Shown: positions 1 through 64,000 of the stretch, one piece after another | How positions within the stretch are numbered: the first letter of the stretch is position 1 | Layout of the letters: each line of letters opens with the position of its first letter | Assembly: GCA_016210005.1 (NCBI GenBank) | Contig: JACQVA010000158.1 | Location: 75,180-139,179 of the forward strand | Direction: 5' to 3' | From: Deltaproteobacteria bacterium | Lineage (GTDB): Bacteria > Desulfobacterota > Binatia > HRBIN30 > JACQVA1 | Length of the DNA: 64,000 nt | Made by a program: the position numbers and the translations under genes | Notes under the pieces: model-generated | Seen by the model: only the letters and a program-made list of their open reading frames with translations | Database searches by the model: none | What the model was told of the DNA's origin: nothing

Positions 1-1320
1 CGTTTGCACGGCCGCGTCGACGTGACCGGCCAGTTCGATGCTGAGATGAAGATTCACGCGGTCATTCTCGGCACGCTTGTCGGGTTCACTGTGCGGTTCG
101 AGGCACACGGCATAGGTGACACGCGTGTTGGGCGTGTTGCCCAGAGCTGCCATGATGTCGGCGAAGCTCGTGCCACTCGGATCGTGCGTCTGGAATTCCG
201 CCACACAAACCTCGTCGAGATGCTTCTGTCGGCTCTTGAACTCCGTCCAATTGGACGGATCGTGGTCGACGATCGTGATGCGCGGCAAGATGTTCTCACC
301 GACCTCGTTGGCGAAGTGGCAAAGGCGCGCGGCTTGGAGCATGAGCGCACGGCCCATGAGACCGAAGCCGATCACGACCAGGTGTACGATTGTGTCATCG
401 TGCTCACGAACCGGCTCGGTGTCGAGGCCGTCTCGCACATCCAACGCATGGTGGTTGAGCGCCAGACGCGCCGCGGTGGCGTGGTAGTCGAGATCGCTGA
501 GATTCACCCGATAGCGCGGCGCCGAATCATCGCGCGGAGCGAGGTGGGTCCCAGTCGGGATGAGTTTGCTGCCTAACAGCACATCACGCGTCTTCGGGTT
601 CCGAATCAGGAGCCGCACGAGCAGGGGATCGAGGCTCGCCGGCCGCCGGGCAAGCAACTGCCCGGCCAGCGCGGCGATGGCAGTGTTGGTATGATCGTCG
701 GCGCAAGCAGCCACGAGGCATTCCGCGCCGGCCACACGAGCGCGCCGCAGCGTCGACTCCTCGCACGCGTTGCCTTCCAGCACCAAGACGCCGCCCCTCC
801 GTGCTTGCTCAAGCACCGAGGCATTGCCGCTCTTCTCGATGGCGACCACGAAGCGGCCGCGACGCCGTCCGTCCAACGCCAGGCGCGGGCCGAGGTCGCC
901 AAGGCCACAAATCACCACGTGGTCGTCCCACCAGCGCAATCGCCGGCCGAGGTCGCCAAGACCGCAAAGCACCACGTAGGCCCGCCACCAGCGCAGACGC
1001 AGCCGCACGAGGAGCCACTCCTGGCGAAAGAAGCCGAGGAAGGCCAAGAAGCCCGCGAGAAACACGACGACCACACTGAGCGCGCGCGCAGCATGCAACT
1101 CGGGCGGCACAGCGTGATCGAGATGGGGCGCGTGAAGGATCAGCAACTGCAGCGCGTGATAGGTCGCCGAGGCGAAATCCGCGTGGCCATCGTTCTGGGC
1201 CTGCTCGTAGCGCGCGTGTCCGAGAAACCCGAGCCCCAGCACTCCGAGCGTGCCGAGCGTGATGACCCAAAACATCCAGCCGTGCCGCCAGTCGTTGTTG
1301 CCGGACGATCCGTGCTCCAT
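1..1320 (-). CDS. Membrane protein with two TrkA-N/RCK NAD-binding domains (K+ transport/channel-associated); partial, C-terminus beyond window start
   Basis: Manual reverse-complement translation gives an uninterrupted frame from ATG at 1320 to position 1 (MEHGSSGNNDWRHGWMFWVITLGTLGVLGLGFLG...). Two TM helices, then two Rossmann motifs VVICGLGDLGRRL and VVIGFGLMGRAL with downstream acidic residues typical of TrkA-N. Not in ORF track because it runs off the edge. Confidence 0.6.
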   Translation of the reverse strand, partial: MEHGSSGNNDWRHGWMFWVITLGTLGVLGLGFLGHARYEQAQNDGHADFASATYHALQLLILHAPHLDHAVPPELHAARALSVVVVFLAGFLAFLGFFRQEWLLVRLRLRWWRAYVVLCGLGDLGRRLRWWDDHVVICGLGDLGPRLALDGRRRGRFVVAIEKSGNASVLEQARRGGVLVLEGNACEESTLRRARVAGAECLVAACADDHTNTAIAALAGQLLARRPASLDPLLVRLLIRNPKTRDVLLGSKLIPTGTHLAPRDDSAPRYRVNLSDLDYHATAARLALNHHALDVRDGLDTEPVREHDDTIVHLVVIGFGLMGRALMLQAARLCHFANEVGENILPRITIVDHDPSNWTEFKSRQKHLDEVCVAEFQTHDPSGTSFADIMAALGNTPNTRVTYAVCLEPHSEPDKRAENDRVNLHLSIELAGHVDAAVQT

Positions 1321-1387
1321 AGCTCCTCCGATCAGTGCAATCGGTGTCCATCCGTGTTCATCGGTGGTTTCATTCCCCGGGCCGACA

Positions 1388-1948
1388 TCAGAAACTCTCG
1401 AACGTCACCCTACCCTGCTGATGACCCAGCGACGTGGGTTCCGTCGTGCCGGGTTTACGATTGCCCGCGTGCACCCACGCGATCGGCAGGCCACGGCGGC
1501 GAGCATCGGTGACCACGCGGCCGGTACCGTTGTCGAGTTGTCCGTCCCACACCGCAATCAGCACGTCGCACTGATCGAGCACATAGCGGCCCACCGCGTC
1601 GTACGCGACGCGCCGCGACGGCGACGGCGGTAGTTCGATCACTCGCTCGGCTCGCTTCAGCAGCTCGTTGAACTCGCGCTTTGAAATCGCGTCCTCGAAG
1701 TCGTTGAGGTAGTCCGCCTTCGGGAGCGGTAGCGGCACGATGAGCTGCGCGTGGCGTCGCGCCAGCACGCGCTCCGCCACTAGCCGGTCCGCTCCTTCCG
1801 CCAACGGCGAGACGATGATCAGCGGTCGTTCAGCGAACGCGCGTTCGATCCGTTGCAACGCGGCGTCGATGCCGGCGTTGATCTTGTCCATCTCCGCCAG
1901 GATGCGATGGCCGGTGACGCCGATGCGGCAAGGCGGTGGTTTCATCAT
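1388..1948 (-). CDS. YpsA/DUF1273-like SLOG (DprA/LOG superfamily) Rossmann-fold nucleotide-binding protein
   Basis: ORF 1388..2014. Likely start MMKPPPCRIGVTGHR; motif layout TGHR...SPLAEGADRLVAE...DVLIAVWDG..GTG resembles the YpsA-type SLOG domain. Family assignment from memory of motif order, not a search. Confidence 0.45.
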   Translation of the reverse strand: MMKPPPCRIGVTGHRILAEMDKINAGIDAALQRIERAFAERPLIIVSPLAEGADRLVAERVLARRHAQLIVPLPLPKADYLNDFEDAISKREFNELLKRAERVIELPPSPSRRVAYDAVGRYVLDQCDVLIAVWDGQLDNGTGRVVTDARRRGLPIAWVHAGNRKPGTTEPTSLGHQQGRVTFESF

Positions 1949-2099
1949 CTCGATGCGCTCGACGTCGGCGTGCGATAGCTTTCGGCCAACTCCCTCCGTA
2001 ACACCCTGCTTCACTCAGATCCCTTCCGGCGGCTCGGGCTTCTTGGTGATCAGCCGCTTCCAGAACGGCAGCGCCTACCAGGCCGCGAACCGGCAATGC

Positions 2100-2543
2100 T
2101 CACCAGGCGCTCGGCGTCAAGACCTCGAGTGAGAACTGACGGTGGCGGCGCCGTATCAGGTTGAAGTCATCGCGATTGAAAGTGAACACCGTCGCCCCGA
2201 GGCGTCGGGCGCACAGCGCGATGAGGATGTCGTTGAGAAGTTGCTGTGTCTTTGCCTTCACATGCGGTTGCTTGCGGGTCATTCGCGCGATGAGCTTGCC
2301 GGCGTCGCTCCAATCCTCAAAGCTCGGCACAATCACGCGCCCGACCCTTCGCAGGGTCCCAATGTACCGGTCCACCAGACCCAGCGCGACCTTGTCCAAC
2401 GCGCCGGCGTACAGTTCCTCGGCAACGACCCCGGAAAGGTAGGTGTTGAAGAGCAGCGGAAAGAAGCGACGCTCAAACGCCTGACGCCCCGCGTCGGAAC
2501 GCATGGCCTCCAGATACACGTTGGTATCGAGAAGCCACTTCAC
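2100..2543 (-). CDS. vapC: PIN-domain ribonuclease toxin VapC
   Basis: N-terminal WLLDTNVYLEA (PIN acidic motif), 147 aa, overlaps the upstream antitoxin by 4 nt. Confidence 0.8.
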   Translation of the reverse strand: MKWLLDTNVYLEAMRSDAGRQAFERRFFPLLFNTYLSGVVAEELYAGALDKVALGLVDRYIGTLRRVGRVIVPSFEDWSDAGKLIARMTRKQPHVKAKTQQLLNDILIALCARRLGATVFTFNRDDFNLIRRRHRQFSLEVLTPSAW

Positions 2544-2746
2544 TCCGGCGCCCGCTCCAGATCGGCAAATCGCCCGCGCCCCTGTCGGATCAAGCGTCGC
2601 AGAGCGGTTGCTGTTTGGCGGTTGGCAATGGCTTCCTCGAGCGCGCAGCGAACCGTTTCCACATCGCTGGAGCTCTTCATCGCTCGGCGTGCTCGCTTGA
2701 GCAGCGTGTCCTCGATTTTCAACGCAGCATGCTTGTTCCGCGGCAT
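2540..2746 (-). CDS. vapB: VapB-like antitoxin of the VapC at 2100-2543
   Basis: Small ORF (start MPRNKHAALKIEDTLLKRARR) immediately upstream of and overlapping the PIN gene; alpha-helical/RHH-like. Confidence 0.5.
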   Translation of the reverse strand: MPRNKHAALKIEDTLLKRARRAMKSSSDVETVRCALEEAIANRQTATALRRLIRQGRGRFADLERAPE

Positions 2747-2962
2747 CGTCACACCTCTCGTACCGTCGCGATCGACGGGCGTGAGCAGTCTACTGCCTTT
2801 GAAACTCCAGCTCAATCGGCTCCGACGGTCCCCCCCCTGACACCCGACACCGGTCCTCTCTCAGTGCCCCAGCGGCGGCTCGGGCACATGCTAATCCCCG
2901 GCCCCGGGTGCGGGCTGTGGGCGGCCAGTTGTGGTATGAAAGTCATCAGCAGGAGGAGCCGC

Positions 2963-3211
2963 ATGACAGACCAGGCGCTGCTGGGACGCATTACGTTCAA
3001 CGCAGACATTTTCGGCGGGAAGCCGATCATTCGCGGGATGCGCATCTCGGTTGAACTGATTCTGAGTCTGCTGGCTCAGGGAGAGACGCCTGAAGCGCTC
3101 CTGGCCGACTACCCAGACCTCGAGTCGGCGGACATCCGTGCCTGCCTCGCGTATGCGCACGCCGTCATCGCACACGACTCCCTTGATGCGGTAGAGACGG
3201 CAAACAAGTGA
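2963..3211 (+). CDS. DUF433 family protein (putative antitoxin of the DUF433/DUF5615 pair)
   Basis: MTDQALLGRITFNADIFGGKPIIRGMRISVELIL... typical DUF433; RBS AGGAGG 7 nt upstream of ATG 2963; stop overlaps start of next gene. Confidence 0.6.
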   Translation: MTDQALLGRITFNADIFGGKPIIRGMRISVELILSLLAQGETPEALLADYPDLESADIRACLAYAHAVIAHDSLDAVETANK

Positions 3212-3558
3212 AGTTCCTCGTCGATCGCTGTGCCGGCCGCCGTCTGTCCGACTGGCTGCGTGCCGAAGGGTACGACGTTGTCGAGACCCGCGAGCGCGGC
3301 GGCGACCCTGGCGATGCCGCCATCCTGAACTGGGCCGCTGACGACGGCCGCGTACTCGTCACGATCGATACGGACTTCGGACGAATCGTCTTCGCCCAAG
3401 GCGCGCGCCACTGTGGTGTTGTGCGCTTACCCGACGTCCCTGCCGGCGTGCGCATCGCATTGATGGCGCAGGTGTTGAAGCGGCACTGGGGAGATTTGGA
3501 AGCCGAGGCGATCGTGACCGTGCGCGGCGGGAGAATCCGAATCTCCCGGTCTTCGTGA
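3208..3558 (+). CDS. DUF5615 (Mut7-C/PIN-like) putative toxin
   Basis: MKFLVDRCAGRRLSDWLRAEGYDVV... typical DUF5615; ATGA overlap with the DUF433 gene. Confidence 0.6.
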   Translation: MKFLVDRCAGRRLSDWLRAEGYDVVETRERGGDPGDAAILNWAADDGRVLVTIDTDFGRIVFAQGARHCGVVRLPDVPAGVRIALMAQVLKRHWGDLEAEAIVTVRGGRIRISRSS

Positions 3559-3719
3559 CGCCTCTGAAAGATTCTCAGATTGAACCTAACGGCCAACACG
3601 CTAACAGCGTAACAACCTGCCCCTCTCAGATTCCGCTCGGCGGCACCGGCCGCTTCGTGGTCCAGCGCCTCCACAGCGGCAGCTTGCGCCACTCGGCGAG
3701 CTTGCGTTGGTACTCGATG

Positions 3720-3825
3720 GCGCGGCGTCGATGCCCGCGGTGATCTCGTCCATCTCCGTCACGATGCGATGGCCGGTGACGCCGATGCGGCACGGTGGTG
3801 GCGGTGTGGGCTTATCGTTGGCCAT
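3720..3825 (-). pseudogene. N-terminal fragment (~35 codons) homologous to the SLOG gene at 1388-1948
   Basis: MANDKPTPPPPCRIGVTGHRIVTEMDEITAGIDAA then divergence. About 90 bp of nucleotide identity between 3722-3815 and 1858-1945. Confidence 0.45.
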
Positions 3826-3957
3826 CACGGAGCGCGGTGGGTCACGGCGTCTTGCCGCTCGCGAGCTTCCCGAGCACTCGGACGGTTGCGGAGCCTGCCG
3901 CACAAGTCCACGCGCGCGTTTACGTGCCTTGCTACAAAGAATCCACAGCCGCAACCA

Positions 3958-5808
3958 TCACTGAACGGTGGCAAGGTAGGCATCGGCTGTGCTCTTCACG
4001 TCCTTGTCGCTGGTCGTGTCCCGGACGCGGCGGACAGCTTCAATTACGGGGGCTGCTCTCATTTCTTTCACTGGCCCCTTGATCAGCGCATTTTGAATGT
4101 ACGGAGTCTCTTTGCGGAGAACATCGGCAACGTACGAAGCGCAGCGGTCCCCTTCGAGCGCGACGAGCGATGAGACCAACCCCAGCACTTGGTAATTGCC
4201 GACATAGCGAATTCGGTCGATCGCCTTCTTGATCACCTCACCGGCATCACGATCACCCCACTTTACCAAGAGATTGGCCACCCATTGGAACTCGGCCGGG
4301 TCGGCCATCTTGAGCTTCTCACGCAGTGCTGGAATCGCTTCGCGGAAATCAAGCTTCTCAAGAGCAGCGCCAAGGTTCGATCCGAAGGATCCCGTCACGC
4401 GCGTCTTCATGAGCTTCACCATCGCGTTTCCCACATCTGAACGCATGGTAGGCGGCGAGACTGTCGACAGCGCCCGGAGTAGCTCCGCGAGTTCGGTCTC
4501 TTCTACGGCAGGAAGCAGACCGATCATCGCACGCGTCGCCTCCTCTTGTACCCGCAAGGAATCGATCACACCTAGGAGAGGCGCAAGGCCTGCGGCAATC
4601 TGGCCCTGCCCACTTCCAAGCTTGAAACCGGATATCAGGCATCGCGCCTTGCGTTCCGGAGGGAGCGAACTTTCTCTGATCGCAGACAGCGCTTCCGCCC
4701 TTACCGCCTGGCTTGCCGCGCCAAGCCCCCGCTCACAGAGCGCATCGAGGATGGCCTTCAAAGTCGTCTCGTCATCCACCGCCCGCTGACTGATACGGAG
4801 CAAGGCGACGATCTTCCACGGCACGTCGTTTGCCGTCGGCTGTCTTAGCAATTCGATCAATGGGGGTATTTCTCGACCGTGCAGCTTCTCATTGAGCCCC
4901 GTCCAGACACCAGGCAGATTTTGGCTGCTCATGCTCCCACCATAGCCGGGCTGCGTAACCACCGCAGCCACAGCTTGTTCGACGGTTGCACGGTCACTCC
5001 TTAATGCCGGCTTCTGGGGCGTCCCTGAGTCTTCGCCCGCCGTGGGCGCTGTGGGAACGGTCGGCTCGCGCTCCTCCTGTGTAGGAGCTGGAGTCACCGT
5101 TACGGTGGGGCTCCTTGTCTCGGTCGCCGTGCCAGTAGGGCTTAGAGTGTGCGTCGGCGTATCCGCGGCAACCGGCGACGGAGTCACCAACGGCGGGGGG
5201 CCTGGACCACGGCCACCCCGCATCAGGTACGCGGCTGCTGCTACCAGGACCAACGCGGCAACCGCTACAAGTATCCACAACCACACTTTCGGTTGGTCTG
5301 GCGGTGGGGGCGGCGGGAATGACTCCCGGATGGCGGCGATGAGCCGATCGATATCAGTTTCGAAGTCGAGGCCGCCGCGAATCTCGATCGGGATGAGGTC
5401 TGCCAGCCTTCCCAGTTCCTCGGGAAGCTCCTCCTTATGCGGTCGCCTGCCCCCAGGTATGAGGACCGTGATGATGGGAATCTTCCGATCGAGTGCGCTT
5501 TGCAGTTCCCCACGCACGAAGTCCTCTGCGTCGGCCAGGCCCCGCTGGCGCTCCGGCCGCTCCGGGTCCTCTCCTTCGCGCCAGCCTGGACCGAAGATGC
5601 ATAGCAAGACGATGCTCTTTTCCAGGTTTTCGGCCATCCATTCCTGGAAGGTCTTCGGACCACCGCGCTGGTAGGTATCAATGGCAATCGACCAGTCCGG
5701 GAACGCGCGCGCTAGGCGATCCCGTATCCATTCCACGTGAGGCTGCGCTTGTTCATGGCGACGCCACGAGATGAAGACAGTCGGCTTAGTGTCGGTCTTG
5801 TTCGGCAT
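3958..5808 (-). CDS. TIR domain - single TM helix - Pro/Thr-rich linker - HEAT/PBS-lyase repeat protein
   Basis: ORF 3958..5874, probable start MPNKTDTKPTVFISWRR at 5808. N-terminal TIR-like fold (VFISWRR...SIVLLCIFGPGW...), TM WLWILVAVAALVLVAAAAYL, C-terminal HEAT-like repeats. Confidence 0.65.
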   Translation of the reverse strand: MPNKTDTKPTVFISWRRHEQAQPHVEWIRDRLARAFPDWSIAIDTYQRGGPKTFQEWMAENLEKSIVLLCIFGPGWREGEDPERPERQRGLADAEDFVRGELQSALDRKIPIITVLIPGGRRPHKEELPEELGRLADLIPIEIRGGLDFETDIDRLIAAIRESFPPPPPPDQPKVWLWILVAVAALVLVAAAAYLMRGGRGPGPPPLVTPSPVAADTPTHTLSPTGTATETRSPTVTVTPAPTQEEREPTVPTAPTAGEDSGTPQKPALRSDRATVEQAVAAVVTQPGYGGSMSSQNLPGVWTGLNEKLHGREIPPLIELLRQPTANDVPWKIVALLRISQRAVDDETTLKAILDALCERGLGAASQAVRAEALSAIRESSLPPERKARCLISGFKLGSGQGQIAAGLAPLLGVIDSLRVQEEATRAMIGLLPAVEETELAELLRALSTVSPPTMRSDVGNAMVKLMKTRVTGSFGSNLGAALEKLDFREAIPALREKLKMADPAEFQWVANLLVKWGDRDAGEVIKKAIDRIRYVGNYQVLGLVSSLVALEGDRCASYVADVLRKETPYIQNALIKGPVKEMRAAPVIEAVRRVRDTTSDKDVKSTADAYLATVQ

Positions 5809-6063
5809 ATCAGTTCGGCCTCGCTGCGCTTGGGCGGACTTTCCAGACCGCTTCACGACGGTATGCCATAGCACGCCTGTGGCGCTCTATTGCAACAGGG
5901 GCCGAAGTCGCGGCAGCCGAAAAATCTCGATCCGGCGGCTGTCCAGCCCGCGTGCGGAGTAGCGCCGATGCTGCTCTGTCAGCCGCTCGTAGAACGCGGT
6001 GACCCAGCCGCTCTCGTTGTCCGCCCGGGAGTAGGAGAGGAAGAGATGATGCATGGCTCAGCG

Positions 6064-9012
6064 CTACGGCTTGGCGGCGGATCGGCGCGGCTTGGTCGCG
6101 TGCGGATCGTCCGCTGCCGCGAATACGATCTTCTTTCCGGCCTCCTTGGCAAAATCCGGATAGTGGCGGATCGCATCGCGGTCCTTGTTCTTCTGCACTT
6201 CGGCAAGCTCCGCGAACGGCAGCAGGCAATCGTGACGCTTGTGGTCTTCGTCCTTCTTGGCCGCGTAGCGCCAGCCCTGTTGCAGATGCCACTGCATCCA
6301 ACGGTGGTGTTCGGCTTCCGCCAACAGCTCCAAGTGATATTCGAGATGCTGGCGCACGGCCGCTTCTTCGTCTGCCGCCCAGCGGCCGCTGGCAAGGCGC
6401 AACCCGACGATGTCGAGAATCTCGGGCATCCGCCCCGCCGCTTCGCGGTTCGACTCGATCAAGAACTTGCCGAGCCAAGGCGGCTTTCTTTCTTCCGGGT
6501 CCTTCTGCTTCTTGTTGTACTTCTCAATCGCCGCAGGCAGGTCCGCCATCTCAGCGTCCAGCCATGGCTTCAGCCACCCGCCCTTGCGGCCCAGTTCGCG
6601 CCAGACCCGATGAATCGCCGGGGCTACAGCCGCCACGTCGGCCTCGCTCATCGGCGGGACCGTCCGCGCGGGTTCGGCTCCGTCGCACTGGGCGAGAAAA
6701 CCGGTTGCGTGGGTTTGCATGTCGAGTTGACCGCGCGGGGGCAACAACGACCGCTGCAGGCGCCCCGGTCGCGCCGCCTGCAAGGGTTGCAGGATCTTGT
6801 CGAGCGATCGCGCGCCATGCCTGTACCTCTCGGCCCGCAAGAGCGCGCGGACCAGCGCCTCGTCGATGTCCAGCTTCTCGTCTCGCGCGCAGCCGAGCTT
6901 GGAACGAATCATCAGCGCGCGGCTGATAGGGAAGGTGAGGTCTTCGAGATCTTCCCTGAAAGAGTAGCCGGAGATGGTTTCAGTGATCTCGTTATTCCCG
7001 TTCGAAACTGCACGCTTTGATTTGCCGGCCTTCTTGTCGGGTGGCGCTACAACCATTCTGCGGTTCGGGCCGACGACGTCGAGATAGGCATCGAGACGGC
7101 TCCTGAAGTCTGGACCCTTGGCGAGGACAAACTCGCGATGAGCCTTGCGCTCGTCATCGAGCGCGTCCTGCGAAGGCGCCGGTGGGCCGAACGTCTCGAA
7201 CGTCAAGCTCGTCGCCCCCGCGAACACGAAGATGCACTTGCCGAGCGTATGCGTGAGTTGGCCTTGCTGAAACTTGCCGTCTTGCATCGGAGCCAGCAGG
7301 TACTGCAGCCACCGATAGTGCTGTGAGTCGAACTCGTCGAAGAACGCCACCGGCAACTGCTGCTGGAGCACGCGATCGCGGATCTGGTGGAACGCCCCGT
7401 TCAATTCGGCCAAGGTGTCGAACTGCGACAAGTTGAATTCCAGCCAGCGTTGCTTGCCCAGCAACGCCTCTGCCAGCTGCGACACCGCGAAGGACTTGCC
7501 GGAACCCGGCGGACCGAAGATTCCGATCGAGAGCGGGAGCTTGCCTTTGTCGTGATCGCGATAACGACAGATGAGTTGATCGAGCGTGCGCAAGGATTCG
7601 ATTTCGTCACGATGGACGGCGATCAGGTTACCGATGCCCACGTGCGGAACGTCGTAGAGGGCAATCGGTCCGTTCAGCAAGACCAGCCGGGCCAGCTCGT
7701 AGGCGGGCTGGTCATCCGTCCTTTGGCGGCAGCGCTGCGAGTCAACCAAGAGACTCCACGCCTGCGAAGGGCCCATGCCCGCCGATTTTGGTGACGCCGG
7801 CGCCGACTTCGGGGCGGAACCCGGAAACTCGGCCCGCGAGAAGCGATAGCCGGGATCCTTGATCACGGCCGCGAGCCGCTCCGCGGGAAAGCCCGCGCCC
7901 GGATGACTGACCGAGCCATGGCCCTTTTCGCGCAGATCGCGCATGGCCGACAGGCCTTGCTCCAACGCTGCAGCGAAGTCTGGGGTCTCGAGGTTACGCG
8001 TCATCTGCCACGCCACCGACGCAGCGAGGCAGGAGAGAAAGCCGAAGGCGGTCCCTTTGATCTGGCGCGCGTGCTCTCCCTCGATGGCCGCAGCGTCGTA
8101 CACGAACTGCACACGACACGCGTCGATCGCGTTGGCGGGTGTGGTCCGCTCACTGAAGTCGAGCCAGGCCGCTCCCTCCGATTCGAAGATGACGAGCAGG
8201 TGCCGGCAACGAGTGAGCGGCTGCAGGTCCGAACTTTCCCGCAACTCGCGCAGCAAGCTCTCGATGGTCGCTTCCCACGAAAGTCCGGCGCTGATTCGGG
8301 CGGCCGACTTCCGCAGCTCGCGCGCGGACACAATCACCACCAATCGCTTGGCGTGGTTCGCGACCAGATCGCGCCAGAGCTGACCCGACGCCACCGGGGC
8401 GGCGGTTTTGAGGACGATCCAGCGGGCTTCGCCGAGTTCCAGGTCCTTCCAGCAGTCGGGCTGCTCGCGAAACCCCATGCCGCCTTCCGAGAACACGATG
8501 ATCTTGGGTTGTTTGGGAAACCCCGCGGAGTGCCGCGCCGTGGGCCACACCGGCGAAGGGAGAGTGGCACCGGTTTCACCGAATCCCATCGCCTCGCTCA
8601 CGCGCCAGTACTGCTTGCCCTCCGGAGCGTCCTGCGGAAACGGCCGCCAGAACGCGTAGGCGTGGTGGCTGCTGTCGGCTTGTGCAGGTTCCTTGACAGA
8701 CTCATACGAGGCCCATCCGCCCGCTGGTGGCGGCGCCTGCTTCTTGCCGTCGGCCTGCTCCTTCTGCCCCAGGAGTTCCTTCAGCAAGCAGTGGACGACC
8801 CGCGCGCCCCCGACTTCGCGGACGTCATGCACGCCGCGGCTCAACGAATCGCCGTAATGCTTCCGGCGTCCTTCGTAGATGTGTCGATCGATCACGAAGT
8901 CGCCGCCGACCAGGATGCTCCCTTGGTCATCAGCGGCGCCCGCCCGGTCATTCCGGTGCGCACTGCCCTTGGCTTTGTTGGCTTGGTGAGGATACCGCTT
9001 GGTGCGACTCAT
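6064..9012 (-). CDS. Large AAA+ ATPase with unknown N-terminal region and two C-terminal RyR (ryanodine-receptor-type) domains
   Basis: 982-aa intact ORF. Walker A GIFGPPGSGKSF and Walker B VAFFDEFD. C-terminal AIHRVWRELGRKGGW...EILDIVGLRL and AEHHRWMQWHLQQGWRYA...KDRDAIRHYPDF match the bacterial RyR domain pattern. Confidence 0.7.
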   Translation of the reverse strand: MSRTKRYPHQANKAKGSAHRNDRAGAADDQGSILVGGDFVIDRHIYEGRRKHYGDSLSRGVHDVREVGGARVVHCLLKELLGQKEQADGKKQAPPPAGGWASYESVKEPAQADSSHHAYAFWRPFPQDAPEGKQYWRVSEAMGFGETGATLPSPVWPTARHSAGFPKQPKIIVFSEGGMGFREQPDCWKDLELGEARWIVLKTAAPVASGQLWRDLVANHAKRLVVIVSARELRKSAARISAGLSWEATIESLLRELRESSDLQPLTRCRHLLVIFESEGAAWLDFSERTTPANAIDACRVQFVYDAAAIEGEHARQIKGTAFGFLSCLAASVAWQMTRNLETPDFAAALEQGLSAMRDLREKGHGSVSHPGAGFPAERLAAVIKDPGYRFSRAEFPGSAPKSAPASPKSAGMGPSQAWSLLVDSQRCRQRTDDQPAYELARLVLLNGPIALYDVPHVGIGNLIAVHRDEIESLRTLDQLICRYRDHDKGKLPLSIGIFGPPGSGKSFAVSQLAEALLGKQRWLEFNLSQFDTLAELNGAFHQIRDRVLQQQLPVAFFDEFDSQHYRWLQYLLAPMQDGKFQQGQLTHTLGKCIFVFAGATSLTFETFGPPAPSQDALDDERKAHREFVLAKGPDFRSRLDAYLDVVGPNRRMVVAPPDKKAGKSKRAVSNGNNEITETISGYSFREDLEDLTFPISRALMIRSKLGCARDEKLDIDEALVRALLRAERYRHGARSLDKILQPLQAARPGRLQRSLLPPRGQLDMQTHATGFLAQCDGAEPARTVPPMSEADVAAVAPAIHRVWRELGRKGGWLKPWLDAEMADLPAAIEKYNKKQKDPEERKPPWLGKFLIESNREAAGRMPEILDIVGLRLASGRWAADEEAAVRQHLEYHLELLAEAEHHRWMQWHLQQGWRYAAKKDEDHKRHDCLLPFAELAEVQKNKDRDAIRHYPDFAKEAGKKIVFAAADDPHATKPRRSAAKP

Positions 9013-9428
9013 CCCGTCCTCGCTTGTCCGGCGGATTGGAATTGCCGCCGGTGGGACCGGTTGTTACTTCAGCCGACCGTCCGAACGCAAGCGCCGACGG
9101 CGACGTCACCTGCGTGCGGTGCCGCGCGACGCCGCAAGAGCGGTTCGTGAGCGGCCAGTCCGGGCCTGCGAGCGGATTGTCAGCGAGAACTCGGAGCGAC
9201 TTCCAAGGCCAAGGCAAACACCAGGGCGCGCTTGATGTCCATCAATGCCTGGCGCGGCAACTGGCCTAGCCGACGTTCGAGCCGCACGGTCGGGAGGGAA
9301 CCAACCCCTTGCACGTTCGCCGCCCCGTCGCGCCGGCCGTACGAGCGCAACACAGTGTAGCGGCTACAACACCCTCTGATCGGCGGCAAGCCACATCGGG
9401 AGCGGCGCTCACGATCGCGTGTTTGCCG

Positions 9429-9939
9429 TCAACGGACCCGGCTCGCGATGCGTTCGAAGTGCAGGCGCGCCAGTCGGTCGCTGTCGTCGAGCACTTCCAG
9501 CCCCTCCTTCCGCAGTTGCTCGGCCACCAGCACGCGGGGCTCGACGCGGACGGCATCGCAGCGTTCGAGGGCGCCGCCCACAAAGACGAACCGCCACTCG
9601 CACCACGGCCGGCGCTCGTCGACGTAGTCACCCCAGAGAGACTCACGGTCTCGCAGGTACAACACGGGCTGGCACTGATCGCAGAACGCGTACGCCGTGA
9701 CCTCGGCAGTCAGCGCGACGGGATCGGCGATTCGCCGCGCCGACAGCACGAGCTTGTCCCCCTCGGCGAGGTGGACCGTCTCGTCATCTCTCTCGGCCGG
9801 CCGGTAGAGGCGCGCGCGATGGACGACATATTCCGCCATCGTGCATTCCAGATCCTTGGTTTGCAGCGAGCGCAGCACATGTCCCGCGGCACACCACGGC
9901 GCATCGTCGCCGTGGAAACGGATGGTGTCGTACATGCCC
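9429..9939 (-). CDS. Hypothetical protein
   Basis: ORF with ordinary amino-acid composition (not Arg/Ala shadow-like), possible start MGMYDTIRFHGDD; no family recognised. Confidence 0.3.
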
Positions 9940-10203
9940 ATGTCGATCTCCGTTCGTGTGATCATCAATGTAGCGCGGCAGTGGCAGCGCGTGAACGGCG
10001 CATCCACAGGCGTCGGAATTCCGTTGCACGTCCTGCTGGTTGCCGGTTGGCGCTGCTTCGCGCTACACCGGCGCGCATGTGGAGGCGATTCTTTTCACGC
10101 GGCGGCCGGTGCGGTGGCGACACCCGCGAGTTCCGGGCGCCACGTGGTGATTGTCACGCCCGGACGTATCCTGAAGCTGCAACCGTGTCCGCTACCCGGG
10201 TCG

Positions 10204-10602
10204 ATGCCGGCGAGTCAGGTGCAGCAGATCGAAAACCTGATTTCCCCGGCGGTGAAGCGGAACGTCGCTGCAATCGCGCACACCGAACTGACGGCGCTGC
10301 GGGAATCCGTGATCGAGGATCTCCGGTATTTCGGACGGAAGGTGGGGCGCCTGATTCTCAAGGAGGCTCGCAAGCAGCTCACGGCGGATCCGCTGGCGGA
10401 GACGGGACAGATGAAGAGCCTCCGTCCGAATCCAGTGGCGCAGCGAGAGCTGCGTCTATTCGGGAAATGCCGCGTGCTGTTCAATGTCGAGGCCGCGCGC
10501 GGCATCGTCGATGTGGTCCTCGTCGGAGAGAAGCGAGGCAATTCGCTCATCGTGCAGGGAAAGGAGTTCGTTGCGCACCATGAAAGTGATTCCGCTCAGT
10601 GA
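10204..10602 (+). CDS. RelE/ParE-superfamily toxin-like protein
   Basis: C-terminal ...ELRLFGKCRVLFNVEAARGIVDVVLVGEKRG resembles the RelE/ParE core; start MPASQVQQ at 10204 within the longer ORF 9841..10602. Confidence 0.45.
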   Translation: MPASQVQQIENLISPAVKRNVAAIAHTELTALRESVIEDLRYFGRKVGRLILKEARKQLTADPLAETGQMKSLRPNPVAQRELRLFGKCRVLFNVEAARGIVDVVLVGEKRGNSLIVQGKEFVAHHESDSAQ

Positions 10603-10640
10603 AGCCAAGGCGCACCTCAGCCGCTACGCGCGCGTGTGCC
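10580..10640 (+). pseudogene. Truncated Phd/YefM-type antitoxin start (MKVIPLSEAKAHLSRYAR), cut by repeat R1
   Basis: Characteristic Phd/YefM N-terminus present for only ~20 codons before the repeat sequence begins. Confidence 0.35.
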
Positions 10641-10895
10641 ACCCGTTCGGGAAGGTCGAGATGTGGTCGAGGGGCACCGGGAACCGTGCGACGGGGGCTG
10701 TGGTGGCCGCGTCTTCGATGACCGTTTCCAGCCCCCGACGGAGCGCGCGGAGGGGGAAGCGCGACGGCCCGGCGTCAATGGCCGCGACGTCCGCCTCGCG
10801 CCTGTGCCCTGGATCACTTCGCGGCACTCGCCGCTTGCCGCGTCCCACACCCGCACCGTCCGGTCATCTGACCCGCTGACGACCGCGCTCCCGAA
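10640..10895. repeat. Direct repeat R1 (core only) of the cassette-array repeat family
   Basis: Shares the core ccgttcgggaaggtcgagatgtg...ggcaccgggaacc...ctggatcacttcgcggcactcgccgc with copies R2-R7; minus-strand frame encodes a WD40-blade-like SDDRTVRVWDAASGECREVIQG. Confidence 0.8.
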
Positions 10896-11519
10896 TCAGA
10901 CTTGGTGAGAGCGACGGGCCGCGATCTCTCGGCTGGCCACGACCAATTCCCGGAAGTGCCGTGCCATAAAGAGCACCTTGGTGCCGTCACGCCGCTTCAT
11001 GGCCAGTGCGACGCTGCGAACGGCTCGGTACAGTTCCATCAAGTCGTCGACCGCGGGCAGCGGGCCGTCGGCAACGAAGGCATTGGTCAGCGCACGCATG
11101 ACGCCCTCTGGTGTCCCTTCGTGCACGAAGGGGTCGAAGCCGTTCAGATCGCTGAGGCTCTTTTGCAGCCGATACGCCTTCGCCTCGAAGACAAACCAGC
11201 GGTGCGTATCGGATAACTGGCTGAGGCCGACGGCCAACCCGAGCTCGAACGGCATATTGAACCGTGGGCAGCGCGGCGGCTCGTGCGACCGCTCAACGCG
11301 CGACAGATCGTGAATCGAAGCGTCACAGCTCTGCAGCAACTGGACGATCCGATCCAGGCGATTCCATGCCCGCGCCTGCGGCGGAATCTCGAGCACACAC
11401 CGCGGGTCGAGACCCAGGCCGGTCAGTCCGGCGATGAAGGCCAAATACAGGCGTTCGAACTTCGCATCGTAGGGGATGTTCAGGAAGACGGTGGTGCGGC
11501 GCTTGGGGCCAGCGGTCAT
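10896..11519 (-). CDS. Hypothetical protein, weakly TIR-like N-terminus
   Basis: 207-aa ORF MTAGPKRRTTVFLNIPYD...; the pattern VFLNIPY / SIHDLS / FELGLA is reminiscent of a TIR-like fold, but weak. Confidence 0.35.
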   Translation of the reverse strand: MTAGPKRRTTVFLNIPYDAKFERLYLAFIAGLTGLGLDPRCVLEIPPQARAWNRLDRIVQLLQSCDASIHDLSRVERSHEPPRCPRFNMPFELGLAVGLSQLSDTHRWFVFEAKAYRLQKSLSDLNGFDPFVHEGTPEGVMRALTNAFVADGPLPAVDDLMELYRAVRSVALAMKRRDGTKVLFMARHFRELVVASREIAARRSHQV

Positions 11520-11552
11520 CCGCGATGGGAGGAGTCGGCGCCGGTTCAGGCG

Positions 11553-11759
11553 TCAGGCAGGCCGCGCTCGTTTGCGGGCGAGCGACCGGGACCGCGGCGC
11601 TGTGGTCCCGCGCCCCTGGCGTTCGCCATTCTTCTTGGTCACCGCGTCCACGAGCTTCCGGATCCGGCGCAGCTCCGTGGCCGAGACACCGAGCAGACGT
11701 GCGGTCTCTTCCGTGGAGGGAGGCGACGTCTCAATCAAGAACGGCTTCGGATGCGCCAT
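11553..11759 (-). CDS. Small helix-turn-helix protein (sigma-70 region-4 / excisionase-like)
   Basis: 68 aa, ETARLLGVSATELRRIRKL HTH-like segment. Confidence 0.3.
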   Translation of the reverse strand: MAHPKPFLIETSPPSTEETARLLGVSATELRRIRKLVDAVTKKNGERQGRGTTAPRSRSLARKRARPA

Positions 11760-11828
11760 GGATCACGTATACGTCTGGTTGAGTGTCGGGTCAACGACGC
11801 GTTGGCGATGGACAACCTCGAGAACCGC

Positions 11829-12205
11829 GTGTGGCAGATGACGCATCGCTGATCGTTCGGACGATCCTCCGTGTTTACGCTCGGCGTCCTCGGTGCCTCT
11901 GTGGTTGGCTTCCTCCTGACCATCAGCCACCTGCGATCAAGCGATATGCCCCCTCTGGCTTTCCACTTTCAACTTTGGACTTTGGACTGTGTTCCATCCC
12001 GATTCAGGCGCGACCGTTCGGGAAGGTCGAGCTGTAATCGAGGGGCACCGGGAACCGCGCGACGGGGGCTGCGGTGACCGCGTCTTCGATAACCGTTTCG
12101 AGGCCACGACGGAGCGCGCGAAAGGGGAAGCACGACGGCCCGGCGGCAATGGCCTCGACGTCGCCCGTGCCCTGGATCACTTCGCGGCACTCGCCGCTGG
12201 CCTTA
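11829..12205. repeat. Direct repeat R2 (hairpin part + core)
   Basis: Left part gtggcagatgacgcatcgctgatcgttcggacgatcc...ctgaccatcagccacctgcgatcaagcgat forms an imperfect inverted repeat; core shared with R1-R7. Confidence 0.8.
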
Positions 12206-12322
12206 TCCTGGTGGAATGGAGAAGAGGCCGAAGAGCGGATGCTCCCGCGCAAAGGCGCCATGCCGCAAAGCAGGCGAGGCAGGAGCCGCTGCCGTGGCTG
12301 CCGAAGCCACCACCCCCCGGGC

Positions 12323-12781
12323 TTATGCCGCTCTGGAACGGAGGTAGTCCAGGCTCCCGGGTACATCGCGCACGATGCGTAAGAGCGCATCGTACGCGAC
12401 GCTTTGAACCGCCCGTTCCGTTTCCCAGCGCGCGACGAGGTCTTTGTTGACTCGGAGAGCGCGTGCTAATGCCGCGGCGCTCAGCCCGAGTTCTCTCCGC
12501 AGCGCGCCGATCTCCGTGGCAGCGAGCAACCGGTGCTTGCGCCGATAGATGGCCTGAGCGGAACGGAAGAGCAGGCGAGCCTCCGCCAGCGTGAACAGAC
12601 CCTCTCCGCAGCGAGGGCAGCCAAGGTGAGCGACGTCGCGTACCTGGATCGGCTCACCGTTGATGGCTAGCCGTACCTGTCTGCGTGTCGGCTTCATCGC
12701 CGTGCCGCACGAGGGGCAGGTGTCATCGTCGGGGCGTCCCCCGGCCCCGCGCCGGTTGTGCCTATTGTTTGTCGTCTTCAT
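12323..12781 (-). CDS. mqsA: MqsA-type antitoxin (zinc-finger + XRE HTH)
   Basis: Two CxxC pairs (CPSCG...CPRCG) followed by an HTH (LLAATEIGALRRELGLSAAALARALRVNKDLVARWE); lies downstream of mqsR as in the canonical mqsRA order. Confidence 0.6.
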   Translation of the reverse strand: MKTTNNRHNRRGAGGRPDDDTCPSCGTAMKPTRRQVRLAINGEPIQVRDVAHLGCPRCGEGLFTLAEARLLFRSAQAIYRRKHRLLAATEIGALRRELGLSAAALARALRVNKDLVARWETERAVQSVAYDALLRIVRDVPGSLDYLRSRAA

Positions 12782-13076
12782 GGAAGGAGATGACCACACA
12801 GTCGGAACGAAGGGCGAGCTTCAAATAGACGGGAATACCAGCAACTTCTGGTTTGAAGACGTACAGCCATTCCGGTGAGGTCTGAGACCGCAGCCGTTCG
12901 CCGAAGTCGTCGCGGGTCAGCTCGGACAGGACGAGGCACACATCGTCCGGATCGAGGCTCAGGTCGAGCGCCGCCAGCTCCACGAGTGCCTTGTCCGTTA
13001 GCCGGACGCTGCCCGATGCTGCGAGAGTGTGAATGCGATTGAGAACCTTTGAAAGCCATCGAGGCATGCACCACAA
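12762..13076 (-). CDS. mqsR: MqsR-family mRNA interferase toxin
   Basis: 104 aa; C-terminus PVYLKLALRSDCVVISFHEDDKQ matches the MqsR ...VYLKITVIHDVLIVSFKEK pattern. Confidence 0.65.
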   Translation of the reverse strand: MWCMPRWLSKVLNRIHTLAASGSVRLTDKALVELAALDLSLDPDDVCLVLSELTRDDFGERLRSQTSPEWLYVFKPEVAGIPVYLKLALRSDCVVISFHEDDKQ

Positions 13077-13178
13077 GCATCGACCGGCACACAGAATAGC
13101 TCAGGTTACCGTCTCGCAGCAACCTCGCATTCTGTCGGTCCTCCTCGTCGTAAATGCTGGTATCGAGAAGAACCTTCG

Positions 13179-13373
13179 TCACGCGACGCCGAAGATGTCG
13201 GTGAATCCACCGACGGCCTTCACGCGACGGTGGGGGCGCACGATTGCTTCTTCGGCGAGCACGAGATCGAGCGCACGTTCCACCGTTTCCCGCTGCGTCT
13301 TGGTACGCAGGATGCGGCGGGCACGATCGATCTTGGTCTGGCTGAGGCGGACGACAGCGGCTTTCGTGGTCAT
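13179..13373 (-). CDS. Orphan VapB/RHH-like antitoxin
   Basis: MTTKAAVVRLSQTKIDRARRILRTKTQRETVERALDLVL; no adjacent cognate toxin. Confidence 0.35.
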   Translation of the reverse strand: MTTKAAVVRLSQTKIDRARRILRTKTQRETVERALDLVLAEEAIVRPHRRVKAVGGFTDIFGVA

Positions 13374-13429
13374 GATGAGACGCACGATATTGCGGTCGGC
13401 AAGTTCTGCAACCCGGCAGCGCAGCGGCC

Positions 13430-13560
13430 ATCGCCATCGCCGCACGGGCGCGCTGCGGTTCGCCATCCAGACCCAGGGTGGCCACAGTGACTATGTCGAG
13501 TGGCGCCAGCGCACGCTCGGCACGCTCTCCGTCGACCGCGCGACGGCCCGGCGGCAATCC
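13430..13560 (+). repeat. Partial duplicate of the small gene at 16317-16556 (ALRF[AS]IQTQGG...DY.E.RQRTLG segment)
   Basis: About 85% nt identity to 16385-16485; reads on the plus strand, converging on the PIN gene at 13577-14008. Confidence 0.6.
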
Positions 13561-13576
13561 CGGACGACAGTCGCGG

Positions 13577-14008
13577 CTACGGGCGTGTTATCTTCAAGCG
13601 TCCCGCGACCCGCTCTTCTGCCAGAAACTCATACGGCAGCCTGACGCGTAGCCCGTAGAACTGGCCGCCAAGAAGATCGGCGAAATCTTCGCGATCCAGC
13701 GTCAGCAGCGTTCTTGAGCACGCAAGCGCGGTGAAGAGAATCGGGCGGTCCTTGCTGGCGGCGAAGATCACTGGGCGATCCAGGGAGACGATGTCATCCA
13801 CGATCATGAGCTGCGGTCGCAGGCGCAGCCATTCCACCGTCCCAGCAGCGGGCAGCTTGGGGAGGTTTCGAATCACCTCGTTGATTGCATAGGCGCTGCT
13901 CACCAGCGTCCATCCGGCCGCTGGCGCGAGATGAAAAATCGCGCGCGATGATCCTTTGGCAGAACCGCACGCCGCCAGCAGTACGCTTGCGTCGAGAAAG
14001 ACCTTCAC
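13577..14008 (-). CDS. vapC: PIN-domain toxin VapC
   Basis: MKVFLDASVLLAA PIN N-terminus; 4-nt overlap with upstream antitoxin. Confidence 0.75.
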   Translation of the reverse strand: MKVFLDASVLLAACGSAKGSSRAIFHLAPAAGWTLVSSAYAINEVIRNLPKLPAAGTVEWLRLRPQLMIVDDIVSLDRPVIFAASKDRPILFTALACSRTLLTLDREDFADLLGGQFYGLRVRLPYEFLAEERVAGRLKITRP

Positions 14009-14205
14009 TGTCCGGCAAGGAAACGGCGGTAGCCTGCCTCGTCATCGGCGATCCACCGTTCCATTTGCTCGCGGCTGAACTCACGCGGCGGCGGCAACGG
14101 GCCACTCTCCGCGCGCAACCGCGTCGCGAGGAACAAGAACAGCTCTTCCTGCTGTTCCGCCGGCAGCGCGTCGGCGGCGGCTTCGATCTCAGCAAGGGTG
14201 CTCAT
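14005..14205 (-). CDS. Antitoxin (Unstab_antitox / addiction-module-component-like)
   Basis: MSTLAEIEAAADALPAEQQEELFLFL... pattern of the putative addiction module component family; immediately upstream of VapC. Confidence 0.5.
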   Translation of the reverse strand: MSTLAEIEAAADALPAEQQEELFLFLATRLRAESGPLPPPREFSREQMERWIADDEAGYRRFLAGQ

Positions 14206-14269
14206 GCGAACGAAGTAGCACGCCTGCGCCGCTGGCGGCAAGGCTTGAGGCGGTGCGGTGCAGTGCAGT

Positions 14270-14760
14270 GTTTGTCGATGAACTCGCGCATCGCTGATCG
14301 TTCGGACGATCCTCCGTGTTTACGCTCGGCGTCCTCGGTGCCTCTGTGGTTGGCTTCCTCCTGACCATCAGCCATCTGCGATCAGCGATATGCCCCCTCT
14401 GGCTTTCCACTTCCAACTTTGGACCTTGAGCTGTCTTCCAGCGTGATGATGTACAGGTGATTCGCGCTCGTCCCGATTCAGGCGCGACCGTTCGGGAAGG
14501 TCGAGATGTGATCGAGGGGCACTGGGAACCATGCGACTGGTGCTCCGGTGGCCGCGTCTTCGATGACCGTTTCCAGCCCGCGACAGAGCGCGCGAAAAGG
14601 GAAGCGTGACGGCCCGGCGGCAATGGCCGCGACGTCGCTTGTGCCCTGAATTACTTCGCGGCACTCGCCGCTCGCCGCGTTCCACGCCCGCACCGTCTGG
14701 TCATCAGACCCGCTGGCGATCGTCGTGCCGTCGGCGCGGAGTCCGGTCTTTGGGCGGCCC
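14270..14760. repeat. Direct repeat R3 (hairpin + core + extended WD40-like blade)
   Basis: atcgctgatcg...gaccatcagccatctgcgatcagcgat hairpin then core; minus-strand frame encodes DGTTIASGSDDQTVRAWNAASGECREVIQG. Confidence 0.8.
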
Positions 14761-14871
14761 TCTTCGTCCGGAGCTCCGCGTTTACGCGACAAACAGGACG
14801 CGCCGCGCCTGGTCGGGCTTGCGCAGTCCGATTTCGACGTCGAGCTGTTGTCCCTCCGCCCGCGCCTTGGG

Positions 14872-15132
14872 TCACCCCTGTCGGCTGATCAGCCGCTCGT
14901 ATTCGTCGTGGGGACCGATCCAGACCCAGATGAAGTCGGCGCCGTCTTCGACCGCGAGGGCGCGGTGGGTAAGACCGGCCCGCACTGACCAGAGCTTGCC
15001 GACTTTCTTGAAATGGAGAGACGGATGGGCAGGATTCGCGCGCAGGAGTTCGAAATTCTCTCGCGCCACTCGCTGAGCTGACTGGGGCAAGCCAGCCAGG
15101 CGGGCCCAGAAGCGCGCGGTGGTGCGATGCAT
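14872..15132 (-). CDS. parE: ParE/RelE-family toxin
   Basis: 86 aa, WSVRAGLTHRALAVEDGADFIWVWIGPHDEY typical RelE/ParE C-terminus. Confidence 0.7.
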   Translation of the reverse strand: MHRTTARFWARLAGLPQSAQRVARENFELLRANPAHPSLHFKKVGKLWSVRAGLTHRALAVEDGADFIWVWIGPHDEYERLISRQG

Positions 15133-15333
15133 TCAGAGATCCCTGAGTTTGCCCTTCGCTTTCTCGTCGCCCGCTTCGCGGATCAGAAAATCGAGTCTGC
15201 CAGCCTGGGAGTCCGCCTCGATCTGCCGATCCCACCGCTCCCAGTCCTTCTCCGAGAGCCAGCGAAACAGCTCGCCGAGCTCCTCGGCGGGAAGCTGCTC
15301 GATTTCAGCTTTGAGTTCCTCTACGCGAGACAT
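15133..15333 (-). CDS. Antitoxin, putative addiction module component (Unstab_antitox-like)
   Basis: MSRVEELKAEIEQLPAEELGELFRWLSEKDWERWDRQIEADSQAGRLDFLI; directly upstream of parE. Confidence 0.6.
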   Translation of the reverse strand: MSRVEELKAEIEQLPAEELGELFRWLSEKDWERWDRQIEADSQAGRLDFLIREAGDEKAKGKLRDL

Positions 15334-15499
15334 CCGAACCTCCGTCCGACTCAAACCATACTGGAAGCACCCTCGGGCTTCCAGTGTCCGCAGCGGGACT
15401 GGTTGGCGGTGAATGCTGCAGGTGCAGAGCTGTTCTCCCTTCGTCCCGCCGTACGTCCGCAACTCCACTTCCAAGCTTGGACCTTAGACCTTGGACTTC

Positions 15500-15795
15500 G
15501 GACTCTCTTCCCCCTCCGGCTTTCCACTTTCAGCTTTCGGCTTTGAGCTGTCCTCCAGCGTGATGATGTACAGGTGGTTCGCGCTCGCCCCGACCCAGGC
15601 GCGACTGTCTGGGAAGGTCGAGATGTGATCGAGGGGCACCGGGAACCACGCGACGGGGGCCGCGGTGGCCGCGTCTTCGATGACCGTTTCCAGCCCCCGA
15701 CGGAGCGCGCGAAAGGGGAAGCGCGACGGCCCGGCGGCAATGGCCTCGGCGTCGCCCGTGGCCTGGATCACTTCGCGGCACTCACCGCTCGCCGC
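15500..15795. repeat. Direct repeat R4 (core)
   Basis: ggctttccactttcagctttcggctttgagctgtcctccagcgtgatgatgtacaggtg... core shared with other copies. Confidence 0.8.
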
Positions 15796-15829
15796 TGATT
15801 GAACTCGTTGAGCTGAACTCGTTGAGAGC

Positions 15830-16327
15830 TTGCCGAATTCCGATTGTGGCGGTACCGTACTCCTTGTGCGCATCTATCTGAACACGAGCGCGCTGAGCCG
15901 GCCGTTCGATGATCTGTCTCGCAGCCGAGCGCGTCACGAGGCAGAAGCCGTGAGCATGGTCGTCGCCGCCATTGAGGCACGACAGGCGGAGCTGGTCGCA
16001 TCGGAGTACTTGGTCTTCGAGCTGAGCCAGCATCCTGATCAAGAGCAAGCGCAGCGGATCGCGACCCCACTGCGGCTGGCCAAGACCATGGTGAAAGCCT
16101 CCGCTTCAGTAACCCTGCGAGCCCGCACCCTGGAGCAGTTTGGCCTGCGCGGATTAGATGCGCTGCACATCGCCAGCGCTGAAGCTGGAAAAGCGGATCT
16201 GCTCGTTACGACGGACGACCGGATGCTGAAGCGGGCGACGCGTGCGCGCGCCATGCTTCACGTGCGAGTGCTCTTGCCGGCAAGTGCCCTGGCGGTCATC
16301 TCGGAAGGAGGATCCCATGAAGAGTGA
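15830..16327 (+). CDS. vapC: PIN-domain toxin VapC-like
   Basis: TTG 15830 or in-frame GTG 15866 (MRIYLNTSALSRPFDD); PIN fold motifs. Confidence 0.7.
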   Translation: MPNSDCGGTVLLVRIYLNTSALSRPFDDLSRSRARHEAEAVSMVVAAIEARQAELVASEYLVFELSQHPDQEQAQRIATPLRLAKTMVKASASVTLRARTLEQFGLRGLDALHIASAEAGKADLLVTTDDRMLKRATRARAMLHVRVLLPASALAVISEGGSHEE

Positions 16328-16556
16328 GCGATTGACCGATGCGCAAGTCCGCGCCCTCGGGTGGGAAGCCTTGGTGGAGAAGCTCGGCCCCACGGGCGCG
16401 TTGCGGTTCAGCATCCAGACCCAGGGTGGCAACGGCGACTATGCCGAGTTGCGCCAGCGCACGCTCGGCCCGCTCTCCGTCGACCAATTGCTGGCCCGCA
16501 TGCGGTCGTCGTCGAAGACGGCCCGCCCCCGCCCGCGTCGCAGGCAACGGCCCTAA
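16317..16556 (+). CDS. Small protein overlapping the PIN gene 3-prime end (possible cognate antitoxin)
   Basis: MKSERLTDAQVRALGWEALVEKLGPTGALRFSIQTQGGNGDYAELRQRTLG...; 11-nt overlap with the PIN gene; a partial copy exists at 13430-13560. Confidence 0.4.
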   Translation: MKSERLTDAQVRALGWEALVEKLGPTGALRFSIQTQGGNGDYAELRQRTLGPLSVDQLLARMRSSSKTARPRPRRRQRP

Positions 16557-16589
16557 CAGCGTAACAGCCTAACCCCTTAACAACCTGTC

Positions 16590-16905
16590 CTCTGATCTAT
16601 TTTCGAGGCTGATGATGTACAGATGATTTGCGCTCGCCCCGACCCAGGTGCGACCGTTAGGGAAGGTCTTGATGTGCTCGAGGGGCACCGGGAACCACGC
16701 GACGGGGGCGGCGGTGGCCGCATCTTCGACGACCGTTTCCAGTCCCCGACGGAGCGCGCGAAAGGGGAAGCGCGACGGCCCGGCGGCAATGGCCTCGACG
16801 TCGCCCCGGCCCTGGATCACTTCGCGGCACTCGCCGCTCGCCGCGTGCCACACCCGCACCGTCTGGTCCGCAGCCCCGCTGACGACCCGTTGACGCATTT
16901 GGAAG
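16590..16905. repeat. Direct repeat R5 (core + extended blade)
   Basis: Core plus minus-strand RQRVVSGAADQTVRVWHAASGECREVIQG. Confidence 0.8.
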
Positions 16906-16967
16906 CGTCGCGCTGTGTCCGTTGCGGACCTCTGTGATATAGTTTGAACGGCAGTGGAGGAATACGG

Positions 16968-17216
16968 ATGCCGGCCCAGACCATAGAAGCACGGCTCCAC
17001 GCGCTCGAACGAGAGGTCACCCAGATCAAGCAGCTGCTGCAAGGCAAATCGGGGTCGGGCGACCCGTGGTGGGAACGCATCGCTGGAGCTTTTGAAGACG
17101 ATCCAGTCTACCAGCAAGCGATGAAGCTCGGACGGCAATACCGCGAATCCTTGCGGCCGAAGGGGCGCGAGCCTCGCGCGAAGAATCATGGTCGTCCTCG
17201 ACACCGACCATCTTAG
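16968..17216 (+). CDS. VapB-type antitoxin
   Basis: RBS GGAGG 7 nt upstream of ATG 16968; MPAQTIEARLHALEREVTQIKQLL; 3-prime end overlaps the VapC start. Confidence 0.55.
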   Translation: MPAQTIEARLHALEREVTQIKQLLQGKSGSGDPWWERIAGAFEDDPVYQQAMKLGRQYRESLRPKGREPRAKNHGRPRHRPS

Positions 17217-17618
17217 CCTGGTGGAATGGCGGGCGGGTTCGGACGCACGTTCGCTTCGTGCCCGACTGCGAGGAGTGGACCCCGCGTCAGTTGTCTCGAC
17301 CATCATCACCTTCGAGGAGCAAATGCGGGCTGGCTCGCGCAGTTGGCGAAGGCGCGGACGATGGCGCAGCAAGTCGCTGCCTACAGCCGGCTGAGCCGCC
17401 ACGTCCGCACGTTTCGCGAGGTGCCATTGCTGGAATTTGATGAGCGGGCTGCCGTCGAGTATCAGCGCCTGCGCAAGCTGCACCCCAGGACCGGCTCCAT
17501 GGACCTGAAGATCGCCGCCATCGTCCTGATCCACGGCGCCACGCTCCTCACAAGAAACGCGGCTGACTTCGGCGGAATACGTGGCCTGACAATCGAGGAT
17601 TGGACCGGGCTCGCGTGA
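17188..17618 (+). pseudogene. vapC: VapC PIN toxin disrupted by a frameshift near 17325-17340
   Basis: N-terminus MVVLDTDHLSLVEW...VSTIITFEEQ in frame 1 terminates at 17394; the conserved C-terminal half (WLAQLAKAR...DLKIAAIVLIHGATLLTRNAADFGGIRGL) continues in frame 0 (ORF 17226..17618). Confidence 0.55.
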
Positions 17619-17654
17619 CGCAAGGCCGAGCCGCCGTGCTCGCTCGGTGTCCTC

Positions 17655-17880
17655 GGTGTCTCTGTGTTTGCCTCCCCGCTGAGCCATCAGCCATCTGCGA
17701 TCAGCGATATGCTCCCTCTGGCTTTCCACTTTCAGCTTTCGCCTTTGAGCTGTCTTCTCCGCCCTCGAACGTGATGATGTACAGGTGATTCACGCTCGTC
17801 CGACCCAGGCGCGACCGTTCGGGAAGGTCGAGATGTGATCGAGGGGCACCGGGAACCGCGCGACGGGGGCTGCGGCTCCT
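17655..17880. repeat. Direct repeat R6 (right hairpin arm + truncated core)
   Basis: gagccatcagccatctgcgatcagcgatatgctccctctggctttccactttcagc...gtgatgatgtacaggtg...; core ends abruptly at ~17880. Confidence 0.7.
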
Positions 17881-17934
17881 ACAGTCACCGCGTGCTTGAG
17901 CCGCCTCGCGGAACTCGGCTATGATGTCGTTCAG

Positions 17935-18357
17935 ATGAAGGTCTTCCTCAGTTACGCCACTGTCGACAACAAGTGGGCGAGTCAGCTCCGTGAGCGGCTT
18001 GCCCACGCGGGTCTCGATGTGTGGGACCCGAACCGCGAGGTTCTTCCGGGCCAGGACTGGTCTGGGAAGATCAGCGGAGCCCTGCGCGACTCCGATGCAA
18101 TGGTTGTGCTGGTGTCACCGCAGGCCGCCGAGTCCGATTCAGTTCGGCGCGAGATCGAGTACGCACTCGGGTCGCCGCGCTATGCGCACCGCCTGATTCC
18201 CCTCGTCATCCGGCCCACGAGGAAGCTGCCGTGGATCCTGGAGCAGCTGCAGATGGTCCCGCTCAACAATAACATCGAGCGAGCCGCCCGAGCGATCGTC
18301 AAGCGACTGGAGCAGGGCACTGAGCGCGGCAAAGAAGCGCGGGCTGCGGCCCACTGA
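17935..18357 (+). CDS. TIR-domain protein (ThsB-like, TIR-only)
   Basis: MKVFLSYATVDNKWASQLRERLAHAGLDVWDP...AMVVLVSPQAAESDSVRREIEYAL canonical TIR layout; alternative upstream TTG 17896. Confidence 0.65.
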   Translation: MKVFLSYATVDNKWASQLRERLAHAGLDVWDPNREVLPGQDWSGKISGALRDSDAMVVLVSPQAAESDSVRREIEYALGSPRYAHRLIPLVIRPTRKLPWILEQLQMVPLNNNIERAARAIVKRLEQGTERGKEARAAAH

Positions 18358-18787
18358 GATCTTTCTCGCGCATTCCGCCCGCGACGTCGTCTTCGTCGCG
18401 GGGCTTGCCGAGCGGCTACGCGCCGATGGGATGCTCCCGTGGTACAGCGAGCGGCATATCGTCGGTGCGCGGCAATGGCACGACGAGATCGGCCAGGCCC
18501 TTGAGCGCTGCGATTGGTTCGCCGTGGTCCTCTCGCCATCGTCGGTGCGATCGGAATGGGTCAGACACGAGTTGCTCTACGCACTGGGCGAGGCACGTTA
18601 CCGGCGCCGGATCGTCCCGATCCTCTACCGGGCTTGTCAGGTCACTCGCCTCTCGTGGACCCTGCCAAGCTTTCAGTACATCGACTTCACAAAGGGATTC
18701 GACCCTGGCTACGCGGCTCTCCTTCGGGTCTGGGCGCGCGCATCAGCCTCCACGAGTGCGCGCCCATATCGGAGCCGCTCAAGGTGA
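18344..18787 (+). CDS. Second TIR-domain protein; conserved N-terminal beta-strand lies upstream of the only ATG, and no canonical start is in frame
   Basis: Frame open from stop 18194-18196 to 18787. Conserved IFLAHSARDVVFVAGLAERLRADGMLPWYSE...VVLSPSSVRSEWVRHELLYAL begins ~18359, but the first ATG/GTG/TTG is at 18431; only CTG at 18344. Frame is +1 relative to the preceding TIR gene, which ends at 18357. Confidence 0.45.
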   Translation: MRPTEIFLAHSARDVVFVAGLAERLRADGMLPWYSERHIVGARQWHDEIGQALERCDWFAVVLSPSSVRSEWVRHELLYALGEARYRRRIVPILYRACQVTRLSWTLPSFQYIDFTKGFDPGYAALLRVWARASASTSARPYRSRSR

Positions 18788-18807
18788 GCCGATCGGAAGG
18801 GACCCGC

Positions 18808-19290
18808 TTGTGGCAGATGGCATATGGCTGATCGTACGGACGACAGTTCGTGCGCTGGCTGGGTCTCCTCGGCGACTCTGTGTTTGCCTCCTCGCTGGAC
18901 CATCAGCCATCTGCGATCAGCGACATGCTCCGTCTGGCTTTGAGCTTTCAGCTTGTGGCTTGTAGCTCTCTCCGAGCGTGATGATGTACAAGTGATTCGC
19001 GCTCGCCCCGACCCAGGCGCGACCGTTCGGGAAGGTCGAGATATGATCGAGGGGCACCGGGAACCGCGCGACGGAGGTTGCGGTGGCCGCGTCTTCGATG
19101 ACCGTTTCCGGCCCCCGACGGAGCGCGCGAAAGGGGAAGCGCGACGGCCCGGCGGCAATGGCCTCGACGTGCGCCTCGCGGTCGCCCGTGCCCTGGATCA
19201 CGTTCCGCTCGCCGCTCGCCGCGTCCCAGACAGGCATCGTGTTGTCCAGAGGCGCGCTGACGATGGTGCGCCGTCAGCGCTCGGCGTCGA
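18808..19290. repeat. Direct repeat R7 (hairpin + core with ~15-bp insertion + diverged blade extension)
   Basis: ggcagatggcatatggctgatcg...gaccatcagccatctgcgatcagcgac hairpin; core 18960-19260. Confidence 0.8.
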
Positions 19291-19569
19291 CGGGCTGAGG
19301 TGCCACGGCAGCCCGAGCGGGTCGATCGCATCCTCAGTGGCGTTTGCATTGTCCACGAGGCCTCCCACGCCCTGAATACGCTCGTGGGCAGGGGTGGGAG
19401 GAAAAGCGAGGGCCGAGAACACATCGGCGGTGAGTACGGTGCGATCAGCGCCGGTGTCCACGAGGAACTCAGCCGCCAACCACAATCTGTCACGGGTAGC
19501 GACCTCGCCACGGATCACTGGCCGCTCGATGCCATCGTCGCAGAGCAACCATTCCCCGTTAACCCGCAT
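19198..19569 (-). CDS. Retropepsin-like (clan AA) aspartic protease
   Basis: LVDTGADRTVL = D-T/S-G-A active-site motif; C-terminal ~13 codons and stop lie inside repeat R7 (same stop position in all repeat copies). Confidence 0.5.
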   Translation of the reverse strand: MRVNGEWLLCDDGIERPVIRGEVATRDRLWLAAEFLVDTGADRTVLTADVFSALAFPPTPAHERIQGVGGLVDNANATEDAIDPLGLPWHLSPSTPSADGAPSSARLWTTRCLSGTRRAASGT

Positions 19570-19855
19570 AGATCCGGGCCACCTTCTCACGCGGGATGTA
19601 GCGAACGAAGCTGCCATCGTCGTCGGGATGCACCACCTTGGCTAATGCGCGGGCTTCTTGCGGTGTGTCCGCCACGAACAATTCTTCGCCCGCCACGCAA
19701 ATGTACTTCCCGCGATAGCGCGAATAGATCTCCGGAACATGCTCCTGCAGCCAAGCGGCGTTGCGATCGAAGCGCTCGCGTTGTGCCCGCGCTTTCGCAA
19801 GTTCCGCGGGGTCGGTGACCTCTTCCATCACGACCGAGCCATGATTGTCTGCCAT
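19559..19855 (-). CDS. Small protein, DUF5678-like partner of the aspartic protease
   Basis: MADNHGSVVMEEV...GKYICVAGEELFVADTPQEARALAKVVHPDD; overlaps the protease start by ~11 nt. Family assignment tentative. Confidence 0.35.
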   Translation of the reverse strand: MADNHGSVVMEEVTDPAELAKARAQRERFDRNAAWLQEHVPEIYSRYRGKYICVAGEELFVADTPQEARALAKVVHPDDDGSFVRYIPREKVARIYAG

Positions 19856-19880
19856 TGGACGCCCTTCTTCTTTTCGCATT

Positions 19881-20147
19881 CTACTGGCCGACCGTTATTG
19901 AAAGCAATCGCGCACATGATCGAGCGCCGCTTCCTCGCGAACGCCCCAGCGCAGGTCGATGGCCTGAAAGCGGCAGCCATGCCGTGCACACAGCTCCCGC
20001 AGACCTGCCCTGAGCGCAGTCGAACGGGCGCGGGAACACGTCGCGCTGCAAGGCGTCGCGCTCACGCTTGAGGTCCGTGAATGTCGAGCTGACGAAGACT
20101 CGAATGACAGGCCGGCGGCGGGGTTGTGCGTTGTCGTCTTCAATCAT
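19881..20147 (-). pseudogene. DUF4062 N-terminal fragment, internally frameshifted
   Basis: IRVFVSSTFTDLKRERDALQRDVFP in one frame (ORF 19881..20147) continues as LRELCARHGCRFQAIDLRWGVREEA in another (ORF 19895..20143); ~90 aa remnant only. Confidence 0.5.
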
Positions 20148-20327
20148 CGAGAGTCAGCCTCAAGCAGCGTTTGGACAACCTGCGTCCCGCCCGCGGCCCA
20201 GCACAGCCGCCACTGCGAGCTCGGCGGCGATGTGCGCGCCGGGCGAGTGGGAGGCGCAAATCCGCACTCCGCTTTGGGGCGTGTTCCGTTCTGCGCTCAT
20301 GATCTTGACTTCGAACGTCTTCTTGTT

Positions 20328-21557
20328 TCACTCCGCCCACAACGCTGACAACGGCACGAGCCACAGTTGATCGCCGGACGGTACAACCTGGTCACCCAAG
20401 TAAAGCACGATGCCGGCGGCGAACCGTTTGCGCAGTTGATCGCGCAAGGCGCGCAGCGCCGCGAAATCGGAGGCATCCACCGTGGCGCTGGCTTTGACTT
20501 CTACGGCGGCGATCGACCCGTCGGCCTTTTCCAGCACGACATCCACTTCCGAGCCGGTCGCCGTGCGAAAGTGGCACAGCGACGTTTGCGGATCCGTCCA
20601 GGAAATCTGCTTGTGGAGTTCGCCCACGACAAACGTCTCCAACATTCGCCCCAGCAAGGCGCGATCCTCGGTGAGCCGCCGGGCATTCGCGCCGAGGAGG
20701 TGGCAGGCCAAGCCGGTGTCCACCAGATGTAGTTTGGGCGCTTTGACCAGACGCTTGCCGAGGTTCGGCGACCACGCCGGCAGCCGATGAACCAGGAACA
20801 CCGTTTCCAGCAGCGACAGGTAGCGCGTCAGCGAGGTGTGCGGCAAGCGGGCGTCGCGACCCACGTCGGCGAGGTTCAGCAAGCCAGCGGCCCGGGCCGC
20901 CAGCAGCTTGAGCAGATTCGGCAGCGCGTGTAACGCGTCCACCCGCGCCAGATCGCGCACGTCTCGTTGCAGAATCGTGGAGATGTAGGACGCGAACCAC
21001 GCCGCCCGGCGTCCTTCATCTTTGCGCGCGACTGCTTCCGGGTAACCGCCGCGAGCCAATCGGACCGCAAGCTCATTCTTTGCGGAAACCAATTTCGCCT
21101 TGCCGACCGTGCCATCGAACAGGCGCTTCAAGAAGCCCTCGCGTTTGCCTGCGATTTCTCCCACCGAAAACGGAAACAAGGGAACGACCTCCATCCGCCC
21201 GGCCAGCGATTCCGACAACCGTGGCAGCGTCATCACATTGGCCGAACCAGTCAGCAGGAAGCGACCGGGCCGGCGGTTCTTGTCCACCGCGAGTTTGATG
21301 GCGGGAAACAGATCGGGGGCTTTCTGAATTTCATCGACAACGACCGGGCCAGACACGTTGCGAATGAACCCGGCCGGATCGCCGGCCGCCAACGCCAGCG
21401 TGGCGGCATCGTCGAAGGTGAAGTATTGCGCCCCGGTCTCTTCCGCGATCGCGCGGACCAGCGTGGTCTTCCCGGTCTGCCGCGCGCCGTTGAGCAGCAC
21501 CACCGGCGTGTCGGCCAACGCCTGCCGAATCGAGCCTTCGATGCTCCGCCGAATCAC
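20328..21557 (-). CDS. AAA+ ATPase with C-terminal DUF4143 (COG1373 family)
   Basis: 409 aa, Walker A GARQTGKTT, typical AAA_14 + DUF4143 architecture. Confidence 0.8.
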   Translation of the reverse strand: MIRRSIEGSIRQALADTPVVLLNGARQTGKTTLVRAIAEETGAQYFTFDDAATLALAAGDPAGFIRNVSGPVVVDEIQKAPDLFPAIKLAVDKNRRPGRFLLTGSANVMTLPRLSESLAGRMEVVPLFPFSVGEIAGKREGFLKRLFDGTVGKAKLVSAKNELAVRLARGGYPEAVARKDEGRRAAWFASYISTILQRDVRDLARVDALHALPNLLKLLAARAAGLLNLADVGRDARLPHTSLTRYLSLLETVFLVHRLPAWSPNLGKRLVKAPKLHLVDTGLACHLLGANARRLTEDRALLGRMLETFVVGELHKQISWTDPQTSLCHFRTATGSEVDVVLEKADGSIAAVEVKASATVDASDFAALRALRDQLRKRFAAGIVLYLGDQVVPSGDQLWLVPLSALWAE

Positions 21558-21639
21558 GGGGAGATATTCACCGGTTCGTGGTGAATTTGCAAGGCTTCAA
21601 AATACTCCCGAAGCCCGCCTCAGACCGACGGAAGGAGCA

Positions 21640-21760
21640 TCTTCTCGCTGATGGCTGATGGCCGATGGCAGGTCCCCCAATCAAGAGCGATAGCTCGGTG
21701 GTCGGCCCTCCACTGACCATCAGCCATCTGCGATCGGCCGTCTGCAAGCGGCCCGAGATC
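21640..21760. repeat. Solo copy of the repeat hairpin (R8), without the canonical core
   Basis: gctgatggctgatggccgatggcag...ctgaccatcagccatctgcgatcgg: inverted arms gatggctgatgg / ccatcagccatc ~60 bp apart. Confidence 0.6.
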
Positions 21761-21931
21761 ACTCGATAGTTCCGAAAATCGTCGAGGGGCGCAATCAAAT
21801 CAGATTGGCCGGTAGCGTGTCTGGCTTTGGACTTTTGAGTTTGCACTTTGGGCAGCGGGCGTAGCCCGCGCTGAGTTGCAGGTACGCGAGGACCGGGGCC
21901 TTTGCATTCTCATGCGTGTCCCCCTCGCGTG

Positions 21932-24900
21932 TCAGGACCGTTTTGGCACCAGGCGCAACCTATCCCTGGCACTGCTTTTTCGCCGTGATTGTGTGGCAGT
22001 GCCGCTGCGTCCCAGCACCTCCTCCATCCGAGCACGAATCGCGGCAGTATTATGGCCGAGTGCCGCCAGGCAGGCCTCATAATTTCCTATGGAATCTCGC
22101 AAGTTCCGATGCTCACCACCCATAGACTTGCTTATTGCCAAGTGCCCCTCCAGTGCGCGGCGGTAGAGTGGCTCCGCTGCTGCATAATCTCCTTTGCTTA
22201 CAAGTACGAACCCCAAGTTGTTCACGCTCTTTAAGGTCTCGGGATGCTCGGCTCCCAGCACCCTGTCCATTGCACCGAGTGCCCGGCAGAAGAGCGGCTC
22301 TGCCCTCGCGTAGTCCCCATTGCCAGCTAGCAGTCCCGCCAAGTCGCTCACGCTCACCAGAGTGTCACGATGCTCGGCTCCCAGCACCCGCTCCCTCCCC
22401 TTAAGAGCACCCCGCAAGAGCAGTTCCGCCTCCGCATAGCCCCCCTTGCGTTGAAGCAGTCCCGCGAGGTTTCTCATTGTCTCCAAGGTGTCTGGATGCT
22501 CGCTCCCCAGGATCCGCTCCGTCGCATTGAGCGCGCGCCGGTAGAGCGGCTCGGCTTCCGCGTAGTCCCCCTTTTTTGCGAGCAGTCCCGCGAGGATGCG
22601 CACTGTTTCCAAGGTGTTTGGATGCTCGATCCCCAGGATCCGCTCCGTCGCATTGAGCGCGCGCCGGTAGAGCGGCTCGGCTTCCGCGTAGTCCGCCTTC
22701 TCCGCCAGCAGCCCCGCTAGATGGCTCAGGCTCCTTAGGGTGTCGGGATGTTCTCCCAGAACCCGTTCCCTCCCCTTGAGAGCACGCCGGTAGAGCAGTT
22801 CCGCCTCTGCGTAGCCCGCCTTCTTCGTCAGTAGCACCGCTAGGTTGTTGACACAGGTCAAGGTGAGGGGATGATCGAGCCCCAGCAGCCCCTCCATCGC
22901 TTCGAGCGCGCGCCGGTATTGCGCTTCAGCCCCCAGGAAGTCCCCTTTGCTTGACAGCAATGCCGCCAGATTGTTCAGGCTCGTCAAGGTATTGGAATCG
23001 TCGGTGCCCGAAACCCGCTCACTTGCCGCGAGCGCGCGCCGGAAAAGTGCCTCGGCCTCGGCGTACTGTCCCGAGTCGTTATGGAATACAGCCGCTTCGT
23101 TGAGAACATACGCCAGCCGGTCCGGCGGAAGGTTGGGCTCCGCCTCGGCGACGGTATGGCGGTACACTTCCAACGGGTCGTAGCGTTCGCTGAGCGCCAA
23201 CCAAAGCCCGTGCAGCTCCCATTTCCAGCGCTCGGTGGAGCGCAGTCGGAGGAAGGTCGGCAGGTCGGCCAGCAGGTCCTTCAGCCGCTCCCACTCAGCA
23301 GTATCCCGCAGCAGCGCCGGCAGTTCGTCGAGCTTGCGGTTGGTGGGTTCGGTCATCGCCGCGAAATACCCGGCCAGTTGCAGGCGGAACTGCCGCACAG
23401 TGTCCGCTTCCTCAAGCCAGCGGTTGTGCACCGCCGCGCGCAGGTAGTCGTGGCCGAAGTTGAGCAGCCCGGCGCGCACGGCCAGGGCGTTCTCGGCGGC
23501 GAGGTGCAAGGGTGTCCACGGACGGCGAGGCAACGGCTCGCCGCCGTTGCCGAGCAGGTCCAGCAGCTCCGGTTCCGACAGCCCGAAGCGGGCGCAGGCG
23601 ATGAGGCAGAGGCTGCAGCGCACGAGGTCGGGATGCTCGGGGTCGCGCCCGAAGTCTTCGTGCCAGCGGGTGAGAATGCGGTCGAAGAGTGTTGGAAGGC
23701 CGGGGCGGAGAGATACCAGGCGGTGCGCTCGGCCAGGCGCCGGTGTTCGCCGAACTGGCGCAGCTCGTCGAGCACCGCGCGCAGGAAGAGGGCGTTGCAC
23801 GCCGCCGAGGTGGACTCGAGCTGGGCGAGGATCTCCTCCGGTAACTTCTTGCTGAAGACCGCAAAGTAGGCCGTGGCCGCCGGCGCGATGTCGGCGCGGC
23901 CGAAGAGCGGCACGGCCAGCTCCGGCCAGCCGCGTTTCTTCAGGGCTTCGAGGCTCTCGCCCGGCAGCGACGACACGAACAGACACACATTGCGCGGCAC
24001 CACGACCGGCAGCCAGCCGAGCTGGCGGGCGGCGGCATCGTCGCCGGAGAGCTGGTTGAGCGCATCCAGAACGAGCACGATGCGGCGTGAGCCAGCCGTC
24101 TTGACGAACCAGTCGTTGAGAGCTGTCCGCAGCGCGTCGGCCTGGATCGGTATCTCATCTGCAATGCCGAAGGCGCGCCTCAGCTCGCCGAGGATGCGAC
24201 GGACGATCCCCTGCCAGTCGGCGCTTTCCACCGTGCTGCCGATGTAGTGCTGGATGACGAGGTCGTCGGGGTGCTGCTCGCGCCAACGCGCCACCCACTC
24301 GGCCAGCAGCGCCGACTTGCCGCAGCCCGACTCGCCGGTAACGACTAGCGGTTCGGCAGACTGTTGAGGAACCCCACCCGATGCTTCGACAGGCTCAAGC
24401 ATGAGCGGAACCCCTTCCCGAGATCGCAGCCGCCGCATGCTCATCGATGCGGCGGAGCAGATCCTCGCGCCCGACGAAGGCGAGCCGGCGGCTCTGCGCA
24501 TACGCTTCGTGGCGCGCCGCCTCCTGATCCAGCGGGTCCGGCACCTGCTCCGCCGGATAGAGCGCGTCGATGATGGCGGTGAAGTCGGCCAGCACCAACT
24601 CGCCCAGCGCCTCGGGATTGGGGTAGTTCTCGCGCACTCGGGATTCGCTTGTTTGGAGTTCCGCGTTTACGCGGCCCGAACCGCCTGAAGGCGGAACTCC
24701 GAACCGGGCGCGGATGGCGTCTTTGAGTTGGCGCAGTTTCTCCCGACTTTCGCCATTCTCGGAGACGAAGTCCCCGCGTTTCTCTGCCGGCACGGTGTCC
24801 ACGAAAGCCGGATCGCGGAAGTAGAACAGCGAGCGGTCGGCCATCGCGGGGTTGCGCAACACACCGTGTAGGATCTCCAGCTCCGTCACTGAATGCTTGA

Positions 24901-25249
24901 GATGCTCCCGCAGCCACGGCTGCGATTCGAGCAGGTCGGCGGGAATTGACTGCGGCACCCAGCCGTAGCGTTCGCCGAGCAGGCCGATGAAGTAAGGACG
25001 GCAGCGTTCGATCTCCGCCAGGCAGAGCGGCAGCACCTTGCCCTCGGCCGTCTCCTCGTCAGTGATCCCCCAGCGCAGGTCCACCTCCGTCCACGACACC
25101 GCGCGCTCTTCGCACAGCTTGCGCAGCTGCGGGAAGATTTTCTTGATGAGAATGTCCCGCTCCGCCTGCATGTCGCGGAAGGTGGAGGAGACAAAGACGC
25201 GGATGACGCGTGGTTGAGTCACCGCACTCGGCTTCGGTTGTTCAGCCAT
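21932..25249 (-). pseudogene. DUF4062 - NACHT-like P-loop NTPase - TPR repeat protein, disrupted by at least two frameshifts
   Basis: Three consecutive minus-strand ORFs in different frames: 24395..25249 (DUF4062, VIRVFVSSTFRDMQAERD...FVGREDLLRRIDEH), 23353..24501 (Walker A LVVTGESGCGKSALL, Walker B IVLVLDALNQ) and 21932..23986 (>=8 TPR units). Frame switches at ~24400-24500 and ~23690-23720. Confidence 0.6.
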
Positions 25250-25365
25250 TGTTGAGGTGGTGGAGCGTCAGCGGGACCAGGTGCAACGGCGTGTCAGGTG
25301 CTAGACACGCCGATCGAATGGATGTGGGCTTGTCGTCCGGTCCCATGTGCTCGACGCACTCGTGT

Positions 25366-25578
25366 TCAGGCCGCGGCTCCGCGGCCACCCGCGGGAACGT
25401 CTTGAACAAGGTAGTCGAGTATCTCGCCTTGCATGCGCTCGATCTCCAGCCGGTACCCGGAACTCAGCGCCGCCCACTCCTCCGGCCGCGCGGTCTTGCG
25501 CAGTGCTTCGAGAAGCTTCTCCAAGCGTGCAACCCGTTCGCGGGCTACCGCCAGCTCCTGATCGTCACGGATCATCGT
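25366..25578 (-). CDS. Small alpha-helical protein downstream of the nucleotidyltransferase (possible partner)
   Basis: MIRDDQELAVARERVARLEKLLEALRK...; ~4-nt overlap with the upstream gene; no HEPN Rx4-6H motif seen. Confidence 0.3.
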   Translation of the reverse strand, partial: TMIRDDQELAVARERVARLEKLLEALRKTARPEEWAALSSGYRLEIERMQGEILDYLVQDVPAGGRGAAA

Positions 25579-26009
25579 CGTACCTCCACTATGCCGCGTT
25601 TGGTGCCGTCTCGCTTCGTTTGCCACGTGTCGAAGAACTCTTGCTCGATATCCGCGGGCAGCATCCCCTCGCGCAGCCAGAAGATACTGGCACCAAAGCG
25701 CGCCTCTGCGTCAGCGTGCGAGAACAAGGTCTGAGACTCGCGCGGGGCTGCCTCGTGTTTGAAGTCCGCCGCCATCACCAGAATCACATCCACGTCGCGC
25801 GGATTCGGCGCAGCCGACACGAAGCTTCCGAAGATCAGGAAGCGCGAAAGCTTCCCGGTGCGTTGCGCGAGATCGTGTAAGAGCCTGAGCTTGGCCAGTG
25901 CGCGCTGCCGCGCTTCAGAGCCGGTGCCGAATCGCTGCATCAGCTCAGCCCAGTTGGCTGGGTGCATGCCGGTGGGCAGGTCCCCGTTCTGATTCAGCGG
26001 CGGAAGCAT
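25572..26009 (-). CDS. Minimal nucleotidyltransferase-fold protein (Pol-beta superfamily, MNT-like)
   Basis: FLIFGSFVSAAPNPRDVDVILVM fits the hG[GS]-x(9-13)-DhD NTase motif. Confidence 0.5.
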   Translation of the reverse strand: MLPPLNQNGDLPTGMHPANWAELMQRFGTGSEARQRALAKLRLLHDLAQRTGKLSRFLIFGSFVSAAPNPRDVDVILVMAADFKHEAAPRESQTLFSHADAEARFGASIFWLREGMLPADIEQEFFDTWQTKRDGTKRGIVEVRR

Positions 26010-26028
26010 CGCTGCTCTTGTATATCAC

Positions 26029-26340
26029 TTACGGCACCAAGCATGCGATCTCTCTCCGCAAGGACGGGATGCGTTCGGGCACATCGTCGTGGCGCTCGCC
26101 GATGAAGTAGGGGTGGCAGCGCGCGACCTCCTCCAGGCAGATCCGCATGGTGCGGTTGTCCTTGCCGGCTTCCTCCGGCACGCCCCAGCGCAGGTCGATG
26201 GCCTGGAAGCGCAGGCCGTTGGACAGACAGAGCTGCCGCAGTTTTGGAAAGACGTCGCGCTGCAGCAAGTCACGCTCGGCCTTCATGTCCGAGAACGTCG
26301 AACTGACGAACAGGCGGATGGTGCGCGTCACTTGCGTCAT
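26029..26340 (-). pseudogene. DUF4062 N-terminal fragment (~100 aa), truncated
   Basis: MTQVTRTIRLFVSSTFSDMKAERDLLQRDVFPKLRQLCLSNGLRFQAIDLRWGVPEEAGKD...YFIGE then premature end, compared with the full domain at 24395-25249. Confidence 0.5.
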
Positions 26341-26732
26341 GGCCTTGCCCGTCCATCGGGCACACGGAGTGTGCTTCATGTCGCCGCCGAATGTCCAGAG
26401 GGACGAAATGGCCGGTGGACCGCGGTTCAGTCCGGGAGTTCGAAGGTGCCCAGCGCCTCGGCGGCCGTTCGCATCCGCCGATCGCAGGTGATCAGCACAC
26501 GCGTCGCGTGGGCGGCGGCAAGGGAGAGGTGCAATGCGTCCGCCGCGCACCGTGCAACGCGTCAACCGAGTCCGAGCAGCACGCGTTCCGCCTCGCGATG
26601 AACGCTCGCGGTCAGCTCGGCAAAACGTGAGTGACCTTGTGGGATGCTCAGGGGTGCCGAGAAGTCGATCGGGCTTGAGGTAGGAAGATAGGTGGGATTC
26701 TCCTGCGGGAGGTTCAACGTGTCGCGGGCGGC

Positions 26733-27752
26733 GTGAGTCGGAGCGCGATTTTCGACCAGGCTCCTGCTCACTGGCTACGCGAGCGCCGGCAGGTGGATCT
26801 CGAACAATCGAAGTCGCCCGCCTTCTTGCTGCAAGGTGTCATCATCCCTTCCCTTTTCGGCCCATCGCGGCTAACGTGCCGCGCCGTGCGAAGACTGCAC
26901 CCAGAACAAACGGTGGCGTTGATTCATCGCCTGTTGGCGATGACCTTCGCCGTTGTCGGTCTGCTCTTTGTCGCCGCGCCCAACGCGACGGTGCGGGCCA
27001 TCAATGCGCTGGGGTCGATCTTTCGCGTCTTCCCACCGGCACCGGAATCGGAGCTGCGTTTCTGGCTCAGCCTGGGTTTCGCTTACATGGTGCTGGTCAC
27101 GCTGTTGGCCTGGCGCATCGCCGGCGACCCGCGGGGGCAGCGCGCGCTGATGCCGTTGCTCGCCGCCGGTAAGTTCGCCTCGTCGTTCACGTGCCTGTGC
27201 TTCTTCCTGTTGCAGCAGGCGACGTTTCTCTATCTGCTCAACTTCCTCGTCGACGGCTCGATCGTTGTGCTCGTGCTCGGCTGCTACCTCTGGCTCGGCA
27301 TGGCGGAACAAACGGCGCAAGCGGCGGTCTTGCCGGCGGGACGGGTTGCCGAGCTGCTGCGGTTACTGCTCGGCACCATGGTGCCCGACGGCGCAGCCGT
27401 ACCCCGGTTGGAACAAGCAGTGTGGCGGTATTTCACCCGGCTCCACCCGCTGGGCGGCACCGCCTTGAGCGCGATCTTGTACCTGCTCGAATTCGCCCCG
27501 TACCTGTTCGGGCCGCGCCGGCGCCGCTTCTCCGCGCTCAGCGCGCCGGAACGCGAAGCCTATCTCAGCGGCTGGGAAACCTCGCGCCTGGCGCTGCGGC
27601 GCCAGCTCATCAACGGGATCAAGCTCGCCGTCATGCTGCACTACTACGATTCGCCCGCGGCCTGTGCCGCCATCGGCTACGACGGCGCCTATCTACGCGA
27701 CAAGCTGCTGGCCGGGCCGAACGCGGAATTCCACCGGGCGCGATTGGCATGA
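26733..27752 (+). CDS. Hypothetical polytopic membrane protein
   Basis: Multiple hydrophobic segments; true start may be internal (~26940); ends overlapping the GMC oxidoreductase start. Confidence 0.4.
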   Translation: MSRSAIFDQAPAHWLRERRQVDLEQSKSPAFLLQGVIIPSLFGPSRLTCRAVRRLHPEQTVALIHRLLAMTFAVVGLLFVAAPNATVRAINALGSIFRVFPPAPESELRFWLSLGFAYMVLVTLLAWRIAGDPRGQRALMPLLAAGKFASSFTCLCFFLLQQATFLYLLNFLVDGSIVVLVLGCYLWLGMAEQTAQAAVLPAGRVAELLRLLLGTMVPDGAAVPRLEQAVWRYFTRLHPLGGTALSAILYLLEFAPYLFGPRRRRFSALSAPEREAYLSGWETSRLALRRQLINGIKLAVMLHYYDSPAACAAIGYDGAYLRDKLLAGPNAEFHRARLA

Positions 27753-29260
27753 TCATCGACGGCGCCACGGTCGAGCGCGACCTCAATGTGCGCACCCAGG
27801 TGTGCGTGATCGGCTCGGGCGCCGGCGGCGCGGTCATTGCCAAGGAGCTGGCCGAGGCCGGCATCGAGGTGTGTTTGCTCGAGGAGGGCGCCTACTACCG
27901 GGGCAAGGATTTCACCGGCCAGCCGCGCGCCATGCTCGATCTGCTCTACCGCAACCGCGGCCTCACCGGTACGGTCGGTGGCCTGACAATTCCGATCCCG
28001 CTCGGCAAGTGCGTCGGCGGCACCACCACCGTCAACTCGGGCACGTGCTACCGCGCGCCGGACTACGTCCTGCAAGCCTGGCAAAGCGACCACGGCGTGG
28101 CCGACGTCTCGGAGCCGCAGTTGCGCTCGTACTTCGAGCGGGTCGAGCGCGAGCTCAACGTCGAGCCCGTGACCGATTCGACCTTCGGCAACAACGGCCG
28201 GCTATTCGAGCGCGGTGTACACGCACTCGGGTTTGCCGGCGCCCGCATTCCGCGCAACGCCAAGGGATGTATCGGCACGGGGGTGTGCGCGCTCGGTTGC
28301 CCGCAGGATGCCAAACAAGCAACGCACGTGAGCTATGTGCCCAAGGCACTCGCCGCTGGGGCGACGCTCTACACCCGCTGCCGCGCCGAGCGCGTGCTCA
28401 CCTCCAACGGCGCCGCCTTCGGCTTGGTCGCCGGCTTTGTCGGCCCCGATGAGCGCGACAACGGCCGCCAGCTGCATGTTGTCGCTGACCGTGTGGTGGT
28501 CGCCTGTGGCGCGTTGCTGACGCCGGCGCTGCTGGAGCGCAGCGCCATCCCCGATGCCTCGGGCTGGCGCGGGCGCAACTTGCACATCCATCCCGCCACG
28601 CGCGTCGGCGCGCAGTTCGACGAAGAGGTGCGGGCGTGGGAGGAAGTGCCGCAAGCGTACAACGTCCACGAGTTCACCCGCGAAGGTATCTTCATTCAAG
28701 GCCAGTTCGTTCCCCCCAGCCTCGCGGCCGCGGTCCTGCCGGGGATCGGCACCGTGCACGCGGAGCGCATGAGCCGTTACCGCAACTTGGCGTCGTACGG
28801 TGCGCTGATCTCCGATGTCTCGGCCGGGCGGGTACGGGCTCGCGGCCGCGGCTGGCCGCTGGTGACTTACAGCATGGTTCCCGAGGATGTTCGCAAGCTC
28901 ACCCGCGCCATCAGCCTTACCGCCCAGATCTTCTTCGCCGCCGGCGCCCGCGAGGTCTTTTCCGGCATTCATTCGCAGCCGGTGCTGGGCAGCGCCGATG
29001 AGGCCCGCGCCCTGACGGACCGGCCGCGCAAGGCGGCCGATATCGAGCTGATGGCGTTTCATCCCCAGGGCACCTGCCGCATGGGTGAGGACCCGGCCAA
29101 GGCCGTGGTTGACTCGTACGGCCGCCTTCACGGCACCCGCAACCTGCTCGTCGCCGACGCCAGCTTGTTCCCGTCATCGTGCAAGGTGAACCCGCAGATC
29201 ACCATCATGGCGCTAGCCACGCGCATCGCTGCTCGCTTAGCGGACGAACTCAAGCACTAA
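27749..29260 (+). CDS. GMC-family FAD-dependent oxidoreductase
   Basis: MIIDGATVERDL...CVIGSGAGGAVIAKELAEAG (FAD Rossmann) and C-terminal HPQGTCRMG; the first 186 codons of ORF 27191..29260 are a spurious extension. Confidence 0.8.
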   Translation: MIIDGATVERDLNVRTQVCVIGSGAGGAVIAKELAEAGIEVCLLEEGAYYRGKDFTGQPRAMLDLLYRNRGLTGTVGGLTIPIPLGKCVGGTTTVNSGTCYRAPDYVLQAWQSDHGVADVSEPQLRSYFERVERELNVEPVTDSTFGNNGRLFERGVHALGFAGARIPRNAKGCIGTGVCALGCPQDAKQATHVSYVPKALAAGATLYTRCRAERVLTSNGAAFGLVAGFVGPDERDNGRQLHVVADRVVVACGALLTPALLERSAIPDASGWRGRNLHIHPATRVGAQFDEEVRAWEEVPQAYNVHEFTREGIFIQGQFVPPSLAAAVLPGIGTVHAERMSRYRNLASYGALISDVSAGRVRARGRGWPLVTYSMVPEDVRKLTRAISLTAQIFFAAGAREVFSGIHSQPVLGSADEARALTDRPRKAADIELMAFHPQGTCRMGEDPAKAVVDSYGRLHGTRNLLVADASLFPSSCKVNPQITIMALATRIAARLADELKH

Positions 29261-29337
29261 CAGCCTGCGTTCGGCGTTCCTCCCAGGTCGAGAGACCGGG
29301 CTTCCGCCGGTATGGCCCCTCATGGTAGGCAGGAGCC

Positions 29338-30954
29338 GTGGACGGGACCCTGAAGGGCCTGGTCGGCCTGATCCGTGGTACTGACGTAGAAGCGCGGTGC
29401 GCCGCGCTGCTGGTGCTGACGCATCTGCGCTCCGGCGAGGCGCGCGTGGTGGAGACGATCGGCGACACGCTCAGCGCCAAGAACGTTGTCGTACGCGACT
29501 TTGCGATTGGGTATTTCGAACAGGTGCAGCCGCCCGACGGCGTCGGCCATCTCGTCCCGTTGCTCGACAGCGAGGAAGAGGCGTTGCGCCAGCGTGTCGC
29601 CGGCATTCTCGCCGCTTACGGCCAGCCGGCGGTAACGGCCCTACGAAAACTGGTCAAGGACGCGCCGCGGCGGCGGCTCAACGCGATCATCGACGTCTGC
29701 GCGCGGGTCCGCACCGGCGCCGCGCTCGACTTGCTGTTCGAGCTGATTGCCAGCGAGGATTTCGACGCCAGCCGCGCTGCCTGTGACGCCTTGATCGCGG
29801 TCGTACCGGCGCTCGATCCCCGCGCCCGCGCCGATCTGTTCGCACGCGCTGACCGGGTGGCGGCCAGCGCTAACGGCGCGCGCACTGCGCTCGTCGGTGC
29901 GGCCAAGCTGCTCGGCGCGCTGAGCGAAGCCAAGGCCCGCAAGCGCCTGCGGCCGCTGCTCGACAAGAAGTACGAGCACGCCGTGCGCACCCACGCCCTG
30001 GCGGCGCTGGCGGCGTGCCTGCGCGGGCAATCGCTCACCGCCGCGGAGATCGCCGCGCTGCTGCCGCTACTGGCCGAGGACGACGAAGCCGGCATCCTGC
30101 GCCCGGCCATTCACCTGCTCGAAGACCAGACTCTCGACCGTTCTTATCTCCCGCAGCTCAACCAGTTGGCCGACAGCCCGCAGCCGCTGGTGAAGCGGTT
30201 CGCGGTGCACAAGCTCGGCGCCTTCGAGTCGGGCGGCGTGGTAAAGACCTTGATCGGCTATCTCACCGACGCCAGCTACGCCCGTCGCGATGAAGCCGCG
30301 GCCTCGCTGAAGAAGCTGCCGGCCGCCCGCAGCGCCTTGATCAAGGAGTTCGTCGCCTGCGACGACGAGCGCAAAGCGTGGACGCTCGCCGGGGTCTTGC
30401 TTGCTCACGATCGCAACTGGAAGCGCGACGCGCTGCAGGAGCTCTGGCACAAGCTACAGAGCGCGCTGGAAGAGCGCGAAGACCGGCTCTACAGCGCTTA
30501 CTTCCAGTTCCTCAACACGCTCGATGACGCCTGGCTGGCCGAGCAGATTCGCTCCCGCGCCGAGCGCGCCCGCGGCAAGAAGGATTTCGCCGTCGCCGCC
30601 AGATGGCTCATGCTGCTTAAGGATACCCCGGCCTTTGACCCCGAGGCCAAATTCGCCCTGGCGCTGGCCGATCTCAAGGCGCGCCCGCGCGTGTTGGGCC
30701 CGGTCCGCCGTCACGATCTTGCTCTCGATCTGCTGCGCGAGCTGGCCGGCACCACCTTTCCCACCGCCGAGCGCCTGCGCAAGGATCGCGCGCTGAGCCC
30801 CGATGACTTGTTCTACGTCGCTTTCAACCTCGCCGAAGGCCGCGACGAGGAACCCGCCGTGGCCCGCGAGCTGTTGGAACATCTCGCCGACAAGCAGGGC
30901 CGCACCAAGGTCGGCAAGGCGGCCAAGAACAAGCTCAAGCTGCTGCGCGCGTGA
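29338..30954 (+). CDS. HEAT/PBS-lyase repeat protein
   Basis: GTG 29338 preceded by RBS AGGAG; 538 aa of Ala/Leu-rich alpha-helical repeats. Confidence 0.55.
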   Translation: MDGTLKGLVGLIRGTDVEARCAALLVLTHLRSGEARVVETIGDTLSAKNVVVRDFAIGYFEQVQPPDGVGHLVPLLDSEEEALRQRVAGILAAYGQPAVTALRKLVKDAPRRRLNAIIDVCARVRTGAALDLLFELIASEDFDASRAACDALIAVVPALDPRARADLFARADRVAASANGARTALVGAAKLLGALSEAKARKRLRPLLDKKYEHAVRTHALAALAACLRGQSLTAAEIAALLPLLAEDDEAGILRPAIHLLEDQTLDRSYLPQLNQLADSPQPLVKRFAVHKLGAFESGGVVKTLIGYLTDASYARRDEAAASLKKLPAARSALIKEFVACDDERKAWTLAGVLLAHDRNWKRDALQELWHKLQSALEEREDRLYSAYFQFLNTLDDAWLAEQIRSRAERARGKKDFAVAARWLMLLKDTPAFDPEAKFALALADLKARPRVLGPVRRHDLALDLLRELAGTTFPTAERLRKDRALSPDDLFYVAFNLAEGRDEEPAVARELLEHLADKQGRTKVGKAAKNKLKLLRA

Positions 30955-31215
30955 GCGGCGGCGGCAGTGGCGAGCAAATGACGAATCGCGCGATTAAGCC
31001 AACTCGCTGACACCACCGCAAACCCCGCCTCCACCTGCGAGCGCCGGCCCCGCCTCGGGTTCGCCCTGGCCTGGCGTTCGCATAGTCCGTAACCGTTTTG
31101 TTTGAATGTCGGGAACACCTGCAACGTCAATGCACCCGTCAGTAACGCGCTACGCGCACTGGACTGGGGACGGACGGCGTATTCGCCGCTCGGGCGCCAA
31201 AATGCGGAGGGCAAC

Positions 31216-31632
31216 ATGACGCAGACCGTGCTGATTGTGGACGAAGACGTCAACGCGCGCATCATCGCCGAAACCTTGCTGCGAACGCGCGGCGTACCGG
31301 TGCGGATCGCCGCCGACGGCATCGAGGCGTGTGACTTGGTTCGCCACCAGGGTGCCGCCGTCGTGGTCTTGGATTTGGCATTGTCGGGAATGAACGGCCT
31401 GGAGGTAATCCGCCGACTGTGCGGCCGCTTCGAGCCGTTGCCGGCGCCGACGCGGCCATACATCATCGTGCTCAGCGATCGGGACGAGCCGGAGGTCGAG
31501 CGCTTCGCGCTGCGCTTGGGCGCGGACGTCTTCTTGCGCAAGCCGCTCAACCCGCGCGAGTTCGTCACCACGGTGGAGCAAATCATCAGCGGCGACGCCA
31601 TGCCCCACGAGCCGATGGCGTACGCCGGCTAA
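31216..31632 (+). CDS. Response regulator receiver (CheY-like, stand-alone)
   Basis: MTQTVLIVDEDVNARIIAETLL...VVVLDLALSGMNGLEV...DVFLRKP receiver motifs; RBS GGAGG upstream. Confidence 0.8.
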   Translation: MTQTVLIVDEDVNARIIAETLLRTRGVPVRIAADGIEACDLVRHQGAAVVVLDLALSGMNGLEVIRRLCGRFEPLPAPTRPYIIVLSDRDEPEVERFALRLGADVFLRKPLNPREFVTTVEQIISGDAMPHEPMAYAG

Positions 31633-31743
31633 CTTTTCCCGCGGCGACGCCCGGCCGCGGGCATAGCGAATTGGCGCATGCCGGGGGCCGGCCTTTTCCC
31701 AGCAACAAGATTCAGCGCCCGACAGTGCCCGGGGCAAGCCCGG

Positions 31744-32796
31744 TTACGGATGCAAACCGGCGCCTTCGATGCCCATTTCCTCGGGTAGCCCGAGCATGCA
31801 GTTGAGGTTCTGAATCGCGGAGCTGGCGGCGCCCTTTCCCAAGTTGTCGAGCGCGCCGAACGCCACCACGCGGCCGCGGCGCTCGTCGACATCGACGCCG
31901 AGGTGCACGAAGTTCGAGCCCGCGACCGCGGCCACGCTCGGATAGGGCAGATATTGCCAGCTCACCTTGGGATCTTTTTCGAGCGTGTTGACGCGCACGA
32001 AGTATTCGCCCTGGTAGAAGTCCCGATACAGCGCCAGCACCTCCGCGCGCGCTACCGGGCGTGTCAGGAAGCCGTGGCAATTGGCGAGGATGCCGCGGGT
32101 GAAGGGGCAGTAGTAGGGAGTGAAATGGATGGCCACGGGGGCGCCGGCCACGCCGGCCAGCTCCTGCTCGATCTCGTAGGTATGGCGGTGTTCGACCACA
32201 TTATAGGGAAACACAGTGTTACTGATCTCGCTATGATGTGTTGGCACCGATGGCTCGGCGCCGGCACCGGAGCTGCCCGACAGCCCGTCCACCACGATCC
32301 GATCCAATTCGATCAGGCGGGCTTTCACCAGCGGCGCCAGGGTGAGGATGGTGGTGTAAGCGAAGCAGCCCGGGTTGGCCACCAAGCGCGCCTTTTGAAT
32401 CGCCTGGCGGTGCAGCTCGGTGGCGCCGTAAGGAGCTTCCTCGACCAAGTGCCAGGAGAGATGCTTGGCCTGGTATACGCGCTCGAACAAGGCCGCGTCC
32501 TTGAGCCGGAAGTCCGAGCCGACATCCACGACCTTCGCCCCTTGCTGCAGGTAGCGTTCGGCGCGATTCATCGACTCGCGCGACGGCATGCACAGGAACA
32601 CCGCGTCACAGGCGGTGGCGTCCTCTTCCTTTACGAAGCGCAACCCGGCGCCGAGCAAATTGCGGTGAACGGCTTCGACCTGCTTATCGGCACGCGAGGT
32701 CACCCAGGCGATGCGATAGCGCGGATGGGTGAGCAGCAACCGCAGCAGCTCGCCGCCCGAGTAACCTGATCCACCGACAATGCCAACCGAGATATC
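31744..32796 (-). CDS. argC: N-acetyl-gamma-glutamyl-phosphate reductase
   Basis: ISVGIVGGSGYSGGELLRLL...; probable GTG start at 32796. Confidence 0.8.
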   Translation of the reverse strand, partial: DISVGIVGGSGYSGGELLRLLLTHPRYRIAWVTSRADKQVEAVHRNLLGAGLRFVKEEDATACDAVFLCMPSRESMNRAERYLQQGAKVVDVGSDFRLKDAALFERVYQAKHLSWHLVEEAPYGATELHRQAIQKARLVANPGCFAYTTILTLAPLVKARLIELDRIVVDGLSGSSGAGAEPSVPTHHSEISNTVFPYNVVEHRHTYEIEQELAGVAGAPVAIHFTPYYCPFTRGILANCHGFLTRPVARAEVLALYRDFYQGEYFVRVNTLEKDPKVSWQYLPYPSVAAVAGSNFVHLGVDVDERRGRVVAFGALDNLGKGAASSAIQNLNCMLGLPEEMGIEGAGLHP

Positions 32797-32897
32797 CCTG
32801 GCCACGCGCGTTTCCTCCCGCGCCGCGCACTCTAGCCGGATCACGCCGGCAACGAAAGCCGCGGTGGGACGCTTGTCGAATCCGCGCGCTGGGGCAG

Positions 32898-33755
32898 TTA
32901 CTCCAGCAGCTCCGCTTGCAATTCGCTCTCGGCCACGAACGCCGTCACCCGCAACAGCGCGCGGCTCTGGAGCAGCACCTGCCCCCACAGCAAAGACACG
33001 GTGACCCCGAAGGCGGAGGTGGCCGGCACGAACATCACCACCGAGCGGTACAGCAGGTAGCCGGCCCCGCCCAGCGCCACCAGCACGAGCGCGAGCAAGA
33101 AGGCGCGGGCGTCGCCCCGGACCACGAACCACCCGGCCCAGCCCATGGCCTGCAGCGCCCCCCCGCCCTTGCGCGCGGCGTACAGCCGCGCGTGATCGTG
33201 AATCGTCACCAGCAGGAGCAAGAGTGGGCCGCCGACCACTGTGGCGGCGGCGATGAGGTAGTAGCGCGCCATTTCGTCGGGGCTTTCTGCCAACCAGCGC
33301 ACCCCCAGCCAGGTGGCCGACGCCAGGCCGCCCAACACCAGCAGCTCAGCAGCCGTCGCCAGCAGCCACAAACGGGCAAACACCGGATACAGCCCGAAGG
33401 CCCGTTTCCAGAACTCAGCCCAGGTGACCGCCGCCCGCGCATCCTGCGCCGTGCCGGCGACGCCGGCGTTGAGCGCAATGGTGACCGCGAGCTGAGTCAG
33501 CCCCAAGACCGCGCCCACCGCCAACAGCAGCGTCAACGACTCGCGGTGATAGTGCCACAGCTCGATCAGAAGGTTGAGGCTGAGATCCTGCAACAGCGTG
33601 CGCGTCGCCAGCGATGCCTCAAGCGCCTGATCGAGCCAGTGCCCGGCGGCGATGCTGAAGGCCAAGCCGAAGAGCGCACCGACCGCCCACAGCAAGAGCA
33701 CCACCGGCCACCGGCGCACGGCGCCGGCCAAGCCCACTACCAGCACCCGCCCCAT
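32898..33755 (-). CDS. Hypothetical polytopic membrane protein
   Basis: Hydrophobic 285-aa ORF directly downstream of the peptidase gene. Confidence 0.4.
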   Translation of the reverse strand: MGRVLVVGLAGAVRRWPVVLLLWAVGALFGLAFSIAAGHWLDQALEASLATRTLLQDLSLNLLIELWHYHRESLTLLLAVGAVLGLTQLAVTIALNAGVAGTAQDARAAVTWAEFWKRAFGLYPVFARLWLLATAAELLVLGGLASATWLGVRWLAESPDEMARYYLIAAATVVGGPLLLLLVTIHDHARLYAARKGGGALQAMGWAGWFVVRGDARAFLLALVLVALGGAGYLLYRSVVMFVPATSAFGVTVSLLWGQVLLQSRALLRVTAFVAESELQAELLE

Positions 33756-35740
33756 CACAGCCCCGTCAGCAAGTGCAGCAGGTTTTGAAACCAAAAGCCC
33801 CAGCGCCCGGCCAAGCGAATCACACCGCGAGTCCCGGTGGCGCGCATGCGCGAGTTGTTGATTAGGTTCACATCCAGTGGCAGCTTGCCGTAGCGGTCAA
33901 TGAACGCATATTCGACCCGTTGCGGCCCGAGGTACTCGAAGCGGCGCCAGCGGTCGTGTCCGTCCCAGCGCTCCGCGGTCTCCGTCCCGTCCTCGAAACC
34001 AACGGTGATATCGACGGGCATGCGGACGCTGCCGAGACGTTCCACCACTACTTCGTTGCGGTAGCGCCGTTCCTTCACCGCCGGTGGGTCTTGCGCTTCC
34101 GCTGCCGGCGGCACCCGTACGCCGGCGAAGTCGGCCAACTCGTCGGTATCGACCCGAGTGACCGCATAGTCGAGCACGCCGGTGCCGTAGAGCGTCTGCT
34201 CAAAGTACCAGTCGAGGTCTTCGCCGGCGGCTTCGTTGAGCGCGTCGGTGAAATCGCGCGCGGTCGGATGGCGAAAGCGCCAGCGCTCGAAATACAGCCG
34301 CAGCGCCGCCCGCATGCGCTCGGGGCCGAGGTAGCGCTCCAGCGTGGTCAGGACCAGCGCCGTCTTGGCGTAGCTTACGCCGGTGTAGCTGCGCCGATCG
34401 AGGAATTGCCACGCCGCACGTGCCAGCGGATCATGCTGCGGGGCGGCCAGGTAGCTCCAGCGGTTAACCGACACCCCATCGAGCGCCAGCCCGAGCCAGT
34501 CGGCGTAGCTGCCGGGATGACCGTAGTGCTCGTCCATCACCTTGGTCTCGAAGTAAGCGTTGATGCCTTCGTCCAACCAAGCCGACTCGAACTCGTTGTT
34601 CGCTACCATGCCGTACCAGTACTGGTGGCCGAACTCGTGGATGGCGATCACCTCCGGCAGTCGCAGCGTCGCCGGCATCCACCAGGTGGTTCCGACGGTG
34701 ATCAACGTCGGGTACTCCATGCCGCCGGCGGCGCCGCCGCCATGGCCGGGATCGACGATGGTCAACTGCGGGTAGGGGTAGGGACCGAGCCAGTCGCGCA
34801 AGCGCACCATCGCGGCTTTGACCGCCTCGAGGTGGCGGCCGGCCTGGGCCGCGTGCTGCGGTTGCAACAACAACCGCAACGCCACGTCATCGAACCGATC
34901 GGCGATTTCGACAAAGCGCGGATCGACCGCCCAGGCGAAATCGTGCACGTCCTCGGCATGTAGGCGCAGCGTCTTGCTGCCGTCGCCGTTGTCGCGCTCG
35001 TCTTCGATCACGCCGGTGGCGCCGACAACGCTGTCGCGCGGAACCGTCAGGCGGACATCGTAGACGCCGAAGTCGGAGAAGAACTCGGTGGTCGCGTGGT
35101 ACTGATGGCAGTTCCACGTCCCGTTTTCGTAAACGCCGAGCTTGGGAAACCACTGTGCGACGAAATGGAACGGCCCGGCGTAACCCGTACGGGCAAAGAC
35201 TTTGGGAAGCTTGGCAGTGAAGTCGATCTCGATGCGCGCCACCGCACCGGCGGCAACCGCCGACTCCAGCGGGACACGGATTACCGTGCGATCGTCGGTG
35301 TTGTCGTCGTCGGGATGGACGTACTCGATGGCAGCGGTGCGGTCGGCACCGTCGACCGCCAGCCGCGTGATCTCCTGGTAACCCCAGCCCTCGGGCTTGC
35401 GCCGCTGCCAGCGCCGCAGCTCGGCACCCGCCGCCCGCATGAAAGTGGAGCGATTGTTGGCGAAAGCATTGAGGTAGAGGTGGAAGTAGAGGTCAACCGC
35501 GTTTTCGGTGCTGGTGTTGTGCCAGGTCAGCACCTGGCGGGCGGTGACGGTATGTTGCGCCACGTCGAGGCGCGCGTCGATTTCGTAGTTGGCGATTCGC
35601 GGCGCCAGCGGCTCCGCTGCCGTCGCGGCGGCAGCAAGCCACAGCACCGCCGCCGCAATCTGTCTCGTCAGCCCCACCGAGTGGCGGTTATATACGACTA
35701 GGCGGCTGCCCCGCCACCCCCGCAAAGGGGTGCGCGACAA
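33755..35740 (-). CDS. M1-family zinc metallopeptidase (aminopeptidase N-like), secreted
   Basis: HEFGHQYWYG (HExxH) followed by NEFESAWLDEG; signal-peptide-like N-terminus. Confidence 0.8.
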   Translation of the reverse strand: MSRTPLRGWRGSRLVVYNRHSVGLTRQIAAAVLWLAAAATAAEPLAPRIANYEIDARLDVAQHTVTARQVLTWHNTSTENAVDLYFHLYLNAFANNRSTFMRAAGAELRRWQRRKPEGWGYQEITRLAVDGADRTAAIEYVHPDDDNTDDRTVIRVPLESAVAAGAVARIEIDFTAKLPKVFARTGYAGPFHFVAQWFPKLGVYENGTWNCHQYHATTEFFSDFGVYDVRLTVPRDSVVGATGVIEDERDNGDGSKTLRLHAEDVHDFAWAVDPRFVEIADRFDDVALRLLLQPQHAAQAGRHLEAVKAAMVRLRDWLGPYPYPQLTIVDPGHGGGAAGGMEYPTLITVGTTWWMPATLRLPEVIAIHEFGHQYWYGMVANNEFESAWLDEGINAYFETKVMDEHYGHPGSYADWLGLALDGVSVNRWSYLAAPQHDPLARAAWQFLDRRSYTGVSYAKTALVLTTLERYLGPERMRAALRLYFERWRFRHPTARDFTDALNEAAGEDLDWYFEQTLYGTGVLDYAVTRVDTDELADFAGVRVPPAAEAQDPPAVKERRYRNEVVVERLGSVRMPVDITVGFEDGTETAERWDGHDRWRRFEYLGPQRVEYAFIDRYGKLPLDVNLINNSRMRATGTRGVIRLAGRWGFWFQNLLHLLTGL

Positions 35741-35754
35741 ATCTGTGGGTAACG

Positions 35755-36010
35755 TGGTTCGGCGTTATGGCCGTCATTCCCGCGAAAGCGGGCCGTCATT
35801 CCCGCGAAAGCGGGAATCCAGTTTGGCGCTATGGACAAGCAGTTCTGCGTTTACATCCTGGCCAGCGCTGGCGGGTCGTAGCGAGCCGGTGCCGTGGATT
35901 CCCGCTTTCGCGGGAATGACAAATTGCGTCCCTTTCGGCCATGACAAATTGCGTCCCTTTCCGCCATGGGCCTCGGCCTGACAGTACACAGTACTGTCAG
36001 ACTGGTGAGG
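35755..36010. repeat. Cluster of short direct and inverted repeats plus a 23-bp perfect palindrome
   Basis: gtcattcccgcgaaagcggg x2 (35768, 35792) with inverse copy ggattcccgctttcgcgggaatgac (35897); atgacaaattgcgtccctttc x2; palindrome ctgacagtacacagtactgtcag at 35980-36002. Confidence 0.6.
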
Positions 36011-36119
36011 ATTTGCCCGGTCGGCTGCACGTTACCCACAGATTTGTCGCACACCCGGGCACTGGGGCGGGCCTCCGAGCGCTGGCCTCTGACCCCGGCC
36101 GCCTGCTATAGCGCGCGGC

Positions 36120-37346
36120 ATGCGCGCGCTGGTGGTCTATTACAGCCTGCCACGGCTGGCGGCGACGCGGCTGCTGGCCGCGCTGACGCCCCGGGCCTAC
36201 GTCGGGCCGCTGGCGCCGCTGGCGCTGACCGAGATTGCCGATCCGGTGTTGCCGGCGCCCGACTGGGTTACCATCCGCGCTCGCCTGTGCGGCTTGTGCG
36301 GCAGCGACTACAAGCAGGTGTTCCTGAAAGGCGCACTCGACAATCCCATGACCGCGCTGATCTCATTCCCGCAGGTGCTGGGCCACGAGGTCGTCGGCAC
36401 CATCGAGGCAGTGGGGCCGGCGGTGACGGCCCGCCGGGTGGGCGAGCGCGTGGTGCTCAATCCTTGGTTGTCGTGTGCGCCGCGCGGCGTCTCGCCGGTG
36501 TGTGGCTGGTGCGCGCAAGGTGAGTACGCCCAGTGTGAGAATTTCACTCGGGGCGTGATTGCTCCCGGTATTCACACCGGCAACAGCCGCCATGCCACCG
36601 GCGGCTTCGCGCCGCTGGTGCCGGCGCACGAATCGCAGTGCCTGCCGATTCCCGACGGCATTAGCGACGAGCAGGCGGTTCTGGCCGACCCCTTCTCGGT
36701 CTCACTGCACGCGGTCCTGCATCACCCGCCGGTGGCCGGCGGCACGGCCTTGATCTACGGCTGCGGCACCTTGGGGCTGTTGTCGATTGCGATTCTGCGG
36801 GCGCTTTATCCCAGCGTCCGGCTTTGCGCGGTGGCGCGCTACGACCACCAAGCGGAGCTCGCCCGCCGCTTCGGCGCCGAGCGCGTCATCATGTGGCGGC
36901 CGACCGCCGGCGTCATCCAGGCCGTCAGCCAGTTCACCGGCGCCGAGAGCCAGCCGCCGTGGCACGGGCTACCCATGCTCAACGGCGGCGTCGACGTCGT
37001 CTATGACTCGGTAGCCTCGGCTGAAGCCCTCGAAGTCGGCGTCCGCGTCACCCGCCCGCGCGGGCGTCTGGTGGTCACCGGCGTCGAGATTCCGCAACGT
37101 TTCGAGTGGACGCCGCTGTATTTCAAGGAGCTGGCCATCATCGGCTCGAACGCCTTCGCCCTCGAAGACTACGACGGCCGGCGCCAGCACGCGATGCAGT
37201 GGTACTTCGACTTCATTCAGAACAAGCAGTTAGATGTGACGCCGGTTCTGACACACCGCTACCGCCTCGAGGACTACCGCGAAGCCTTCATGACCTGCTG
37301 GGACCAAGGCCGAGCGCGCGCAGTGAAGGTGCTGTTCGAGTACTGA
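36120..37346 (+). CDS. Zinc-dependent alcohol dehydrogenase (MDR superfamily)
   Basis: CGLCGSD and GHEVVG zinc-ADH motifs; Rossmann GCGTLG. Confidence 0.75.
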   Translation: MRALVVYYSLPRLAATRLLAALTPRAYVGPLAPLALTEIADPVLPAPDWVTIRARLCGLCGSDYKQVFLKGALDNPMTALISFPQVLGHEVVGTIEAVGPAVTARRVGERVVLNPWLSCAPRGVSPVCGWCAQGEYAQCENFTRGVIAPGIHTGNSRHATGGFAPLVPAHESQCLPIPDGISDEQAVLADPFSVSLHAVLHHPPVAGGTALIYGCGTLGLLSIAILRALYPSVRLCAVARYDHQAELARRFGAERVIMWRPTAGVIQAVSQFTGAESQPPWHGLPMLNGGVDVVYDSVASAEALEVGVRVTRPRGRLVVTGVEIPQRFEWTPLYFKELAIIGSNAFALEDYDGRRQHAMQWYFDFIQNKQLDVTPVLTHRYRLEDYREAFMTCWDQGRARAVKVLFEY

Positions 37347-37406
37347 TCCGTCAGGTCTGCAAGCTCCGCCGGAGGCCGAAGCCGGCCGGCCGCTTGATCA
37401 TCGCGC

Positions 37407-38213
37407 TCAATGCTCGATCTTCGGTTCGACCCAATTGGGCTCGCGTTTCTCGGCGAAGGCACGGGGGCCTTCGAGCTGATCGGGATGATCCCACATGCCC
37501 ATCAGGTGGCGGCCGCCGGCTTTCATGGCCTCGGTCAAGCCGGCTTCGAGCGCGCCCCAGAGTGCGCGCTTTGAGGCGATCAGGGCGGTGGGCGAGTTCT
37601 TGGCGATCTTCTCCGCCAAGCTCTGCGCCTCGTCAAAAAGCCGCTCCGGTGGGTCGACGATCTGGCTGATCATCCCCAGCTCGTAGGCACGCTGGGCGCT
37701 CATGCGCTCGTACTTACCGGTCATGGCCATGCGCATGACGGCCTCGAACGGCATCCGCCGGGCGAGTCCGATGGCCTCGTACGCGACCACCTGGCCCACC
37801 GAGGTGTGCGGATCCATGAAGGTGGCGTTGCTGGCGGCGATGACGATATCGGCATCCGCGACGTAGTGCAGTCCCCCGCCGGCGCAGATGCCGTTGACCG
37901 CACAGATCACCGGCTTCTGCACGCCGCAGTGCCAGGAGGTCAGGCGCAAGTCGAAATTCTTCAACTTGTCGGTGGCGCGCTTCATTCCGCGCGGGTCGGC
38001 GGCGATCTCCTTGACGTCGACGCCGGTGTTGAACCCGCGCCCCGTGCCGCTGTTGACGATGACCCGCACGGCGGGGTCGCTGTCGAGTTCGATCCAGGCC
38101 TGAGCCGTCTCGTCCATTAACTTGGCGTTCATGGCGTTCAACGCTTGCGGGCGGTTGAAGATCAGCCAACCGACGCGCCCGCGCTTTTCAACGATGATGG
38201 TCTCGTATGCCAT
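37407..38213 (-). CDS. Enoyl-CoA hydratase/isomerase (crotonase) family protein
   Basis: MAYETIIVEKRGRVGWLIFNRPQALNAM...ICAVNGICAGGGLHYVADADIV. Confidence 0.8.
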   Translation of the reverse strand: MAYETIIVEKRGRVGWLIFNRPQALNAMNAKLMDETAQAWIELDSDPAVRVIVNSGTGRGFNTGVDVKEIAADPRGMKRATDKLKNFDLRLTSWHCGVQKPVICAVNGICAGGGLHYVADADIVIAASNATFMDPHTSVGQVVAYEAIGLARRMPFEAVMRMAMTGKYERMSAQRAYELGMISQIVDPPERLFDEAQSLAEKIAKNSPTALIASKRALWGALEAGLTEAMKAGGRHLMGMWDHPDQLEGPRAFAEKREPNWVEPKIEH

Positions 38214-38386
38214 TCGGTGCTCCTCTCCGCTGCCGGCGCTACGGTGTATCACCGGCACCGGTGTCCGCAAGGGGCGACGCGCAGCGGCGTTTGCCCATCA
38301 GCCCGGCTCTCGCCTATGATTCGGCGGTAGTTGGTTGAGGTAGCTCAGCGCTGTCGGTCAAGCCACCGATAGCAAGGGGGAGTGCG

Positions 38387-39796
38387 TTGTCTCGCCTGAG
38401 CATGATACGCGACGCGACCAAGCGGCTGTACCCTTGGGTACCGGCAATGGTGCAGGACGGGCTGCTGTCCGCCTACTTCGTCGCCAAGGCGCGCCGGCTT
38501 CATGGCGCCGCCTTTCGCCGGCGGCTCGCCGCACTTACAGAGAGTGAGCACTTCGATGCCGCCGGGCTTGCCGGCGGGCAGGCGCTCGCGCTGGCCGCCA
38601 TGCTGGAGGCCGCGGCGCACGCGCCCTATTACCGCCGCCTGTTTGCCGAGCGCGGGCTCGATCCGCGCGCGCTGCGCACGCCGGCGGACTTGGCGTTGCT
38701 GCCGTTGCTGGAAAAAGAGAGCGTGCGCCGGGCGGGCGACCAATTCGTCGACGCGCGGCTGGATCGGCGGCTGCTGCTGAGCGCCCGCACCAGCGGCACC
38801 ACCGGCACGCCGCTGCAAATCTATTTCACCCCCGAGTTCGAAGCGGCCGAGGAGGCTTTTCTGGCGCGGCAATGGCTCTGGGCCAACTGCCCGTTGGCGG
38901 CGCGGCGCGTGAAGCTGCGCGAGGACGTCGTGGTGGTGGGCGAGCACCCGCGGCGGCCGTACCGTTGGAACCTGGCCTTGCGCGAGCTGCGGACGTCGTC
39001 ATTCCATCTCTCCCCCGATACCGTGGCGGCCTATGTCGCGGCCATCCGCCGATTTCGCCCACTGGCGCTGGTGGGCTGGCCATCGACGGCGGGAACGCTG
39101 GCGACACTGATGCACGAGCAGGGCCTGGAGTGTCGCATCCCGTTCGTGTTCACCTCGTCGGAGAATCTGTCGCGCAGCCGCCGGGAACTGCTCGCGCGCG
39201 CGTTCGGCGCACAGGTCTTCGACCACTACGGACTCACCGAAGGCGTGGTCGCCATTCAACAGTGTGAGCGCGGCAGCTACCACATCATCCCGGAGTACGG
39301 CATCGTGGAGCTACTGCCGGTGGCGGGTGATCACTCGGGCGAGTTGCGCGAAATCGTCGCCACCGGGCTGCTTAATCGCGCGATGCCGCTGTTGCGCTAC
39401 CGCACCGGCGACCACGTGCGAGTCAAGGCCGGAGCCCGCTGCGACTGCGCCCGGGCGTTTCCGGTGGTGGAGGAAATCGTCGGGCGCGATTGCGACTTGC
39501 TGATGGCGGCCTCGGGCGCGCGCGTGCCTGCCGCCGATATCGCGCTCGCCAATCTCGAAGGGGTGCGCGAGAGCCAGATCGTACAGGAAGAGGACGGCCG
39601 CATCTCGGTGCAGCTGGTGCCCGGCGTGGACTACCTCGAAGCGATGTCCGAGCGCGTGCGGCGTGAAGTGCGCTTCCTCGTCGGCGAGCTGCCGATCGAG
39701 GTTAAGCTGACCAGCGCGATTCCGCGCGAAGCTAGCGGCAAGTTCCGGTCGGTGATCTCTCGCTGCCGCCCCCGCCCCGGGCGCAGCCCGAGCTAA
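38387..39796 (+). CDS. Phenylacetate-CoA ligase-like adenylating enzyme (PaaK/CapK/F390 synthetase family)
   Basis: TSGTTGTPL adenylation motif and overall PaaK-like layout; TTG 38387 or ATG 38402 start. Confidence 0.65.
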   Translation: MSRLSMIRDATKRLYPWVPAMVQDGLLSAYFVAKARRLHGAAFRRRLAALTESEHFDAAGLAGGQALALAAMLEAAAHAPYYRRLFAERGLDPRALRTPADLALLPLLEKESVRRAGDQFVDARLDRRLLLSARTSGTTGTPLQIYFTPEFEAAEEAFLARQWLWANCPLAARRVKLREDVVVVGEHPRRPYRWNLALRELRTSSFHLSPDTVAAYVAAIRRFRPLALVGWPSTAGTLATLMHEQGLECRIPFVFTSSENLSRSRRELLARAFGAQVFDHYGLTEGVVAIQQCERGSYHIIPEYGIVELLPVAGDHSGELREIVATGLLNRAMPLLRYRTGDHVRVKAGARCDCARAFPVVEEIVGRDCDLLMAASGARVPAADIALANLEGVRESQIVQEEDGRISVQLVPGVDYLEAMSERVRREVRFLVGELPIEVKLTSAIPREASGKFRSVISRCRPRPGRSPS

Positions 39797-40272
39797 TTGA
39801 GCGCGTGCGGATCAGTGCGGGCGATCAGGTCGCGCAGGCGCAAGGCGTGTCGGTCTTCGGCGTGGCAGAGCTGCTCGAACAACGCCGCGGCCTCGGGCAA
39901 GGTCTCGGCGAAATGGAAGGCGTCTTCGCGCAGCCGCTTGGCCGCCGCGCGGTGGCCTTCGAGGTCCTGCACCAGACGGCCCCAGTGATTGAGCGAGCCC
40001 GCAGCCGGGGTCTGGGCCGGTGAGGCACTGGCCGCGCCCCCGAGGGCGACCACCGCTTGCGCCACGCGCTGGGCCTCGGCTTCCTCCTCGTCCGCCAGGC
40101 GAGCAAGCTCGATGCAGCTGAGCTGATTGGGTCCCAACTGCGCGTGCCGGCGCAGTTGCTCGGCCCGCTGCACGAGTCCCGCGTGCGCCTGCTGCAGCTC
40201 CGGCAGTGCCTCGCGCACCATCACGCGCCGATCCCCGATCACCATTCTCGCCAAAGCCTCTCGCCAGCTCAT
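39793..40272 (-). CDS. Hypothetical alpha-helical protein
   Basis: 159-aa ORF of plausible composition; no family recognised. Confidence 0.35.
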   Translation of the reverse strand: MSWREALARMVIGDRRVMVREALPELQQAHAGLVQRAEQLRRHAQLGPNQLSCIELARLADEEEAEAQRVAQAVVALGGAASASPAQTPAAGSLNHWGRLVQDLEGHRAAAKRLREDAFHFAETLPEAAALFEQLCHAEDRHALRLRDLIARTDPHALN

Positions 40273-40388
40273 ACGGGCTCAGCCATTACTGGGACGGCAC
40301 AACGGAGTCAACTATGGCAGAAAGCGGGCGCGGCGCGAGTTGATTGGCGCGCCGAAGTGGGTAGAACCACAGCCGTGGGGAGAATGCG

Positions 40389-42272
40389 ATGATCAAGGGA
40401 TACGCGGGTCGCGTCCTCGAAGTCGATCTGGCAAATCAGCGCTTCGCCTTCAAGCCGCTCGATGAGGACATTGCTCGGCTCTATATCGGCGGCAAGGGTT
40501 ATGGCACCCGTTTGCTCTACGACATGACGGCGCCGGGCATCGATCCGCTGGGGCCGGAAAACCCGCTGATCTTCGCCACCGGCCCGCTCAACGGCTCGGT
40601 GGCGCCGCAATCCAACCGCTTCACGGTGGTGTGCAAGAGCCCGCTCACCGGCGGCATCGGCAACGCCGCCTGCGGCGGCTCGTTTGCGTACGGCCTCAAA
40701 CGCGCCGGCATCGACGTCCTCGTGCTCACGCGCCAGTCGGCGAAGCCCGTGCGTCTCGAAATCGACGGCGACCGTGACACGGTCAGTTTCATCGATGCTG
40801 CCGGCCTTTGGGGCAAAGGCACCTACGCGACGCAGGCGGCGTTGGGCAAGAAGCAGCACCACGCGGTGATCGGACCGGCGGGCGAGAACAAGGTCCTCTA
40901 CGCCGGCATCGTCTCCGAGGAGCGGATCGCGGGGCGCACCGGTGTCGGTGCGGTGATGGGCTCGAAACGGCTCAAGGCCATCTCCGTCAACGGCACGCGC
41001 AAGCTCGAGATGGATGACCCGGAGAAGTTCAAAGCCTACACCAAGTGGGTCCGCGAGCTGTTCCGCGAGCACCCGATGCTGGGCGAGAATCTCAAACGGT
41101 TTGGCACCGCCGGCATCGTCAACACCACCAATGCCCGCAACATCATCCCCACGCACAACTTCAAGTACGGCCATTTCAAAGACGCCATCAGCCTCTCCGG
41201 CGAGTACATGGAGGAGCACGAGCTGGTCGGCGTCAAGTCGAGCTGCATTCACTGCCCGGTGACCTGCGGTCGCGATGTCATGGTCGAGGGCGTCGGCCGG
41301 GTCAAAGGCCCGGAGTACGAAACCATCGGGTTGATGGGCACCAACCTGGAGATCGCGGATCTGAAGCAGGTCTCGGAGTGGAGCTACCTCGCCGACGATC
41401 TCGGCATGGACACCATCAGCCTCGGCGCCACGCTGAGTTTCACCATGGAACTCCAGGAGCGTGGCCTACTGGAAGCCGGCTTGCGTTTCGGCGACCCCAG
41501 CGGCGTGAGCGAGATGATCAAGGACATCGGTCATCGGCGCGGGCTGGGCAATGACCTTGCCGGCGGCGTCAAGCGCATGAGCGAGCAGTACGGCGGCAGC
41601 GAGTTCGCCATGCACGTCAAGGGGCTGGAGCTGTCGGCCTACGACCCGCGCGGCTCGTTTGCGCAAGGGGTCGAATACGCCACCAGCAACCGCGGCGGCT
41701 GTCACATTCAGGGTGCCAGCATGTACATGGAGTCCACCGGCCCACTAACGATCAACCCGCAGAACTTGAAGCTCAAGGCCGAGCTGCCGGTCATCCAGCA
41801 GAACCTGGCCTGCGCCATCAACTCCATGGTGCTGTGCATGTTCACCACCTACGGCATCGTGCCCAAAGCCGCGCACGCTTTGAACCCCAACTCATTGCTT
41901 CACAAAGCCATCACCACCGTGTTCGAGAACAGCGGGCCGGTGTTCCGCACGGTGATGGGCATCAAGGGGCGGCCGATGCTGTGGTTCGAGAAGTGGCTCA
42001 CTTACATCACCGGCCAGACCTTCTCCTCCGGGCATCTGCAAGAGATCGGCGCCCGCATCTTCAACCTCGAACGCATGTACAACCTGCGCGAAGGCAAGAG
42101 CGCCCAAGACGACACCCTGCCCGCGCGCATGCTCCACGAGCCGATCTTCAAGCACATGCAGTCCGGCCATCCGCTCGCGCAACTGCTGCCGCGCTACTAC
42201 AAGAACCGCGGCTGGGACGCCGCCGGCGTACCGACCAAGCGGACCCTGGAGCGGTTGCAGGTGAGGGTGTGA
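40389..42272 (+). CDS. Aldehyde:ferredoxin oxidoreductase (tungsten/molybdopterin AOR family)
   Basis: MIKGYAGRVLEVDL...YIGGKGYG...GPLNGSVAPQSNRF... conserved AOR N-terminal and C-terminal domains; 627 aa. Confidence 0.85.
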   Translation: MIKGYAGRVLEVDLANQRFAFKPLDEDIARLYIGGKGYGTRLLYDMTAPGIDPLGPENPLIFATGPLNGSVAPQSNRFTVVCKSPLTGGIGNAACGGSFAYGLKRAGIDVLVLTRQSAKPVRLEIDGDRDTVSFIDAAGLWGKGTYATQAALGKKQHHAVIGPAGENKVLYAGIVSEERIAGRTGVGAVMGSKRLKAISVNGTRKLEMDDPEKFKAYTKWVRELFREHPMLGENLKRFGTAGIVNTTNARNIIPTHNFKYGHFKDAISLSGEYMEEHELVGVKSSCIHCPVTCGRDVMVEGVGRVKGPEYETIGLMGTNLEIADLKQVSEWSYLADDLGMDTISLGATLSFTMELQERGLLEAGLRFGDPSGVSEMIKDIGHRRGLGNDLAGGVKRMSEQYGGSEFAMHVKGLELSAYDPRGSFAQGVEYATSNRGGCHIQGASMYMESTGPLTINPQNLKLKAELPVIQQNLACAINSMVLCMFTTYGIVPKAAHALNPNSLLHKAITTVFENSGPVFRTVMGIKGRPMLWFEKWLTYITGQTFSSGHLQEIGARIFNLERMYNLREGKSAQDDTLPARMLHEPIFKHMQSGHPLAQLLPRYYKNRGWDAAGVPTKRTLERLQVRV

Positions 42273-42455
42273 GGGGACGAGAAGACGGAGACGGACAAGA
42301 CTACAACGGATTGGACGGATTGCGGGGGCGGGTCGTGCAGCTTGGCCGCGCGCGCCCTCGGCCGTCCTGTCCCCCGCCGTTTTGATCTTTCGCACTATCC
42401 TGAGCTATGCAGTGACGGACAGCCCATCTTTGGGGAGGTGCTCAGGAGACCGCAG

Positions 42456-42632
42456 ATGCCGCGAATCTTCGACAACATCGACCAGTCACTGCTCCCGGCC
42501 CTGCGCGAGACGATCGAAGTATCTGACCGCGCCGACTTCTGCGTCGGCTACTTCAACCTGCGCGGCTGGGAGCAGATCGAGCGTTGCGCACGGGGTGAAC
42601 CCGACAAGTGGGCCGAGCGATGCCATTGCTGA
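42456..42632 (+). pseudogene. Truncated N-terminus of a PLD-like domain / helicase gene
   Basis: [41 protein letters not shown] is the characteristic N-terminus of PLD-helicase proteins; ends after ~58 codons where hsdR begins. RBS AGGAGA upstream. Confidence 0.45.
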
Positions 42633-45280
42633 ACGAGGCCGATACTCGCGCAAAGCTGATCGACCCAAAGATCAAAGCGGCTGGCTGGGGCGAGAGTCAG
42701 ATTGAACGCGAGCACTTCGTTGTGAAGGGAAAGGCCTTCACGGCAGGTCGGATCTACCTTGTTGGCGAGGAGTCTCGTCGTCGGTCGCCGCGACGTGCCG
42801 ACTACCTGTTCCGCATTCACAACGCGCTGGCGATCGCGGTTCTTGAAGCCAAGGACGAGTCGCACAGCGTCGATGCTGGCCTTGAGCAAGCCAAGGGCTA
42901 CGCGATGACGCTCGGGCTCCCGTTCGCCTACTGCAGCAACGGGCACGGCTTCGTAGAGTTCGACTTCTTCCTGAATCGTAGCCGGGAACTGGCAGTGTTC
43001 CCTGGTCCAGAGGACCTCCTGAGTCGCTGGCAGGCGCAGACCGGACATTCCAGGCTCGACGCCACCCTTGATAGGGCGGCCGAGGAGCAGGAGCGCACCG
43101 GGGGATTTGGCGGTCCACCACCGAGAGATCCGGTTCTTCAGCCACCGTGTCCGCAATCCGTCTGCGGCAAAGAGCTGCGCTACTTCCAGGAGGTTGCCGT
43201 CGAACGCGTGCTCAAGCGGGTGGTAGCCGGTCAACGGCGCATCTTGCTCACGATGGCGACTGGAACGGGTAAGACCTTCACCGCGTTTCAGGTTGTCTGG
43301 AAATTGAAGAAGTCGGGCTGGCTCAGAAAGCCGATCTTGTTCTTAGCTGACCGAATCGTGCTGCGCGATCAGGCCTACAACAACTTCGCACCCTTCGTAG
43401 ACGACCAGTCCGATCCACGCTCCATCATTCGAGGCGGGAAGTGGAACCGCAACCGTGACCTTTATTTCGCCTTGTACCAGGCGCTCGACTCGGGCGACGG
43501 CGCGGAGCCGCTCTTCAAGAGCATTGCGAAGGATTTCTTCGGCCTGATCATCATTGATGAGTGCCACCGTTCCGGGTTCGGCAAGTGGAACAACATCCTG
43601 CAGCACTTCAGCGACGCAGCTCAGCTCGGCATGACCGCGACGCCGAAACGCTCCGAGAGCATTGACACCTACGACTACTTCTGCCGCGAAGAGCCCGAGG
43701 TGCCGATCGATCCTGACGACCCGTCGAAGGGAACCTGGAACCCACCCGCCTACCAGTACAGCCTTGGCCAAGGCATCGACGATGGGTTCCTCGCCACGTA
43801 CAAGGTTCACAAGGTCCGAACGACCGTGGACAAGACCGGCTTGCACGTACAGGACGCCCAGACTCAGGGCGCCGAGATCTATGTGCCGGAGGGTGCGGAG
43901 CTACGCGACGTGTACCTCACACCACAATTCGAGCGCGAGATCTCGCTGCCCGACCGCACCGAGGTGATGGTGAACCACCTCGCTGGTCTCTTGCGCCGGT
44001 TCGGCCCGCGCGAGAAGATGATGGTCTTTTGCGTCGACATCGAACATGCACGGCTCGTGTCGCGCCTGCTGCAGAACGCCTTCGCAGATCTGGGCGACCC
44101 GCAGTACGCTGTGCCGATCGTGTCGGAAGAGGGTGACGCGCTCACCTGGCTGGAGCACTTCCAGGACAGCGACAAGAAGAGCCCGGTGGTGGCAACCACG
44201 GCGGAACTGCTGTCCACGGGCGTCGACGTTCCCGCTTGCCGGAACATCGTCTTCATGAAGACCATCTCGTCACCGCTTCTCTTCAAGCAGATCATCGGCC
44301 GCGGTTCCCGGGTGGACCCGAGCACCGGGAAGGAATGGTTCCGCATCATCGATTACGTCGGCGCGACACGTCTCTTCGATAAATGGGATCGGCCGCCCGG
44401 CGAGCAACCACCGGAAGTGAGCGGCGCGCGCACGGCTAAGATTGAAGGCACAGTGGTGGATGCAGACTCCGGTGCATTGATCGTCGGGGCGTCGGTCAGT
44501 GCACTGATTGGCCCCAACGAACAACAGGGGCCGTTTCGCACCGACGGCGAGGGCTGCTTCCACTTCACGCAGCTCCCCGCGGGGACGATTCGTATCTCAG
44601 TCAGCGGTGCTGACTATCGGCCGCGGCAGGTATCGGTCGAGACCGAGGCGGGCAGCGTGCAGACAGTCACCATCGAGCTCAAGACGCAAACTGGTCCGGT
44701 GGAGAAGATCCGAGTGCAGAATCTCACCGTGACCATTGCCGACGAAGCGACGTTCATGATCGAGAGCACCGGACAGCAGCTCACGCTCTGGCAGTACCTC
44801 GACTACACACGACAGAAGGTCGTCGGGCACGTGCCTGATTGGGCTAGGCTGCACGAGGTGTGGACCGATCCGGCGAAACGCGAAGCCTTTCTCTTCGACC
44901 TCGAAGCTGAGAGCGTCCACGCTGAAGTGCTGGCGGAAGTGCTGAACCAACCGCGAGCCGATCAATTCGACCTCTTGGCGCACATCGCCTTCGACAGACC
45001 GATCCGCACGCGTGACGAGCGCGCGGAAGGGTTCGTGAACTACGAACAGCACTTTCTCAACACCTATGATGCGAAGGCGCGCGAGGTCGTCTTGGCATTG
45101 CTCGACAAATACCGTCTCAGCGGGGTGACGGAGATCACCAGCCCCGATGTCTTCCGTTTGTCGCCGTTCCGTGAAATGGGGCAGGCACCCGGTGTCATCG
45201 AGCGCTTCGGTGGCGCGGAGTCATTGCGGCAGACGCTGACTGAGATGCAGCAGCGCTTGTATAGAAAGGAAACGGCATGA
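42608..45280 (+). CDS. hsdR: Type I restriction endonuclease R subunit
   Basis: N-terminal [15 protein letters not shown] nuclease region, helicase motifs [10 protein letters not shown] and IIIDECHRS, 890 aa. Confidence 0.85.
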
Positions 45281-46815
45281 GCCGCGAGCAACTGGCGAAC
45301 GACATCTGGCGCGCCTGCGACATCATGCGGCGCGACAACAACTGCGGCGGCGTCATGGAGTACCTCGAGCACCTCTCGTGGGTGCTCTTCCTGAGATTCC
45401 TCGATGAGCAGGAGACGATCTTCGAGGCAGAGGCCGGCATCGCTCGGCGCAAGTACACGCGCATCCTCTCGGGGCCGTACCGCTGGTCGAACTGGGTCAG
45501 CTCGGCGTTGGGCGAGAAGGACGAGAAGACCGGCAAGCGAAAGTCGCCGAAGTGGACGGCGGAAGACCTGCTCCGGTTCGTCCACGGCGACCTCCTGCCG
45601 CACCTGCAGAGCTTGTCTGGCTCGCCCGAGCGCGAGGTGATCAAGGGTATCTTCTCCGACCGCAACGTCATCGTGTGCGCGTCGCCGTACAATCTGAAGG
45701 ACGTGTTGGAGATCGTCGACGGCATCGACTTCACGAACCAGGACGACATCCACACCGTCTCGCACGTGTACGAAGGGCTGCTCCAGAAGCTCGGCAACGA
45801 GAACAAGCTCGCCGGCGAGTTCTATACGCCGCGACCGGTGATTCGGTTCGTCGTCGACGTGGTAGCCCCACAGCTGGGCGAAACGGTGTACGATCCCGCA
45901 GCTGGCTCCTGCGGCTTTCTTGTACAGGCGTACGAACACATGAAGGGTCAGGAGAAGAGCCGTCGCGACCACGGGCGCCTGCAGCGCGAGACGTTCGTCG
46001 GCCACGAGAAGAAGTCGGTGCCAGCGCTGCTCGGCCTGATGAACATGGTTTTGCACGGCGTGATGACCCCCGACATCCGGCGGCGGAACACTTTGGAAGA
46101 AAACATCCGGAGCGTGTCCGAGCGTTTCGACGTTGTGCTGACCAACCCGCCGTTCGGCGGCACCGAGAACGCGCAGATCCAGCAGAACTTCCCGGTGAAG
46201 TCGAACGCGACTGAGCTGCTGTTCATCGAGCACGTCATGAAGAAGCTGAAGCCGCGTGACGGCGCGCGTTGCGGCATGGTCGTCCCAGAGGGAACGCTCT
46301 TCCGCGGCGGCACGTTCGCCACGGTAAAGGCGGACCTGCTCAAGGACTTCAACCTCCACACCGTCGTCAGCCTTCCGCCGGGCACGTTCGCGCCATACTC
46401 CGACGTGAAGACCGGTCTGCTCTTCTTCGAACGTCCCGGCCCGACGAAAGAGACGCTCTACTACGAGCTATCCATTCCGGAAGGCCTGAAGAAGTTCAGC
46501 AAGGGCAGTCCGATCGCCGATGAACACTTCGCCGAAGCAGGCGAGGTGTGGCGGTGTTGGGATGCCTACCGTCGCGGCAACGGGCGCAGACCAAAGCCTA
46601 CCGAGAGTGCCTGGATCGAAACTGCCGAGGCTCTGGCGCAGCGCGGCTATGACCTGTCGGCCAAGAACCCGAACCGCCCCGAAGGCGCCAAGCTCCCGCA
46701 CCCAGCGGAACTCACCGCGAGCCTTCTCGAACGGAACCGTGAACTGCATGCGATTCTCGAAAACCTGCATGCGATGTTGAGTAACGGTGAACAAGAGGCA
46801 GTTGAGGGGCCATGA
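45277..46815 (+). CDS. hsdM: Type I restriction-modification N6-adenine DNA methyltransferase M subunit
   Basis: FYTPRPVIRFVV, DPAAGSCGF, VLTNPPFGG motifs; ATGA overlap with hsdR. Confidence 0.9.
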   Translation: MSREQLANDIWRACDIMRRDNNCGGVMEYLEHLSWVLFLRFLDEQETIFEAEAGIARRKYTRILSGPYRWSNWVSSALGEKDEKTGKRKSPKWTAEDLLRFVHGDLLPHLQSLSGSPEREVIKGIFSDRNVIVCASPYNLKDVLEIVDGIDFTNQDDIHTVSHVYEGLLQKLGNENKLAGEFYTPRPVIRFVVDVVAPQLGETVYDPAAGSCGFLVQAYEHMKGQEKSRRDHGRLQRETFVGHEKKSVPALLGLMNMVLHGVMTPDIRRRNTLEENIRSVSERFDVVLTNPPFGGTENAQIQQNFPVKSNATELLFIEHVMKKLKPRDGARCGMVVPEGTLFRGGTFATVKADLLKDFNLHTVVSLPPGTFAPYSDVKTGLLFFERPGPTKETLYYELSIPEGLKKFSKGSPIADEHFAEAGEVWRCWDAYRRGNGRRPKPTESAWIETAEALAQRGYDLSAKNPNRPEGAKLPHPAELTASLLERNRELHAILENLHAMLSNGEQEAVEGP

Positions 46816-48101
46816 CCTTGGGAAACGGCGCAGCGAGTGTGGCCGCAGTTCCACCGGCGGCTGATCGAGAGGCGCGCGGCGCGCCCTGGGAACTACCGTG
46901 GGGTTGGGAGTGGATTCCGCTTGGAGACCTCTGCCACCTGGTTAACGGGCGGGCCTTCAAGCCGAGCGAGTGGTCGGATGTGGGGCTCCCTATTGTTCGG
47001 ATTCAGAACCTGAACGATCCTTCGAAGCCCTTCAACTACTTCAATGGGGAGCCGAGCCCGAAACACCTCGTCAACGATCGCGACGTCCTCATCTCCTGGT
47101 CCGGAACGCCGGGCACGTCGTTCGGCGCGTTCCTGTGGAACCGCGGCAGGGCACTCCTGAACCAGCACATCTATCGAGCGGACCTCGACCATGAACGAAG
47201 CGAACCATTGTATCTCGTCCACGCCGTGAACGTGAGGCTTGATGAGATGATCCGACGCGCGCACGGCGGAGTGGGCCTGGGACACATCACCAAGGGCGAA
47301 CTCGAACGAGTCCGTCTCCCGATTCCGTTTCCGCAAGAGCCAGAACGATCCCTGGACGTCCAGCGCCGCATCGTGGCGCGGATTGAGGCGCTGCTGGCCG
47401 AGATGAAGGAAGCCCGTGCCCTCGCCGAGGACATCCGCAGCGACACCGACCGGGTCATGGATGCTGCGGTGGAGGAAGCAATGTCCCAGTTGGGGCCGGG
47501 CAGGCAGGCACTGATTGAGGTGCTCGACGGAAAGCCACGAAATGGTTGGTCGCCGCAATGCGACAATGATCCGGCCGGCGCGCCCGTGCTAAAGCTCGGT
47601 GCCGTGCTAGGCTTTCGCTTCAACCCAGGGGCGATCAAGTACACGAACATCAAGGTCGACCGCAAAGCTCACTACTGGCTGAACCCCGGCGACATCCTAA
47701 TCTCACGGAGTAACACCCCGGATTTGGTGGGCCACGCGGCCATCTACGGCGGGGAGCCGCATCCCTGCATCTACCCAGACCTGCTCGTGCGTATGCGCGT
47801 CAGAACTGATGCGGCAGACGCACAGTTCGTCGTCTACTGGTTGCGCAGCAGGGAGGCGCGCGAATACGTCGCCGCGCACGCCAGCGGCGCGAGTTCTACG
47901 ATGAAGAAGATCACGCAAGGCGATGTCTGTGAGCTGCCGTTCCCGTACGTCTGCGTCGAGTTGCAGCGAGCAATCGTGGCGCAGCTCGACACGGTCCAAA
48001 CCGAGGTCAACGAAATGTGCCGACTGCAAGCTCATGACGCGGAGTTGCTCGATCAGGTGGAGCAGGCGATCCTGGAGCGGGCGTTCCGGGGAGAGCTGTG
48101 A
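46812..48101 (+). CDS. hsdS: Type I restriction-modification specificity subunit
   Basis: Two target-recognition-domain halves with conserved central and C-terminal helices (...LQRAIVAQLDTVQTEVNEMCRLQAHDAELLDQ); overlaps hsdM stop. Confidence 0.85.
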   Translation: MTLGNGAASVAAVPPAADREARGAPWELPWGWEWIPLGDLCHLVNGRAFKPSEWSDVGLPIVRIQNLNDPSKPFNYFNGEPSPKHLVNDRDVLISWSGTPGTSFGAFLWNRGRALLNQHIYRADLDHERSEPLYLVHAVNVRLDEMIRRAHGGVGLGHITKGELERVRLPIPFPQEPERSLDVQRRIVARIEALLAEMKEARALAEDIRSDTDRVMDAAVEEAMSQLGPGRQALIEVLDGKPRNGWSPQCDNDPAGAPVLKLGAVLGFRFNPGAIKYTNIKVDRKAHYWLNPGDILISRSNTPDLVGHAAIYGGEPHPCIYPDLLVRMRVRTDAADAQFVVYWLRSREAREYVAAHASGASSTMKKITQGDVCELPFPYVCVELQRAIVAQLDTVQTEVNEMCRLQAHDAELLDQVEQAILERAFRGEL

Positions 48102-48191
48102 TTACGGCAAACGATCGAATACATCTTCGCATCTCCGGGAAGACCCAAGCCTCGCCATGTGGTACGAGGAGGGGCCAATGAGGACAGGCGA

Positions 48192-48992
48192 ATGACAGGG
48201 GCAACACCTCAGGTTCGTCTTATAGAGGCGTACCGTGCACCGGTTGGGCCGGCACGAATGCTGGGCCGGAGGACCGAGTCGACGCATGAGACCCGCCGAT
48301 ATCTTCAACGCCGCGTCCGGGAGCGACTGCGCATCGCTTCCAGCGAGCGGCAGATTGAAAGCTACGTTGATGAGCTTCGAGCCACTGGCTTCGATGTAGG
48401 TGGCATCGCAGCGGCAGCTCAGCAGAGCCCACCGCGCCCCTGGGAAATCGGTGAGGCGCTGGCTGAAACCCTCCTGGAGGATCACGAAGAAGCGTACTTT
48501 CCGTGGCCACCAGCGTGGGACAAGCGCACTGAATCAGCGAGCCTGCAGGGTCCAGACTTGGTTGGCCTACACGCGCCGAACCGAGCCCCGCGGCTGCTGT
48601 TCGGCGAAGTGAAGACCTCGTCGGATGTGGACGCGCCACCGAGTGTGGTGACCCATCGAGACGACGGTCTCCGGAGTCAGCTCCTGCGGATTGTCACGTC
48701 TGAGCGGCGTCGGCAGACACTGGTGGCCTGGCTCTCGGTGCGAGCTCGCAACCAAAGTTGGCAGGGAGCATTCAATGCAGCGCTTCGCGCTTATCTCGGG
48801 GACCCCAGTAACGCCGTTGTGATCGGCGTGCTACTGCGAGATACGTCGCCGACCGAAAGAGACTTGGAAACCGTCAAGTCGGCACTCGATGCGTGCGCTA
48901 CGACCTTTGAGCTAGCAGTGCTCGCCTTCTATTTTGCGCTGGCCATCAAGGAGTGGCCGGAGGCCATCACTGGCACAGAGGACGCTCCGTAA
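48192..48992 (+). CDS. PD-(D/E)xK-like protein, candidate Hachiman HamA (DUF1837-like)
   Basis: GPDLVGLHAPNRAPRLLFGEVKTS resembles a D...E-V-K nuclease motif; ~267 aa; stop overlaps the start of the downstream helicase (TAATG). Confidence 0.45.
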   Translation: MTGATPQVRLIEAYRAPVGPARMLGRRTESTHETRRYLQRRVRERLRIASSERQIESYVDELRATGFDVGGIAAAAQQSPPRPWEIGEALAETLLEDHEEAYFPWPPAWDKRTESASLQGPDLVGLHAPNRAPRLLFGEVKTSSDVDAPPSVVTHRDDGLRSQLLRIVTSERRRQTLVAWLSVRARNQSWQGAFNAALRAYLGDPSNAVVIGVLLRDTSPTERDLETVKSALDACATTFELAVLAFYFALAIKEWPEAITGTEDAP

Positions 48993-51900
48993 TGCCACCG
49001 CCTACTGAGGCCCTGGCCAGTTCAACGCTCCGAGAGGCATTCGGAACGGAGCGATATCGGCAAGCCCTCGGAGCATCGCGGGCGTGGTTGCTGCGCTCCG
49101 TGCTGGATCAAGTTGCCGCGGGCGATTCGTCGCAACTCGCAACGCTAGTAGACGAGGATGCGCTTCTGATTGAGAGAGCTCTCGCCGTAGCGGAGCTGTC
49201 GGCTTTAGAGCTGTTGGACGAATGGGCCAATGATCCAAAGGGACGCCGGGCCGCGTTATTTCGTGAGGCAGCGAGCGATGCATTTTATCTGGCCCGCGCG
49301 GTTCCGCTTCCACCCGACACAGATGAGGCCCTAAAAGCGTTCCTGCGCCTCGTGTCTTTTGCTGTTCTTGGAGACCGATCTGCGGATGCGCGTCGCTGGT
49401 TGCACGAGCATCCGTGGCCGAAGCCTGATTCGGATGCGCCGTGGGACGCGCGGGTGTTCCAGTTTGCCACCGACGCCTTCCTGCGAGTCGTTCGCAAGGA
49501 GGGCTGGCAGGATCTCCATCAGGTGGCCAAGGCAATTGGAGAACTCCGAACCCTTCAGACGACTTTCGAATCGTCCCATCTTAAGGACAGTGGCGACTGT
49601 GTGGATCGAGCCGCCCTCGAACTCGTCTCTCTCTATCACTTTGCGAAAGCCGTGGAGACCTTGGCCTCATATGCTGCGAAGGGTACGCCGACAAGTGTAG
49701 TCGATGAGCTGAAGTTCCATTACGCGCGTTCGATTCGGGCTGCTGGTGCCGCTGCGATCTTCGAACTGGAGATCCTCCTCCGATGGGTGCGTGCTGCGTG
49801 CCTCCAGGTTGCGCAGAACTCGGTCTGGTGGCTGCTCCGATCCTTCAATTCTCAGATCTCTCAGCACGTTCGGAACCTCGCCGCAGAAGCAAACGACCGG
49901 CCTCTACTGGAGCTGCTACCGCCGCAACGTCGAGCGCTACTCGACGAAGGGCTCCTTGATCCTGCCAACCGAGCGGTAGTTGTCGAAACACCAACGTCGA
50001 GCGGCAAGACGCTCCTCGCCGAGTTTCGGATTCTTCAGGCCCGGAACAGCTTCCCCAAGTGCTGGGTTGCCTACCTCGTGCCCACACGTGCTCTCGTGAA
50101 CCAGATATTGCTGCGCCTGCGTCGTGACCTGGGGCCACTGGGTATCCAAGTAGAGAGTGCGACTCCAGCCATCGAGATCGACGTCTTCGAGGAGGAGCTT
50201 CTGGTTGTGGCAGACGAGGTCGATGTTCTCGTGACCACACCGGAGAAGCTGGACCTGCTTGTGCGGAGCCGTCAACGCGGTCGACCGCTTGGTCTCGTTG
50301 TTCTTGATGAGGCCCACAACCTGGGCGAGGGTGAGCGCGGATTGCGTGCTGAACTTCTTCTCTCCACTCTGAACCGAGAATGCCCCGACGCCCAGTTTCT
50401 CTTGCTGACGCCCTTCGTACCGAACGCTAGCGAACTGGCAACGTGGCTAGACGAGCAGCGTTCAAAAGCGATCGTCGCGCTTGATTGGCAGCCAAACGAC
50501 TTCACTGTTGCCTACGCCTACGCAACGGGCCAGCGTCGCAGCTGGGAACTTCGCCTACGAACGCTGCACACGAGCCGCCCGGGTATAGAACTGGACGAAG
50601 AACTGGTTCTATCAGGGACGCCATCGCCTCTTGATATCCCCGTGTCGAAGGCTCGATCAAAGAGCGCGACAGCGGCTGCGATTGCGAAGTCTCTGTCGTC
50701 GCGCGGCACAGTCATTTTGCTCGCGTACTCCCCCCGGGACACTTGGAGCATTGGGGAACTGCTGTCGAAGAACATGCCCGACGTTGATCCTCCAAAGGAT
50801 CGAATCGATCTGGTTCAGCGATTCCTGGCCACTGAATTGGGCAGCGACTTTCAGCTTTCTGCTCTGCTATCGAAAGGCATCGCCGTGCACCATGCGGGGC
50901 TGCCTCCCGATGTTCGGTTCTTGATTGAATGGCTTGCCGAGGAGGGAGAGATTCGGGTTCTTGTGGCGACGACGTCACTCGCCCAAGGCGTGAACTTCCC
51001 GGTTTCGTCTGTCGTCCTCGCTACGCATCAGCTGTATCAACCGTACGCCGGCCGCCAGGCCATGGCGCCGGCAGCGTTCTGGAACATCGCCGGGCGAGCT
51101 GGGCGAATCTTTCAAGAGACTCTTGGGCTCATCGTTTTCGCTTCTGTGGACGAGGAAGCCAAGGAGATCAGGGAATTCGTCGGACAGAACGTGACACAGC
51201 TCGCTTCGACCCTTGAAGCGATGGTTGAAGAGGTTCTGCAGCGCGGATGGGACCTCAACCTTGCGTCACTCGTCCGCAGCGATCGGCGCTGGTCTAGCTT
51301 CGTGCAGTATCTGGCACATGCCTATCGGTTGGCGGCCGACCATGGCAAGTTCATCGCCGATACAGAGAAGCTACTTCGAGGCACTCTCGGCTATCGCCGT
51401 CTGGCCGAGTCGCGACCCGTCGTTGCAGAGCAATTGGTCGACTCTGCCCGAGCCTACGCGGAGACATTGGCGAAGATGGGGCCGGGCATCGTGTCGCTGG
51501 TCGATACCACCGGTTTCTCCGGAGAATCGATCTTGGAACTGCTGTCCCGCAAGGAGCAGATTCCCAGCGACCCGACAGCATGGGTGCCGGGGAAACTCTT
51601 CTCCGGCTCAGTGAACGAGCTTCAAGGTATCATCGGGGCGCTCCTGCCGGTTCGAGAGTTACAGTTCGAGGCAGGTGGTGGAGCTGGGGGAAATGAGATC
51701 GCCACTGTGATTTCAAAGTGGGTGCTCGGGCGTTCCATCCGGAACATTGCCGAAGATCACTTCCAGGATGGTGGTGACATCACTGCGGCCATAACGGAAT
51801 GCTGTCGTGGGCTCTTCCAGCGACTGATCCAGCCCGCAGCATGGGGCCTCGGCGCGGCGCAAGCTCTCGCCAGCATCGACACGGCCACGCTCTCTCCTGA

Positions 51901-52189
51901 GCAGGTCGAGGAGGTACGAACGCTACCAGCAATGGTCTATTACGGCGTGGACACGGTTCCTGGCGTGCTTATGCGATCTCTCTCCGTACCGCGCTCTGTG
52001 GCGGTACCGCTAGGTGAACGATTTGCGAGGGAGACTGCGGGAGGAACGGGGCCGCGGTTGCCACGGGCGCGCATATGGCTGGAGCAGCAGCCTGTGGCCA
52101 CGTGGGAAGCCGTGCGGCGGCAGGCTGCGGCAGTATCCGGAGCCGACTACCGACGAGTGTGGCGAATATTGGCCGGTCTGGACCGGTAG
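48992..52189 (+). CDS. SF2 Ski2-like DEAH-box helicase, candidate Hachiman HamB
   Basis: Walker A VVVETPTSSGKT, DEAH box LVVLDEAHNLG, helicase C motif VLVATTSLAQGVNFP; 1066 aa; translationally coupled to upstream gene. Confidence 0.65.
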   Translation: MPPPTEALASSTLREAFGTERYRQALGASRAWLLRSVLDQVAAGDSSQLATLVDEDALLIERALAVAELSALELLDEWANDPKGRRAALFREAASDAFYLARAVPLPPDTDEALKAFLRLVSFAVLGDRSADARRWLHEHPWPKPDSDAPWDARVFQFATDAFLRVVRKEGWQDLHQVAKAIGELRTLQTTFESSHLKDSGDCVDRAALELVSLYHFAKAVETLASYAAKGTPTSVVDELKFHYARSIRAAGAAAIFELEILLRWVRAACLQVAQNSVWWLLRSFNSQISQHVRNLAAEANDRPLLELLPPQRRALLDEGLLDPANRAVVVETPTSSGKTLLAEFRILQARNSFPKCWVAYLVPTRALVNQILLRLRRDLGPLGIQVESATPAIEIDVFEEELLVVADEVDVLVTTPEKLDLLVRSRQRGRPLGLVVLDEAHNLGEGERGLRAELLLSTLNRECPDAQFLLLTPFVPNASELATWLDEQRSKAIVALDWQPNDFTVAYAYATGQRRSWELRLRTLHTSRPGIELDEELVLSGTPSPLDIPVSKARSKSATAAAIAKSLSSRGTVILLAYSPRDTWSIGELLSKNMPDVDPPKDRIDLVQRFLATELGSDFQLSALLSKGIAVHHAGLPPDVRFLIEWLAEEGEIRVLVATTSLAQGVNFPVSSVVLATHQLYQPYAGRQAMAPAAFWNIAGRAGRIFQETLGLIVFASVDEEAKEIREFVGQNVTQLASTLEAMVEEVLQRGWDLNLASLVRSDRRWSSFVQYLAHAYRLAADHGKFIADTEKLLRGTLGYRRLAESRPVVAEQLVDSARAYAETLAKMGPGIVSLVDTTGFSGESILELLSRKEQIPSDPTAWVPGKLFSGSVNELQGIIGALLPVRELQFEAGGGAGGNEIATVISKWVLGRSIRNIAEDHFQDGGDITAAITECCRGLFQRLIQPAAWGLGAAQALASIDTATLSPEQVEEVRTLPAMVYYGVDTVPGVLMRSLSVPRSVAVPLGERFARETAGGTGPRLPRARIWLEQQPVATWEAVRRQAAAVSGADYRRVWRILAGLDR

Positions 52190-52249
52190 CGCCAGCCAGG
52201 GGCCGCGTGCATGACCGGGGTGGAGTTGCAGCAGGCGATGTCTGCGAAT

Positions 52250-52392
52250 CCCCTTTCCAACGGGTCGGCGTGGACGAGCAGCGTGCTTTCGTCGCGCTCG
52301 ATGCCGTCAACGGGGAGGTCGACGAGATGTGCCGCCTGGAGGCCCGGGACGTCGAACTGCTCATCCAACACCTTCAGCGGGGAGTTGTAAGT
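52250..52392 (+). pseudogene. hsdS C-terminal remnant (~45 codons)
   Basis: ESPFQRVGVDEQRAFVALDAVNGEVDEMCRLEARDVELLIQHLQ parallels the hsdS C-terminus ELPFPYVCVELQRAIVAQLDTVQTEVNEMCRLQAHDAELLDQVEQ at 47930-48070. Confidence 0.5.
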
Positions 52393-53400
52393 ATGGCAAC
52401 GGCGGAACAGGTGAAGGCCCTCTTGAAGAGCTACTCGCAGGGCGACAGCGAGCACTTCGTCTCCGTTGCGCTCCAGATCGCCGCGCATGAGGCGCGTACC
52501 GGCAAGGGCAAGCTTGCACAGGAGCTCCGGAACCTCGTCGACGACATCAAGCGAAGAGATGCGGCGGGCAGGATTGGTGGAGCCGTGCCGATCGCGAGGC
52601 CGACGGGGGAACTGGCGGGCCTCCTGGCAGTGACCTATCCAAAGCCCCGCCTTTCGGAGATGGTCCTCAGCGACAAGACATGCGAGCAGGTCGAACGCGT
52701 CCTGCGCGAGTACCGCCAACGCGACAAACTGCGCGCACATGGCCTCTCCGCTCGTCGCAAGCTCTTGCTGATTGGACCGCCTGGCTGTGGCAAGACGATG
52801 ACCGCATCTGTCTTGGCCGGCGAGCTGAAACTGCCGCTCTTCTCTGTGCAGCTCCACGGGCTGATCACCAAGTTCATGGGCGAGACGGCGGCCAAGCTGC
52901 ACGTGGTGTTCGAGGCGATGAGACAGACGCGTGGCGTCTATTTCTTCGACGAGTTCGACGCCATCGGCGCCGATCGCGGCACCAAGAATGACGTCGGCGA
53001 AATCCGGCGCGTCCTCAATTCGTTCCTCCAGTTCCTGGAGCAAGATGACTCCGAGAGTATCATCATCGCCGCAACCAACTACGTCGGCATGCTCGATGAG
53101 GCGCTGTTTCGGCGCTTTGACGACGTCATCCGCTACGGGCGACCTGCAGACCGCCAGGTTGACGATCTCGTGCGCAACCGGCTCGCGGGGCTTCTCGTGA
53201 AACGACCCGACTGGGCACACATTTGCAAAGCCGCGGCTGGTCTGAGCCACGCTGATATTGCCCGCGCCTGTGACAACGCGGCCAAGGACTGCATCCTTCG
53301 CGGGACAAAGCGCATCAACACGGCGATGCTTGCCTCGGTTCTCGGCGAACGTCGCGGTTCGGAGCACTCTGAGGGCGCTCACGATTCGCGCGTCGGCTGA
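52393..53400 (+). CDS. Classic-clade AAA family ATPase
   Basis: LLLIGPPGCGKTMTA Walker A, VYFFDEFD Walker B, second region of homology; start MATAEQVKALL. Confidence 0.75.
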   Translation: MATAEQVKALLKSYSQGDSEHFVSVALQIAAHEARTGKGKLAQELRNLVDDIKRRDAAGRIGGAVPIARPTGELAGLLAVTYPKPRLSEMVLSDKTCEQVERVLREYRQRDKLRAHGLSARRKLLLIGPPGCGKTMTASVLAGELKLPLFSVQLHGLITKFMGETAAKLHVVFEAMRQTRGVYFFDEFDAIGADRGTKNDVGEIRRVLNSFLQFLEQDDSESIIIAATNYVGMLDEALFRRFDDVIRYGRPADRQVDDLVRNRLAGLLVKRPDWAHICKAAAGLSHADIARACDNAAKDCILRGTKRINTAMLASVLGERRGSEHSEGAHDSRVG

Positions 53401-53574
53401 TCATGGCCAACCTGCCGCATCTCTTTCCGCCGGGAACAGCGGCCGCCAAACAGTACACCTACGCTCGGGAGGTCAAAGGTAGGCCACTCAAGGTCCCAAC
53501 TCGTGATCGCGTACCACACGGGACCAAGCTGATCCACGGCCTACGAGACGCGGAACAACAACGAACAGCTCTAC

Positions 53575-53744
53575 ATCCGCACCGGCAACTCGACGCGGTT
53601 GCTGACGACGAAGGAAGCCATCGACTACTGCAAGAGTCGGTGGAAGATAGCATGATGGTGCGGCACTACGGCTTCACGGACGAGGAGTTCGACCTTTTCG
53701 CCAACTACGTCATCAGGTACCGCCTGGACGGCGAGGCGGACTGA
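53575..53744 (+). repeat. Repeat A1: degenerate AlbA_2-gene 3-prime fragment + downstream conserved ~85 bp
   Basis: ...YIRTGNSTRLLTTKEAIDYCKSRWKIA* then tgatggtgcggcactacgg...; ~90% nt identity to A2/A3. Confidence 0.7.
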
Positions 53745-54931
53745 TGCCGCGAAAACCCGCCAAGGTGAAGACATCCGAGCATGGCCTGAACTTCACCGCC
53801 CTGGTCGAAGCGGTCCGGCAGGTGCACGAGCGAAGCGCCGCCACAGCTGCTCGTGCGGTGAATGTGAGCCTCACCCTGCGTAACTGGCTCATCGGGCGGC
53901 ACATCTGCGAGTACGAGCAGCGCGGTGCTGACCGCGCCGAGTACGGCGACCGTCTGCTGGAGCGGTTGGCCGAGGCGTTGCGCCGGAGGGACGCGGACAT
54001 GTCCGCCCGATCACTCCGGCTCTACCGCCAGTTTTACCTCGTCTATCCCGAGATTTGGCAATCGGCGATTGCCAAGTCCTCAGGCAGCCACTTGTCGGAA
54101 CCGATTTGGCGGTCACTGATTGCCAAATCCAGCACAAGCGGTCTTTTCCGGGAACCGACGACTCCCAAATCAAAGACATCCCGACGACTGGGGATTGATG
54201 GGCGCCTGCTCATCGCTCGGCTTTCGTTCACCCATCTGGCTGAACTCATTGCCATCGACGACCCACTCAAACGCGCCTTCTACGAGGTGGAATGCATTCG
54301 CGGCAACTGGTCGGTGCGGGCGCTCAAGCGCCAGATCGCGACCCTGTACTTCGAGCGCTCGGGGCTCTCCACCAACAAGGAAGACCTTGCGGCGCTGACC
54401 CACGGCGCCGCCGAAGAGGCCGAGCCGAAACTCGCTATTCGTGACCCCTATGTTTTCGAGTTCCTCGGCCTTCGGCCAAAGGAGGCGGTCAGCGAATCCG
54501 ACCTGGAGGATGCCCTGCTCGACAAGCTGCAGGACTTTCTCCTGGAACTGGGCCACGGCTTCTGTTTCGAGGCGCGACAGAAGAGCATCGTCATCGGCAA
54601 GACGCGCGGCTTTGTGGACCTCGTCTTCTATCACCGCGTTCTCAAGTGCCATGTGCTCATCGAGCTGAAGGTCGACGAGTTTCGCCACGAACACCTTGGC
54701 CAGCTCAACACCTACGTCACCTGGTGTCGGCGGCACATGATGGCCGAACACGACAACCCGCCGGTGGGCCTGCTGCTCTGCACGCAGAAGGACCATGCTC
54801 TGGTGGAGTACGCGCTCGCCGGCATGGACAGCGGCCTGTTCGTCTCCAAGTACCAGCTCGAACTGCCGAGCAAGGAAGACCTGAGGCGTTTCCTGGAGGA
54901 AAAGCGCCGGGAGATGAACGACCGTGGATAA
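53744..54931 (+). CDS. DUF1016/YhcG-family PD-(D/E)xK nuclease domain protein
   Basis: C-terminal GFCFEARQKSIVIGKTRGFVDLVFYHRVLKCHVLIELKVDEF restriction-endonuclease-like core; 395 aa. Confidence 0.7.
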   Translation: MPRKPAKVKTSEHGLNFTALVEAVRQVHERSAATAARAVNVSLTLRNWLIGRHICEYEQRGADRAEYGDRLLERLAEALRRRDADMSARSLRLYRQFYLVYPEIWQSAIAKSSGSHLSEPIWRSLIAKSSTSGLFREPTTPKSKTSRRLGIDGRLLIARLSFTHLAELIAIDDPLKRAFYEVECIRGNWSVRALKRQIATLYFERSGLSTNKEDLAALTHGAAEEAEPKLAIRDPYVFEFLGLRPKEAVSESDLEDALLDKLQDFLLELGHGFCFEARQKSIVIGKTRGFVDLVFYHRVLKCHVLIELKVDEFRHEHLGQLNTYVTWCRRHMMAEHDNPPVGLLLCTQKDHALVEYALAGMDSGLFVSKYQLELPSKEDLRRFLEEKRREMNDRG

Positions 54932-55496
54932 ACATTGCCTTGCCCGAGGGGGGGATCTCTATCCGGACATCTTGTGTACCCGCCTTGGAGAAGACGCACC
55001 AGCAACGCTCACGGCAATCGGCTCCCTGGCACATCTCGCCCAACGCAAGACAGCGCTCTTCTGCTCCGCGCGCACCCCCGGCCACATCATCCTCGCCGCC
55101 TACGACCAGGCCGCGCGCTGGCGCGACGCGGGCCGCTGCGTCATCAGCGGCTTCCATTCCCCGGTGGAGAAAGAATGCCTGCGCATTCTCCTGCGCGGCC
55201 GGCAACCCGTCATCATCTGCCTCGCTCGCGGAGTGGAGGGTATGCGCCTGCCGGCCGAATGGAAAGCGGCGATGGCGGACAACCGATTGCTGGTCCTGTC
55301 GCCGTTCCCCGCATCGGAACGACGGGTGACCAAGAGCCTGGCCACGGACCGCAATCGACTCGTGGCTGCTCTAGCCGATGAGGTCGTGTTCGGCCATATC
55401 ACACCGGGCGGCCACCTGGATGAATTGAGGTGGCTCATTGTTAGCTGGCGAGTTCCCCAGCGCGTGCTCTCGGATGGAGCCGAGCTACCGTCATGA
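54924..55496 (+). CDS. DprA/Smf-like SLOG Rossmann-domain protein (stand-alone)
   Basis: ALFCSARTPGHIILAAYDQAARWRDAGRCVISGFHSPVEKECL...DRNRLVAALADEVVF matches the DprA Rossmann core; overlaps the DUF1016 gene by 8 nt. Confidence 0.6.
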   Translation: MDKHCLARGGDLYPDILCTRLGEDAPATLTAIGSLAHLAQRKTALFCSARTPGHIILAAYDQAARWRDAGRCVISGFHSPVEKECLRILLRGRQPVIICLARGVEGMRLPAEWKAAMADNRLLVLSPFPASERRVTKSLATDRNRLVAALADEVVFGHITPGGHLDELRWLIVSWRVPQRVLSDGAELPS

Positions 55497-55790
55497 ACAC
55501 CGTCGGCAAAGACCTCACCCCCCAACTCGCCATCACCTTCCACTCCCTCGATGGCAAAGACCTCTGCCGCGTCACCATCCAACCCAGCCCGCGGCCGGTG
55601 TTCATCAAGGAAGGCCAGTTCGAGCACCTGTACATCCGCACCGGCAACTCGACGCGGTTGCTGACGACGAAGGAAGCGATCGAGTACTGCAGGACGCGGT
55701 GGAAGACAGCGTGATGACGCGGCACTGCATCAACTACGACATCAAGTACCGCATGGGCGGCGAGGCGGAGGCCGAGGACGAATGACCTAC
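55493..55790 (+). repeat. Repeat A2: AlbA_2 (Schlafen-like) domain C-terminal fragment ORF (73 aa) + downstream conserved segment
   Basis: MNTVGKDLTPQLAITFHSLDGKDLCRVTIQPSPRPVFIKEGQFEHLYIRTGNSTRLLTTKEAIEYCRTRW; start overlaps DprA-like stop (ATGA). Confidence 0.7.
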
Positions 55791-56033
55791 ACGTTGACGG
55801 CGCATGCGAAGAGGGTGCTGGCGGAGAGGGAGATCCGGCTCGATTGGCTCGAACGCACACTGAACGATCCGGTGTTGCGCCGACCCGATCCGGACGATAC
55901 TTCGATCGAGCGTCTCTATCGCCCGATCCCTGAGTTCGGTGGGCGGGTGTTGCGCGTGGCGGTGAACTCCACGGTTGCACCGGCCCGCGTCGTGAGCGTA
56001 TTCTTTGACCGGAGCATGAGAGGCAAACTATGA
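55782..56033 (+). CDS. DUF4258 family protein (putative toxin)
   Basis: MTYTLTAHAKRVLAEREIRLDWLERTLNDP... DUF4258 pattern; 83 aa. Confidence 0.55.
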   Translation: MTYTLTAHAKRVLAEREIRLDWLERTLNDPVLRRPDPDDTSIERLYRPIPEFGGRVLRVAVNSTVAPARVVSVFFDRSMRGKL

Positions 56034-56248
56034 GACTCCACGTGGACCAGGAAGCCGATGCGCTGTACCTGCGCTTGGACGACTCGCCAATCGTCGAATC
56101 CGAGGAGGTCTCCCCAGGTGTGGTGTTGGACTTCAACGCCGACAATCAGGTCGTGGGCGTCGAGATTCTGCGCCTCTCCCAACGCGCCCCCGGGCTGGAT
56201 GCGGGCAAGTTGGTGTTCGAGACGGCGCGAGCGACCGCGGCGCAGTAA
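56030..56248 (+). CDS. DUF2283 family protein (putative antitoxin of DUF4258)
   Basis: MRLHVDQEADALYLRLDDSPIVESEEV...VGVEIL; 4-nt overlap with DUF4258 gene. Confidence 0.55.
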   Translation: MRLHVDQEADALYLRLDDSPIVESEEVSPGVVLDFNADNQVVGVEILRLSQRAPGLDAGKLVFETARATAAQ

Positions 56249-56311
56249 CGCCACACACCGGACCATCGGTGCATCATTGCGCCGAGTGTTTGGCGACGGC
56301 GTTGTCCACGG

Positions 56312-56866
56312 ATGACCCCGTTGACCGTTGTGGCCGGTGCTCCCAGCTACCCAGATCGATTGCGAGAGCGCCTGGGTGCAGACGCGCCCGCGGAGCTGAG
56401 GTTGGTGGGCAACCTCGACGGGCTGGACCTGCCGAAGACAGCGCTCTTCTGCTCCGCGAGCAGTCCGGGTCACACCATCCTCGCCGCCTACGACCAGGCC
56501 GCACGCTGGCGCGACGAGGGCCGTTGCGTCATCAGCGGCTTCCATTCCCCGGTGGAGAAAGAATGCCTGCGCATTCTCCTGCGCGGTCGACAACCCGTCA
56601 TCGTCTGCCTCGCTCGCGGATTGCAAGGCATGCGCCTGCCGGCCGAATGGAAGCAGCCGCTGGCGGACAATCGGTTGCTCATCTTGTCGCAGTTCCCCGC
56701 CGCGGCGCGACGGGTCACCAAGGACCTCGCCACCGACCGCAATCGCCTCGTGGCGGCGCTGGCGGACGAGGTCGTGTTCGCGCACGTCGCCCCGGGAGGG
56801 CAGGTTGATGAATTGAAGCAGCTCGTCACGCGCTGGGGCATCCCGTACCAAACGGTCGTAGGATGA
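56312..56866 (+). CDS. DprA/Smf-like SLOG Rossmann-domain protein, paralog of 54924-55496
   Basis: ~85% aa identity to the first copy over the Rossmann core (KTALFCSASSPGHTILAAYDQAARWRDEGRCVISGFHSPVEKECL...). Confidence 0.6.
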   Translation: MTPLTVVAGAPSYPDRLRERLGADAPAELRLVGNLDGLDLPKTALFCSASSPGHTILAAYDQAARWRDEGRCVISGFHSPVEKECLRILLRGRQPVIVCLARGLQGMRLPAEWKQPLADNRLLILSQFPAAARRVTKDLATDRNRLVAALADEVVFAHVAPGGQVDELKQLVTRWGIPYQTVVG

Positions 56867-56950
56867 GAACCGTGGCGCTCAGGCCGGCTGCCGGATGTGA
56901 CTCGACCGCCCGTTGACAGCCGCAACGGAAATGGGTGAGAGGAGACCTCT

Positions 56951-58108
56951 ATGGATTCCGGAACGCCAACGCTGCGCTCTCGCGAGCGTTGGTACCGCAA
57001 GCTGGCGCGCCGTCCCGAATACGCTGCCGGCGTCACGCTGTTGGGATTATTGGCGGGGGTGCTCGGCTCTGTCTACAGCGCAGACATCGGGCGCGCGTTC
57101 CCATTTTCATGGATTGGTGGCACGGTTCCATAGCCGCCCGCTCTCTTCTGGGGCGCCGCGATCCTCACCGCCCTGTTCTTCTTTCTGCGCCAGGGAGCCA
57201 TTGACGCTGCTCGCCGAGAATCGGAGGAGAACCTCGGGCGTCGTTCGGATGAGCTGGTGAAGCTGATTAGCACCCTCCCTCCCAAAGGGTTTTTCTCCAC
57301 GTTCCAGCGATTGTACTGGCATTGCAGTGCCGTGCTGACAGATGTCCTCAACGTGCCGGCCGAAGAGCTGCCTGCTGCATCCGTTGAACGCGCGATTCGA
57401 ATCGTACTGAGTGAGGTTGCAGCGCTGGCGCATGACTTCGACGGCAGAGCCAGGGACGTGTTGTACGCTGCCAACATCATGCTGTTTCGGCCTGGCGAAT
57501 CGCTGCCCTCAGGAAGGACGGCATTGACCGAACGCCTACGCTTTGCCGAACCCGAAACCGACCTGACCGCCCTGGAAGGCGTCCTGGATCTGTGCGTGGA
57601 GCTTTCGACCACCACGCAAGCGGAAGACTACGGCCCCGATAAGGATCTGCAACCGATGGCGCTGCCTGTGCCCAGAGTCAAACGTAGCCCCGATGGGCGG
57701 CGAAGCCGCGTACTGCCGGGAGCGCCGCGCGCATATTCTGAACGTCTGTTGGACATTTACGCCGACACGCACACCCTGGGACAATGGTGCCGCGAGAAGG
57801 GCGACTTCAGCGAGACCGTGTGCACGCAGGTCGATGACTACTTCCGCAGCCAGCAGTCAGTGCGCAGCTTCGTGGCGGTTCCGCTGATGCAACTGCGCGA
57901 CGCGCGACCCCTGGCGGTGTTGAACATTCATCGCAACAGCGAGGGAATCCTGCGAACGAGAGCGGGATCGGACCCCGAGGTTTTGGATCAGTTCTCCGCT
58001 CTGCTCGGTCCGTTTTCGTCGACGTTGCTCTTGTTGCTGGCGCGCCTGGATCGATCGACGGCGCTCGGCGCACCATCTGTGTCGGGCAGCCAAGGGGTGC
58101 GGCATTAG
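56951..58108 (+). pseudogene. Membrane-anchored protein (2 TM + ~320-aa soluble domain) interrupted by an in-frame TAG at 57131-57133
   Basis: ORFs 56951..57133 and 57257..58108 are in the same frame; the sequence between (PPALFWGAAILTALFFFLRQ...) is a second TM helix. Alternatively a soluble protein starting at ATG 57257. Confidence 0.4.
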
Positions 58109-58351
58109 CGTGTTGCCTATGCTATGTCTTTTCGCCCCGGAGGAGGCACATGATGCGAGACACGAAGATCACCGTTGAGGAGCTCAACCGCAGGCTCGAC
58201 CAAACTGCCCGAGACCTGAAGCAGTTCATCTCCGAGCCCGACCGTCGCGAACGCTCGGTTGTCTTCCGGGACGGCGACCACGTGTCGGTGCGTATTCTGC
58301 CGAACAAGCCGGACGACGAGTAGCGCTGACTCCCTGATGATGTGAGCGCCT

Positions 58352-58760
58352 GTGCGCGCATTCGCGCCTCTGATCGGCGTCAACGACGACGCCACGGTCA
58401 TCGGCCTGCAGTACGATTACCAGGCCGTCCACAAGAAGAGCCGCGACGGCTACGAGCTGTTCCTCCATGACCTGTTGCTCAACAACGTCGGCAAAGACCT
58501 TACCCCGCAGCTCGGAATCACGTTCCACTCGCTCGACGGCAAAGACCTCTGCCTCGTCGCCATCCAACCCAGCCCGCGCCCGGTGTTCATCAAGGAGGGC
58601 CAGTTCGAGCACCTCTACCTCCGCAACGGCAATTCGACGCGGTTGTTGACGACGAAGGAAGCGATCGACTACTGCAAGACGCGGTGGAGGTCGGGGTGAT
58701 GCTTGCAGACGCAGCCGAGATCCCCTACCGCACGGGCCGCGGTGCAAATGGGGCGGCCGG
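58352..58760 (+). repeat. Repeat A3: longest AlbA_2 C-terminal fragment ORF (115 aa) + downstream segment
   Basis: LIGVNDDATVIGLQYDY...VFIKEGQFEHLYLRNGNSTRLLTTKEAIDYCKTRW. Confidence 0.7.
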
Positions 58761-59099
58761 ATGAAGCTGCCCAACGCGCATCTGGCGGTGGTCGAGCGCG
58801 AGAAGATCACCGGCTACCTGCTTAATCCTGCGCATCCCGATAACGGTGGCAAAGCCGCCTTCTTCCAAGCACAGGGCTTCAAAGGCAGCGACTGGCAGAC
58901 GCTGGCCGACGCCTTTCGCAAGCTGGCCGTGAGCGACGACGTCACCGAAGCTGTGGAATCAAGGCACGGTCGGAAGTATATTCTCGACGGTCGTATTGAG
59001 ACCCCAAGCGGCAAGGTGTCAGTTGTGCGAACTGTTTGGATTGTAGATCGAGGGCTTGACGCGCCGCGACTGATCACGGCGTATCCGCGTGAAGAATGA
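58761..59099 (+). CDS. DUF6883 family protein (putative toxin)
   Basis: MKLPNAHLAVVEREKITGYLLNPAHPDNGGKAAFF... typical DUF6883. Confidence 0.5.
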   Translation: MKLPNAHLAVVEREKITGYLLNPAHPDNGGKAAFFQAQGFKGSDWQTLADAFRKLAVSDDVTEAVESRHGRKYILDGRIETPSGKVSVVRTVWIVDRGLDAPRLITAYPREE

Positions 59100-59108
59100 G
59101 AGGGAGCC

Positions 59109-59345
59109 ATGATTCGCGAACACGAACGCGTAGTGCTCACAACCCCAGCCCCTAACGAAGGGCTCGAACCTGGTGACGTTGGAACCGTGGTGCACGTATA
59201 CAGGGACGGCGAGGCATATGAGGTGGAGTTCGTTGCCCTCGACGGGCACACCGCGGCGGTGGTTACCCTTGAGGCATCGCAAGTTCGGCCGGTCTCGCAT
59301 CGGGAGATCACCCACGCTCGCGAATTCTCGGCAGCTAGCTCGTGA
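59109..59345 (+). CDS. DUF4926 family protein (partner of DUF6883)
   Basis: MIREHERVVLTTPAPNEGLEPGDVGTVVHVYRDGEAYEVEF typical DUF4926. Confidence 0.55.
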   Translation: MIREHERVVLTTPAPNEGLEPGDVGTVVHVYRDGEAYEVEFVALDGHTAAVVTLEASQVRPVSHREITHAREFSAASS

Positions 59346-59348
59346 ACT

Positions 59349-59560
59349 GTGCCAGCGCGGACATCCTCCAGACGTCACCCCGCAGCTTTCGCCATCACGT
59401 TTCGCGCCCTCGGCGGCAAAGACCTCTCCTGCGTCGCCATCCAACCCCGCCCGCGCCCGGTGTTCATCAAGGAAGGCCAGTTCGAGCACCTGTACATTCG
59501 CACCGGCAACTCGACCCGGCTGCTGACGGCGCCGGTGTTGTGGCATTGCTGGCGCAATAA
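59349..59560 (+). repeat. Repeat A4: degenerate AlbA_2 3-prime fragment
   Basis: ...KDLSCVAIQPRPRPVFIKEGQFEHLYIRTGNSTRLLTA then divergence. Confidence 0.6.
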
Positions 59561-59628
59561 ACGAATTCCCGCGAAGAACTTGGATGCCCAGCCGTGCCTG
59601 GGCTATAGGACGACAAGGGAGGCGCGGG

Positions 59629-61467
59629 ATGACTAACACGATGCGTGCGGCCGCGAGCCGCCGGACTTTTCTCAAGGCGGTGGGAGGCGTGCTCGGCGCC
59701 GCCACCCTGCCGATCGGCGCAACCCTGGCGCGGGGCGAGCGGGAGGCAACCGAGCCCGACGTGGTTGTGATCGGCGGCGGCTTCGCCGGCGTCACCGCGG
59801 CGCGCGAGCTCGGTCACGCGGGCCTGCGTGTGCTGCTGCTCGAAGCGCGCAACCGACTCGGCGGGCGTACGTTGACCACCAAGGTCGGCGAAGAGATTTT
59901 CGAGCTCGGCGGCACCTGGATCCACTCAACGCAGCCACACGTGTGGGCGGAGGCCAACCGCTACGGTCTCGAGCTCGTCGAAACCCCGGATGGGTTTCCC
60001 GAGCGGATCGTGTGGTGGGACGGCGAGCAGACGAAGGAAGCGGGAATACTGGACGCCCTACCGCTCGTCGGCTCCGCGCTCTGCGCCAGCCCCGACGACG
60101 TTGTCCCCGAAATGCCCTTGCCCGTGCTGCATGCCTTTGCGCTCCTCGACCAAGTCATGTCGAAGTTCCATGCGGAGGCAGCCACGGCCTTTCCGCGGCC
60201 GTTCGATCCGTTCTTCTCCGACGCCTGGCAGGCGAGCGACCGCCTCTCGATCCGCGATCGGCTCGACTCGATGGGCCTCTCCGCATCCCGGCGCGCGCTG
60301 CTCGAGGGCGTGCTCGGCGCTAGCGCACACGGAGCCTTCGAGGAGGCCGGCTTGGCCGACATGCTCCGCTGGTGGGCGCTGTCCGGAAGCGACCTGCAGC
60401 GCTACTCCGACACCGTGGCGCGCTTTCGCTTCCGCCAGGGCACCTCACGCCTGATCGACGCCATGATCGCCGATGGCAAGCCCGACGTGCGCCTGCAAAG
60501 CCCGGTGACCCGCGTCGTGCAAACGGGCGGGCGCGTCGAGGTCACGATCGCCGGCGGCGAGACGTTTCGCGCACGCGCCGTGATCGCAGCGCTTCCCATG
60601 AACGTTCTCGCGAACATCGACTTCTCGCCCGCGCTCGACCCGGCGAAGATCGCGGCGTCAAAGGAACGGCACGCCGGAGCCGGCGTCAAAGCCTACATCC
60701 GCGTGCGCGGCGAGGTGCCGAGGCTGCTCGCGCTCGCGCCCGAGCCCGAGCCTTTCTCGACACTGATGACCGCGCACGGCGGCAAGGACGGCGGCGTGCT
60801 CATCGGCTTCGGCACTGATCCGAAGAAGATCGACATCCACGCGACCGGCGCGGTGCAACAGGCGGTTCGGCGCTTTCTGCCGGCCGCCGAGGTCACCGAG
60901 GTCTTCGCTTACGACTGGCATCTGGATCCCTACTCGCTCGGCACGTGGTGCATTCTTCGCAAAGGACAGATGACGAAGTACTTCGCCGCTCTTCGCGCCC
61001 CCGAGGGGCTCGTGCACTTCGCCGGCGGAGACTTTGCGCTCGGATTTCGCGGCTTCATCGACGGCGCGATCGAGAGCGGCACACGCACCGCGCGCGTGGT
61101 GATCGAGCGCCTCGCAGGCAGTCTCGCGCTTGGGGCAGAGGCGGAGACGGCACCGGCGGCCACGGCGGGGGCGCCAGGCGAAGCCGCCTTCGAACCCTGC
61201 GCGGTGTGTCACTCGGTCGACGAATCGGGCAAAGCCGGCATCGGCCCGAACCTGCACGGCGTCGTCGGGCGCAAAGCCGCCAGCGACCCGTCGTTCGCAT
61301 ACTCCGAAGCGCTCCGCAGCCGCGGGATCACGTGGACCGAGAAGGACCTCGACGCGTTTCTCGCCGACCCGCAGGCCTTCATCCCGGGCACGCAGATGCC
61401 GTTCACCGGCCTCAAGGACCCGGCCGATCGCGCGGCGGTGATCCGGTTCCTGCTCAGCGCGAAATAG
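59629..61467 (+). CDS. Flavin-containing amine oxidase fused to a C-terminal class I cytochrome c domain; Tat signal peptide
   Basis: SRRTFLKAVGG twin-arginine motif; VVVIGGGFAGVTAARELGHAG FAD Rossmann; C-terminal CAVCH heme site with downstream Met ligand region. Confidence 0.7.
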   Translation: MTNTMRAAASRRTFLKAVGGVLGAATLPIGATLARGEREATEPDVVVIGGGFAGVTAARELGHAGLRVLLLEARNRLGGRTLTTKVGEEIFELGGTWIHSTQPHVWAEANRYGLELVETPDGFPERIVWWDGEQTKEAGILDALPLVGSALCASPDDVVPEMPLPVLHAFALLDQVMSKFHAEAATAFPRPFDPFFSDAWQASDRLSIRDRLDSMGLSASRRALLEGVLGASAHGAFEEAGLADMLRWWALSGSDLQRYSDTVARFRFRQGTSRLIDAMIADGKPDVRLQSPVTRVVQTGGRVEVTIAGGETFRARAVIAALPMNVLANIDFSPALDPAKIAASKERHAGAGVKAYIRVRGEVPRLLALAPEPEPFSTLMTAHGGKDGGVLIGFGTDPKKIDIHATGAVQQAVRRFLPAAEVTEVFAYDWHLDPYSLGTWCILRKGQMTKYFAALRAPEGLVHFAGGDFALGFRGFIDGAIESGTRTARVVIERLAGSLALGAEAETAPAATAGAPGEAAFEPCAVCHSVDESGKAGIGPNLHGVVGRKAASDPSFAYSEALRSRGITWTEKDLDAFLADPQAFIPGTQMPFTGLKDPADRAAVIRFLLSAK

Positions 61468-62372
61468 GTCGCGGCGCGGACGCAGCCGGCGCGGCTCCGC
61501 CGTAGCCACCTCGGCGCCGCTCGCGCCGTCGAGCGACGCGGTGGGCTCGTGGGCAAGAACGACCCGGCAGTTGACACCGCGGCAGCAAGAGCGCCCAGCC
61601 GGTTTTGGCGGCTCGGATGAATACTACTCTTTATCATGATAAACGGGAGCCATGGTTATCGAGCGACATCTGCGGCTAGATCCCAAGCGCAGCTGTCTGC
61701 TGTTGGGTTGGCGACGCGTCGGCAAGACCACCTTTTTCCACGCTGCGTGCCCGGACGTCACCTCGGTCAGACGTCTGAAGCGTCTTTGCCGCTTGCTGGA
61801 GTCAAGAAGATATTCACAACACCTCGGCGGTCGCACAGGCAAGCTGCGTGCAGCACAGATTTTCCACTAGCCGGAGAGCGGATCAGGCGGTATAGGCTTC
61901 CAGCCCCTATGTCTTGATGCGGCCTCGTACGGTCATGACCCCGTTTATGGTGGCTCGACCGTGCTGCGCCGCGCTGCCCGCGGTGTTCGACATGCCGTTC
62001 GACTGCCGCCAGACCAGCTCGTCGACGGCGACCTCCTGGTCGCTGTCGCGGTCACCGGTGCAGGTCTGGGCAGCCGCCGCGGGGGCAACCGGAGAACCTC
62101 ACCACAGAGAACGCAGACGGCGCAGAGGAGAAGCAATTGGCGCCCAGGGTCACCCGGAAGACAGCTCTCGCACCCGTCAACAATGATGCCATTCGCTTGG
62201 CCTTCCGATCTTGAGGGCGGGAGCGGTGCTCCCGCCGCACTTCGTCGCGATCGCGGCACGTCGTTGATTTCCTCCGGGTGGAGCATTGCTCCACCCCTCC
62301 GAGTTTTTCACAACCTCTGAGCGCCCGAAGCGGCCGCCGCCGGGTAACTCACCTAGTGCCAGCGCGCCCCGG

Positions 62373-63770
62373 CTAGCGCGCGTTGCCGGCGGTTTCTGCC
62401 TTCAACCGGTCGAGGTCGGCGTGGGTGACCGCTTTGTGCGGCTCGCGCTGCAAGAACAACAGCACGCCGCCGGGAATCGACAGCGGGAGCTTCTCGATCC
62501 AGAAGCCCAGGTGGCCGATGAGGAAGGCCTTGACCGCGCCGGCTTTCGAGCCCAGCAACCAGACGAAGACAATCTCGCGAACGCCTTCGCCGGAAGCCGA
62601 CGGGAGCACGAAAGTGCCCAAGGTCATGACCGCGCTGGCGAACAGCACTTCGAGCGGCTGCACGTTACCGGTGTGGATCGCGAGCGCGTTGCAGAAGTAC
62701 ATCAACGTCGTCGTAATCTGACCGAACACGGCCAGCGCCACGGCTGCCAGCAAATGGCCGCGCCGGTGCGCGTAGGCAGCGGCGGCTTCGATGACGCTGA
62801 GGAGAAAGCGCCGCAGGCGCGCGGATGGTACGATGTTCAACAGCCCTTTGAACCAGGACGGCTGCAACAGCACCAGGACGGCGAACACCACCGCCCCCGC
62901 TAGGGGAATCTTCATCGCCGCCACTAGCTCGCCGAAAGATTGACCGCGGGTAACCGCACCGGCAAACGGCATAAACAGCAGGATCACCACCAGCAACGCC
63001 ACCAGCCCGATGACGCGCTCGACCGCCAGTGCGGTGGTGCACTGAATCGGTTTTCGCGTCACGCGGATGGTGTCGTACAAGCGCCAGCCGTCCAGCCCCA
63101 TGGTCGACGGGGTGACGATGCCGAAGTAGCGACCGATGAAGTAAGTACTGGCCAGAAAGCGAAACGTGAGATCAATCCCTTGCCCGCGCAGGAGGATTTG
63201 CCAGCGCCAGATGTTGGCAAAGATGCCGGCAAGCTTGACCAGTATGGCCAGCGTGAACCAAGGCACGAACAGAGCCAGGTCGAGCGCACGCACCTCACGC
63301 CATAGGTCGGCAACTTCCACCGGCACCAGCTGCCACCCGTGCACCCGAAAGTAGGCGGTGTCACGGGCTTGGCTCCGCGGTACGGCCACGAATTCATCTT
63401 GCAGCAGCACGAACACGTACGCCAAGCGGCCATCCTGGCAATGACGAAAAGCCTTGAAGGGCTGTGCCGCGCCCTCGCTGCGTACAAAGACACGCCGGTC
63501 GGCGCTCGCCACGCAGACCTCGTCCGGGCTCATCGGCACTCGCGGCGGCGGCAGCTCGCGGCCGGCCAACCGGGCTTTGAGGCGCCCGACGACGCCCGGG
63601 TATTGCGGGTTGGCTGCTTCAAACGTGCCCGGGCGGTCGAGCAGGGCAACCGGCACAGCGCGGTAGCCGCCCCCGATCTCTACGAAGATGGCAACGAAGA
63701 TAGCGGCGGTAACGGCCAGCTTGGCGGCGCCTTTGGCAATGGTACGAAAACTCATCGGCAGCGGCATCCT
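62373..63770 (-). CDS. Flippase-like / lysylphosphatidylglycerol-synthase-TM-region family (UPF0104) membrane protein
   Basis: Polytopic membrane ORF with conserved GEGVREIVFVWLL-type segment; probable start MPLPMSFRTIAKGAA. Confidence 0.55.
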   Translation of the reverse strand, partial: RMPLPMSFRTIAKGAAKLAVTAAIFVAIFVEIGGGYRAVPVALLDRPGTFEAANPQYPGVVGRLKARLAGRELPPPRVPMSPDEVCVASADRRVFVRSEGAAQPFKAFRHCQDGRLAYVFVLLQDEFVAVPRSQARDTAYFRVHGWQLVPVEVADLWREVRALDLALFVPWFTLAILVKLAGIFANIWRWQILLRGQGIDLTFRFLASTYFIGRYFGIVTPSTMGLDGWRLYDTIRVTRKPIQCTTALAVERVIGLVALLVVILLFMPFAGAVTRGQSFGELVAAMKIPLAGAVVFAVLVLLQPSWFKGLLNIVPSARLRRFLLSVIEAAAAYAHRRGHLLAAVALAVFGQITTTLMYFCNALAIHTGNVQPLEVLFASAVMTLGTFVLPSASGEGVREIVFVWLLGSKAGAVKAFLIGHLGFWIEKLPLSIPGGVLLFLQREPHKAVTHADLDRLKAETAGNAR

Positions 63771-63813
63771 ATACGGGTACGCCGCGACGAAAGCAACGCG
63801 GCAAGCCCGACGG

Positions 63814-64000
63814 TCAGCGCGGAGATAACCGCAGCTCCAGCCCCTCAACCGCGGCGCGACTATGAGGGAAGATAGTGCGGGCGAGACGTTCGAGGCGGCG
63901 AATCTCGGCGTCGTCGTGCTCGGGATCGTGATGGTACAGGATCAGCTGACCAACACCGGCGGCGCGCGCGGCCTCGGCCGCCATCCGCACCGTACTGTGC
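63814..64000 (-). CDS. MBL-fold metallo-hydrolase, C-terminal end (partial, N-terminus beyond window)
   Basis: Manual translation: ...HSTVRMAAEAARAAGVGQLILYHHDPEHDDAEIRRLERLARTIFPHSRAAVEGLELRLSPR*; LILYHHDPEHDD resembles the C-terminal metal-binding His segment of MBL-fold enzymes. Confidence 0.45.
   Translation of the reverse strand, partial: HSTVRMAAEAARAAGVGQLILYHHDPEHDDAEIRRLERLARTIFPHSRAAVEGLELRLSPR

Follow-up and report, generated by a model that had tools for sequence, protein, structure and literature searches.

Thoeris combines a TIR protein, ThsB, with a signal-sensing effector and comprises types I-XI (bioRxiv 10.64898/2025.12.03.692087). On the phage side, RyR proteins were found to bind or destroy TIR-made immune signals: residues of RyR Tad contact 3'cADPR (bioRxiv 10.64898/2026.06.04.730250), and in RyDEP, a glycosidase with the catalytic dyad of H75 and D117, the same residues bind or cleave 3'cADPR (PMC13232231). 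In the SLOG/SMODS/SLATT systems of Burroughs et al. (2015), as far as they are summarized in PMC6459960 and PMC7159879, YpsA-clade SLOG occurs in variable neighbourhoods with TIR, NUDIX and SLATT, and nucleotide generation, sensing and effector action form a common logic. TIR, SLOG and NUDIX effectors are also present in the MoxR-vWA-beta-propeller ternary systems (Kaur et al., 2020; PMC7159879).

We analyzed a stretch of 64,000 nucleotides (hereafter the window), on the minus strand of which a preliminary description had noted three co-oriented elements: a 982-aa AAA+ ATPase with two C-terminal RyR domains (AAA-RyR), a TIR-TM-HEAT protein and a SLOG fragment. All three were found where that description had placed them (Table 1). 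Since a TM-TrkA_N gene lies at the left edge of the window, the module in fact occupies 1-9012 instead of 3601-9012. Altogether, the data suggest an undescribed host-side immune signalling system with RyR domains as signal receptors. With a probability of about one half, we regard the cluster as a conflict module that, like Thoeris, relies on TIR-based nucleotide signalling, with tandem RyR domains of the R12 type as the receivers of the signal. The same RyR domain that phages use against TIR signals sits on the host side, beside a TIR enzyme and a SLOG sensor.

Table 1. Features of the module and its insertions, in window coordinates.
Feature	Position	Strand	Remark
Two-TM + TrkA_N gene, 5' part (440 codons)	1..1320	-	Runs off the window; Pfam TrkA_N E 6e-16
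Intact YpsA-like SLOG gene, 186 aa	1388..1948	-	Conserved AAA-RyR partner
39-nt motif, three copies	2001..2039, 2847-2885, 3612-3650	.	Bracket the two toxin-antitoxin cassettes
Inserted toxin-antitoxin cassette VapB / VapC (PIN)	2100..2815	-	Pfam PIN E 4e-9, VapB_antitoxin E 5e-4
Inserted toxin-antitoxin cassette DUF433 / DUF5615 (PIN-like)	2963..3558	+	Pfam DUF433 E 7e-24, DUF5615 E 3e-17
SLOG gene stub	3601..3825	-	ORF from ATG 3825; about 35 SLOG codons (MANDKPTPPPPCRIGVTGHRIVTEMDEITAGIDAA), then unrelated sequence
TIR / one-TM / Pro-Thr-rich linker / HEAT-like protein, 616 aa	3958..5808	-	
5' stub of older TIR gene	5887..6054	-	55-codon ORF (MHHLFLSYSRADNESGWVTAFYERL...); starts 9 nt past the AAA-RyR stop codon
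AAA-RyR gene: PfkB-like domain, AAA+ ATPase, tandem RyR	6064..9012	-	Intact 982-codon ORF
RyR repeat 2, canonical R12-type, residues 881-955	6148..6372	-	Pfam RyR E 9e-12
RyR repeat 1, degenerate, residues about 790-875	6388..6645	-	Matches repeat-2 profile in distant homologs
AAA+ ATPase module, residues about 470-740	6793..7605	-	Pfam AAA, AAA_5 at 498-599
PfkB/ribokinase-fold domain (predicted), residues about 32-465	7618..8919	-	

Conservation of AAA-RyR starts at about residue 32, and an alignment with approximately 100 homologs of 850-950 aa covers 95% of the ORF; the NCBI annotation of this copy comprises only 730 aa (P0001) and truncates the conserved N-terminal domain. Pfam AAA (PF00004) was matched at 26.4 bits against a cut-off of 21.2, in agreement with the AAA+ assignment. 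In alignment A1, Walker A (G500-P-P-G-x-G-K-S507) and Walker B (D559-E560) are invariant, and so are K506, the 'LAPMQDG' segment and R639. AAA-RyR resembles the MoxR-vWA-beta-propeller systems in its phyletic bias (Planctomycetota, Chloroflexota, Acidobacteriota and deltaproteobacteria) and in a weak match to bpMoxR at residues 498-599 (E 1e-4; 21.7 bits, below the 27-bit cut-off). Its 'LAPMQDG...PDFxSRLD' motif looks to us more like classical AAA. No vWA domain was found among the Pfam matches on the scanned representatives of the AAA-RyR neighbours, and no system-specific beta-propeller partner was seen.

The N-terminal part of about 450 aa had been taken to belong to no recognisable family. 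This held for Pfam, NCBIfam and PDB sequence searches, none of which gave a match, but the proposed structure prediction returned a PfkB/ribokinase fold, which the domain is thus predicted to have. Unlike PfkB/ribokinase kinases, it has no Pfam/HMM match, no acidic residue of DTxGAGD and no conserved NxxE motif. The family consensus at the DTxGAGD site, which was placed from the secondary structure of the predicted model and not by superposition, is G-x-A-F-G-F-L-S-C, and the catalytic Asp of the kinases appears to be missing. No obvious toxic domain was found in the AAA-RyR protein.

Pfam recognized RyR (PF02026) at residues 885-950 (45.5 bits; cut-off of 27.4), and the family profile matched ryanodine-receptor repeat structures with an E of 1e-32. 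Repeat 1 (about 795-875) was undetected by Pfam. The repeat-2 section of the family profile gave two tandem matches in each of more than 25 distant homologs, and the claim of two RyR domains is therefore correct. Among 31 homologs, H902, W905 and D944 of repeat 2 are invariant, H927 and K943 are kept in 30 and 28, respectively, and a Lys or Arg occupies the place of K920 in 29. The spacing of these residues is identical to those of RyR Tad H129/W132/K147/H154/K170/D171 and RyDEP H75/W78/H100/D117. By this comparison, repeat 2 keeps the complete ligand-binding residue set of the phage RyR proteins that bind or cleave 2'/3'cADPR. Repeat 1 shows H801 in 25 of the 31 homologs and an aromatic residue at position 804; the His and Lys-Asp ligand residues are absent, leaving the pocket intact in only one of the two repeats. 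The description of RyR domains as ligand-binding modules is backed by the 2026 phage experiments (PMC13232231; bioRxiv 10.64898/2026.06.04.730250). AAA-RyR shares with these phage proteins PF02026, the ligand-contact residues with their spacing, and a two-fold R12-like arrangement, formed by a homodimer in RyDEP/RyR Tad and by the tandem repeat here. On the other hand, RyDEP and RyR Tad are small phage-encoded sponges or glycosidases defeating a host system, whereas the RyR of the module is host-encoded, shares operons with TIR and SLOG genes, and is fused to AAA+ and PfkB-like domains or, in other proteins, to TrkA_N, RelA/SpoT or TIR-NACHT. The single pocket per tandem repeat is a further difference.

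The TIR-TM-HEAT layout comprises TIR at residues 8-170, one hydrophobic helix at 175-197 and helical repeats at about 290-615. The protein alone had no Pfam match (HEAT_2 only at E=1), and the TIR call would thus fail if it were judged literally by this single sequence. However, 35 of 40 homologs matched TIR_2, their profile matched the SARM1 TIR domain (E 4e-14), the catalytic Glu of which falls on 'DFVRGELQSAL', and HEAT_2 was detected in six homologs sharing the C-terminal region, so that the proposed architecture was upheld. NCBI names it 'TIR domain-containing protein'. Profile searches thus recovered RyR and AAA directly, but TIR and SLOG only via homolog profiles and structure prediction. 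A word-index search returned only the protein itself and an exhaustive search gave a best relative of 37% identity; neither found a relative above about 40%, and no close homolog occurs in the other 80 AAA-RyR loci. Having no close relatives, the TIR-TM-HEAT protein could be coupled to AAA-RyR only recently or not at all. The 256-bp gap preceding its gene is not empty: the 5' stub of an older TIR gene lies in it. This stub is similar to the N-terminal 36-49 residues of TIR proteins flanking AAA-RyR elsewhere (L046, E 1e-5; L036, 1e-4) and matches our TIR profile over positions 2-28. The TIR-TM-HEAT gene looks like a replacement of this older gene.

The SLOG fragment is, as proposed, a duplicate of the intact SLOG gene (81 nt; 3721-3801 versus 1859-1939; 91% identity), but a dead stub rather than a component: the similarity ends on both sides, and thus only the 5' end is left. 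The functional partner is the intact gene 2 kb away, the product of which lacks 3 residues within the conserved Gly-rich loop; some members of this SLOG family are fused to SLATT pore domains. When up to 3 mismatches were allowed, the 39-nt motif had no further copy in the 64 kb, although the search pattern was built from the three copies themselves. The TM-TrkA_N protein has TM helices at residues 15-34 and 74-101 and groups with the TrkA_N-RyR proteins from other loci; a tandem RyR forms the C-terminus of its homologs. The TrkA_N gene comes after the SLOG gene also in L086 (AAA-RyR / SLOG / TrkA_N-RyR) and L084 (AAA-RyR / SLOG / TIR_2 / TrkA_N...RyR). The window copy is a rearranged version of a core operon AAA-RyR / SLOG / (TIR) / TrkA_N-RyR, in which the earlier TIR gene was probably swapped out and two toxin-antitoxin cassettes landed in the 5' end of the SLOG gene. 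As insertions break the operon and two gene stubs are present in it, it may be decaying. A ThsB-like TIR, PDC-S01, VapBC, DUF433/DUF5615, MqsRA and PIN are all located within 22 kb.

Recurrence of the neighbours was examined in 80 AAA-RyR loci of different species, all from uncultured MAGs and with simple longest-ORF gene calls. Within 5 kb of AAA-RyR, 29 loci have a TIR gene, 27 a member of the same SLOG family and 14 an additional tandem-RyR protein; the directly downstream, co-oriented gene is the SLOG gene in 13 loci and encodes a TIR protein in 12. The proposed recurrent adjacency is thus seen for both. TIR genes are 3.2 times as dense within 5 kb as at 5-10 kb (37 versus 8; binomial p of 9e-4), and, reciprocally, three of four SLOG homologs on long contigs come directly after an AAA-RyR gene. 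At least one partner (TIR, SLOG or extra RyR) is present in 27 of the 41 loci with full flanks; profile searches found none of them within 5 kb in 31 of the 80 loci (14 of the 41). From one locus to another, the TIR partners vary greatly. Among nine other large genes scanned in co-oriented downstream runs, five were DUF4062-STAND and one Ank-TIR_2, and DUF4062-AAA_16-TPR comes after AAA-RyR in L003. The recurring tandem-RyR proteins are TM-TrkA_N-RyR, RelA/SpoT-SLOG-RyR and TIR-NACHT-RyR.

Like Thoeris, the module encodes a TIR with the catalytic Glu beside nucleotide-signal-binding proteins (SLOG, sometimes SLOG-SLATT), its TIR partners differ by locus, and it lies in a defence/toxin-antitoxin island. 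Unlike Thoeris, its constant part is a PfkB-like / AAA+ / tandem-RyR protein of about 900 aa with RyR as the candidate sensor, its SLOG is YpsA-like and usually without an effector domain, and many of its TIR partners are large STAND or repeat proteins in place of the small ThsB. Neither an AAA-RyR-type protein nor an RyR sensor appears among the Thoeris effectors in the text and four supplementary files of bioRxiv 10.64898/2025.12.03.692087, a systematic survey of TIR systems in which RyR is unmentioned. PADLOC models gave one marginal match (E 0.0015, in the Walker A region of AAA-RyR) against AAA-RyR, TIR-TM-HEAT, SLOG and TM-TrkA_N. With no further PADLOC match and no RyR in the 2025 survey, the view that the combination corresponds to no named system stands for the sources searched. 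RyR is likewise unmentioned in two later papers of the Burroughs group searched for the term (PMC6459960, PMC7159879), and a full-text search listed none in PMC9503650, and, judged from these later summaries, AAA-RyR and its PfkB-like domain were not described among the systems of 2015.

Directly established here are the domain make-up of the proteins and the conservation of both the ligand residues and the gene neighbourhood; the defence function and the ligand we infer. A TIR protein would sense a trigger via its non-TIR part and convert NAD+ to an ADP-ribose-derived signal. In the window, this putative sensor would be a TIR anchored in the membrane, with its HEAT-like domain outside the cytoplasm; at other loci it would be a TIR or DUF4062 domain joined to STAND, TPR, WD40 or ankyrin modules. 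Residue conservation and the biochemistry of phage RyR suggest that the signal binds the single intact pocket in repeat 2 of AAA-RyR and of the co-encoded TM-TrkA_N-RyR protein, and the small YpsA-like SLOG as well. The ligand might switch a hexameric AAA+ motor and the PfkB-like ribose/nucleoside-binding domain on or off and gate a membrane effector, the two-TM TrkA_N-RyR protein, so that the infected cell stops growing or dies.

It is unlikely, albeit worth weighing, that AAA-RyR is a host-encoded signal terminator or buffer and not a receptor-effector. Its RyR pocket would cleave (as RyDEP does) or sequester the cADPR-type signal made by TIR, the resulting ADP-ribose would be bound or processed by the PfkB-like domain, and the AAA+ motor might dismantle active TIR assemblies, setting an activation threshold and resetting the system. 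Ring nucleases in type III CRISPR and Trip13 in CBASS are analogies for such a reset. The RyDEP dyad corresponds to the invariant H902 and D944, but the same His and Asp are kept in binding-only phage homologs and animal RyRs and thus are not a sign of catalysis. A ribose/nucleoside-kinase fold adjoins the domain that would release ADPR, and RyDEP products supply NAD+ resynthesis; nevertheless, the fold shows no canonical kinase catalytic residue. AAA-RyR has no recognisable toxin, its SLOG-SLATT, TM-TrkA_N-RyR and RelA_SpoT-RyR neighbours look like effectors, and being the most constant gene of the cluster would fit a regulator, although many loci carry it with no TIR nearby.

Alternatively, the cluster could be a housekeeping or stress second-messenger circuit (e.g., for the control of ion flux and alarmone metabolism) rather than an anti-phage system, in which RyR, TrkA_N, SLOG, RelA/SpoT and NUDIX would detect and process NAD(H), ATP, ADPR, (p)ppGpp or other ordinary adenine nucleotides. 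NAD(H) or ATP is the usual ligand through which TrkA_N/RCK domains control ion transport, ATP is also bound by the animal R12 domain, PADLOC misses the four module proteins bar the marginal match, and about a third of the full-flank loci have no conflict-type neighbours. Furthermore, members of the family are chromosomal and occur widely: of the 600 candidate stretches listed in a scan of GTDB species representatives, at least 445 were confirmed as relatives. We nevertheless consider this improbable, as directly adjacent operon genes repeatedly encode TIR, DUF4062-STAND, SLATT and ankyrin/TPR/WD40 sensor proteins, the varying partner genes and gene stubs are typical of conflict systems, and the surroundings are rich in toxin-antitoxin and defence genes. 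We find it very improbable that the adjacency in the window is largely accidental, with TIR-TM-HEAT and the toxin-antitoxin cassettes being independent island cargo beside an AAA-RyR / SLOG / TrkA_N-RyR operon and the TIR not working with the RyR proteins. The isolation of TIR-TM-HEAT, absent from the other 80 loci, its position between two stubs as in a recombination scar, and the cassettes demonstrably inserted at the same place would agree with this; however, the TIR stub shows that an earlier TIR gene directly followed AAA-RyR, as in 12 other loci, and a TIR-for-TIR swap is the expected look of modular sensor exchange.

RyR is also fused to RelA_SpoT-SLOG, NUDIX-RelA_SpoT and TIR_2-NACHT, and a fusion of the PfkB-like domain with TIR_2 exists (P0101).

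AAA-RyR, the protein comprising a PfkB-like domain, an AAA+ ATPase and tandem RyR domains, possesses conserved ATPase motifs and a complete RyR ligand pocket. The Pfam RyR profile (PF02026) matched residues 885-950 with 45.5 bits (gathering threshold, 27.4; E 9e-12), and the profile of the AAA-RyR family matched the crystal and cryo-EM structures of ryanodine-receptor repeats with an E value of 1e-32. The profile segment corresponding to repeat 2 matched two consecutive stretches in more than 25 distant homologs, and thus we regard the stretch upstream of the Pfam match as a second, degenerate repeat. The two RyR domains recognized in the preliminary description are upheld by both the above-threshold profile match and this double match.

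The pocket residues in repeat 2 are H902, W905, K920, H927, K943 and D944, and their offsets (+3, +18, +25, +41 and +42) are identical to those in RyR Tad, a phage RyR-domain anti-Thoeris protein. Among the 31 homologs compared, H902, W905 and D944 were invariant, H927 was found in 30 and K943 in 28, and position 920 was occupied by K or R in 29. Repeat 1 of AAA-RyR retains only the first His (25/31 homologs) and one aromatic residue, the other pocket residues being absent. RyR Tad sequesters 3'cADPR, 2'cADPR and cADPR, and contacts its ligand through H129, W132, K147, H154, K170 and D171 (bioRxiv 10.64898/2026.06.04.730250). RyDEP, another phage RyR-domain protein, is a glycosidase converting 2'/3'cADPR into ADPR, and its ligand contacts are H75, W78, H100 and D117 (PMC13232231). 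Both 2026 preprints pointed out that the phage domains are homologous to R12 of animal ryanodine receptors, and both treated viral proteins only (PMC13232231; bioRxiv 10.64898/2026.06.04.730250). The tandem in AAA-RyR thus mimics the phage RyR homodimer, though with a single intact pocket, and the pocket of repeat 2, judging from its residues, is predicted to bind an ADPR-derived nucleotide.

The AAA-RyR family was represented by ~100 database clusters of 850-950 aa, which align over 95% of the length of the window protein with 34-59% identity to it. A scan of one genome per GTDB species gave at least 600 candidate stretches, among which at least 445 relatives of AAA-RyR were encoded. The loci kept were all from MAGs (80/80), assigned to Planctomycetota, Acidobacteriota, Chloroflexota, Verrucomicrobiota, deltaproteobacterial lineages, Bacteroidota and others. 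Walker A (GPPGSGKS at residues 500-507; GPPGxGKS in the family), Walker B (DEFD, 559-562), 'LAPMQDG' and R639 (in 'PDFxSRLD'), the last of which is a candidate arginine finger, were invariant in the family alignment, so that the ATPase looks active. PF00004 (AAA) matched residues 498-565 with 26.4 bits (cut-off, 21.2) through profile positions 3-70 only, the Pfam matches of AAA_5 and bpMoxR were both sub-threshold, and PADLOC gave one marginal match in the Walker-A region. The MoxR-vWA-beta-propeller ternary system was rejected as the home of the ATPase; bpMoxR scored 21.7 bits against a cut-off of 27, and no vWA domain was found among the Pfam matches on the scanned neighbour representatives. 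The NCBI annotation of AAA-RyR (P0001) is 730 aa long, with a start 252 codons too late that lies inside the conserved PfkB-like domain, and therefore the deposited protein is N-terminally truncated.

The N-terminal domain of AAA-RyR is predicted to adopt a ribokinase-like alpha/beta fold. Neither Pfam nor NCBIfam matched this region in single-sequence scans, nor did PADLOC; a PDB sequence search with its profile returned antibody noise only; and hhalign against an approximate sequence of E. coli RbsK gave a probability of 0.2, aligning the first 42 columns only. The PfkB assignment is thus drawn from the modelled fold alone. Where PfkB kinases have DTxGAGD, the family has the consensus GxAFGFLSC, in which no residue is acidic; 'SAxELR' in the family is not kept as an NxxE motif, both positions being placed by the secondary structure of the model and not by superposition. 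Because the acidic residue of GAGD appears to be absent and NxxE not to be kept, we name the domain PfkB-like; it probably binds a ribose or nucleoside and is probably not a kinase. A conserved domain of 430 residues, which previously had no fold, is hereby given a predicted one. In P0101, a metagenomic protein (locus L088, 168-2273), the PfkB-like domain (39% identity over 337 residues to that of the AAA-RyR family) is joined directly to TIR_2 without the AAA or RyR parts; this fusion is known from a single 3-kb contig and could be a deletion product.

The TIR and SLOG genes beside AAA-RyR, which the preliminary description had taken for parts of one candidate module, proved to be recurrent partners. 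We called ORFs in 83 related loci, clustered the neighbours, and screened these with our own TIR, SLOG-family and RyR profiles; partners were counted in the 80 non-window loci with a called AAA-RyR gene. Within 5 kb of AAA-RyR, a TIR gene was found in 29/80 loci, a SLOG-family gene in 27/80 and additional tandem-RyR proteins in 14/80, while 31/80 loci had none of the three. TIR genes were 3.2 times as dense within 5 kb as at 5-10 kb (37 vs 8; binomial p 9e-4), and at least one partner was present in 27 of the 41 loci having at least 5 kb on both sides. In the 75 loci whose sequence continues for more than 700 bp after AAA-RyR, the immediate downstream co-oriented gene was SLOG in 13, TIR in 12, a split-off RyR end of the AAA-RyR gene in 3 and another gene in 25, leaving 22 with none. 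A reciprocal test gave the same order, as three of the four SLOG homologs on long contigs directly follow an RyR protein of 832-897 aa. Altogether, the operon association of AAA-RyR with YpsA-like SLOG, TIR-type and other RyR-tandem proteins is recurrent and directional.

Of nine scanned large genes that the profiles had left unlabelled in the co-oriented downstream runs, five encode DUF4062-STAND-TPR/WD40 proteins and one Ank-TIR_2, and a DUF4062-AAA_16-TPR gene directly follows AAA-RyR in locus L003. Since such Ank-TIR_2 and DUF4062 proteins, the latter presumably belonging to the TIR-like clan, recur unlabelled, the TIR count is an underestimate. The extra RyR proteins were RelA_SpoT-LSDAT(SLOG)-RyR, NUDIX-RelA_SpoT-RyR, TIR_2-NACHT-RyR and TM-TrkA_N-RyR. 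The gene order is AAA-RyR / SLOG / TIR_2 / TrkA_N-(IS)-RyR in locus L084 and AAA-RyR / SLOG / TrkA_N-RyR in locus L086, and the components of the two loci are the same four as in the window. The TrkA_N-RyR gene of L084 (7142-10220) is split by the insertion of a DDE transposase, which is a further sign of frequent disruption of AAA-RyR clusters.

The features of the module and its surroundings in the window are listed in the table below. GC content is even over 1-9012, ranging from 0.59 to 0.67.

Features of the AAA-RyR module and of the neighbouring toxin-antitoxin and defence genes (window coordinates)
Feature	Position	Strand	Basis
AAA-RyR, 982 codons	9012 to 6064	minus	ORF
TIR stub, 55 codons, reading 'MHHLFLSYSRADNESGWVTAFYERL'	6054 to 5887	minus	ORF
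TIR-TM-HEAT, 616 codons counted from MPNKTD	5808 to 3958	minus	gene
Short ORF with SLOG-like start	3825 to 3601	minus	ORF
DUF433/DUF5615 toxin-antitoxin pair	about 2963-3558	plus	Pfam
VapBC pair	2815 to 2100	minus	Pfam
SLOG gene, 186 codons	1948 to 1388	minus	ORF
TM-TrkA_N ORF, start at 1320, leaving the window at its left end	1320 to 1	minus	ORF
MqsR/MqsA toxin-antitoxin pair	12323-13076	minus	
Further PIN-domain protein	13577-14008	minus	
Standalone TIR_2/ThsB-like protein, 153 aa	17896-18357	plus	Pfam E 2e-25; PADLOC ThsB and Aga_TIR models
186-aa protein, 48 nt after the ThsB-like TIR	18405-18965	plus	no family match
DUF4143/AAA_14 ATPase	20328-21557	minus	PADLOC candidate defence family PDC-S01, E 1e-170
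TPR protein, 684 aa, adjoining the PDC-S01 ATPase	21932-23986		

For the TIR call of the preliminary description on TIR-TM-HEAT, single-sequence scans of the protein alone gave no match in Pfam, NCBIfam or PADLOC, but its relatives support the call. The precomputed annotation in the database lists PF13676 (TIR_2) for this protein. A word-index homology search retrieved only the protein itself, and an exhaustive search retrieved ~17,900 sequences related to residues 8-170, along with a smaller group sharing residues 290-615. TIR_2 was matched by 35 of the 40 aligned relatives and HEAT_2 by six, and the homolog profile matched the TIR domain of SARM1 with an E value of 4e-14. In this match, 'DFVRiEietAL' of the profile lies over 'DWVHKEIVTAL' of SARM1, the catalytic Glu of which we take to be E642, and the window protein reads 'DFVRGELQSAL', keeping Glu in the catalytic column. 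A single, strong hydrophobic helix (residues 175-197) is followed by a Pro/Thr-rich linker; the HEAT-like part would lie outside the membrane if the TIR domain is cytoplasmic.

The 55-codon ORF between AAA-RyR and TIR-TM-HEAT starts 9 nt past the stop codon of AAA-RyR, and matches the first 36-49 residues of the TIR proteins flanking AAA-RyR elsewhere. This ORF is the 5' stub of an earlier, different TIR gene, and thus points to a TIR-for-TIR gene replacement downstream of AAA-RyR. A single frameshifted gene comprising the ORF and TIR-TM-HEAT was ruled out, as each carries its own first strand 'F(L/I)S(Y/W)' and the TIR domain of the long protein is complete.

The SLOG assignment fared in part similarly: no Pfam model of YpsA/DUF1273, the family named in the preliminary description, or of any other SLOG matched the window protein even when E values up to 10 were allowed, and single-sequence scans with NCBIfam and PADLOC gave no match either, but the predicted fold and a sequence signature agree with the call. 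The structure, predicted from an alignment of database sequences only with the locus-derived SLOG sequences left out, suggests a Rossmann-like SLOG fold closest to YpsA. The protein has E-G53-A-D55-R, in which G53 and D55 are invariant in 37-39 sequences; the GxD/E signature is regarded as substrate-binding in YpsA (PMC6459960). One fused SLOG relative matched YAcAr with an E value of 4.5e-4, below the cut-off, and the SLOG profile, when run against PDB sequences, returned noise. The relatives of the 186-aa protein number more than 1879, are ~184 aa long, and none is annotated; more than 1800 unannotated small proteins can hereby be assigned, on the predicted fold, to a YpsA-like SLOG family. 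Longer SLOG relatives beside AAA-RyR genes carry the membrane-effector domains SLATT_1 or SLATT_3, SLATT being named for its association with SLOG. Three residues of the conserved Gly-rich loop are missing from the window SLOG.

The SLOG-like start of the short ORF is an 81-nt copy (3721-3801) of 1859-1939 with 91% identity. Because the similarity ends on both sides, this stub is a relic encoding ~35 residues of SLOG before it runs into unrelated sequence. Three copies of a 39-nt motif (2001-2039, 2847-2885 and 3612-3650; 74% identity between copies) exactly bracket the two toxin-antitoxin cassettes, VapBC and DUF433/DUF5615. When the 64 kb were searched for a window-wide repeat element with a pattern built from the three copies themselves, the motif was found at the three cassette borders only. 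It may represent a site of cassette recombination or a promoter/operator common to the cassettes. The TM-TrkA_N ORF encodes a TrkA_N domain and, at its N-terminus, two TM helices, and clusters with the TM-TrkA_N-RyR proteins of other loci. Taken together, the TrkA_N ORF, the TIR stub and the 39-nt motif indicate that the ancestral operon was AAA-RyR / TIR / SLOG / TrkA_N-RyR, that its TIR gene was exchanged, and that the 5' end of SLOG received 1.86 kb of toxin-antitoxin cargo with duplication of ~81 nt of the gene. The copy of the module in the window is rearranged and possibly decaying. At 884-995, inside the TM-TrkA_N gene, a 57-nt unit is found twice in tandem with an 83% match, so that the Rossmann domain has its initial strand and GxGxxG in duplicate ('RLRWWRAYVVLCGLGDLG / RLRWWDDHVVICGLGDLG').

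The anatomy and associations of the AAA-RyR module are solid, and from them we infer its function. The TIR protein would make an ADPR-derived signal, the RyR pocket (and the SLOG protein) would receive it, and the bound pocket would in turn control the AAA+/PfkB-like machine and the TrkA_N membrane protein; we give this reading a probability of about 0.5. The main rival keeps the signalling frame but makes AAA-RyR the terminator or buffer of the signal. The catalytic His and Asp of RyDEP are conserved in AAA-RyR, and a domain of ribose-kinase fold resides in the same protein as RyR, both of which favor termination, but the same His and Asp are also conserved in proteins that merely bind the signal, so that the sequence is compatible with either role; we consider this rival unlikely. 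Nucleotide signalling in a role other than defence appears less probable again; the surroundings in the window are a toxin-antitoxin and defence island, in which VapBC, DUF433/DUF5615, MqsRA, another PIN protein, a ThsB-like TIR and the PDC-S01 candidate defence ATPase are found within 22 kb, and at least four modules of toxin-antitoxin type (MqsRA, the PIN protein, VapBC and DUF433/DUF5615) within 12 kb. The ThsB-like TIR and the 186-aa protein following it may be a separate small TIR-plus-effector pair. We see only a slight chance that the particular TIR gene of the window adjoins AAA-RyR by accident, this gene standing where another TIR gene has left its stub.

In its proposed logic, a TIR-made signal received by the RyR pocket, the module resembles Thoeris and the SLOG/TIR 'nucleotide-centric' conflict systems. 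Although TIR and SLOG genes recur beside AAA-RyR, their combination varies, none of the effector architectures known from Thoeris is present, and the PADLOC models of ThsA and ThsB matched none of the module proteins. Neither the constant PfkB-like/AAA+/RyR protein, nor RyR as a candidate sensor shared by several output modules, nor the TM-TrkA_N-RyR partner was found in PADLOC v2, the 2025 TIR-system survey with its supplements, and the Aravind-group papers searched (Burroughs et al., 2015 lying outside this set). Likewise, the literature search on RyR domains with SLOG/SLATT, or with TrkA and AAA, gave nothing relevant.

TIR-derived ADPR signals are an immune language common to bacteria, plants and animals, and in bacteria they are known to be received by SLOG, Macro, SLATT and a handful of further domains. 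The host side now has an RyR domain with the same pocket residues as the phage proteins, in operons with TIR and SLOG in many phyla, and fused to several different output modules. Should RyR be the receptor, it would represent a new receptor class with new effector types, namely an AAA+ motor joined to a kinase-fold domain, a membrane protein with TrkA_N, and alarmone-type synthetases. It would also explain the origin of the phage RyR sponges, and a direct action of cADPR-type molecules on R12 domains could then be studied in a tractable bacterial system. More tentatively, host tandem RyR (R12) domains may be the native receptors of TIR-made signals of the cyclic-ADPR type in a widespread, undescribed bacterial immune system, in which the PfkB-like/AAA+ machine, the TrkA_N protein and RelA/SpoT enzymes are gated via the same pocket; possible as this is, we regard it as doubtful. 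If true, the RyR sponges and glycosidases reported from phages in 2026 would be captured copies of a host receptor, and the TIR and RyR operon partners would be a prokaryotic antecedent for the long-debated link between cADPR and the ryanodine receptor in animals.

Just upstream of AAA-RyR, two ORFs (10896-11519 and 9429-10007, both on the minus strand) encode proteins of 207 and 192 aa, for which no Pfam, NCBIfam or PADLOC match was found. The former begins 'TVFLNIPYDAKF' and bears a faint likeness to the first strand of TIR-like domains.

What the first reader, a model, noticed from the sequence alone, without database searches (positions are those of the whole stretch)
10600..21900. Repeat-punctuated cassette array of TA / TIR / PIN modules (integron-like or tandem-insertion hotspot), no integrase visible
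At least seven same-orientation copies (R1-R7, plus solo hairpin R8) of a ~230-470 bp repeat sit between every small gene module from 10.6 to 21.9 kb: RelE-like / TIR-like + HTH / MqsRA + orphan antitoxin + VapBC / ParE-antitoxin / PIN + small gene / antitoxin + VapC / TIR-TIR / aspartic protease + partner + DUF4062 fragment + DUF4143 ATPase. The repeat has two parts. (i) A ~100-bp imperfect hairpin: atcgctgatcg...gaccatcagccatctgcgatcagcgat. (ii) A ~230-bp core with >85% nt identity between copies; its minus-strand frame reads as the last blade of a WD40 protein (ASGSDDQTVRVWDAASGECREVIQG...). Genes inside cassettes are on either strand, but all repeats point the same way. This is the signature of serial site-specific integration at one target (each insertion regenerating the 3-prime end of a WD40 gene) or of a sedentary-integron / CALIN-type cassette array with unusually long, highly conserved attC-like sites. 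Cassette content (about ten TA-like modules) matches what sedentary integrons accumulate. Neither an integron integrase nor a tyrosine recombinase is present in the window.
Basis: partly seen in the sequence, partly recalled or inferred. Interest (0 to 1): 0.85.

Follow-up and report, generated by a model that had tools for sequence, protein, structure and literature searches.

The report
Defence-gene array punctuated by NLR-gene tails
A stretch of a Binatia-like bacterial genome strings together about ten toxin-antitoxin, TIR and PIN modules. They are separated by seven decaying copies of the last ~300-560 bases of an NLR-like immune gene, so this is not an integron but an unusual array, most likely built and reshuffled by recombination within those copies.

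Summary
Seven same-orientation repeats (10643-19272), a solo inverted repeat (21641-21745) and one extra 21-nt remnant (13538-13558) separate small TA/TIR/PIN modules.

The repeat ("H") is the 3' end of a TIR/DUF4062-NB-ARC-WD40 NLR-like gene. It holds the last WD40 blade, a ~70-aa propeller-like cap domain found at the C-terminus of 610 protein clusters, a low-complexity tail and an imperfect inverted repeat.

It is not an integron. There are no attC core motifs, no conserved hairpin fold and no Rfam hit. No integrase or transposase domain turned up in the ORFs scanned, and there is no tRNA.

The same cargo+H units occur in other Binatia MAGs and metagenomes at 85-94% identity, with different neighbours. 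One H copy (L011) is a mosaic of two window types. H-to-H deletions and internal deletions of the parent gene can be inferred from the comparisons.

The copies form a star-like tree, 8-15% apart, under relaxed constraint (pN/pS about 0.6), so the array is old and decaying.

Best reading: cargo+H units are gained, duplicated, lost and exchanged by recombination inside H, probably homologous. A trans-acting site-specific recombinase is not excluded. I call it a new variant of tandem accretion at a gene's 3' end, of moderate interest.

The parts
10643..10893 (-). H copy R1. It has the last WD40 blade and part of the cap domain, with an 8-nt insertion that shifts the frame. Its 3' part (tail and inverted repeat) is deleted and the copy is fused to a truncated Phd/YefM-like gene.
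   Evidence: the junction with the 207-aa gene is shared with L002 and L003
11828..12202 (-). H copy R2. It has the inverted repeat, a shortened tail and the cap domain starting at 'ASGECREV', with an in-frame TGA.
13538..13558 (-). 21-nt remnant of a further, mostly deleted H copy. It is identical to H positions in R4, R5 and R7. It is attached to 13439-13537, a 90%-identical remnant of the small gene at 16387-16485.
   Evidence: (family D9)
14261..14737 (-). H copy R3, the most complete copy: last blade, cap domain (with an in-frame TGA), tail and inverted repeat.
15440..15795 (-). H copy R4. The cap reading frame is open from 'ASGECREV', the low-complexity tail is doubled, and there is no inverted repeat.
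   Evidence: equals database protein P0012
16593..16886 (-). H copy R5. The frame is open from 'VVSGAADQTVRVWH' to 'ISLE'. The tail differs from the other copies and there is no inverted repeat.
   Evidence: equals P0007
17624..17875 (-). H copy R6. It is strongly 5'-truncated (only 'AAPVARFPVPLDHISTFPNGRAWVG...' remains), followed by the tail and a partial inverted repeat.
18807..19272 (-). H copy R7: last blade, cap domain (with a 12-nt insertion and a 3-nt deletion, both in frame), tail and inverted repeat (30-nt arms, 80% complementary).
   Evidence: equals P0015
21641..21745 (-). R8, a solo inverted repeat (35-nt arms, 74% complementary; DNA fold z = -3.3). It lies downstream of the 3' end of the DUF4062-NACHT-TPR gene, and a tail-like low-complexity stretch sits at about 21822-21855.
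   Evidence: the tail-like stretch is from direct reading
10294..10642 (+). Module 0: a RelE-like toxin (by sequence reading only) and a 3'-truncated Phd/YefM-like antitoxin that starts at 10581. The same module is intact and flanked by two H copies in L003; its antitoxin there carries a PhdYeFM Pfam hit.
   Evidence: 93% to L003 10622-10970 and to L012 769-1117
10896..11759 (-). Module 1: a 207-aa protein with no family hit (weak resemblance to nucleoside 2-deoxyribosyltransferase, a TIR-like fold class) and a 68-aa HTH-like protein (by reading only).
   Evidence: 91% identical over 1190 nt to L002 4318-5491
12203..14241 (-). Compound interval between R2 and R3. It holds a VapC N-terminal remnant (12203-12320, + strand), MqsA (12323-12799), MqsR (12762-13076), a VapB-like orphan (13179-13466), cassette and H remnants (13439-13558), a PIN_3 VapC (13577-14008) and a VapB-like gene (14005-14241).
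   Evidence: MqsRA is 93% identical to L015 387-1214
14872..15474 (-). Module: ParE-like toxin (14872-15132) and an upstream antitoxin ORF (15133-15474).
   Evidence: collinear with both flanking H copies in L011 2-1165 at 87%
15830..16556 (+). Module: PIN protein (15830-16327) and a small partner gene (16242-16556).
   Evidence: a paralogous remnant lies at 13439-13537
16944..17618 (+). Module: a small antitoxin-like ORF (16944-17216) and a VapC/PIN split between two frames (17188-17394 and 17226-17618), probably a pseudogene.
   Evidence: the junction with R5 is shared with L013
17896..18965 (+). Module: a TIR_2 protein (17896-18357; a promoter-like site at 17896-17925 sits at the module boundary) and a paralogous TIR-like ORF (18405-18965).
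   Evidence: TIR1 is 85% identical to L002 3577-4041, where it is joined to a differently truncated H
19198..21557 (-). Head of the array in gene sense. It holds an Asp_protease_2 ORF that runs into R7 (19198-19617), a weakly DUF5678-like ORF (19559-19879), a DUF4062 N-terminal fragment (19881-20147; 94% identical to the start of the 1582-aa DUF4062-NACHT gene of L003) and an AAA_14-DUF4143 ATPase that matches PADLOC PDC-S01 (20328-21557).

Best explanation
What it is (shown). The region is an old, decaying array in a defence island of a Binatia-like bacterium. A module I call H is repeated at least eight times in one orientation. H is the last WD40 blade, a ~70-aa propeller-like cap domain and the 3' UTR (low-complexity tail plus an imperfect inverted repeat) of a TIR/DUF4062-NB-ARC-WD40 NLR-like gene. 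Each H copy is separated from the next by a small, self-contained toxin-antitoxin, TIR or PIN module. The intact parent gene is not present in this window.

How it works (inferred). The unit of change is cargo plus H. Because every unit carries 250-560 nt of shared sequence, units can do four things:
- insert into a resident H by a single crossover of a circular [H+cargo] molecule (Campbell-type insertion with duplication);
- be duplicated or deleted by unequal or intramolecular H-to-H recombination;
- be swapped between genomes by double crossovers in flanking H copies;
- then decay by small deletions.

I take this recombination to be general homologous (RecA-type) recombination rather than the work of a dedicated recombinase. 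The TA modules probably stabilise the array against larger deletions. The net effect is an integron-like store of TA and defence modules built without attC sites or an integron integrase.
For: Identity of H:
- H is a gene 3' end. The minus-strand frame is open in most copies.
- The cap domain is C-terminal in 610 protein clusters, including 700-1600-aa DUF4062/STAND-WD40 proteins.
- L004 carries TIR_2-NB-ARC-APAF1_C-WD40-cap followed by the same tail.

Units recur elsewhere:
- The 207-aa/HTH module with its H junction recurs in L002 and L003.
- RelE/Phd is flanked by two H copies in L003. That arrangement was assembled independently from five samples.
- The ParE module with both flanking H copies recurs in L011. 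MqsRA recurs in L015 and TIR1 in L002.

Neighbours differ:
- TIR1 abuts the HTH/207-aa module in L002 but lies five modules away from it in the window.
- After 207aa-H, L002 has MqsA-like/UPF0175 where the window and L003 have Phd/RelE.

Recombination and loss:
- The L011 copy has an R4-type tail and an R7-type 5' part, sharing R7's 12-nt insertion and 3-nt deletion. This points to a crossover inside H.
- There is an H remnant at 13538-13558 and a duplicated [small gene + H] remnant.
- A 3.3-kb deletion of the parent gene body separates L008 from L004.

No recombinase signature:
- No integrase or transposase domain was found in the window ORFs scanned, or in the genes with Pfam hits on record or scanned here in L002-L004, L014 and L016-L022.
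- There is no tRNA, no attC motif and no block of exceptional synonymous conservation that would mark a core site.
Against: - No circular intermediate, recA dependence or population polymorphism could be examined.
- The copies are 8-15% diverged, which lowers the efficiency of homologous recombination.
- The tree is star-like with no age gradient along the array. Part of the order (207aa-H-Phd/RelE) is shared with L003. Much of the structure may therefore be vertically inherited, and differences may arise by loss alone.
- Both the L002 and the L011 arrangements can be derived from a window-like ancestor by H-to-H deletion.
- The 5' ends of H fall in loose clusters. This could hint at preferred joining sites.
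- How the first H duplication arose is unexplained.
- Only 64 kb of a 174.5-kb contig, and none of the rest of the MAG, could be seen, so a trans-acting recombinase cannot be excluded.
Confidence: 0.5

Rival explanations
1. Serial site-specific integration. Small integrase-less elements, or remnants of larger ones, are mobilised in trans by a tyrosine or serine recombinase encoded elsewhere. Each carries its own copy of the NLR gene's 3' end as attP and integrates into that gene's 3' end. Each event pushes the older 3' end downstream, as with e14/icd-icdC or tycheposons at tRNA genes. The target gene later decayed.
For: - The direct repeats are the duplicated 3' end of one gene, all in one orientation, with cargo between them.
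- Cargo keeps both of its junctions when found in other genomes. This is what an element carrying a contiguous attP-like H would predict.
- The mosaic H in L011 fits a crossover inside H.
- In-frame indels and pN/pS about 0.6 fit copies that served for a time as the functional gene end.
- Known precedents exist (PMC13626634; 10.1101/2020.12.28.424599).
Against: - No recombinase domain turned up in the window ORFs scanned or in the genes of related loci that were scanned or have Pfam hits on record.
- No intact target gene sits at the head of the array.
- No short, exceptionally conserved core is visible.
- There is no age gradient from head to tail.
- The repeats are 5-20 times longer than usual att repeats.
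Confidence: 0.25
2. Graveyard of tandem NLR paralogues. The locus once held several full-length TIR/DUF4062-NB-ARC-WD40 genes alternating with TA modules. Each gene was later removed by internal deletions. Only the 3' ends survive because deletions that reach the adjacent TA module or its promoter are lethal or selected against.
For: - Internal deletion of the parent that leaves the C-terminal part is seen directly in L008 versus L004, in L022 and in the DUF4062-cap fusion P0042/L007.
- STAND genes and DUF4062 fragments are abundant around the array.
- The TIR module boundary coincides with a promoter-like site.
- The copies are old and nearly neutral.
Against: - Seven or more independent truncations of ~4.5-kb genes should leave remnants of very different lengths. 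Instead nearly all copies keep only the last 55-110 codons, and their 5' ends cluster.
- No NB-ARC or other WD40-blade remnants occur between the copies.
- A [small gene + H] unit is duplicated as a unit.
- Cargo order differs between genomes.
Confidence: 0.12
3. H is itself a selected or selfish element. It could be a small gene (~100-aa propeller fragment), a terminator or insulator, or a MITE-like non-autonomous element that has spread into the intergenic gaps of a pre-existing TA island.
For: - Most copies keep an open ~98-codon frame, and four of five indels are in frame.
- In the database, close relatives (above about 70% identity) are almost all short fragments.
- H has a common 3' end, and some copies have imperfect terminal inverted arms.
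Against: - R1 has a frameshift, R2 and R3 have stops, and R6 is a stump.
- N-termini and start codons differ from copy to copy.
- pN/pS is 0.58 overall and near 1 for several copies.
- No target-site duplication was seen on reading the junctions. All copies have the same orientation and all lie in one array.
- The terminator and promoter scans are at background level.
Confidence: 0.08
4. Sedentary integron or CALIN. The repeats are unusually long attC sites recombined by an integron integrase located outside the window.
For: There are same-orientation repeats between small, TA-rich cassettes, and no integrase nearby, as in CALINs.
Against: - No R''/R' core motifs occur in any repeat or anywhere in the array.
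- There is no conserved bulged hairpin. The consensus fold is -3.2 kcal/mol with no convincing covariation.
- The repeats are decayed coding sequence of 250-560 nt.
- Cassettes are one- or two-gene modules on both strands.
- Rfam finds nothing.
Confidence: 0.02

Closest known systems
e14 (and phage 21) integration into icd, leaving the icdC C-terminal pseudogene
   Same: An inserted element is bounded by a duplicate of the 3' end of a protein-coding gene. The displaced 3' fragment remains as a pseudogene, and recombination between the two copies yields chimeric gene ends (PMC13626634).
   Different: e14 is a single ~15-kb element with its own integrase and an intact host gene. Here there are at least eight fragments, 0.7-2-kb cargo without any recombinase, and no intact parent gene. 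Site-specificity is not shown.
Tycheposons and tRNA-gene islands with tandem accretion
   Same: Successive integrations at one site push older elements further into the island. They leave partial copies of the target gene and degenerate cargo-only remnants (10.1101/2020.12.28.424599).
   Different: The target there is a tRNA gene, the repeats are short partial tRNAs, and tyrosine recombinases are found on many elements. None of this applies here.
Sedentary chromosomal integrons / CALINs
   Same: Same-orientation repeats separate many small cassettes enriched in toxin-antitoxin systems.
   Different: There are no attC core sites or fold and no intI. The repeats are 3-8 times longer and derive from coding sequence. 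Cargo lies on both strands.
Orphan toxin-immunity arrays downstream of rhs / cdiA genes (own knowledge)
   Same: Arrays of modules each keep a fragment of the conserved part of a large parent gene. That fragment gives homology for recombinational swapping.
   Different: In those arrays the conserved fragment lies 5' of an in-frame variable toxin tip. Here the fragment is the extreme 3' end plus UTR, and the cargo consists of independent operons that are not fused to it.
pdif (XerC/D) modules of Acinetobacter plasmids (own knowledge)
   Same: Small discrete modules, often TA systems, are bounded by repeated recombination sites and occur in different contexts.
   Different: pdif sites are 28-bp Xer sites in alternating orientation. 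No such sites were recognised here, although I did not search for them formally.

Membership tests
Integron / CALIN cassette array | attC sites: 57-141 bp, with R'' (RYYYAAC) and R' (GTTRRRY) core sites at the ends | tested here: not met
   A regex scan of both strands found 0 paired motifs in 10000-22500 and 0 single motifs in R2, R3, R6, R7 and R8. The repeats are 250-560 nt.
Integron / CALIN cassette array | Conserved imperfect bulged hairpin of the single-stranded attC | tested here: not met
   DNA folds give z-scores of -0.9 to -2.3 for R2, R3 and R7, and -3.3 only for R8. The consensus fold of 8 copies is -3.2 kcal/mol with a covariation term of -0.27.
Integron / CALIN cassette array | Integron integrase (intI) adjacent to the array (absent by definition in CALINs) | tested here: not met
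   No phage-integrase or other recombinase domain was found in the window ORFs scanned with Pfam. The rest of the genome could not be seen.
Site-specific integrative elements at a gene 3' end (e14/icd, tycheposon-like) | Direct repeats are duplicates of the 3' end of the target gene | tested here: met
   H is the last WD40 blade, the cap domain and the 3' UTR of an NB-ARC-WD40 gene.
Site-specific integrative elements at a gene 3' end (e14/icd, tycheposon-like) | Intact target gene at one end of the array | tested here: not met
   R7 is preceded by an Asp-protease ORF and a DUF4062 fragment. No NB-ARC-WD40 gene is in the window.
Site-specific integrative elements at a gene 3' end (e14/icd, tycheposon-like) | Integrase on at least some elements, and a short precise crossover core | tested here: inconclusive
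   No integrase was found in the window or among the scanned or pre-annotated genes of related loci. No exceptionally conserved block lies within H. One crossover is localised only to a ~200-nt stretch.
Homologous-recombination (Campbell-type) insertion-duplication array | Long shared homology flanking every unit, mosaic repeats, and H-to-H deletions | tested here: met
   H copies are 250-560 nt and 80-93% identical. L011 carries a mosaic H. There are deletion derivatives and remnants.
Homologous-recombination (Campbell-type) insertion-duplication array | RecA dependence and circular [H+cargo] intermediates | not testable with these tools
   This needs raw reads, long reads or genetics.
MITE / REP dispersed repeat | Many copies dispersed genome-wide in both orientations, with terminal inverted repeats and target-site duplications | tested here: inconclusive
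   Within 64 kb all copies lie in one array and in one orientation. No target-site duplication was seen at the hairpin ends on reading. The rest of the genome is not available.
NLR-like STAND NTPase (the parent gene of H) | N-terminal effector, then NB-ARC/NACHT NTPase, a helical domain and C-terminal WD40 repeats | tested here: met
   L004 has a DUF4062 fragment, TIR_2, NB-ARC (1.5e-31), APAF1_C, WD40 and the cap domain. P0059 has DUF4062, AAA_16/NACHT, HTH_NWD1, about 13 WD40 blades and the cap domain. L005 is a 1340-aa WD40 protein ending in the cap domain.

The most novel reading that the evidence does not exclude
The H module is the recombination substrate of a still-active, integron-analogous cassette system of Binatia. 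Cargo+H units excise as circles and re-insert at any H, through RecA or through an as yet unseen recombinase that recognises the conserved cap-coding core. TA and anti-phage modules would thus shuttle between genomes using a fragment of an NLR immune gene as the portable attachment site.
Probability: 0.2. Interest if true: 0.8.

Novelty: new variant of a known kind. Interest (0 to 1): 0.55.

Why it matters
If cargo+H units really move, this would be a cassette-accumulation system that works without attC sites or an integron integrase. It would use several hundred bases of an immune-gene 3' end as portable homology. That is a different route to the same outcome as sedentary integrons, a modular and exchangeable store of TA and defence genes.

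It would also link NLR-like genes to the architecture of defence islands in a little-studied phylum.

Even under the conservative reading (an old array eroding by H-to-H deletion) it is useful in two ways. It is a clear natural example of how long direct repeats and TA modules shape island turnover. It is also a warning that integron-like arrays can arise from pseudogene fragments.

Tried and rejected
- **attC / integron reading.** A motif scan, folds and Rfam (only a sub-threshold P33 match) were all negative.
- **tRNA target.** There are no tRNA or tmRNA genes in the window.
- **Recombinase hunt.** Pfam on the window ORFs selected for scanning and on selected ORFs of L003, L004 and L014, plus the precomputed Pfam of L002-L003 and L016-L022, found none.
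- **Recovering the source contig.** Exact-protein look-ups returned only short Logan contigs that break at the repeats. The NCBI 174.5-kb contig could not be fetched.
- **Genome and metagenome scans.** The genome-contig scan returned only 2 loci because the tool chose one narrow peptide pattern. The metagenome DNA scan gave 10 mostly short contigs.
- **Widespread orphan fragments.** I suspected that the many short 'VRVWD...' cap-domain proteins in databases were orphan H fragments. The one I looked up (P0051) sits at a contig start, so at least some are assembly breaks inside WD40 repeats rather than real fragments.
- **H as a functional small gene.** Relaxed constraint, stops, a frameshift and variable N-termini argue against it.
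- **Assembly chimera.** Rejected. The copies differ by 8-15%, and the two-H arrangement of L003 was assembled from five independent samples.
- **Terminator function of the inverted repeat.** The scan is at background level.
- **Identity of the 207-aa protein.** Pfam, NCBIfam, PADLOC and PDB gave nothing beyond a weak nucleoside deoxyribosyltransferase match.
- **Self-tblastx of the array.** The output was mostly noise apart from the TIR1/TIR2 paralogy.

Full report
**1.

A blastn search with the 451-nt copy at 14280-14730 finds seven plus-strand copies: 10643-10885, 11842-12202, 14280-14730, 15510-15795, 16593-16885, 17624-17875 and 18824-19267. They are 80-89% identical to that copy. There is also a hairpin-only match at 21694-21738, and nothing else in 64 kb. 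The repeat finder and an nhmmer profile agree. The profile adds only a 21-nt remnant at 13538-13558.

- MqsA/MqsR, a VapB-like orphan, and PIN_3 VapC with a VapB-like gene
- ParE-like toxin with an antitoxin ORF
- PIN with a small partner gene
- an antitoxin-like ORF with a frame-split PIN
- TIR_2 with a paralogous TIR-like ORF (the paralogy is from tblastx)
- Asp_protease_2, a weak DUF5678 match, a DUF4062 fragment and AAA_14-DUF4143, which matches PADLOC candidate PDC-S01 at E = 1e-170.

The large repeat-containing gene just beyond the array (21932-23986) is TPR_10/TPR_12, not WD40.

**2. What the repeat is**

On the minus strand every copy reads as the end of a protein. It has the last WD40 blade (SGSDDQTVRVWD), a further ~70 residues (ECREVIQGTGDVEAIAAGPSRFPFRALRRGLETVIEDAATAAPVAWFPVPLDHISTFPNGRAWVGASANHLYIITLE), a low-complexity tail and a stop. 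A ~110-nt stretch bounded by imperfect inverted arms follows. I call the whole unit H.

A phmmer search of 1.84 billion cluster representatives with the 79-aa cap segment of R4 finds 610 clusters. The matches listed lie at or close to the C-terminus. They include many 700-1600-aa proteins. Examples have a DUF4062 or other N-terminal domain, a STAND NTPase, a helical domain, about 13 WD40 blades and then this cap. A profile of the cap matches designed propeller blades in the PDB, so it is a closing blade.

A close relative of the parent gene survives, frameshifted, in a Candidatus Binatia MAG (L004). It has a DUF4062 fragment, TIR_2, NB-ARC (E = 1.5e-31), APAF1_C, one WD40 blade, the cap and the same tail. 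A distant intact relative is the 1340-aa WD40 protein of a Gimesia MAG (L005).

The window comes from an NCBI MAG labelled 'Deltaproteobacteria bacterium' (locus tags HY699_152xx). Four database proteins from its 174.5-kb contig correspond to R2, R4, R5 and R7.

**3. It is not an integron**

- No RYYYAAC...GTTRRRY pair, nor either motif alone, occurs in any repeat.
- The inverted arms are 11-35 nt and 74-80% complementary.
- Folding z-scores are weak except for R8.
- Eight copies give a consensus fold of only -3.2 kcal/mol.
- In the parent context (L004, L008) only the distal arm is conserved.
- Rfam finds nothing, and there is no tRNA.
- Pfam scans of the window ORFs chosen for scanning find no integrase or transposase.

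**4. Evidence from other genomes**

Close relatives of H are rare. One genome locus and ten metagenome stretches matched, plus contigs reached through proteins. Several window modules recur in them at 85-94% identity together with their H junctions:
- The HTH/207-aa module with R1 recurs in L002, and a remnant of it in L003.
- RelE/Phd is intact and flanked by two H copies in L003. This arrangement was assembled from five independent samples. It also rules out an assembly chimera.
- The ParE module with both flanking H copies recurs in L011.
- MqsRA recurs in L015, and TIR1 in L002.

Neighbours differ between genomes:
- In L002 TIR1 directly abuts the HTH/207-aa module, five modules away from its position in the window.
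- After 207aa-H the window and L003 have Phd/RelE, while L002 has MqsA-like/UPF0175.
- L011 places an H after the UPF0175 segment, where L002 has flanking metabolic genes.

The H copy of L011 is a mosaic. Its tail is of the R4 type. Its 5' part shares R7's 12-nt insertion and 3-nt deletion. This locates a crossover inside H.

**5. Decay**

- R1 has a frameshift. R2 and R3 share an in-frame TGA. R6 is a stump.
- A 21-nt H piece and a 99-nt piece of the small gene (90% identical to 16387-16485) mark a lost [small gene + H] unit in the R2-R3 interval. A VapC N-terminal remnant fills 12203-12320.
- Compared with L004, L008 and L010 have lost 3.3 kb of the parent gene body but keep the last ~200 codons.
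- L022 keeps two blades plus the cap after an unrelated gene.
- P0042/L007 fuses a DUF4062 N-terminus in frame to the last ~50 codons.

The copies form a star-like tree, 8-15% apart. Window copies are no closer to each other than to copies in other genomes, and there is no gradient along the array.

Substitutions favour third codon positions only mildly (1088: 867: 1686). pN/pS is about 0.58, and four of five indels are in frame. That fits sequences that were once functional gene ends and now drift.

**6. Boundaries**

The 3' limit of H is common to copies with different cargo (...GCCATCTGCCACA).

The 5' limits fall in three loose clusters:
- near the start of the last blade (R1-type, R3, R5, R7, L015)
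- at 'DQTV' (L009, L012)
- at 'ASGEC' (R2, R4, L003b).

There are outliers: R6, the L002 TIR junction and L007. The clustering is only modestly above chance by my rough count. The TIR module boundary coincides with a promoter-like site, so some limits may reflect selection on the cargo.

**7. Mechanism**

Shown:
- H is a duplicated gene 3' end.
- Cargo+H units recur with conserved junctions.
- H copies recombine with each other (the L011 mosaic).
- Units and parent genes are lost by deletion.

Inferred: units are gained, duplicated and exchanged through recombination within H. I favour general homologous recombination, that is, Campbell-type insertion of circular [H+cargo], unequal crossing-over, and double crossovers after gene transfer. 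My confidence is 0.5. The reasons are that H is long, no recombinase or core site is visible, and the ends are ragged.

Rivals:
- A trans-acting site-specific recombinase, as for e14/icd-icdC (PMC13626634) or tycheposons (10.1101/2020.12.28.424599). Confidence 0.25. It would explain conserved junctions and partial coding constraint equally well.
- A graveyard of independently truncated tandem NLR genes. Confidence 0.12. It is weakened by the narrow length range of the remnants and by the absence of any NB-ARC debris.
- H as a functional or MITE-like element. Confidence 0.08.
- A true integron. Confidence 0.02.

**8. Novelty and interest**

The closest known systems are tandem accretion at a gene's 3' end and sedentary integrons. 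This array differs from the first in having tiny integrase-less cargo, at least eight repeats, a protein-coding NLR target and no surviving target gene. It differs from the second in every defining feature of attC.

I class it as a new variant of a known kind, with interest 0.55. The structure is unusual and testable with reads or long-read genomes. The evidence points to an old, eroding array in a narrow lineage rather than a demonstrably active system.

Noticed in passing
window 21932-25249 (-): A DUF4062-NACHT-TPR STAND gene appears split into three overlapping ORFs: 24395-25249 (DUF4062), 23353-24501 (NACHT/AAA_16) and 21932-23986 (TPR_10/TPR_12). This is probably a frameshifted pseudogene or a set of assembly errors. 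Its 3' flank carries the solo inverted repeat R8 and a tail-like stretch, so the tail/hairpin module is not exclusive to the WD40 gene.
   Followed up: partly
window 22152-23072: Six or more 126-nt tandem units are present (repeat finder family D3). They encode 42-aa TPR_10/TPR_12 repeats and could easily be mistaken for WD40 blades.
   Followed up: yes
window 20328-21557 (-): The AAA_14-DUF4143 ATPase matches the PADLOC candidate defence family PDC-S01 at E = 1e-170.
   Followed up: partly
window 17188-17618 (+): The VapC/PIN of the R5-R6 module is covered by two ORFs in different frames (17188-17394 and 17226-17618). Pfam matches only the C-terminal half of the PIN domain. This is probably a toxin pseudogene next to its antitoxin.
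   Followed up: no
window 42608-55496: A second defence cluster lies here. It includes a type I R-M system whose HsdR carries an inserted CarboxypepD_reg domain (42608-45280), HsdM and HsdS. It also has a 1078-aa DEAD helicase, an AAA protein with an nSTAND3 match, a YhcG PDDEXK nuclease and a DprA-like fragment. A Schlafen AlbA_2 ORF lies at 58352-58699.
   Followed up: no
window 3958-9012 (-); L003 13577-17011; L016 9412-11292: RyR-domain proteins recur next to these arrays: AAA-RyR (982 aa) here, a 1144-aa RyR protein in L003 and TrkA_N-RyR in L016. A 638-aa protein with a TIR-like N-terminus and a hydrophobic segment (by reading of its sequence) lies at 3958-5874. Their role in this island is unknown.
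   Followed up: no
L015 1350-1442 (-): A second, much more diverged cap-domain remnant (51% identity, hmmsearch E = 1e-12) lies on the other side of the MqsRA module. Fragments of a different NLR paralogue may therefore also bound modules.
   Followed up: partly
L007 409-744; protein P0042: A DUF4062 N-terminus (~65 aa) is fused in frame to the last ~50 codons of the cap domain. This is an internal-deletion derivative of the parent gene annotated as a 136-aa protein.
   Followed up: partly
L004 6438-9720 versus L008 and L010: Syntenic loci about 95% identical differ by a 3.3-kb deletion. It removes the DUF4062, TIR and NB-ARC parts of the parent gene and leaves about 200 C-terminal codons.
   Followed up: yes
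L004 9152-10426; P0002; P0050; L022: Parent-like genes in these assemblies show only 1-3 WD40 blades, against about 13 in distant full-length relatives. Either short-read assembly collapsed the near-identical blades or the blades were really lost. The cap-domain protein I looked up (P0051) begins at 'VRVWD' at a contig start (L023), so at least some such short database proteins are assembly breaks.
   Followed up: partly
window 10896-11519 (-): The 207-aa protein has no Pfam, NCBIfam or PADLOC hit and only a weak PDB match to nucleoside 2-deoxyribosyltransferase. It is conserved at 91% with its H junction in L002. It may be a TIR/NDT-like effector paired with the 68-aa HTH-like protein.
   Followed up: partly
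window 25366-26565 (-): A DUF6932 protein (25572-26009) sits next to an 86-aa ORF, and a further DUF4062/NPHP3-like fragment lies at 26029-26565. This is more STAND debris upstream of the array.
   Followed up: no

What the first reader, a model, noticed from the sequence alone, without database searches (positions are those of the whole stretch)
17896..18787. Tandem TIR-only genes; the second lacks a canonical start for its conserved N-terminus
Two ThsB-like TIR proteins lie back to back with no SIR2/Macro ThsA-type partner in the cassette. The first ends with TGA at 18355-18357. The second gene's conserved first beta-strand (EIFLAHSARDVVFVAG...) lies upstream of the first ATG (18431). Between the in-frame stop at 18194-18196 and 18431 there is no ATG, GTG or TTG, only CTG at 18344. 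The second frame is +1 relative to the first TIR gene. Options: a non-canonical start, a decayed gene, or a +1 frameshift producing a TIR-TIR fusion.
Basis: seen in the sequence. Interest (0 to 1): 0.55.

Follow-up and report, generated by a model that had tools for sequence, protein, structure and literature searches.

The report
TIR gene pair with CUG start
A 0.9-kb cassette carries two overlapping genes for TIR-domain (NAD-cleaving, immune-type) proteins; the second has no ATG/GTG/TTG start but is still under purifying selection, most likely because it is translated from a rare CUG codon inside the end of the first gene.

Summary
TIR1 (17935-18357) and TIR2 are both Pfam TIR_2 domains. TIR2's first strand lies upstream of ATG 18431. 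No ATG/GTG/TTG follows the in-frame stop at 18194.

Seven other lineages of the same clade (L007, L097-L106) also lack a canonical start, so this is not a sequencing error. In all eight lineages GGAG (18309-12) and CTG 18320 are invariant. CTG 18344 (GenBank's annotated start) and ATG 18431 occur only in this window. The sister clade has ATG one codon upstream of the CTG 18320 position. TIR2, including the stretch before 18431, is under purifying selection (omega about 0.12, dS about 0.8).

Best reading: TIR2 is a full-length 155-aa protein started at CUG 18320, overlapping TIR1 by 38 nt. Nothing supports a +1 frameshift fusion.

Caveat: five of the eight start-less lineages have since lost TIR2 by frameshift or deletion, so silent decay remains a serious rival.

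The TIR1-TIR2 pair is a widespread stand-alone two-gene module (69 of 70 related loci). It has no conserved third gene, so it is not Thoeris. Interest is modest.

The parts
17896..17925 (+). Promoter-like site TTGAGC - 18 nt - TATGAT. It ends 9 nt before the TIR1 ATG, which would give a leaderless or nearly leaderless mRNA (inferred).
   Evidence: It is the only sigma-70-like match in 17600-19000 (0.2 expected). Both hexamers and the 9-nt distance to the ATG are conserved in clade relatives and recognisable in the sister clade. No Shine-Dalgarno sequence precedes the TIR1 ATG (dG -1.7).
17935..18357 (+). TIR1 gene: 140 aa, MKVFLSY...RAAAH, stop TGA 18355-57. Putative catalytic Glu73 is at 18151-18153.
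   Evidence: Pfam TIR_2 at 1.5e-25. Orthologs start at the same ATG. Omega is 0.09 against L007. It is intact in all 8 clade lineages.
18295..18319 (+). Proposed translation-initiation region of TIR2, inside the 3' end of TIR1. It includes the GGAG Shine-Dalgarno-like tetramer at 18309-18312, 7 nt before CTG 18320.
   Evidence: Third codon positions of TIR1 are invariant across 8 lineages from 18295 to 18315. Over the last 19 codons, 5 of 19 vary against 84 of 121 elsewhere (P=5e-4). Anti-SD duplex dG is -5.7, equal to that of the ortholog ATG (-5.6).
18320..18322 (+). Proposed CUG start codon of TIR2.
   Evidence: It is invariant in 8 lineages, while the codon just upstream is hypervariable (GCA/GCC/GTC/GTT/GAC). 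It lies one codon downstream of the position of the sister clade's ATG.
18320..18787 (+). TIR2 gene as proposed: 155 aa plus stop. It overlaps TIR1 by 38 nt (18320-18357) in the +1 frame. Catalytic Glu is at 18569-18571.
   Evidence: Pfam TIR_2 at 8.3e-24. In the AF2 model (pLDDT 82), beta-A is residues 13-17 and alpha-A is 20-35, both upstream of Met38 (= ATG 18431). Omega is 0.12-0.13 before and after 18431. The WV[KR]xEL motif is invariant in the family.
18344..18346 (+). CTG used as the TIR2 start in the GenBank record (MBI4517172.1, 147 aa). It is not conserved.
   Evidence: The 147-aa product MRPTEIFLAHS... is. This codon is CGG in the other 7 lineages. SD dG is -3.9.
18431..18433 (+). 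First ATG of the TIR2 frame. It is a window-specific Leu-to-Met change, not a conserved start.
   Evidence: It is CTG in all other clade members and TTC in the sister clade. Starting here would remove beta-A and alpha-A.
17624..17875 (+). Upstream flanking copy of the array repeat, cut short by the TIR cassette.
   Evidence: Homology of the cassette to other genomes begins at 17880-17898.
18824..19280 (+). Downstream flanking copy of the array repeat. Alignment suggests it begins about 18790, right after the TIR2 stop.
   Evidence: Cassette homology ends at about 18792-18803.

Best explanation
The locus is a self-contained cassette of about 0.92 kb (about 17880-18800). It holds a promoter-like site and two paralogous TIR-only genes (29% identical).

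TIR1 (17935-18357) is the faster-evolving partner. TIR2 is the conserved partner with an invariant catalytic-Glu motif, so it is the likelier NAD+-cleaving or signal-making subunit.

TIR2 is a separate full-length gene of 155 aa. Its translation starts at the near-cognate codon CUG 18320, 7 nt downstream of a GGAG, inside the last 38 nt of TIR1 and in the +1 frame. In this clade the CUG sits one codon from where the sister clade has its ATG.

By analogy with E. coli measurements (CUG gives 1-2% of AUG), TIR2 would be made at a low level relative to TIR1.

Shown:
- the anatomy;
- the absence of a canonical start in 8 lineages;
- purifying selection on the start-less N-terminus;
- conservation of GGAG and CTG.

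Inferred:
- that CUG 18320 is the codon actually used;
- the leaderless TIR1 mRNA;
- NADase activity;
- a role in defence or abortive infection.
For: 1. It is not an artefact. L007 (Binatia MAG) and L097-L106 come from independent assemblies and share the start-less junction.
2. The stretch is translated. For 18356-18430, omega is 0.124 at dS 0.79, the same as the rest of TIR2 (0.132). Frame 2 upstream of the CTG gives omega 0.73, which means it is not coding.
3. Selection continues on this lineage. Window-specific changes are 8 synonymous against 7 conservative non-synonymous (P=0.02 against neutrality). For L007 the counts are 24 against 14 (P=1.6e-6).
4. The position agrees with relatives. 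The sister clade (L003, L006) starts TIR2 at an ATG 44 nt before the end of the TIR1 stop, which aligns one codon upstream of CTG 18320.
5. CTG 18320 and GGAG are invariant in 8 lineages, and the adjacent codon is hypervariable.
6. Synonymous variation in TIR1 is suppressed from 18295 onward (P=5e-4. Window against L007: P=0.02).
7. SD strength is -5.7 kcal/mol, against -3.9 for CTG 18344, -2.5 for ATC 18359 and -2.6 for ATG 18431.
8. A start at 18431 would delete beta-A and alpha-A.
9. In E. coli, CUG, AUA, AUC and AUU initiate at 1-2% of AUG (bioRxiv 10.1101/063800).
Against: - There is no direct evidence of translation (no proteomics or ribosome profiling).
- CUG is a weak initiator, and its use in this lineage (Binatia-like MAG) is unknown.
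- Part of the CTG conservation is forced by the overlapping TIR1 codons (xCT GAG). Only the T is free in that frame.
- In the start-less clade TIR2 is disrupted in 5 of 8 lineages, against about 2 of 70 in the wider family (Fisher P=5e-5). That is what one expects if losing the ATG weakened selection on TIR2.
- GenBank's pipeline chose a different CTG (18344).
Confidence: 0.55

Rival explanations
1. TIR2 in this window is a silenced gene on its way to becoming a pseudogene. The ancestral ATG was lost, little or no protein is made, and the ORF is still open only because too little time has passed.
For: - There is no canonical start.
- In the same clade, TIR2 carries independent 1-nt frameshifts in L100/101, L106 and L098/099.
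- TIR2 is deleted after about 106-111 nt in L097 and L102/103, while TIR1 stays intact.
- That is 5 of 8 lineages, against about 2 of 70 in the wider family (P=5e-5).
- L106 shows relaxed constraint on its own branch, 2 synonymous against 6 non-synonymous.
Against: - The start-less state is ancestral to the whole clade. Even so, TIR2 shows omega 0.06-0.3 in all pairwise comparisons, with dS up to 0.8.
- The window's own branch still shows constraint (8 synonymous, 7 conservative non-synonymous; P=0.02).
- The GGAG/CTG region is more conserved than TIR1 coding alone explains.
Confidence: 0.2
2. TIR2 is translated from another near-cognate codon. One candidate is CUG 18344, as annotated in GenBank. 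The other is AUC 18359, reached by re-initiation of the ribosome that has just terminated TIR1 at UGA 18355-57, one nucleotide upstream.
For: - GenBank protein MBI4517172.1 begins at CTG 18344.
- AUC and AUA are near-cognate starts.
- One family member (L067) starts with GTG exactly at the position equivalent to 18359, so the leader is dispensable.
- Residues 1-8 of the leader are predicted disordered.
- Most family members have TIR2 starts overlapping or abutting the TIR1 stop, which fits coupling.
Against: - CTG 18344 is CGG in all 7 other lineages.
- Both sites have weak SD scores, -3.9 and -2.5.
- The extra constraint at 18295-18319 is not explained by a start at 18344 or 18359.
- The P-x-E motif just before beta-A is kept in the family and in this clade.
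Confidence: 0.15
3. A programmed +1 ribosomal frameshift near the TIR1 stop makes a TIR1-TIR2 fusion protein of about 31 kDa.
For: - The frames are +1 apart, and the TIR2 frame is open across the junction.
- A natural single-ORF TIR-TIR fusion exists (P0001, 292 aa, 39% identity over 98% of a fused query).
- The junction is very conserved.
Against: - There is no slippery site. The P-site codon before UGA is CAC, which cannot re-pair on ACU.
- No SD-like stimulator lies 3 nt upstream.
- The last sense codon varies among relatives (CAC, CGT, CGC).
- The sister clade has the same overlap but its own ATG for TIR2.
- Junction conservation is explained by dual coding.
- Frame 2 upstream of 18320 is not under coding constraint (omega 0.73).
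Confidence: 0.04
4. The real product is the 118-aa protein from ATG 18431, a TIR fragment lacking the N-terminus.
For: - It is the only canonical start. The 118-aa sequence is what standard gene callers output (cluster representative P0115).
- In three frameshifted relatives the indel joins the C-terminal ~100 residues to an upstream out-of-frame canonical start.
Against: - ATG 18431 is unique to the window; it is CTG elsewhere.
- SD dG is -2.6.
- The product would lack the central strand beta-A and helix alpha-A.
- The 25 codons upstream are under the same purifying selection as the rest of the gene.
Confidence: 0.04

Closest known systems
Thoeris ThsB (TIR sensor/signal synthase working with a ThsA effector)
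   Same: Both are small TIR-only proteins. TIR1 passes the PF08937 ThsB_TIR cut-off (31.4 bits against 21.2). Some Thoeris loci carry several ThsB genes in tandem (own knowledge; also stated in PMC13069673).
   Different: No ThsA-type effector (SIR2/SLOG, Macro, TM, caspase-like) sits in the cassette or is conserved next to about 70 related pairs. TIR2 does not hit PF08937. The NCBIfam Thoeris type III ThcB4 model scores 38 bits against a cut-off of 220.
Stand-alone bacterial TIR NADases (AbTir, BtTir 7uxr, PdTIR 3h16, BtpA/TcpB)
   Same: These are the best sequence and fold matches to TIR2. The W-x-x-x-E[LI] catalytic-Glu motif is present and invariant in the TIR2 family.
   Different: Those proteins are single genes that self-associate. 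Here two diverged paralogs are encoded as an obligatory-looking pair, which suggests a hetero-oligomer (inferred). Enzymatic activity is untested.
SPARTA TIR-APAZ (short pAgo-associated TIR)
   Same: It gives the top PADLOC matches for both proteins (Aga_TIR-PNTD, 1e-15 and 4e-11) and good structural matches.
   Different: Only the TIR domain matches. There is no APAZ domain and no Argonaute gene.
Plant paired TIR-NLRs RRS1/RPS4, where a TIR-TIR heterodimer has one TIR restraining the other (own knowledge)
   Same: Both involve two different TIR domains that function as a pair. A natural fusion of the two bacterial TIRs (P0001) argues that they interact physically.
   Different: The plant TIRs are parts of large NLR receptors. 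Whether TIR1 restrains or activates TIR2 here is unknown.
Bacterial genes with near-cognate start codons (for example infC AUU; rare CUG starts allowed by table 11)
   Same: A near-cognate codon with a proper SD sits in place of AUG, and low expression is expected (1-2% of AUG in E. coli).
   Different: The start lies 38 nt inside the upstream gene. The autoregulation known for infC is not implied here.

Membership tests
TIR domain superfamily (Pfam TIR_2, PF13676) | Profile match above the curated cut-off, covering the whole domain | tested here: met
   TIR1 scores 90.5 bits and TIR2 84.8 bits (cut-off 28), matching profile positions 1-117 and 1-121 of 122.
TIR domain superfamily (Pfam TIR_2, PF13676) | Flavodoxin-like fold with beta-A as an N-terminal core strand | tested here: met
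   The AF2 model of TIR2 has pLDDT 82 and pTM 0.78, with beta-A at residues 13-17. Foldseek gives probability 1.00 to PdTIR, SPARTA TIR, BtpA and AbTir.
Catalytic (NADase-type) TIR | Conserved catalytic glutamate in the W-x-x-x-E motif | tested here: met
   TIR2 has E at 18569-71 (WVRHEL). It is invariant in 37 of 37 distinct family motifs and aligns with the E-L of BtTir and PdTIR. TIR1 has E at 18151-53, but across the family this column is E 51, D 10, other 3.
Catalytic (NADase-type) TIR | NAD+ cleavage or cyclic-ADPR-type product formation | not testable with these tools
   This needs a biochemical assay.
Thoeris anti-phage system | ThsB-type TIR protein | tested here: inconclusive
   PF08937 hits TIR1 only (31.4 bits, far below its TIR_2 score). 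TIR2 has no hit. PADLOC ThsB models match weakly, E 1e-7 to 1e-3.
Thoeris anti-phage system | Adjacent ThsA-type effector (SIR2/SLOG, Macro/TM, caspase-like) | tested here: not met
   The cassette holds only two genes between repeats. Clustering the neighbours of 95 loci finds no conserved third gene. Sampled neighbours are housekeeping genes.
Thoeris anti-phage system | NCBIfam equivalog score (type III ThcB4) | tested here: not met
   38.4 bits against a cut-off of 220.
Programmed +1 ribosomal frameshift (prfB type) | Slippery P-site codon able to re-pair in the +1 frame, next to a stop or hungry codon | tested here: not met
   The site is GCC CAC UGA G. CAC cannot re-pair on ACU, and the codon varies (CAC/CGT/CGC) among relatives.
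Programmed +1 ribosomal frameshift (prfB type) | SD-like stimulator about 3 nt upstream of the shift site | tested here: not met
   The sequence upstream of CAC UGA is GCGGGCUGCGGCC, with no GGAGG-like element.
Near-cognate (CUG) initiated bacterial gene | In-frame near-cognate codon upstream of the conserved N-terminus, with an SD at 5-10 nt | tested here: met
   GGAG 18309-12 lies 7 nt before CTG 18320, with dG -5.7, in about the top 5% of positions in the region.
Near-cognate (CUG) initiated bacterial gene | Conservation of the codon and its SD in relatives that also lack a canonical start | tested here: met
   Both are invariant in 8 lineages, and synonymous variation upstream is suppressed.
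Near-cognate (CUG) initiated bacterial gene | Protein N-terminus mapped to that codon | not testable with these tools
   This needs N-terminal proteomics or initiation-site profiling.
Type II toxin-antitoxin pair (the kind of cassette that fills the rest of the array) | A small toxin plus a cognate antitoxin (usually DNA-binding), where loss of the antitoxin is not tolerated | tested here: not met
   Both genes are TIR domains with no DNA-binding domain. Either gene can be lost alone in close relatives: TIR1 carries a nonsense mutation in L002/L004, and TIR2 is deleted or frameshifted in L001, L097, L098, L100, L102 and L106.

The most novel reading that the evidence does not exclude
The TIR1-TIR2 pair is an undescribed, self-sufficient two-TIR immune or abortive-infection module. 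It is spread across Acidobacteriota, Planctomycetota, Verrucomicrobiota, Bacteroidota and Binatia. A fast-evolving TIR1 would sense or regulate, and an invariant catalytic TIR2 would cleave NAD+ or make a signal, with the two acting as a hetero-oligomer (the natural fusion P0001 supports this). In this clade the switch from AUG to CUG would act as a throttle that keeps the dangerous subunit far below its partner. The clade would then show what follows such a switch: repeated, independent loss of TIR2 while TIR1 persists alone.
Probability: 0.25. Interest if true: 0.6.

Novelty: new variant of a known kind. Interest (0 to 1): 0.35.

Why it matters
- Gene annotation. Standard gene callers truncate TIR2 (118, 115, 120 or 80 aa) or miss it. 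GenBank picks a CTG that is not conserved, and for TIR1 a TTG that is probably the -35 box. Comparative data give a better gene model.
- TIR biology. TIR-only proteins without an effector partner are usually read as orphan ThsB or as virulence factors. Here two diverged TIRs form a conserved, operonic pair, often translationally coupled and occasionally fused, with no third gene. That points to hetero-oligomeric TIR action in bacteria.
- Evolution. The clade gives a natural series: ATG, then CUG, then frameshift or deletion. It can be used to ask how start-codon weakening relates to gene loss in costly immune genes.

None of this overturns current knowledge.

Tried and rejected
- The invariant 21-mer junction (GCGGCCCACTGAGATCTTTCT) was scanned in genome contigs and metagenome contigs. 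There were no hits.
- A protein-pattern scan of viral contigs found no relatives.
- A tblastn search of plasmids found only distant TIR proteins, 41% identity or less.
- Rfam on the whole window found nothing.
- L062/L067 first looked like a second, independent start-less lineage. They have GTG at the codon after Glu1, giving MFISHS, so they were rejected as a parallel case.
- A single ATG-to-AGG point mutation at 18314 was considered. After allowing for a 3-nt indel, the ortholog ATG aligns with GCA 18317-19, so the loss was not a single substitution.
- Positive 'TIR1 stop' offsets for some loci (for example L064/L069) come from tblastn alignments running through stops. They are not fusions.
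- Literature searches for two-TIR operons, bacterial TIR heterodimers and type III Thoeris found no description of this pair.
- A hairpin GGGC-UGCG-GCCC (18341-18352) just before the TIR1 stop was considered as a frameshift stimulator. It is not kept in the sister clade and does not sit where known stimulators sit.
- No multimer or fusion structure was predicted, because paired alignments could not be submitted and interface coordinates are not returned.
Full report
**What is in the sequence.**
- The + strand of 17896-18787 holds two TIR-domain ORFs. Both match Pfam TIR_2 far above the cut-off (90.5 and 84.8 bits).
- The first ends with TGA at 18355-57.
- The second is in the +1 frame, which is open from 18197 after TGA 18194-96.
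- Pfam profile position 1 of TIR2 aligns with Ile 18359. An AlphaFold2 model (pLDDT 82, pTM 0.78) places strand beta-A at residues 13-17 and helix alpha-A at 20-35, counted from codon 18320. Met 18431 is residue 38, so a protein starting at ATG 18431 would lack the central strand.
- Between 18197 and 18430 there is no ATG, GTG or TTG.
CTG 18320, ATA 18269 and ATC 18359 are also in frame.
- TIR1 really starts at ATG 17935 (MKVFLSY), as in every ortholog.
- That promoter-like site is conserved in relatives and ends 9 nt before the ATG. TIR1 has no Shine-Dalgarno sequence (dG -1.7). A leaderless TIR1 mRNA is therefore plausible, but this is an inference.

**Source and existing annotation.**
- A repeat-encoded peptide next to the cassette is 100% identical to HY699_15295 of an NCBI MAG, 'Deltaproteobacteria bacterium', on a 174.5-kb contig.
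- In that record TIR1 is MBI4517171.1 (153 aa, TTG 17896).
- TIR2 is MBI4517172.1 (147 aa, MRPTEIFLAHS...), so the NCBI pipeline already used a non-canonical start, CTG 18344.
- Other gene callers give the 118-aa ATG product (P0115).

**Relatives.** A search with a fused TIR1+TIR2 query found three kinds of hit.
- A genuine single-ORF TIR-TIR fusion: P0001, 292 aa, 39% identity over 98% of the query, confirmed on its contig.
- TIR2 orthologs P0002 and P0003, which begin MRRATARRRVLRPTEIFLSH.
- A TIR1 ortholog, P0004, which ends RAAAH.

On their contigs (L003, L006) TIR1 and TIR2 are in tandem. The TIR2 ATG lies 44 nt before the end of the TIR1 stop. In the DNA alignment that ATG corresponds to GCA 18317-19 of the window, and a 3-nt indel follows. 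The next window codon is CTG 18320.

**The start-less state is shared.**
- A genome scan found L007, a Ca. Binatia MAG, with TIR1 89% and TIR2 79% identical.
- The 90% cluster of TIR1 gave L097-L106.
- Together with the window these make eight distinct lineages. None has ATG/GTG/TTG upstream of beta-A.
- All eight have GGAG and the CTG equivalent to 18320. The codon just before that CTG is GCA, GCC, GTC, GTT or GAC.
- CTG 18344 is CGG in the other seven lineages. ATG 18431 is CTG in the others.

This rules out a sequencing error. It also rules out GenBank's CTG and the first ATG as conserved starts.

**Is the start-less N-terminus translated?** Nei-Gojobori comparison of the window with L007:

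| Region | omega | Note |
|---|---|---|
| TIR2, 18356-18430 (before the ATG) | 0.124 | dS 0.79 |
| TIR2, rest of the gene | 0.132 | |
| TIR1 | 0.093 | |
| Frame 2 upstream of 18320 | 0.73 | not coding in that frame |

- All pairwise comparisons in the clade stay at omega 0.06-0.3 for both halves of TIR2.
- Changes specific to the window lineage are 8 synonymous and 7 conservative non-synonymous (P=0.02 against neutrality). For L007 they are 24 and 14 (P=1.6e-6).

The clade has therefore kept TIR2 under protein-level selection while lacking a canonical start.

**Where does translation start?**
- Across the eight lineages, 84 of 121 third codon positions of TIR1 vary before 18298. Only 5 of the last 19 vary (P=5e-4). 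The seven codons 18295-18315 are invariant. The window-L007 pair alone gives P=0.02.
- This extra constraint starts about 25 nt upstream of CTG 18320. That fits a ribosome-binding region there better than one serving 18344 or 18359.
- Anti-SD pairing is -5.7 kcal/mol for CTG 18320, the same as for the ortholog ATG (-5.6). It is -3.9 for CTG 18344, -2.5 for ATC 18359 and -2.6 for ATG 18431.
- In E. coli, CUG, AUA, AUC and AUU initiate at 1-2% of AUG (10.1101/063800).

I therefore place the start at CUG 18320. That gives a 155-aa protein and a 38-nt overlap with TIR1.

The main weakness is that two of the three CTG bases are also fixed by the overlapping TIR1 codons. Only experiment can prove which codon is used.

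**The frameshift idea.**
- The site GCC CAC UGA G has no codon that can re-pair in the +1 frame.
- It has no upstream SD-like stimulator.
- The last sense codon varies (CAC, CGT, CGC) among relatives.
- The sister clade keeps the same overlap with its own ATG.
- The striking junction conservation is what dual coding predicts. Every synonymous site of one frame is a first or second codon position in the other frame.

The natural fusion P0001 shows that the two TIRs belong together. It does not show that this locus makes a fusion.

**The decay caveat.** Within the start-less clade, TIR2 is disrupted in several lineages.
- L100/101 carry a 1-nt deletion, L106 a 1-nt insertion and L098/099 a 1-nt deletion. 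Two of these alleles (L100/101 and L098/099) are each seen in two independent assemblies.
- In L097 and L102/103, TIR2 is deleted after about 106-111 nt.
- TIR1 is intact everywhere.
- That is 5 of 8 lineages, against about 2 of 70 in the wider family (P=5e-5).
- L106 shows relaxed constraint on its own branch (2 synonymous, 6 non-synonymous).
- In the sister clade, L001 has lost TIR2, and L002/L004 carry a TIR1 nonsense codon.

The module is therefore often lost, and losing the ATG may have lowered selection on TIR2. For this window the data still favour a working gene, but I give silent decay 0.2.

**What the pair is.**
- A metagenome scan returned 80 loci with TIR2 relatives of 51-60% identity.
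- In 69 of the 70 distinct loci that have enough upstream DNA, a TIR1-like gene lies directly upstream on the same strand (L031 counted by inspection).
- All 72 distinct pairs outside the clade have a canonical TIR2 start: ATG 50, TTG 12, GTG 10.
- The gap between the genes is mostly -4 to +20 nt, and 13 pairs have 4-nt overlaps.
- No third gene is conserved. Sampled neighbours are housekeeping genes such as MoaA, aldehyde dehydrogenase, enoyl-CoA hydratase and NusB.
- Hosts include Acidobacteriota, Planctomycetota, Chthoniobacterales, Cytophagaceae and Binatia.
- TIR2 is the conserved partner. Its WV[KR]xEL motif has an invariant Glu in 37 of 37 distinct motifs. TIR1 is more variable: median identity is 43% against 57% for TIR2, and the Glu column is E 51, D 10, other 3.
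- The two are paralogs, 29% identical.
- The best solved relatives are stand-alone bacterial TIRs and SPARTA TIR domains.
- No PADLOC or NCBIfam model identifies the pair as a named system.

It fails the Thoeris test because there is no ThsA. It also fails a classical toxin-antitoxin test, because either gene can be lost alone.

My inferred mechanism is a hetero-oligomeric TIR enzyme. TIR2 would be the catalytic subunit and TIR1 the variable sensor or regulator. TIR2 expression would be tied to, and here kept well below, that of TIR1.

**Context in the window.**
- The cassette (about 17880-18800) recurs at 83-91% nucleotide identity in at least six different genomic contexts.
- Here it sits in an array of seven same-orientation repeats (10643-19280). 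The other slots hold MqsRA, VapBC/PIN and ParE-like pairs.
- The array lies between an AAA-RyR gene and fragments of DUF4062/TPR STAND genes.

**Verdict.**
- The best explanation is non-canonical CUG initiation of a full-length TIR2 (0.55). Decay (0.2) and other near-cognate starts (0.15) are the rivals. A frameshift fusion is unlikely (0.04).
- Novelty is modest: a new variant of known things, namely a TIR-only gene pair and a near-cognate start.

Noticed in passing
window 10643-19280 (copies at 10643-10885, 11842-12202, 14250-14800, 15510-15795, 16593-16885, 17624-17875, 18824-19280; remnant 21694-21738): Seven same-orientation copies of a composite repeat (core about 220 nt, up to about 450 nt, 80-89% identical) separate two-gene cassettes that lie in both orientations. 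The cassettes are MqsR/MqsA, VapB/PIN, ParE-like plus partner, PIN, antitoxin plus PIN, and the TIR pair. On the minus strand the repeat reads as the 3' end of a WD40-type ORF (...VRVWDAASGECREVIQG...NHLYIITLE). Database relatives of that peptide are WD40 proteins or short ORFs. L102 also has this repeat upstream of the TIR cassette. No integrase or attC-like site was looked for. How the array forms is unexplained.
   Followed up: partly
L100:3505-3852, L106:536-898, L098:2076 onward (equivalent to window about 18456-18490): Three independent 1-nt indels in TIR2 of close relatives fall within 32 nt of each other (P about 0.014-0.047 if placement were uniform). Each one puts the C-terminal ~100 residues in frame with an upstream out-of-frame canonical start: TTG, ATG and GTG. 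The window has its own unique in-frame ATG (18431) in the same area. This could be chance, a mutational hot spot, or selection for an N-terminally truncated product. It is unresolved.
   Followed up: partly
L002:1364-1366 and L004 (TIR1 codon 61); L001:946-1106: In the ATG-bearing sister clade, TIR1 carries a TCA-to-TAA nonsense mutation in two assemblies while TIR2 stays intact. In L001, TIR2 is replaced by unrelated sequence about 25 nt after its conserved beginning. Either gene of the pair can be lost alone.
   Followed up: yes
window 17896 and 18344 (GenBank MBI4517171.1, MBI4517172.1): Both annotated start codons in the public record look wrong. TTG 17896 is the -35-like hexamer of the conserved promoter, and orthologs start at ATG 17935. 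CTG 18344 is not conserved in any relative.
   Followed up: yes
L096:670-1548 (P0001): This is a natural single-ORF TIR1-TIR2 fusion (292 aa, two TIR_2 domains). It lies next to a phage-integrase fragment on a 2.2-kb metagenome contig.
   Followed up: partly
window 6064-9012 (-); L100:59-2734 (-); L007:2980-3528: A 982-aa AAA ATPase with a C-terminal RyR domain lies 9 kb upstream of the cassette. RyR-domain genes sit directly next to the TIR cassette in L100/L101 and L007. In L100 a 1618-aa DUF4062-nSTAND1-WD40 gene lies nearby, and it may be the source of the WD40-like repeat. The window's array may have grown by insertions between these genes.
   Followed up: no
window 19881-20147 (-), 21932-25249 (-), 20328-21557 (-): A DUF4062 / NPHP3-like / TPR STAND-type gene appears split into three overlapping ORFs (24395-25249, 23353-24501, 21932-23986). 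A separate DUF4062-like N-terminal fragment lies at 19881-20147, and a DUF4143 AAA ATPase sits between them. The picture suggests a decaying or rearranged defence island.
   Followed up: no
window 18341-18352: A small GC hairpin, GGGC-UGCG-GCCC, lies immediately upstream of the TIR1 stop. It is present in the start-less clade and weakened in the sister clade (GTGC...). The terminator scan picked up its minus-strand version. No function is assigned.
   Followed up: no
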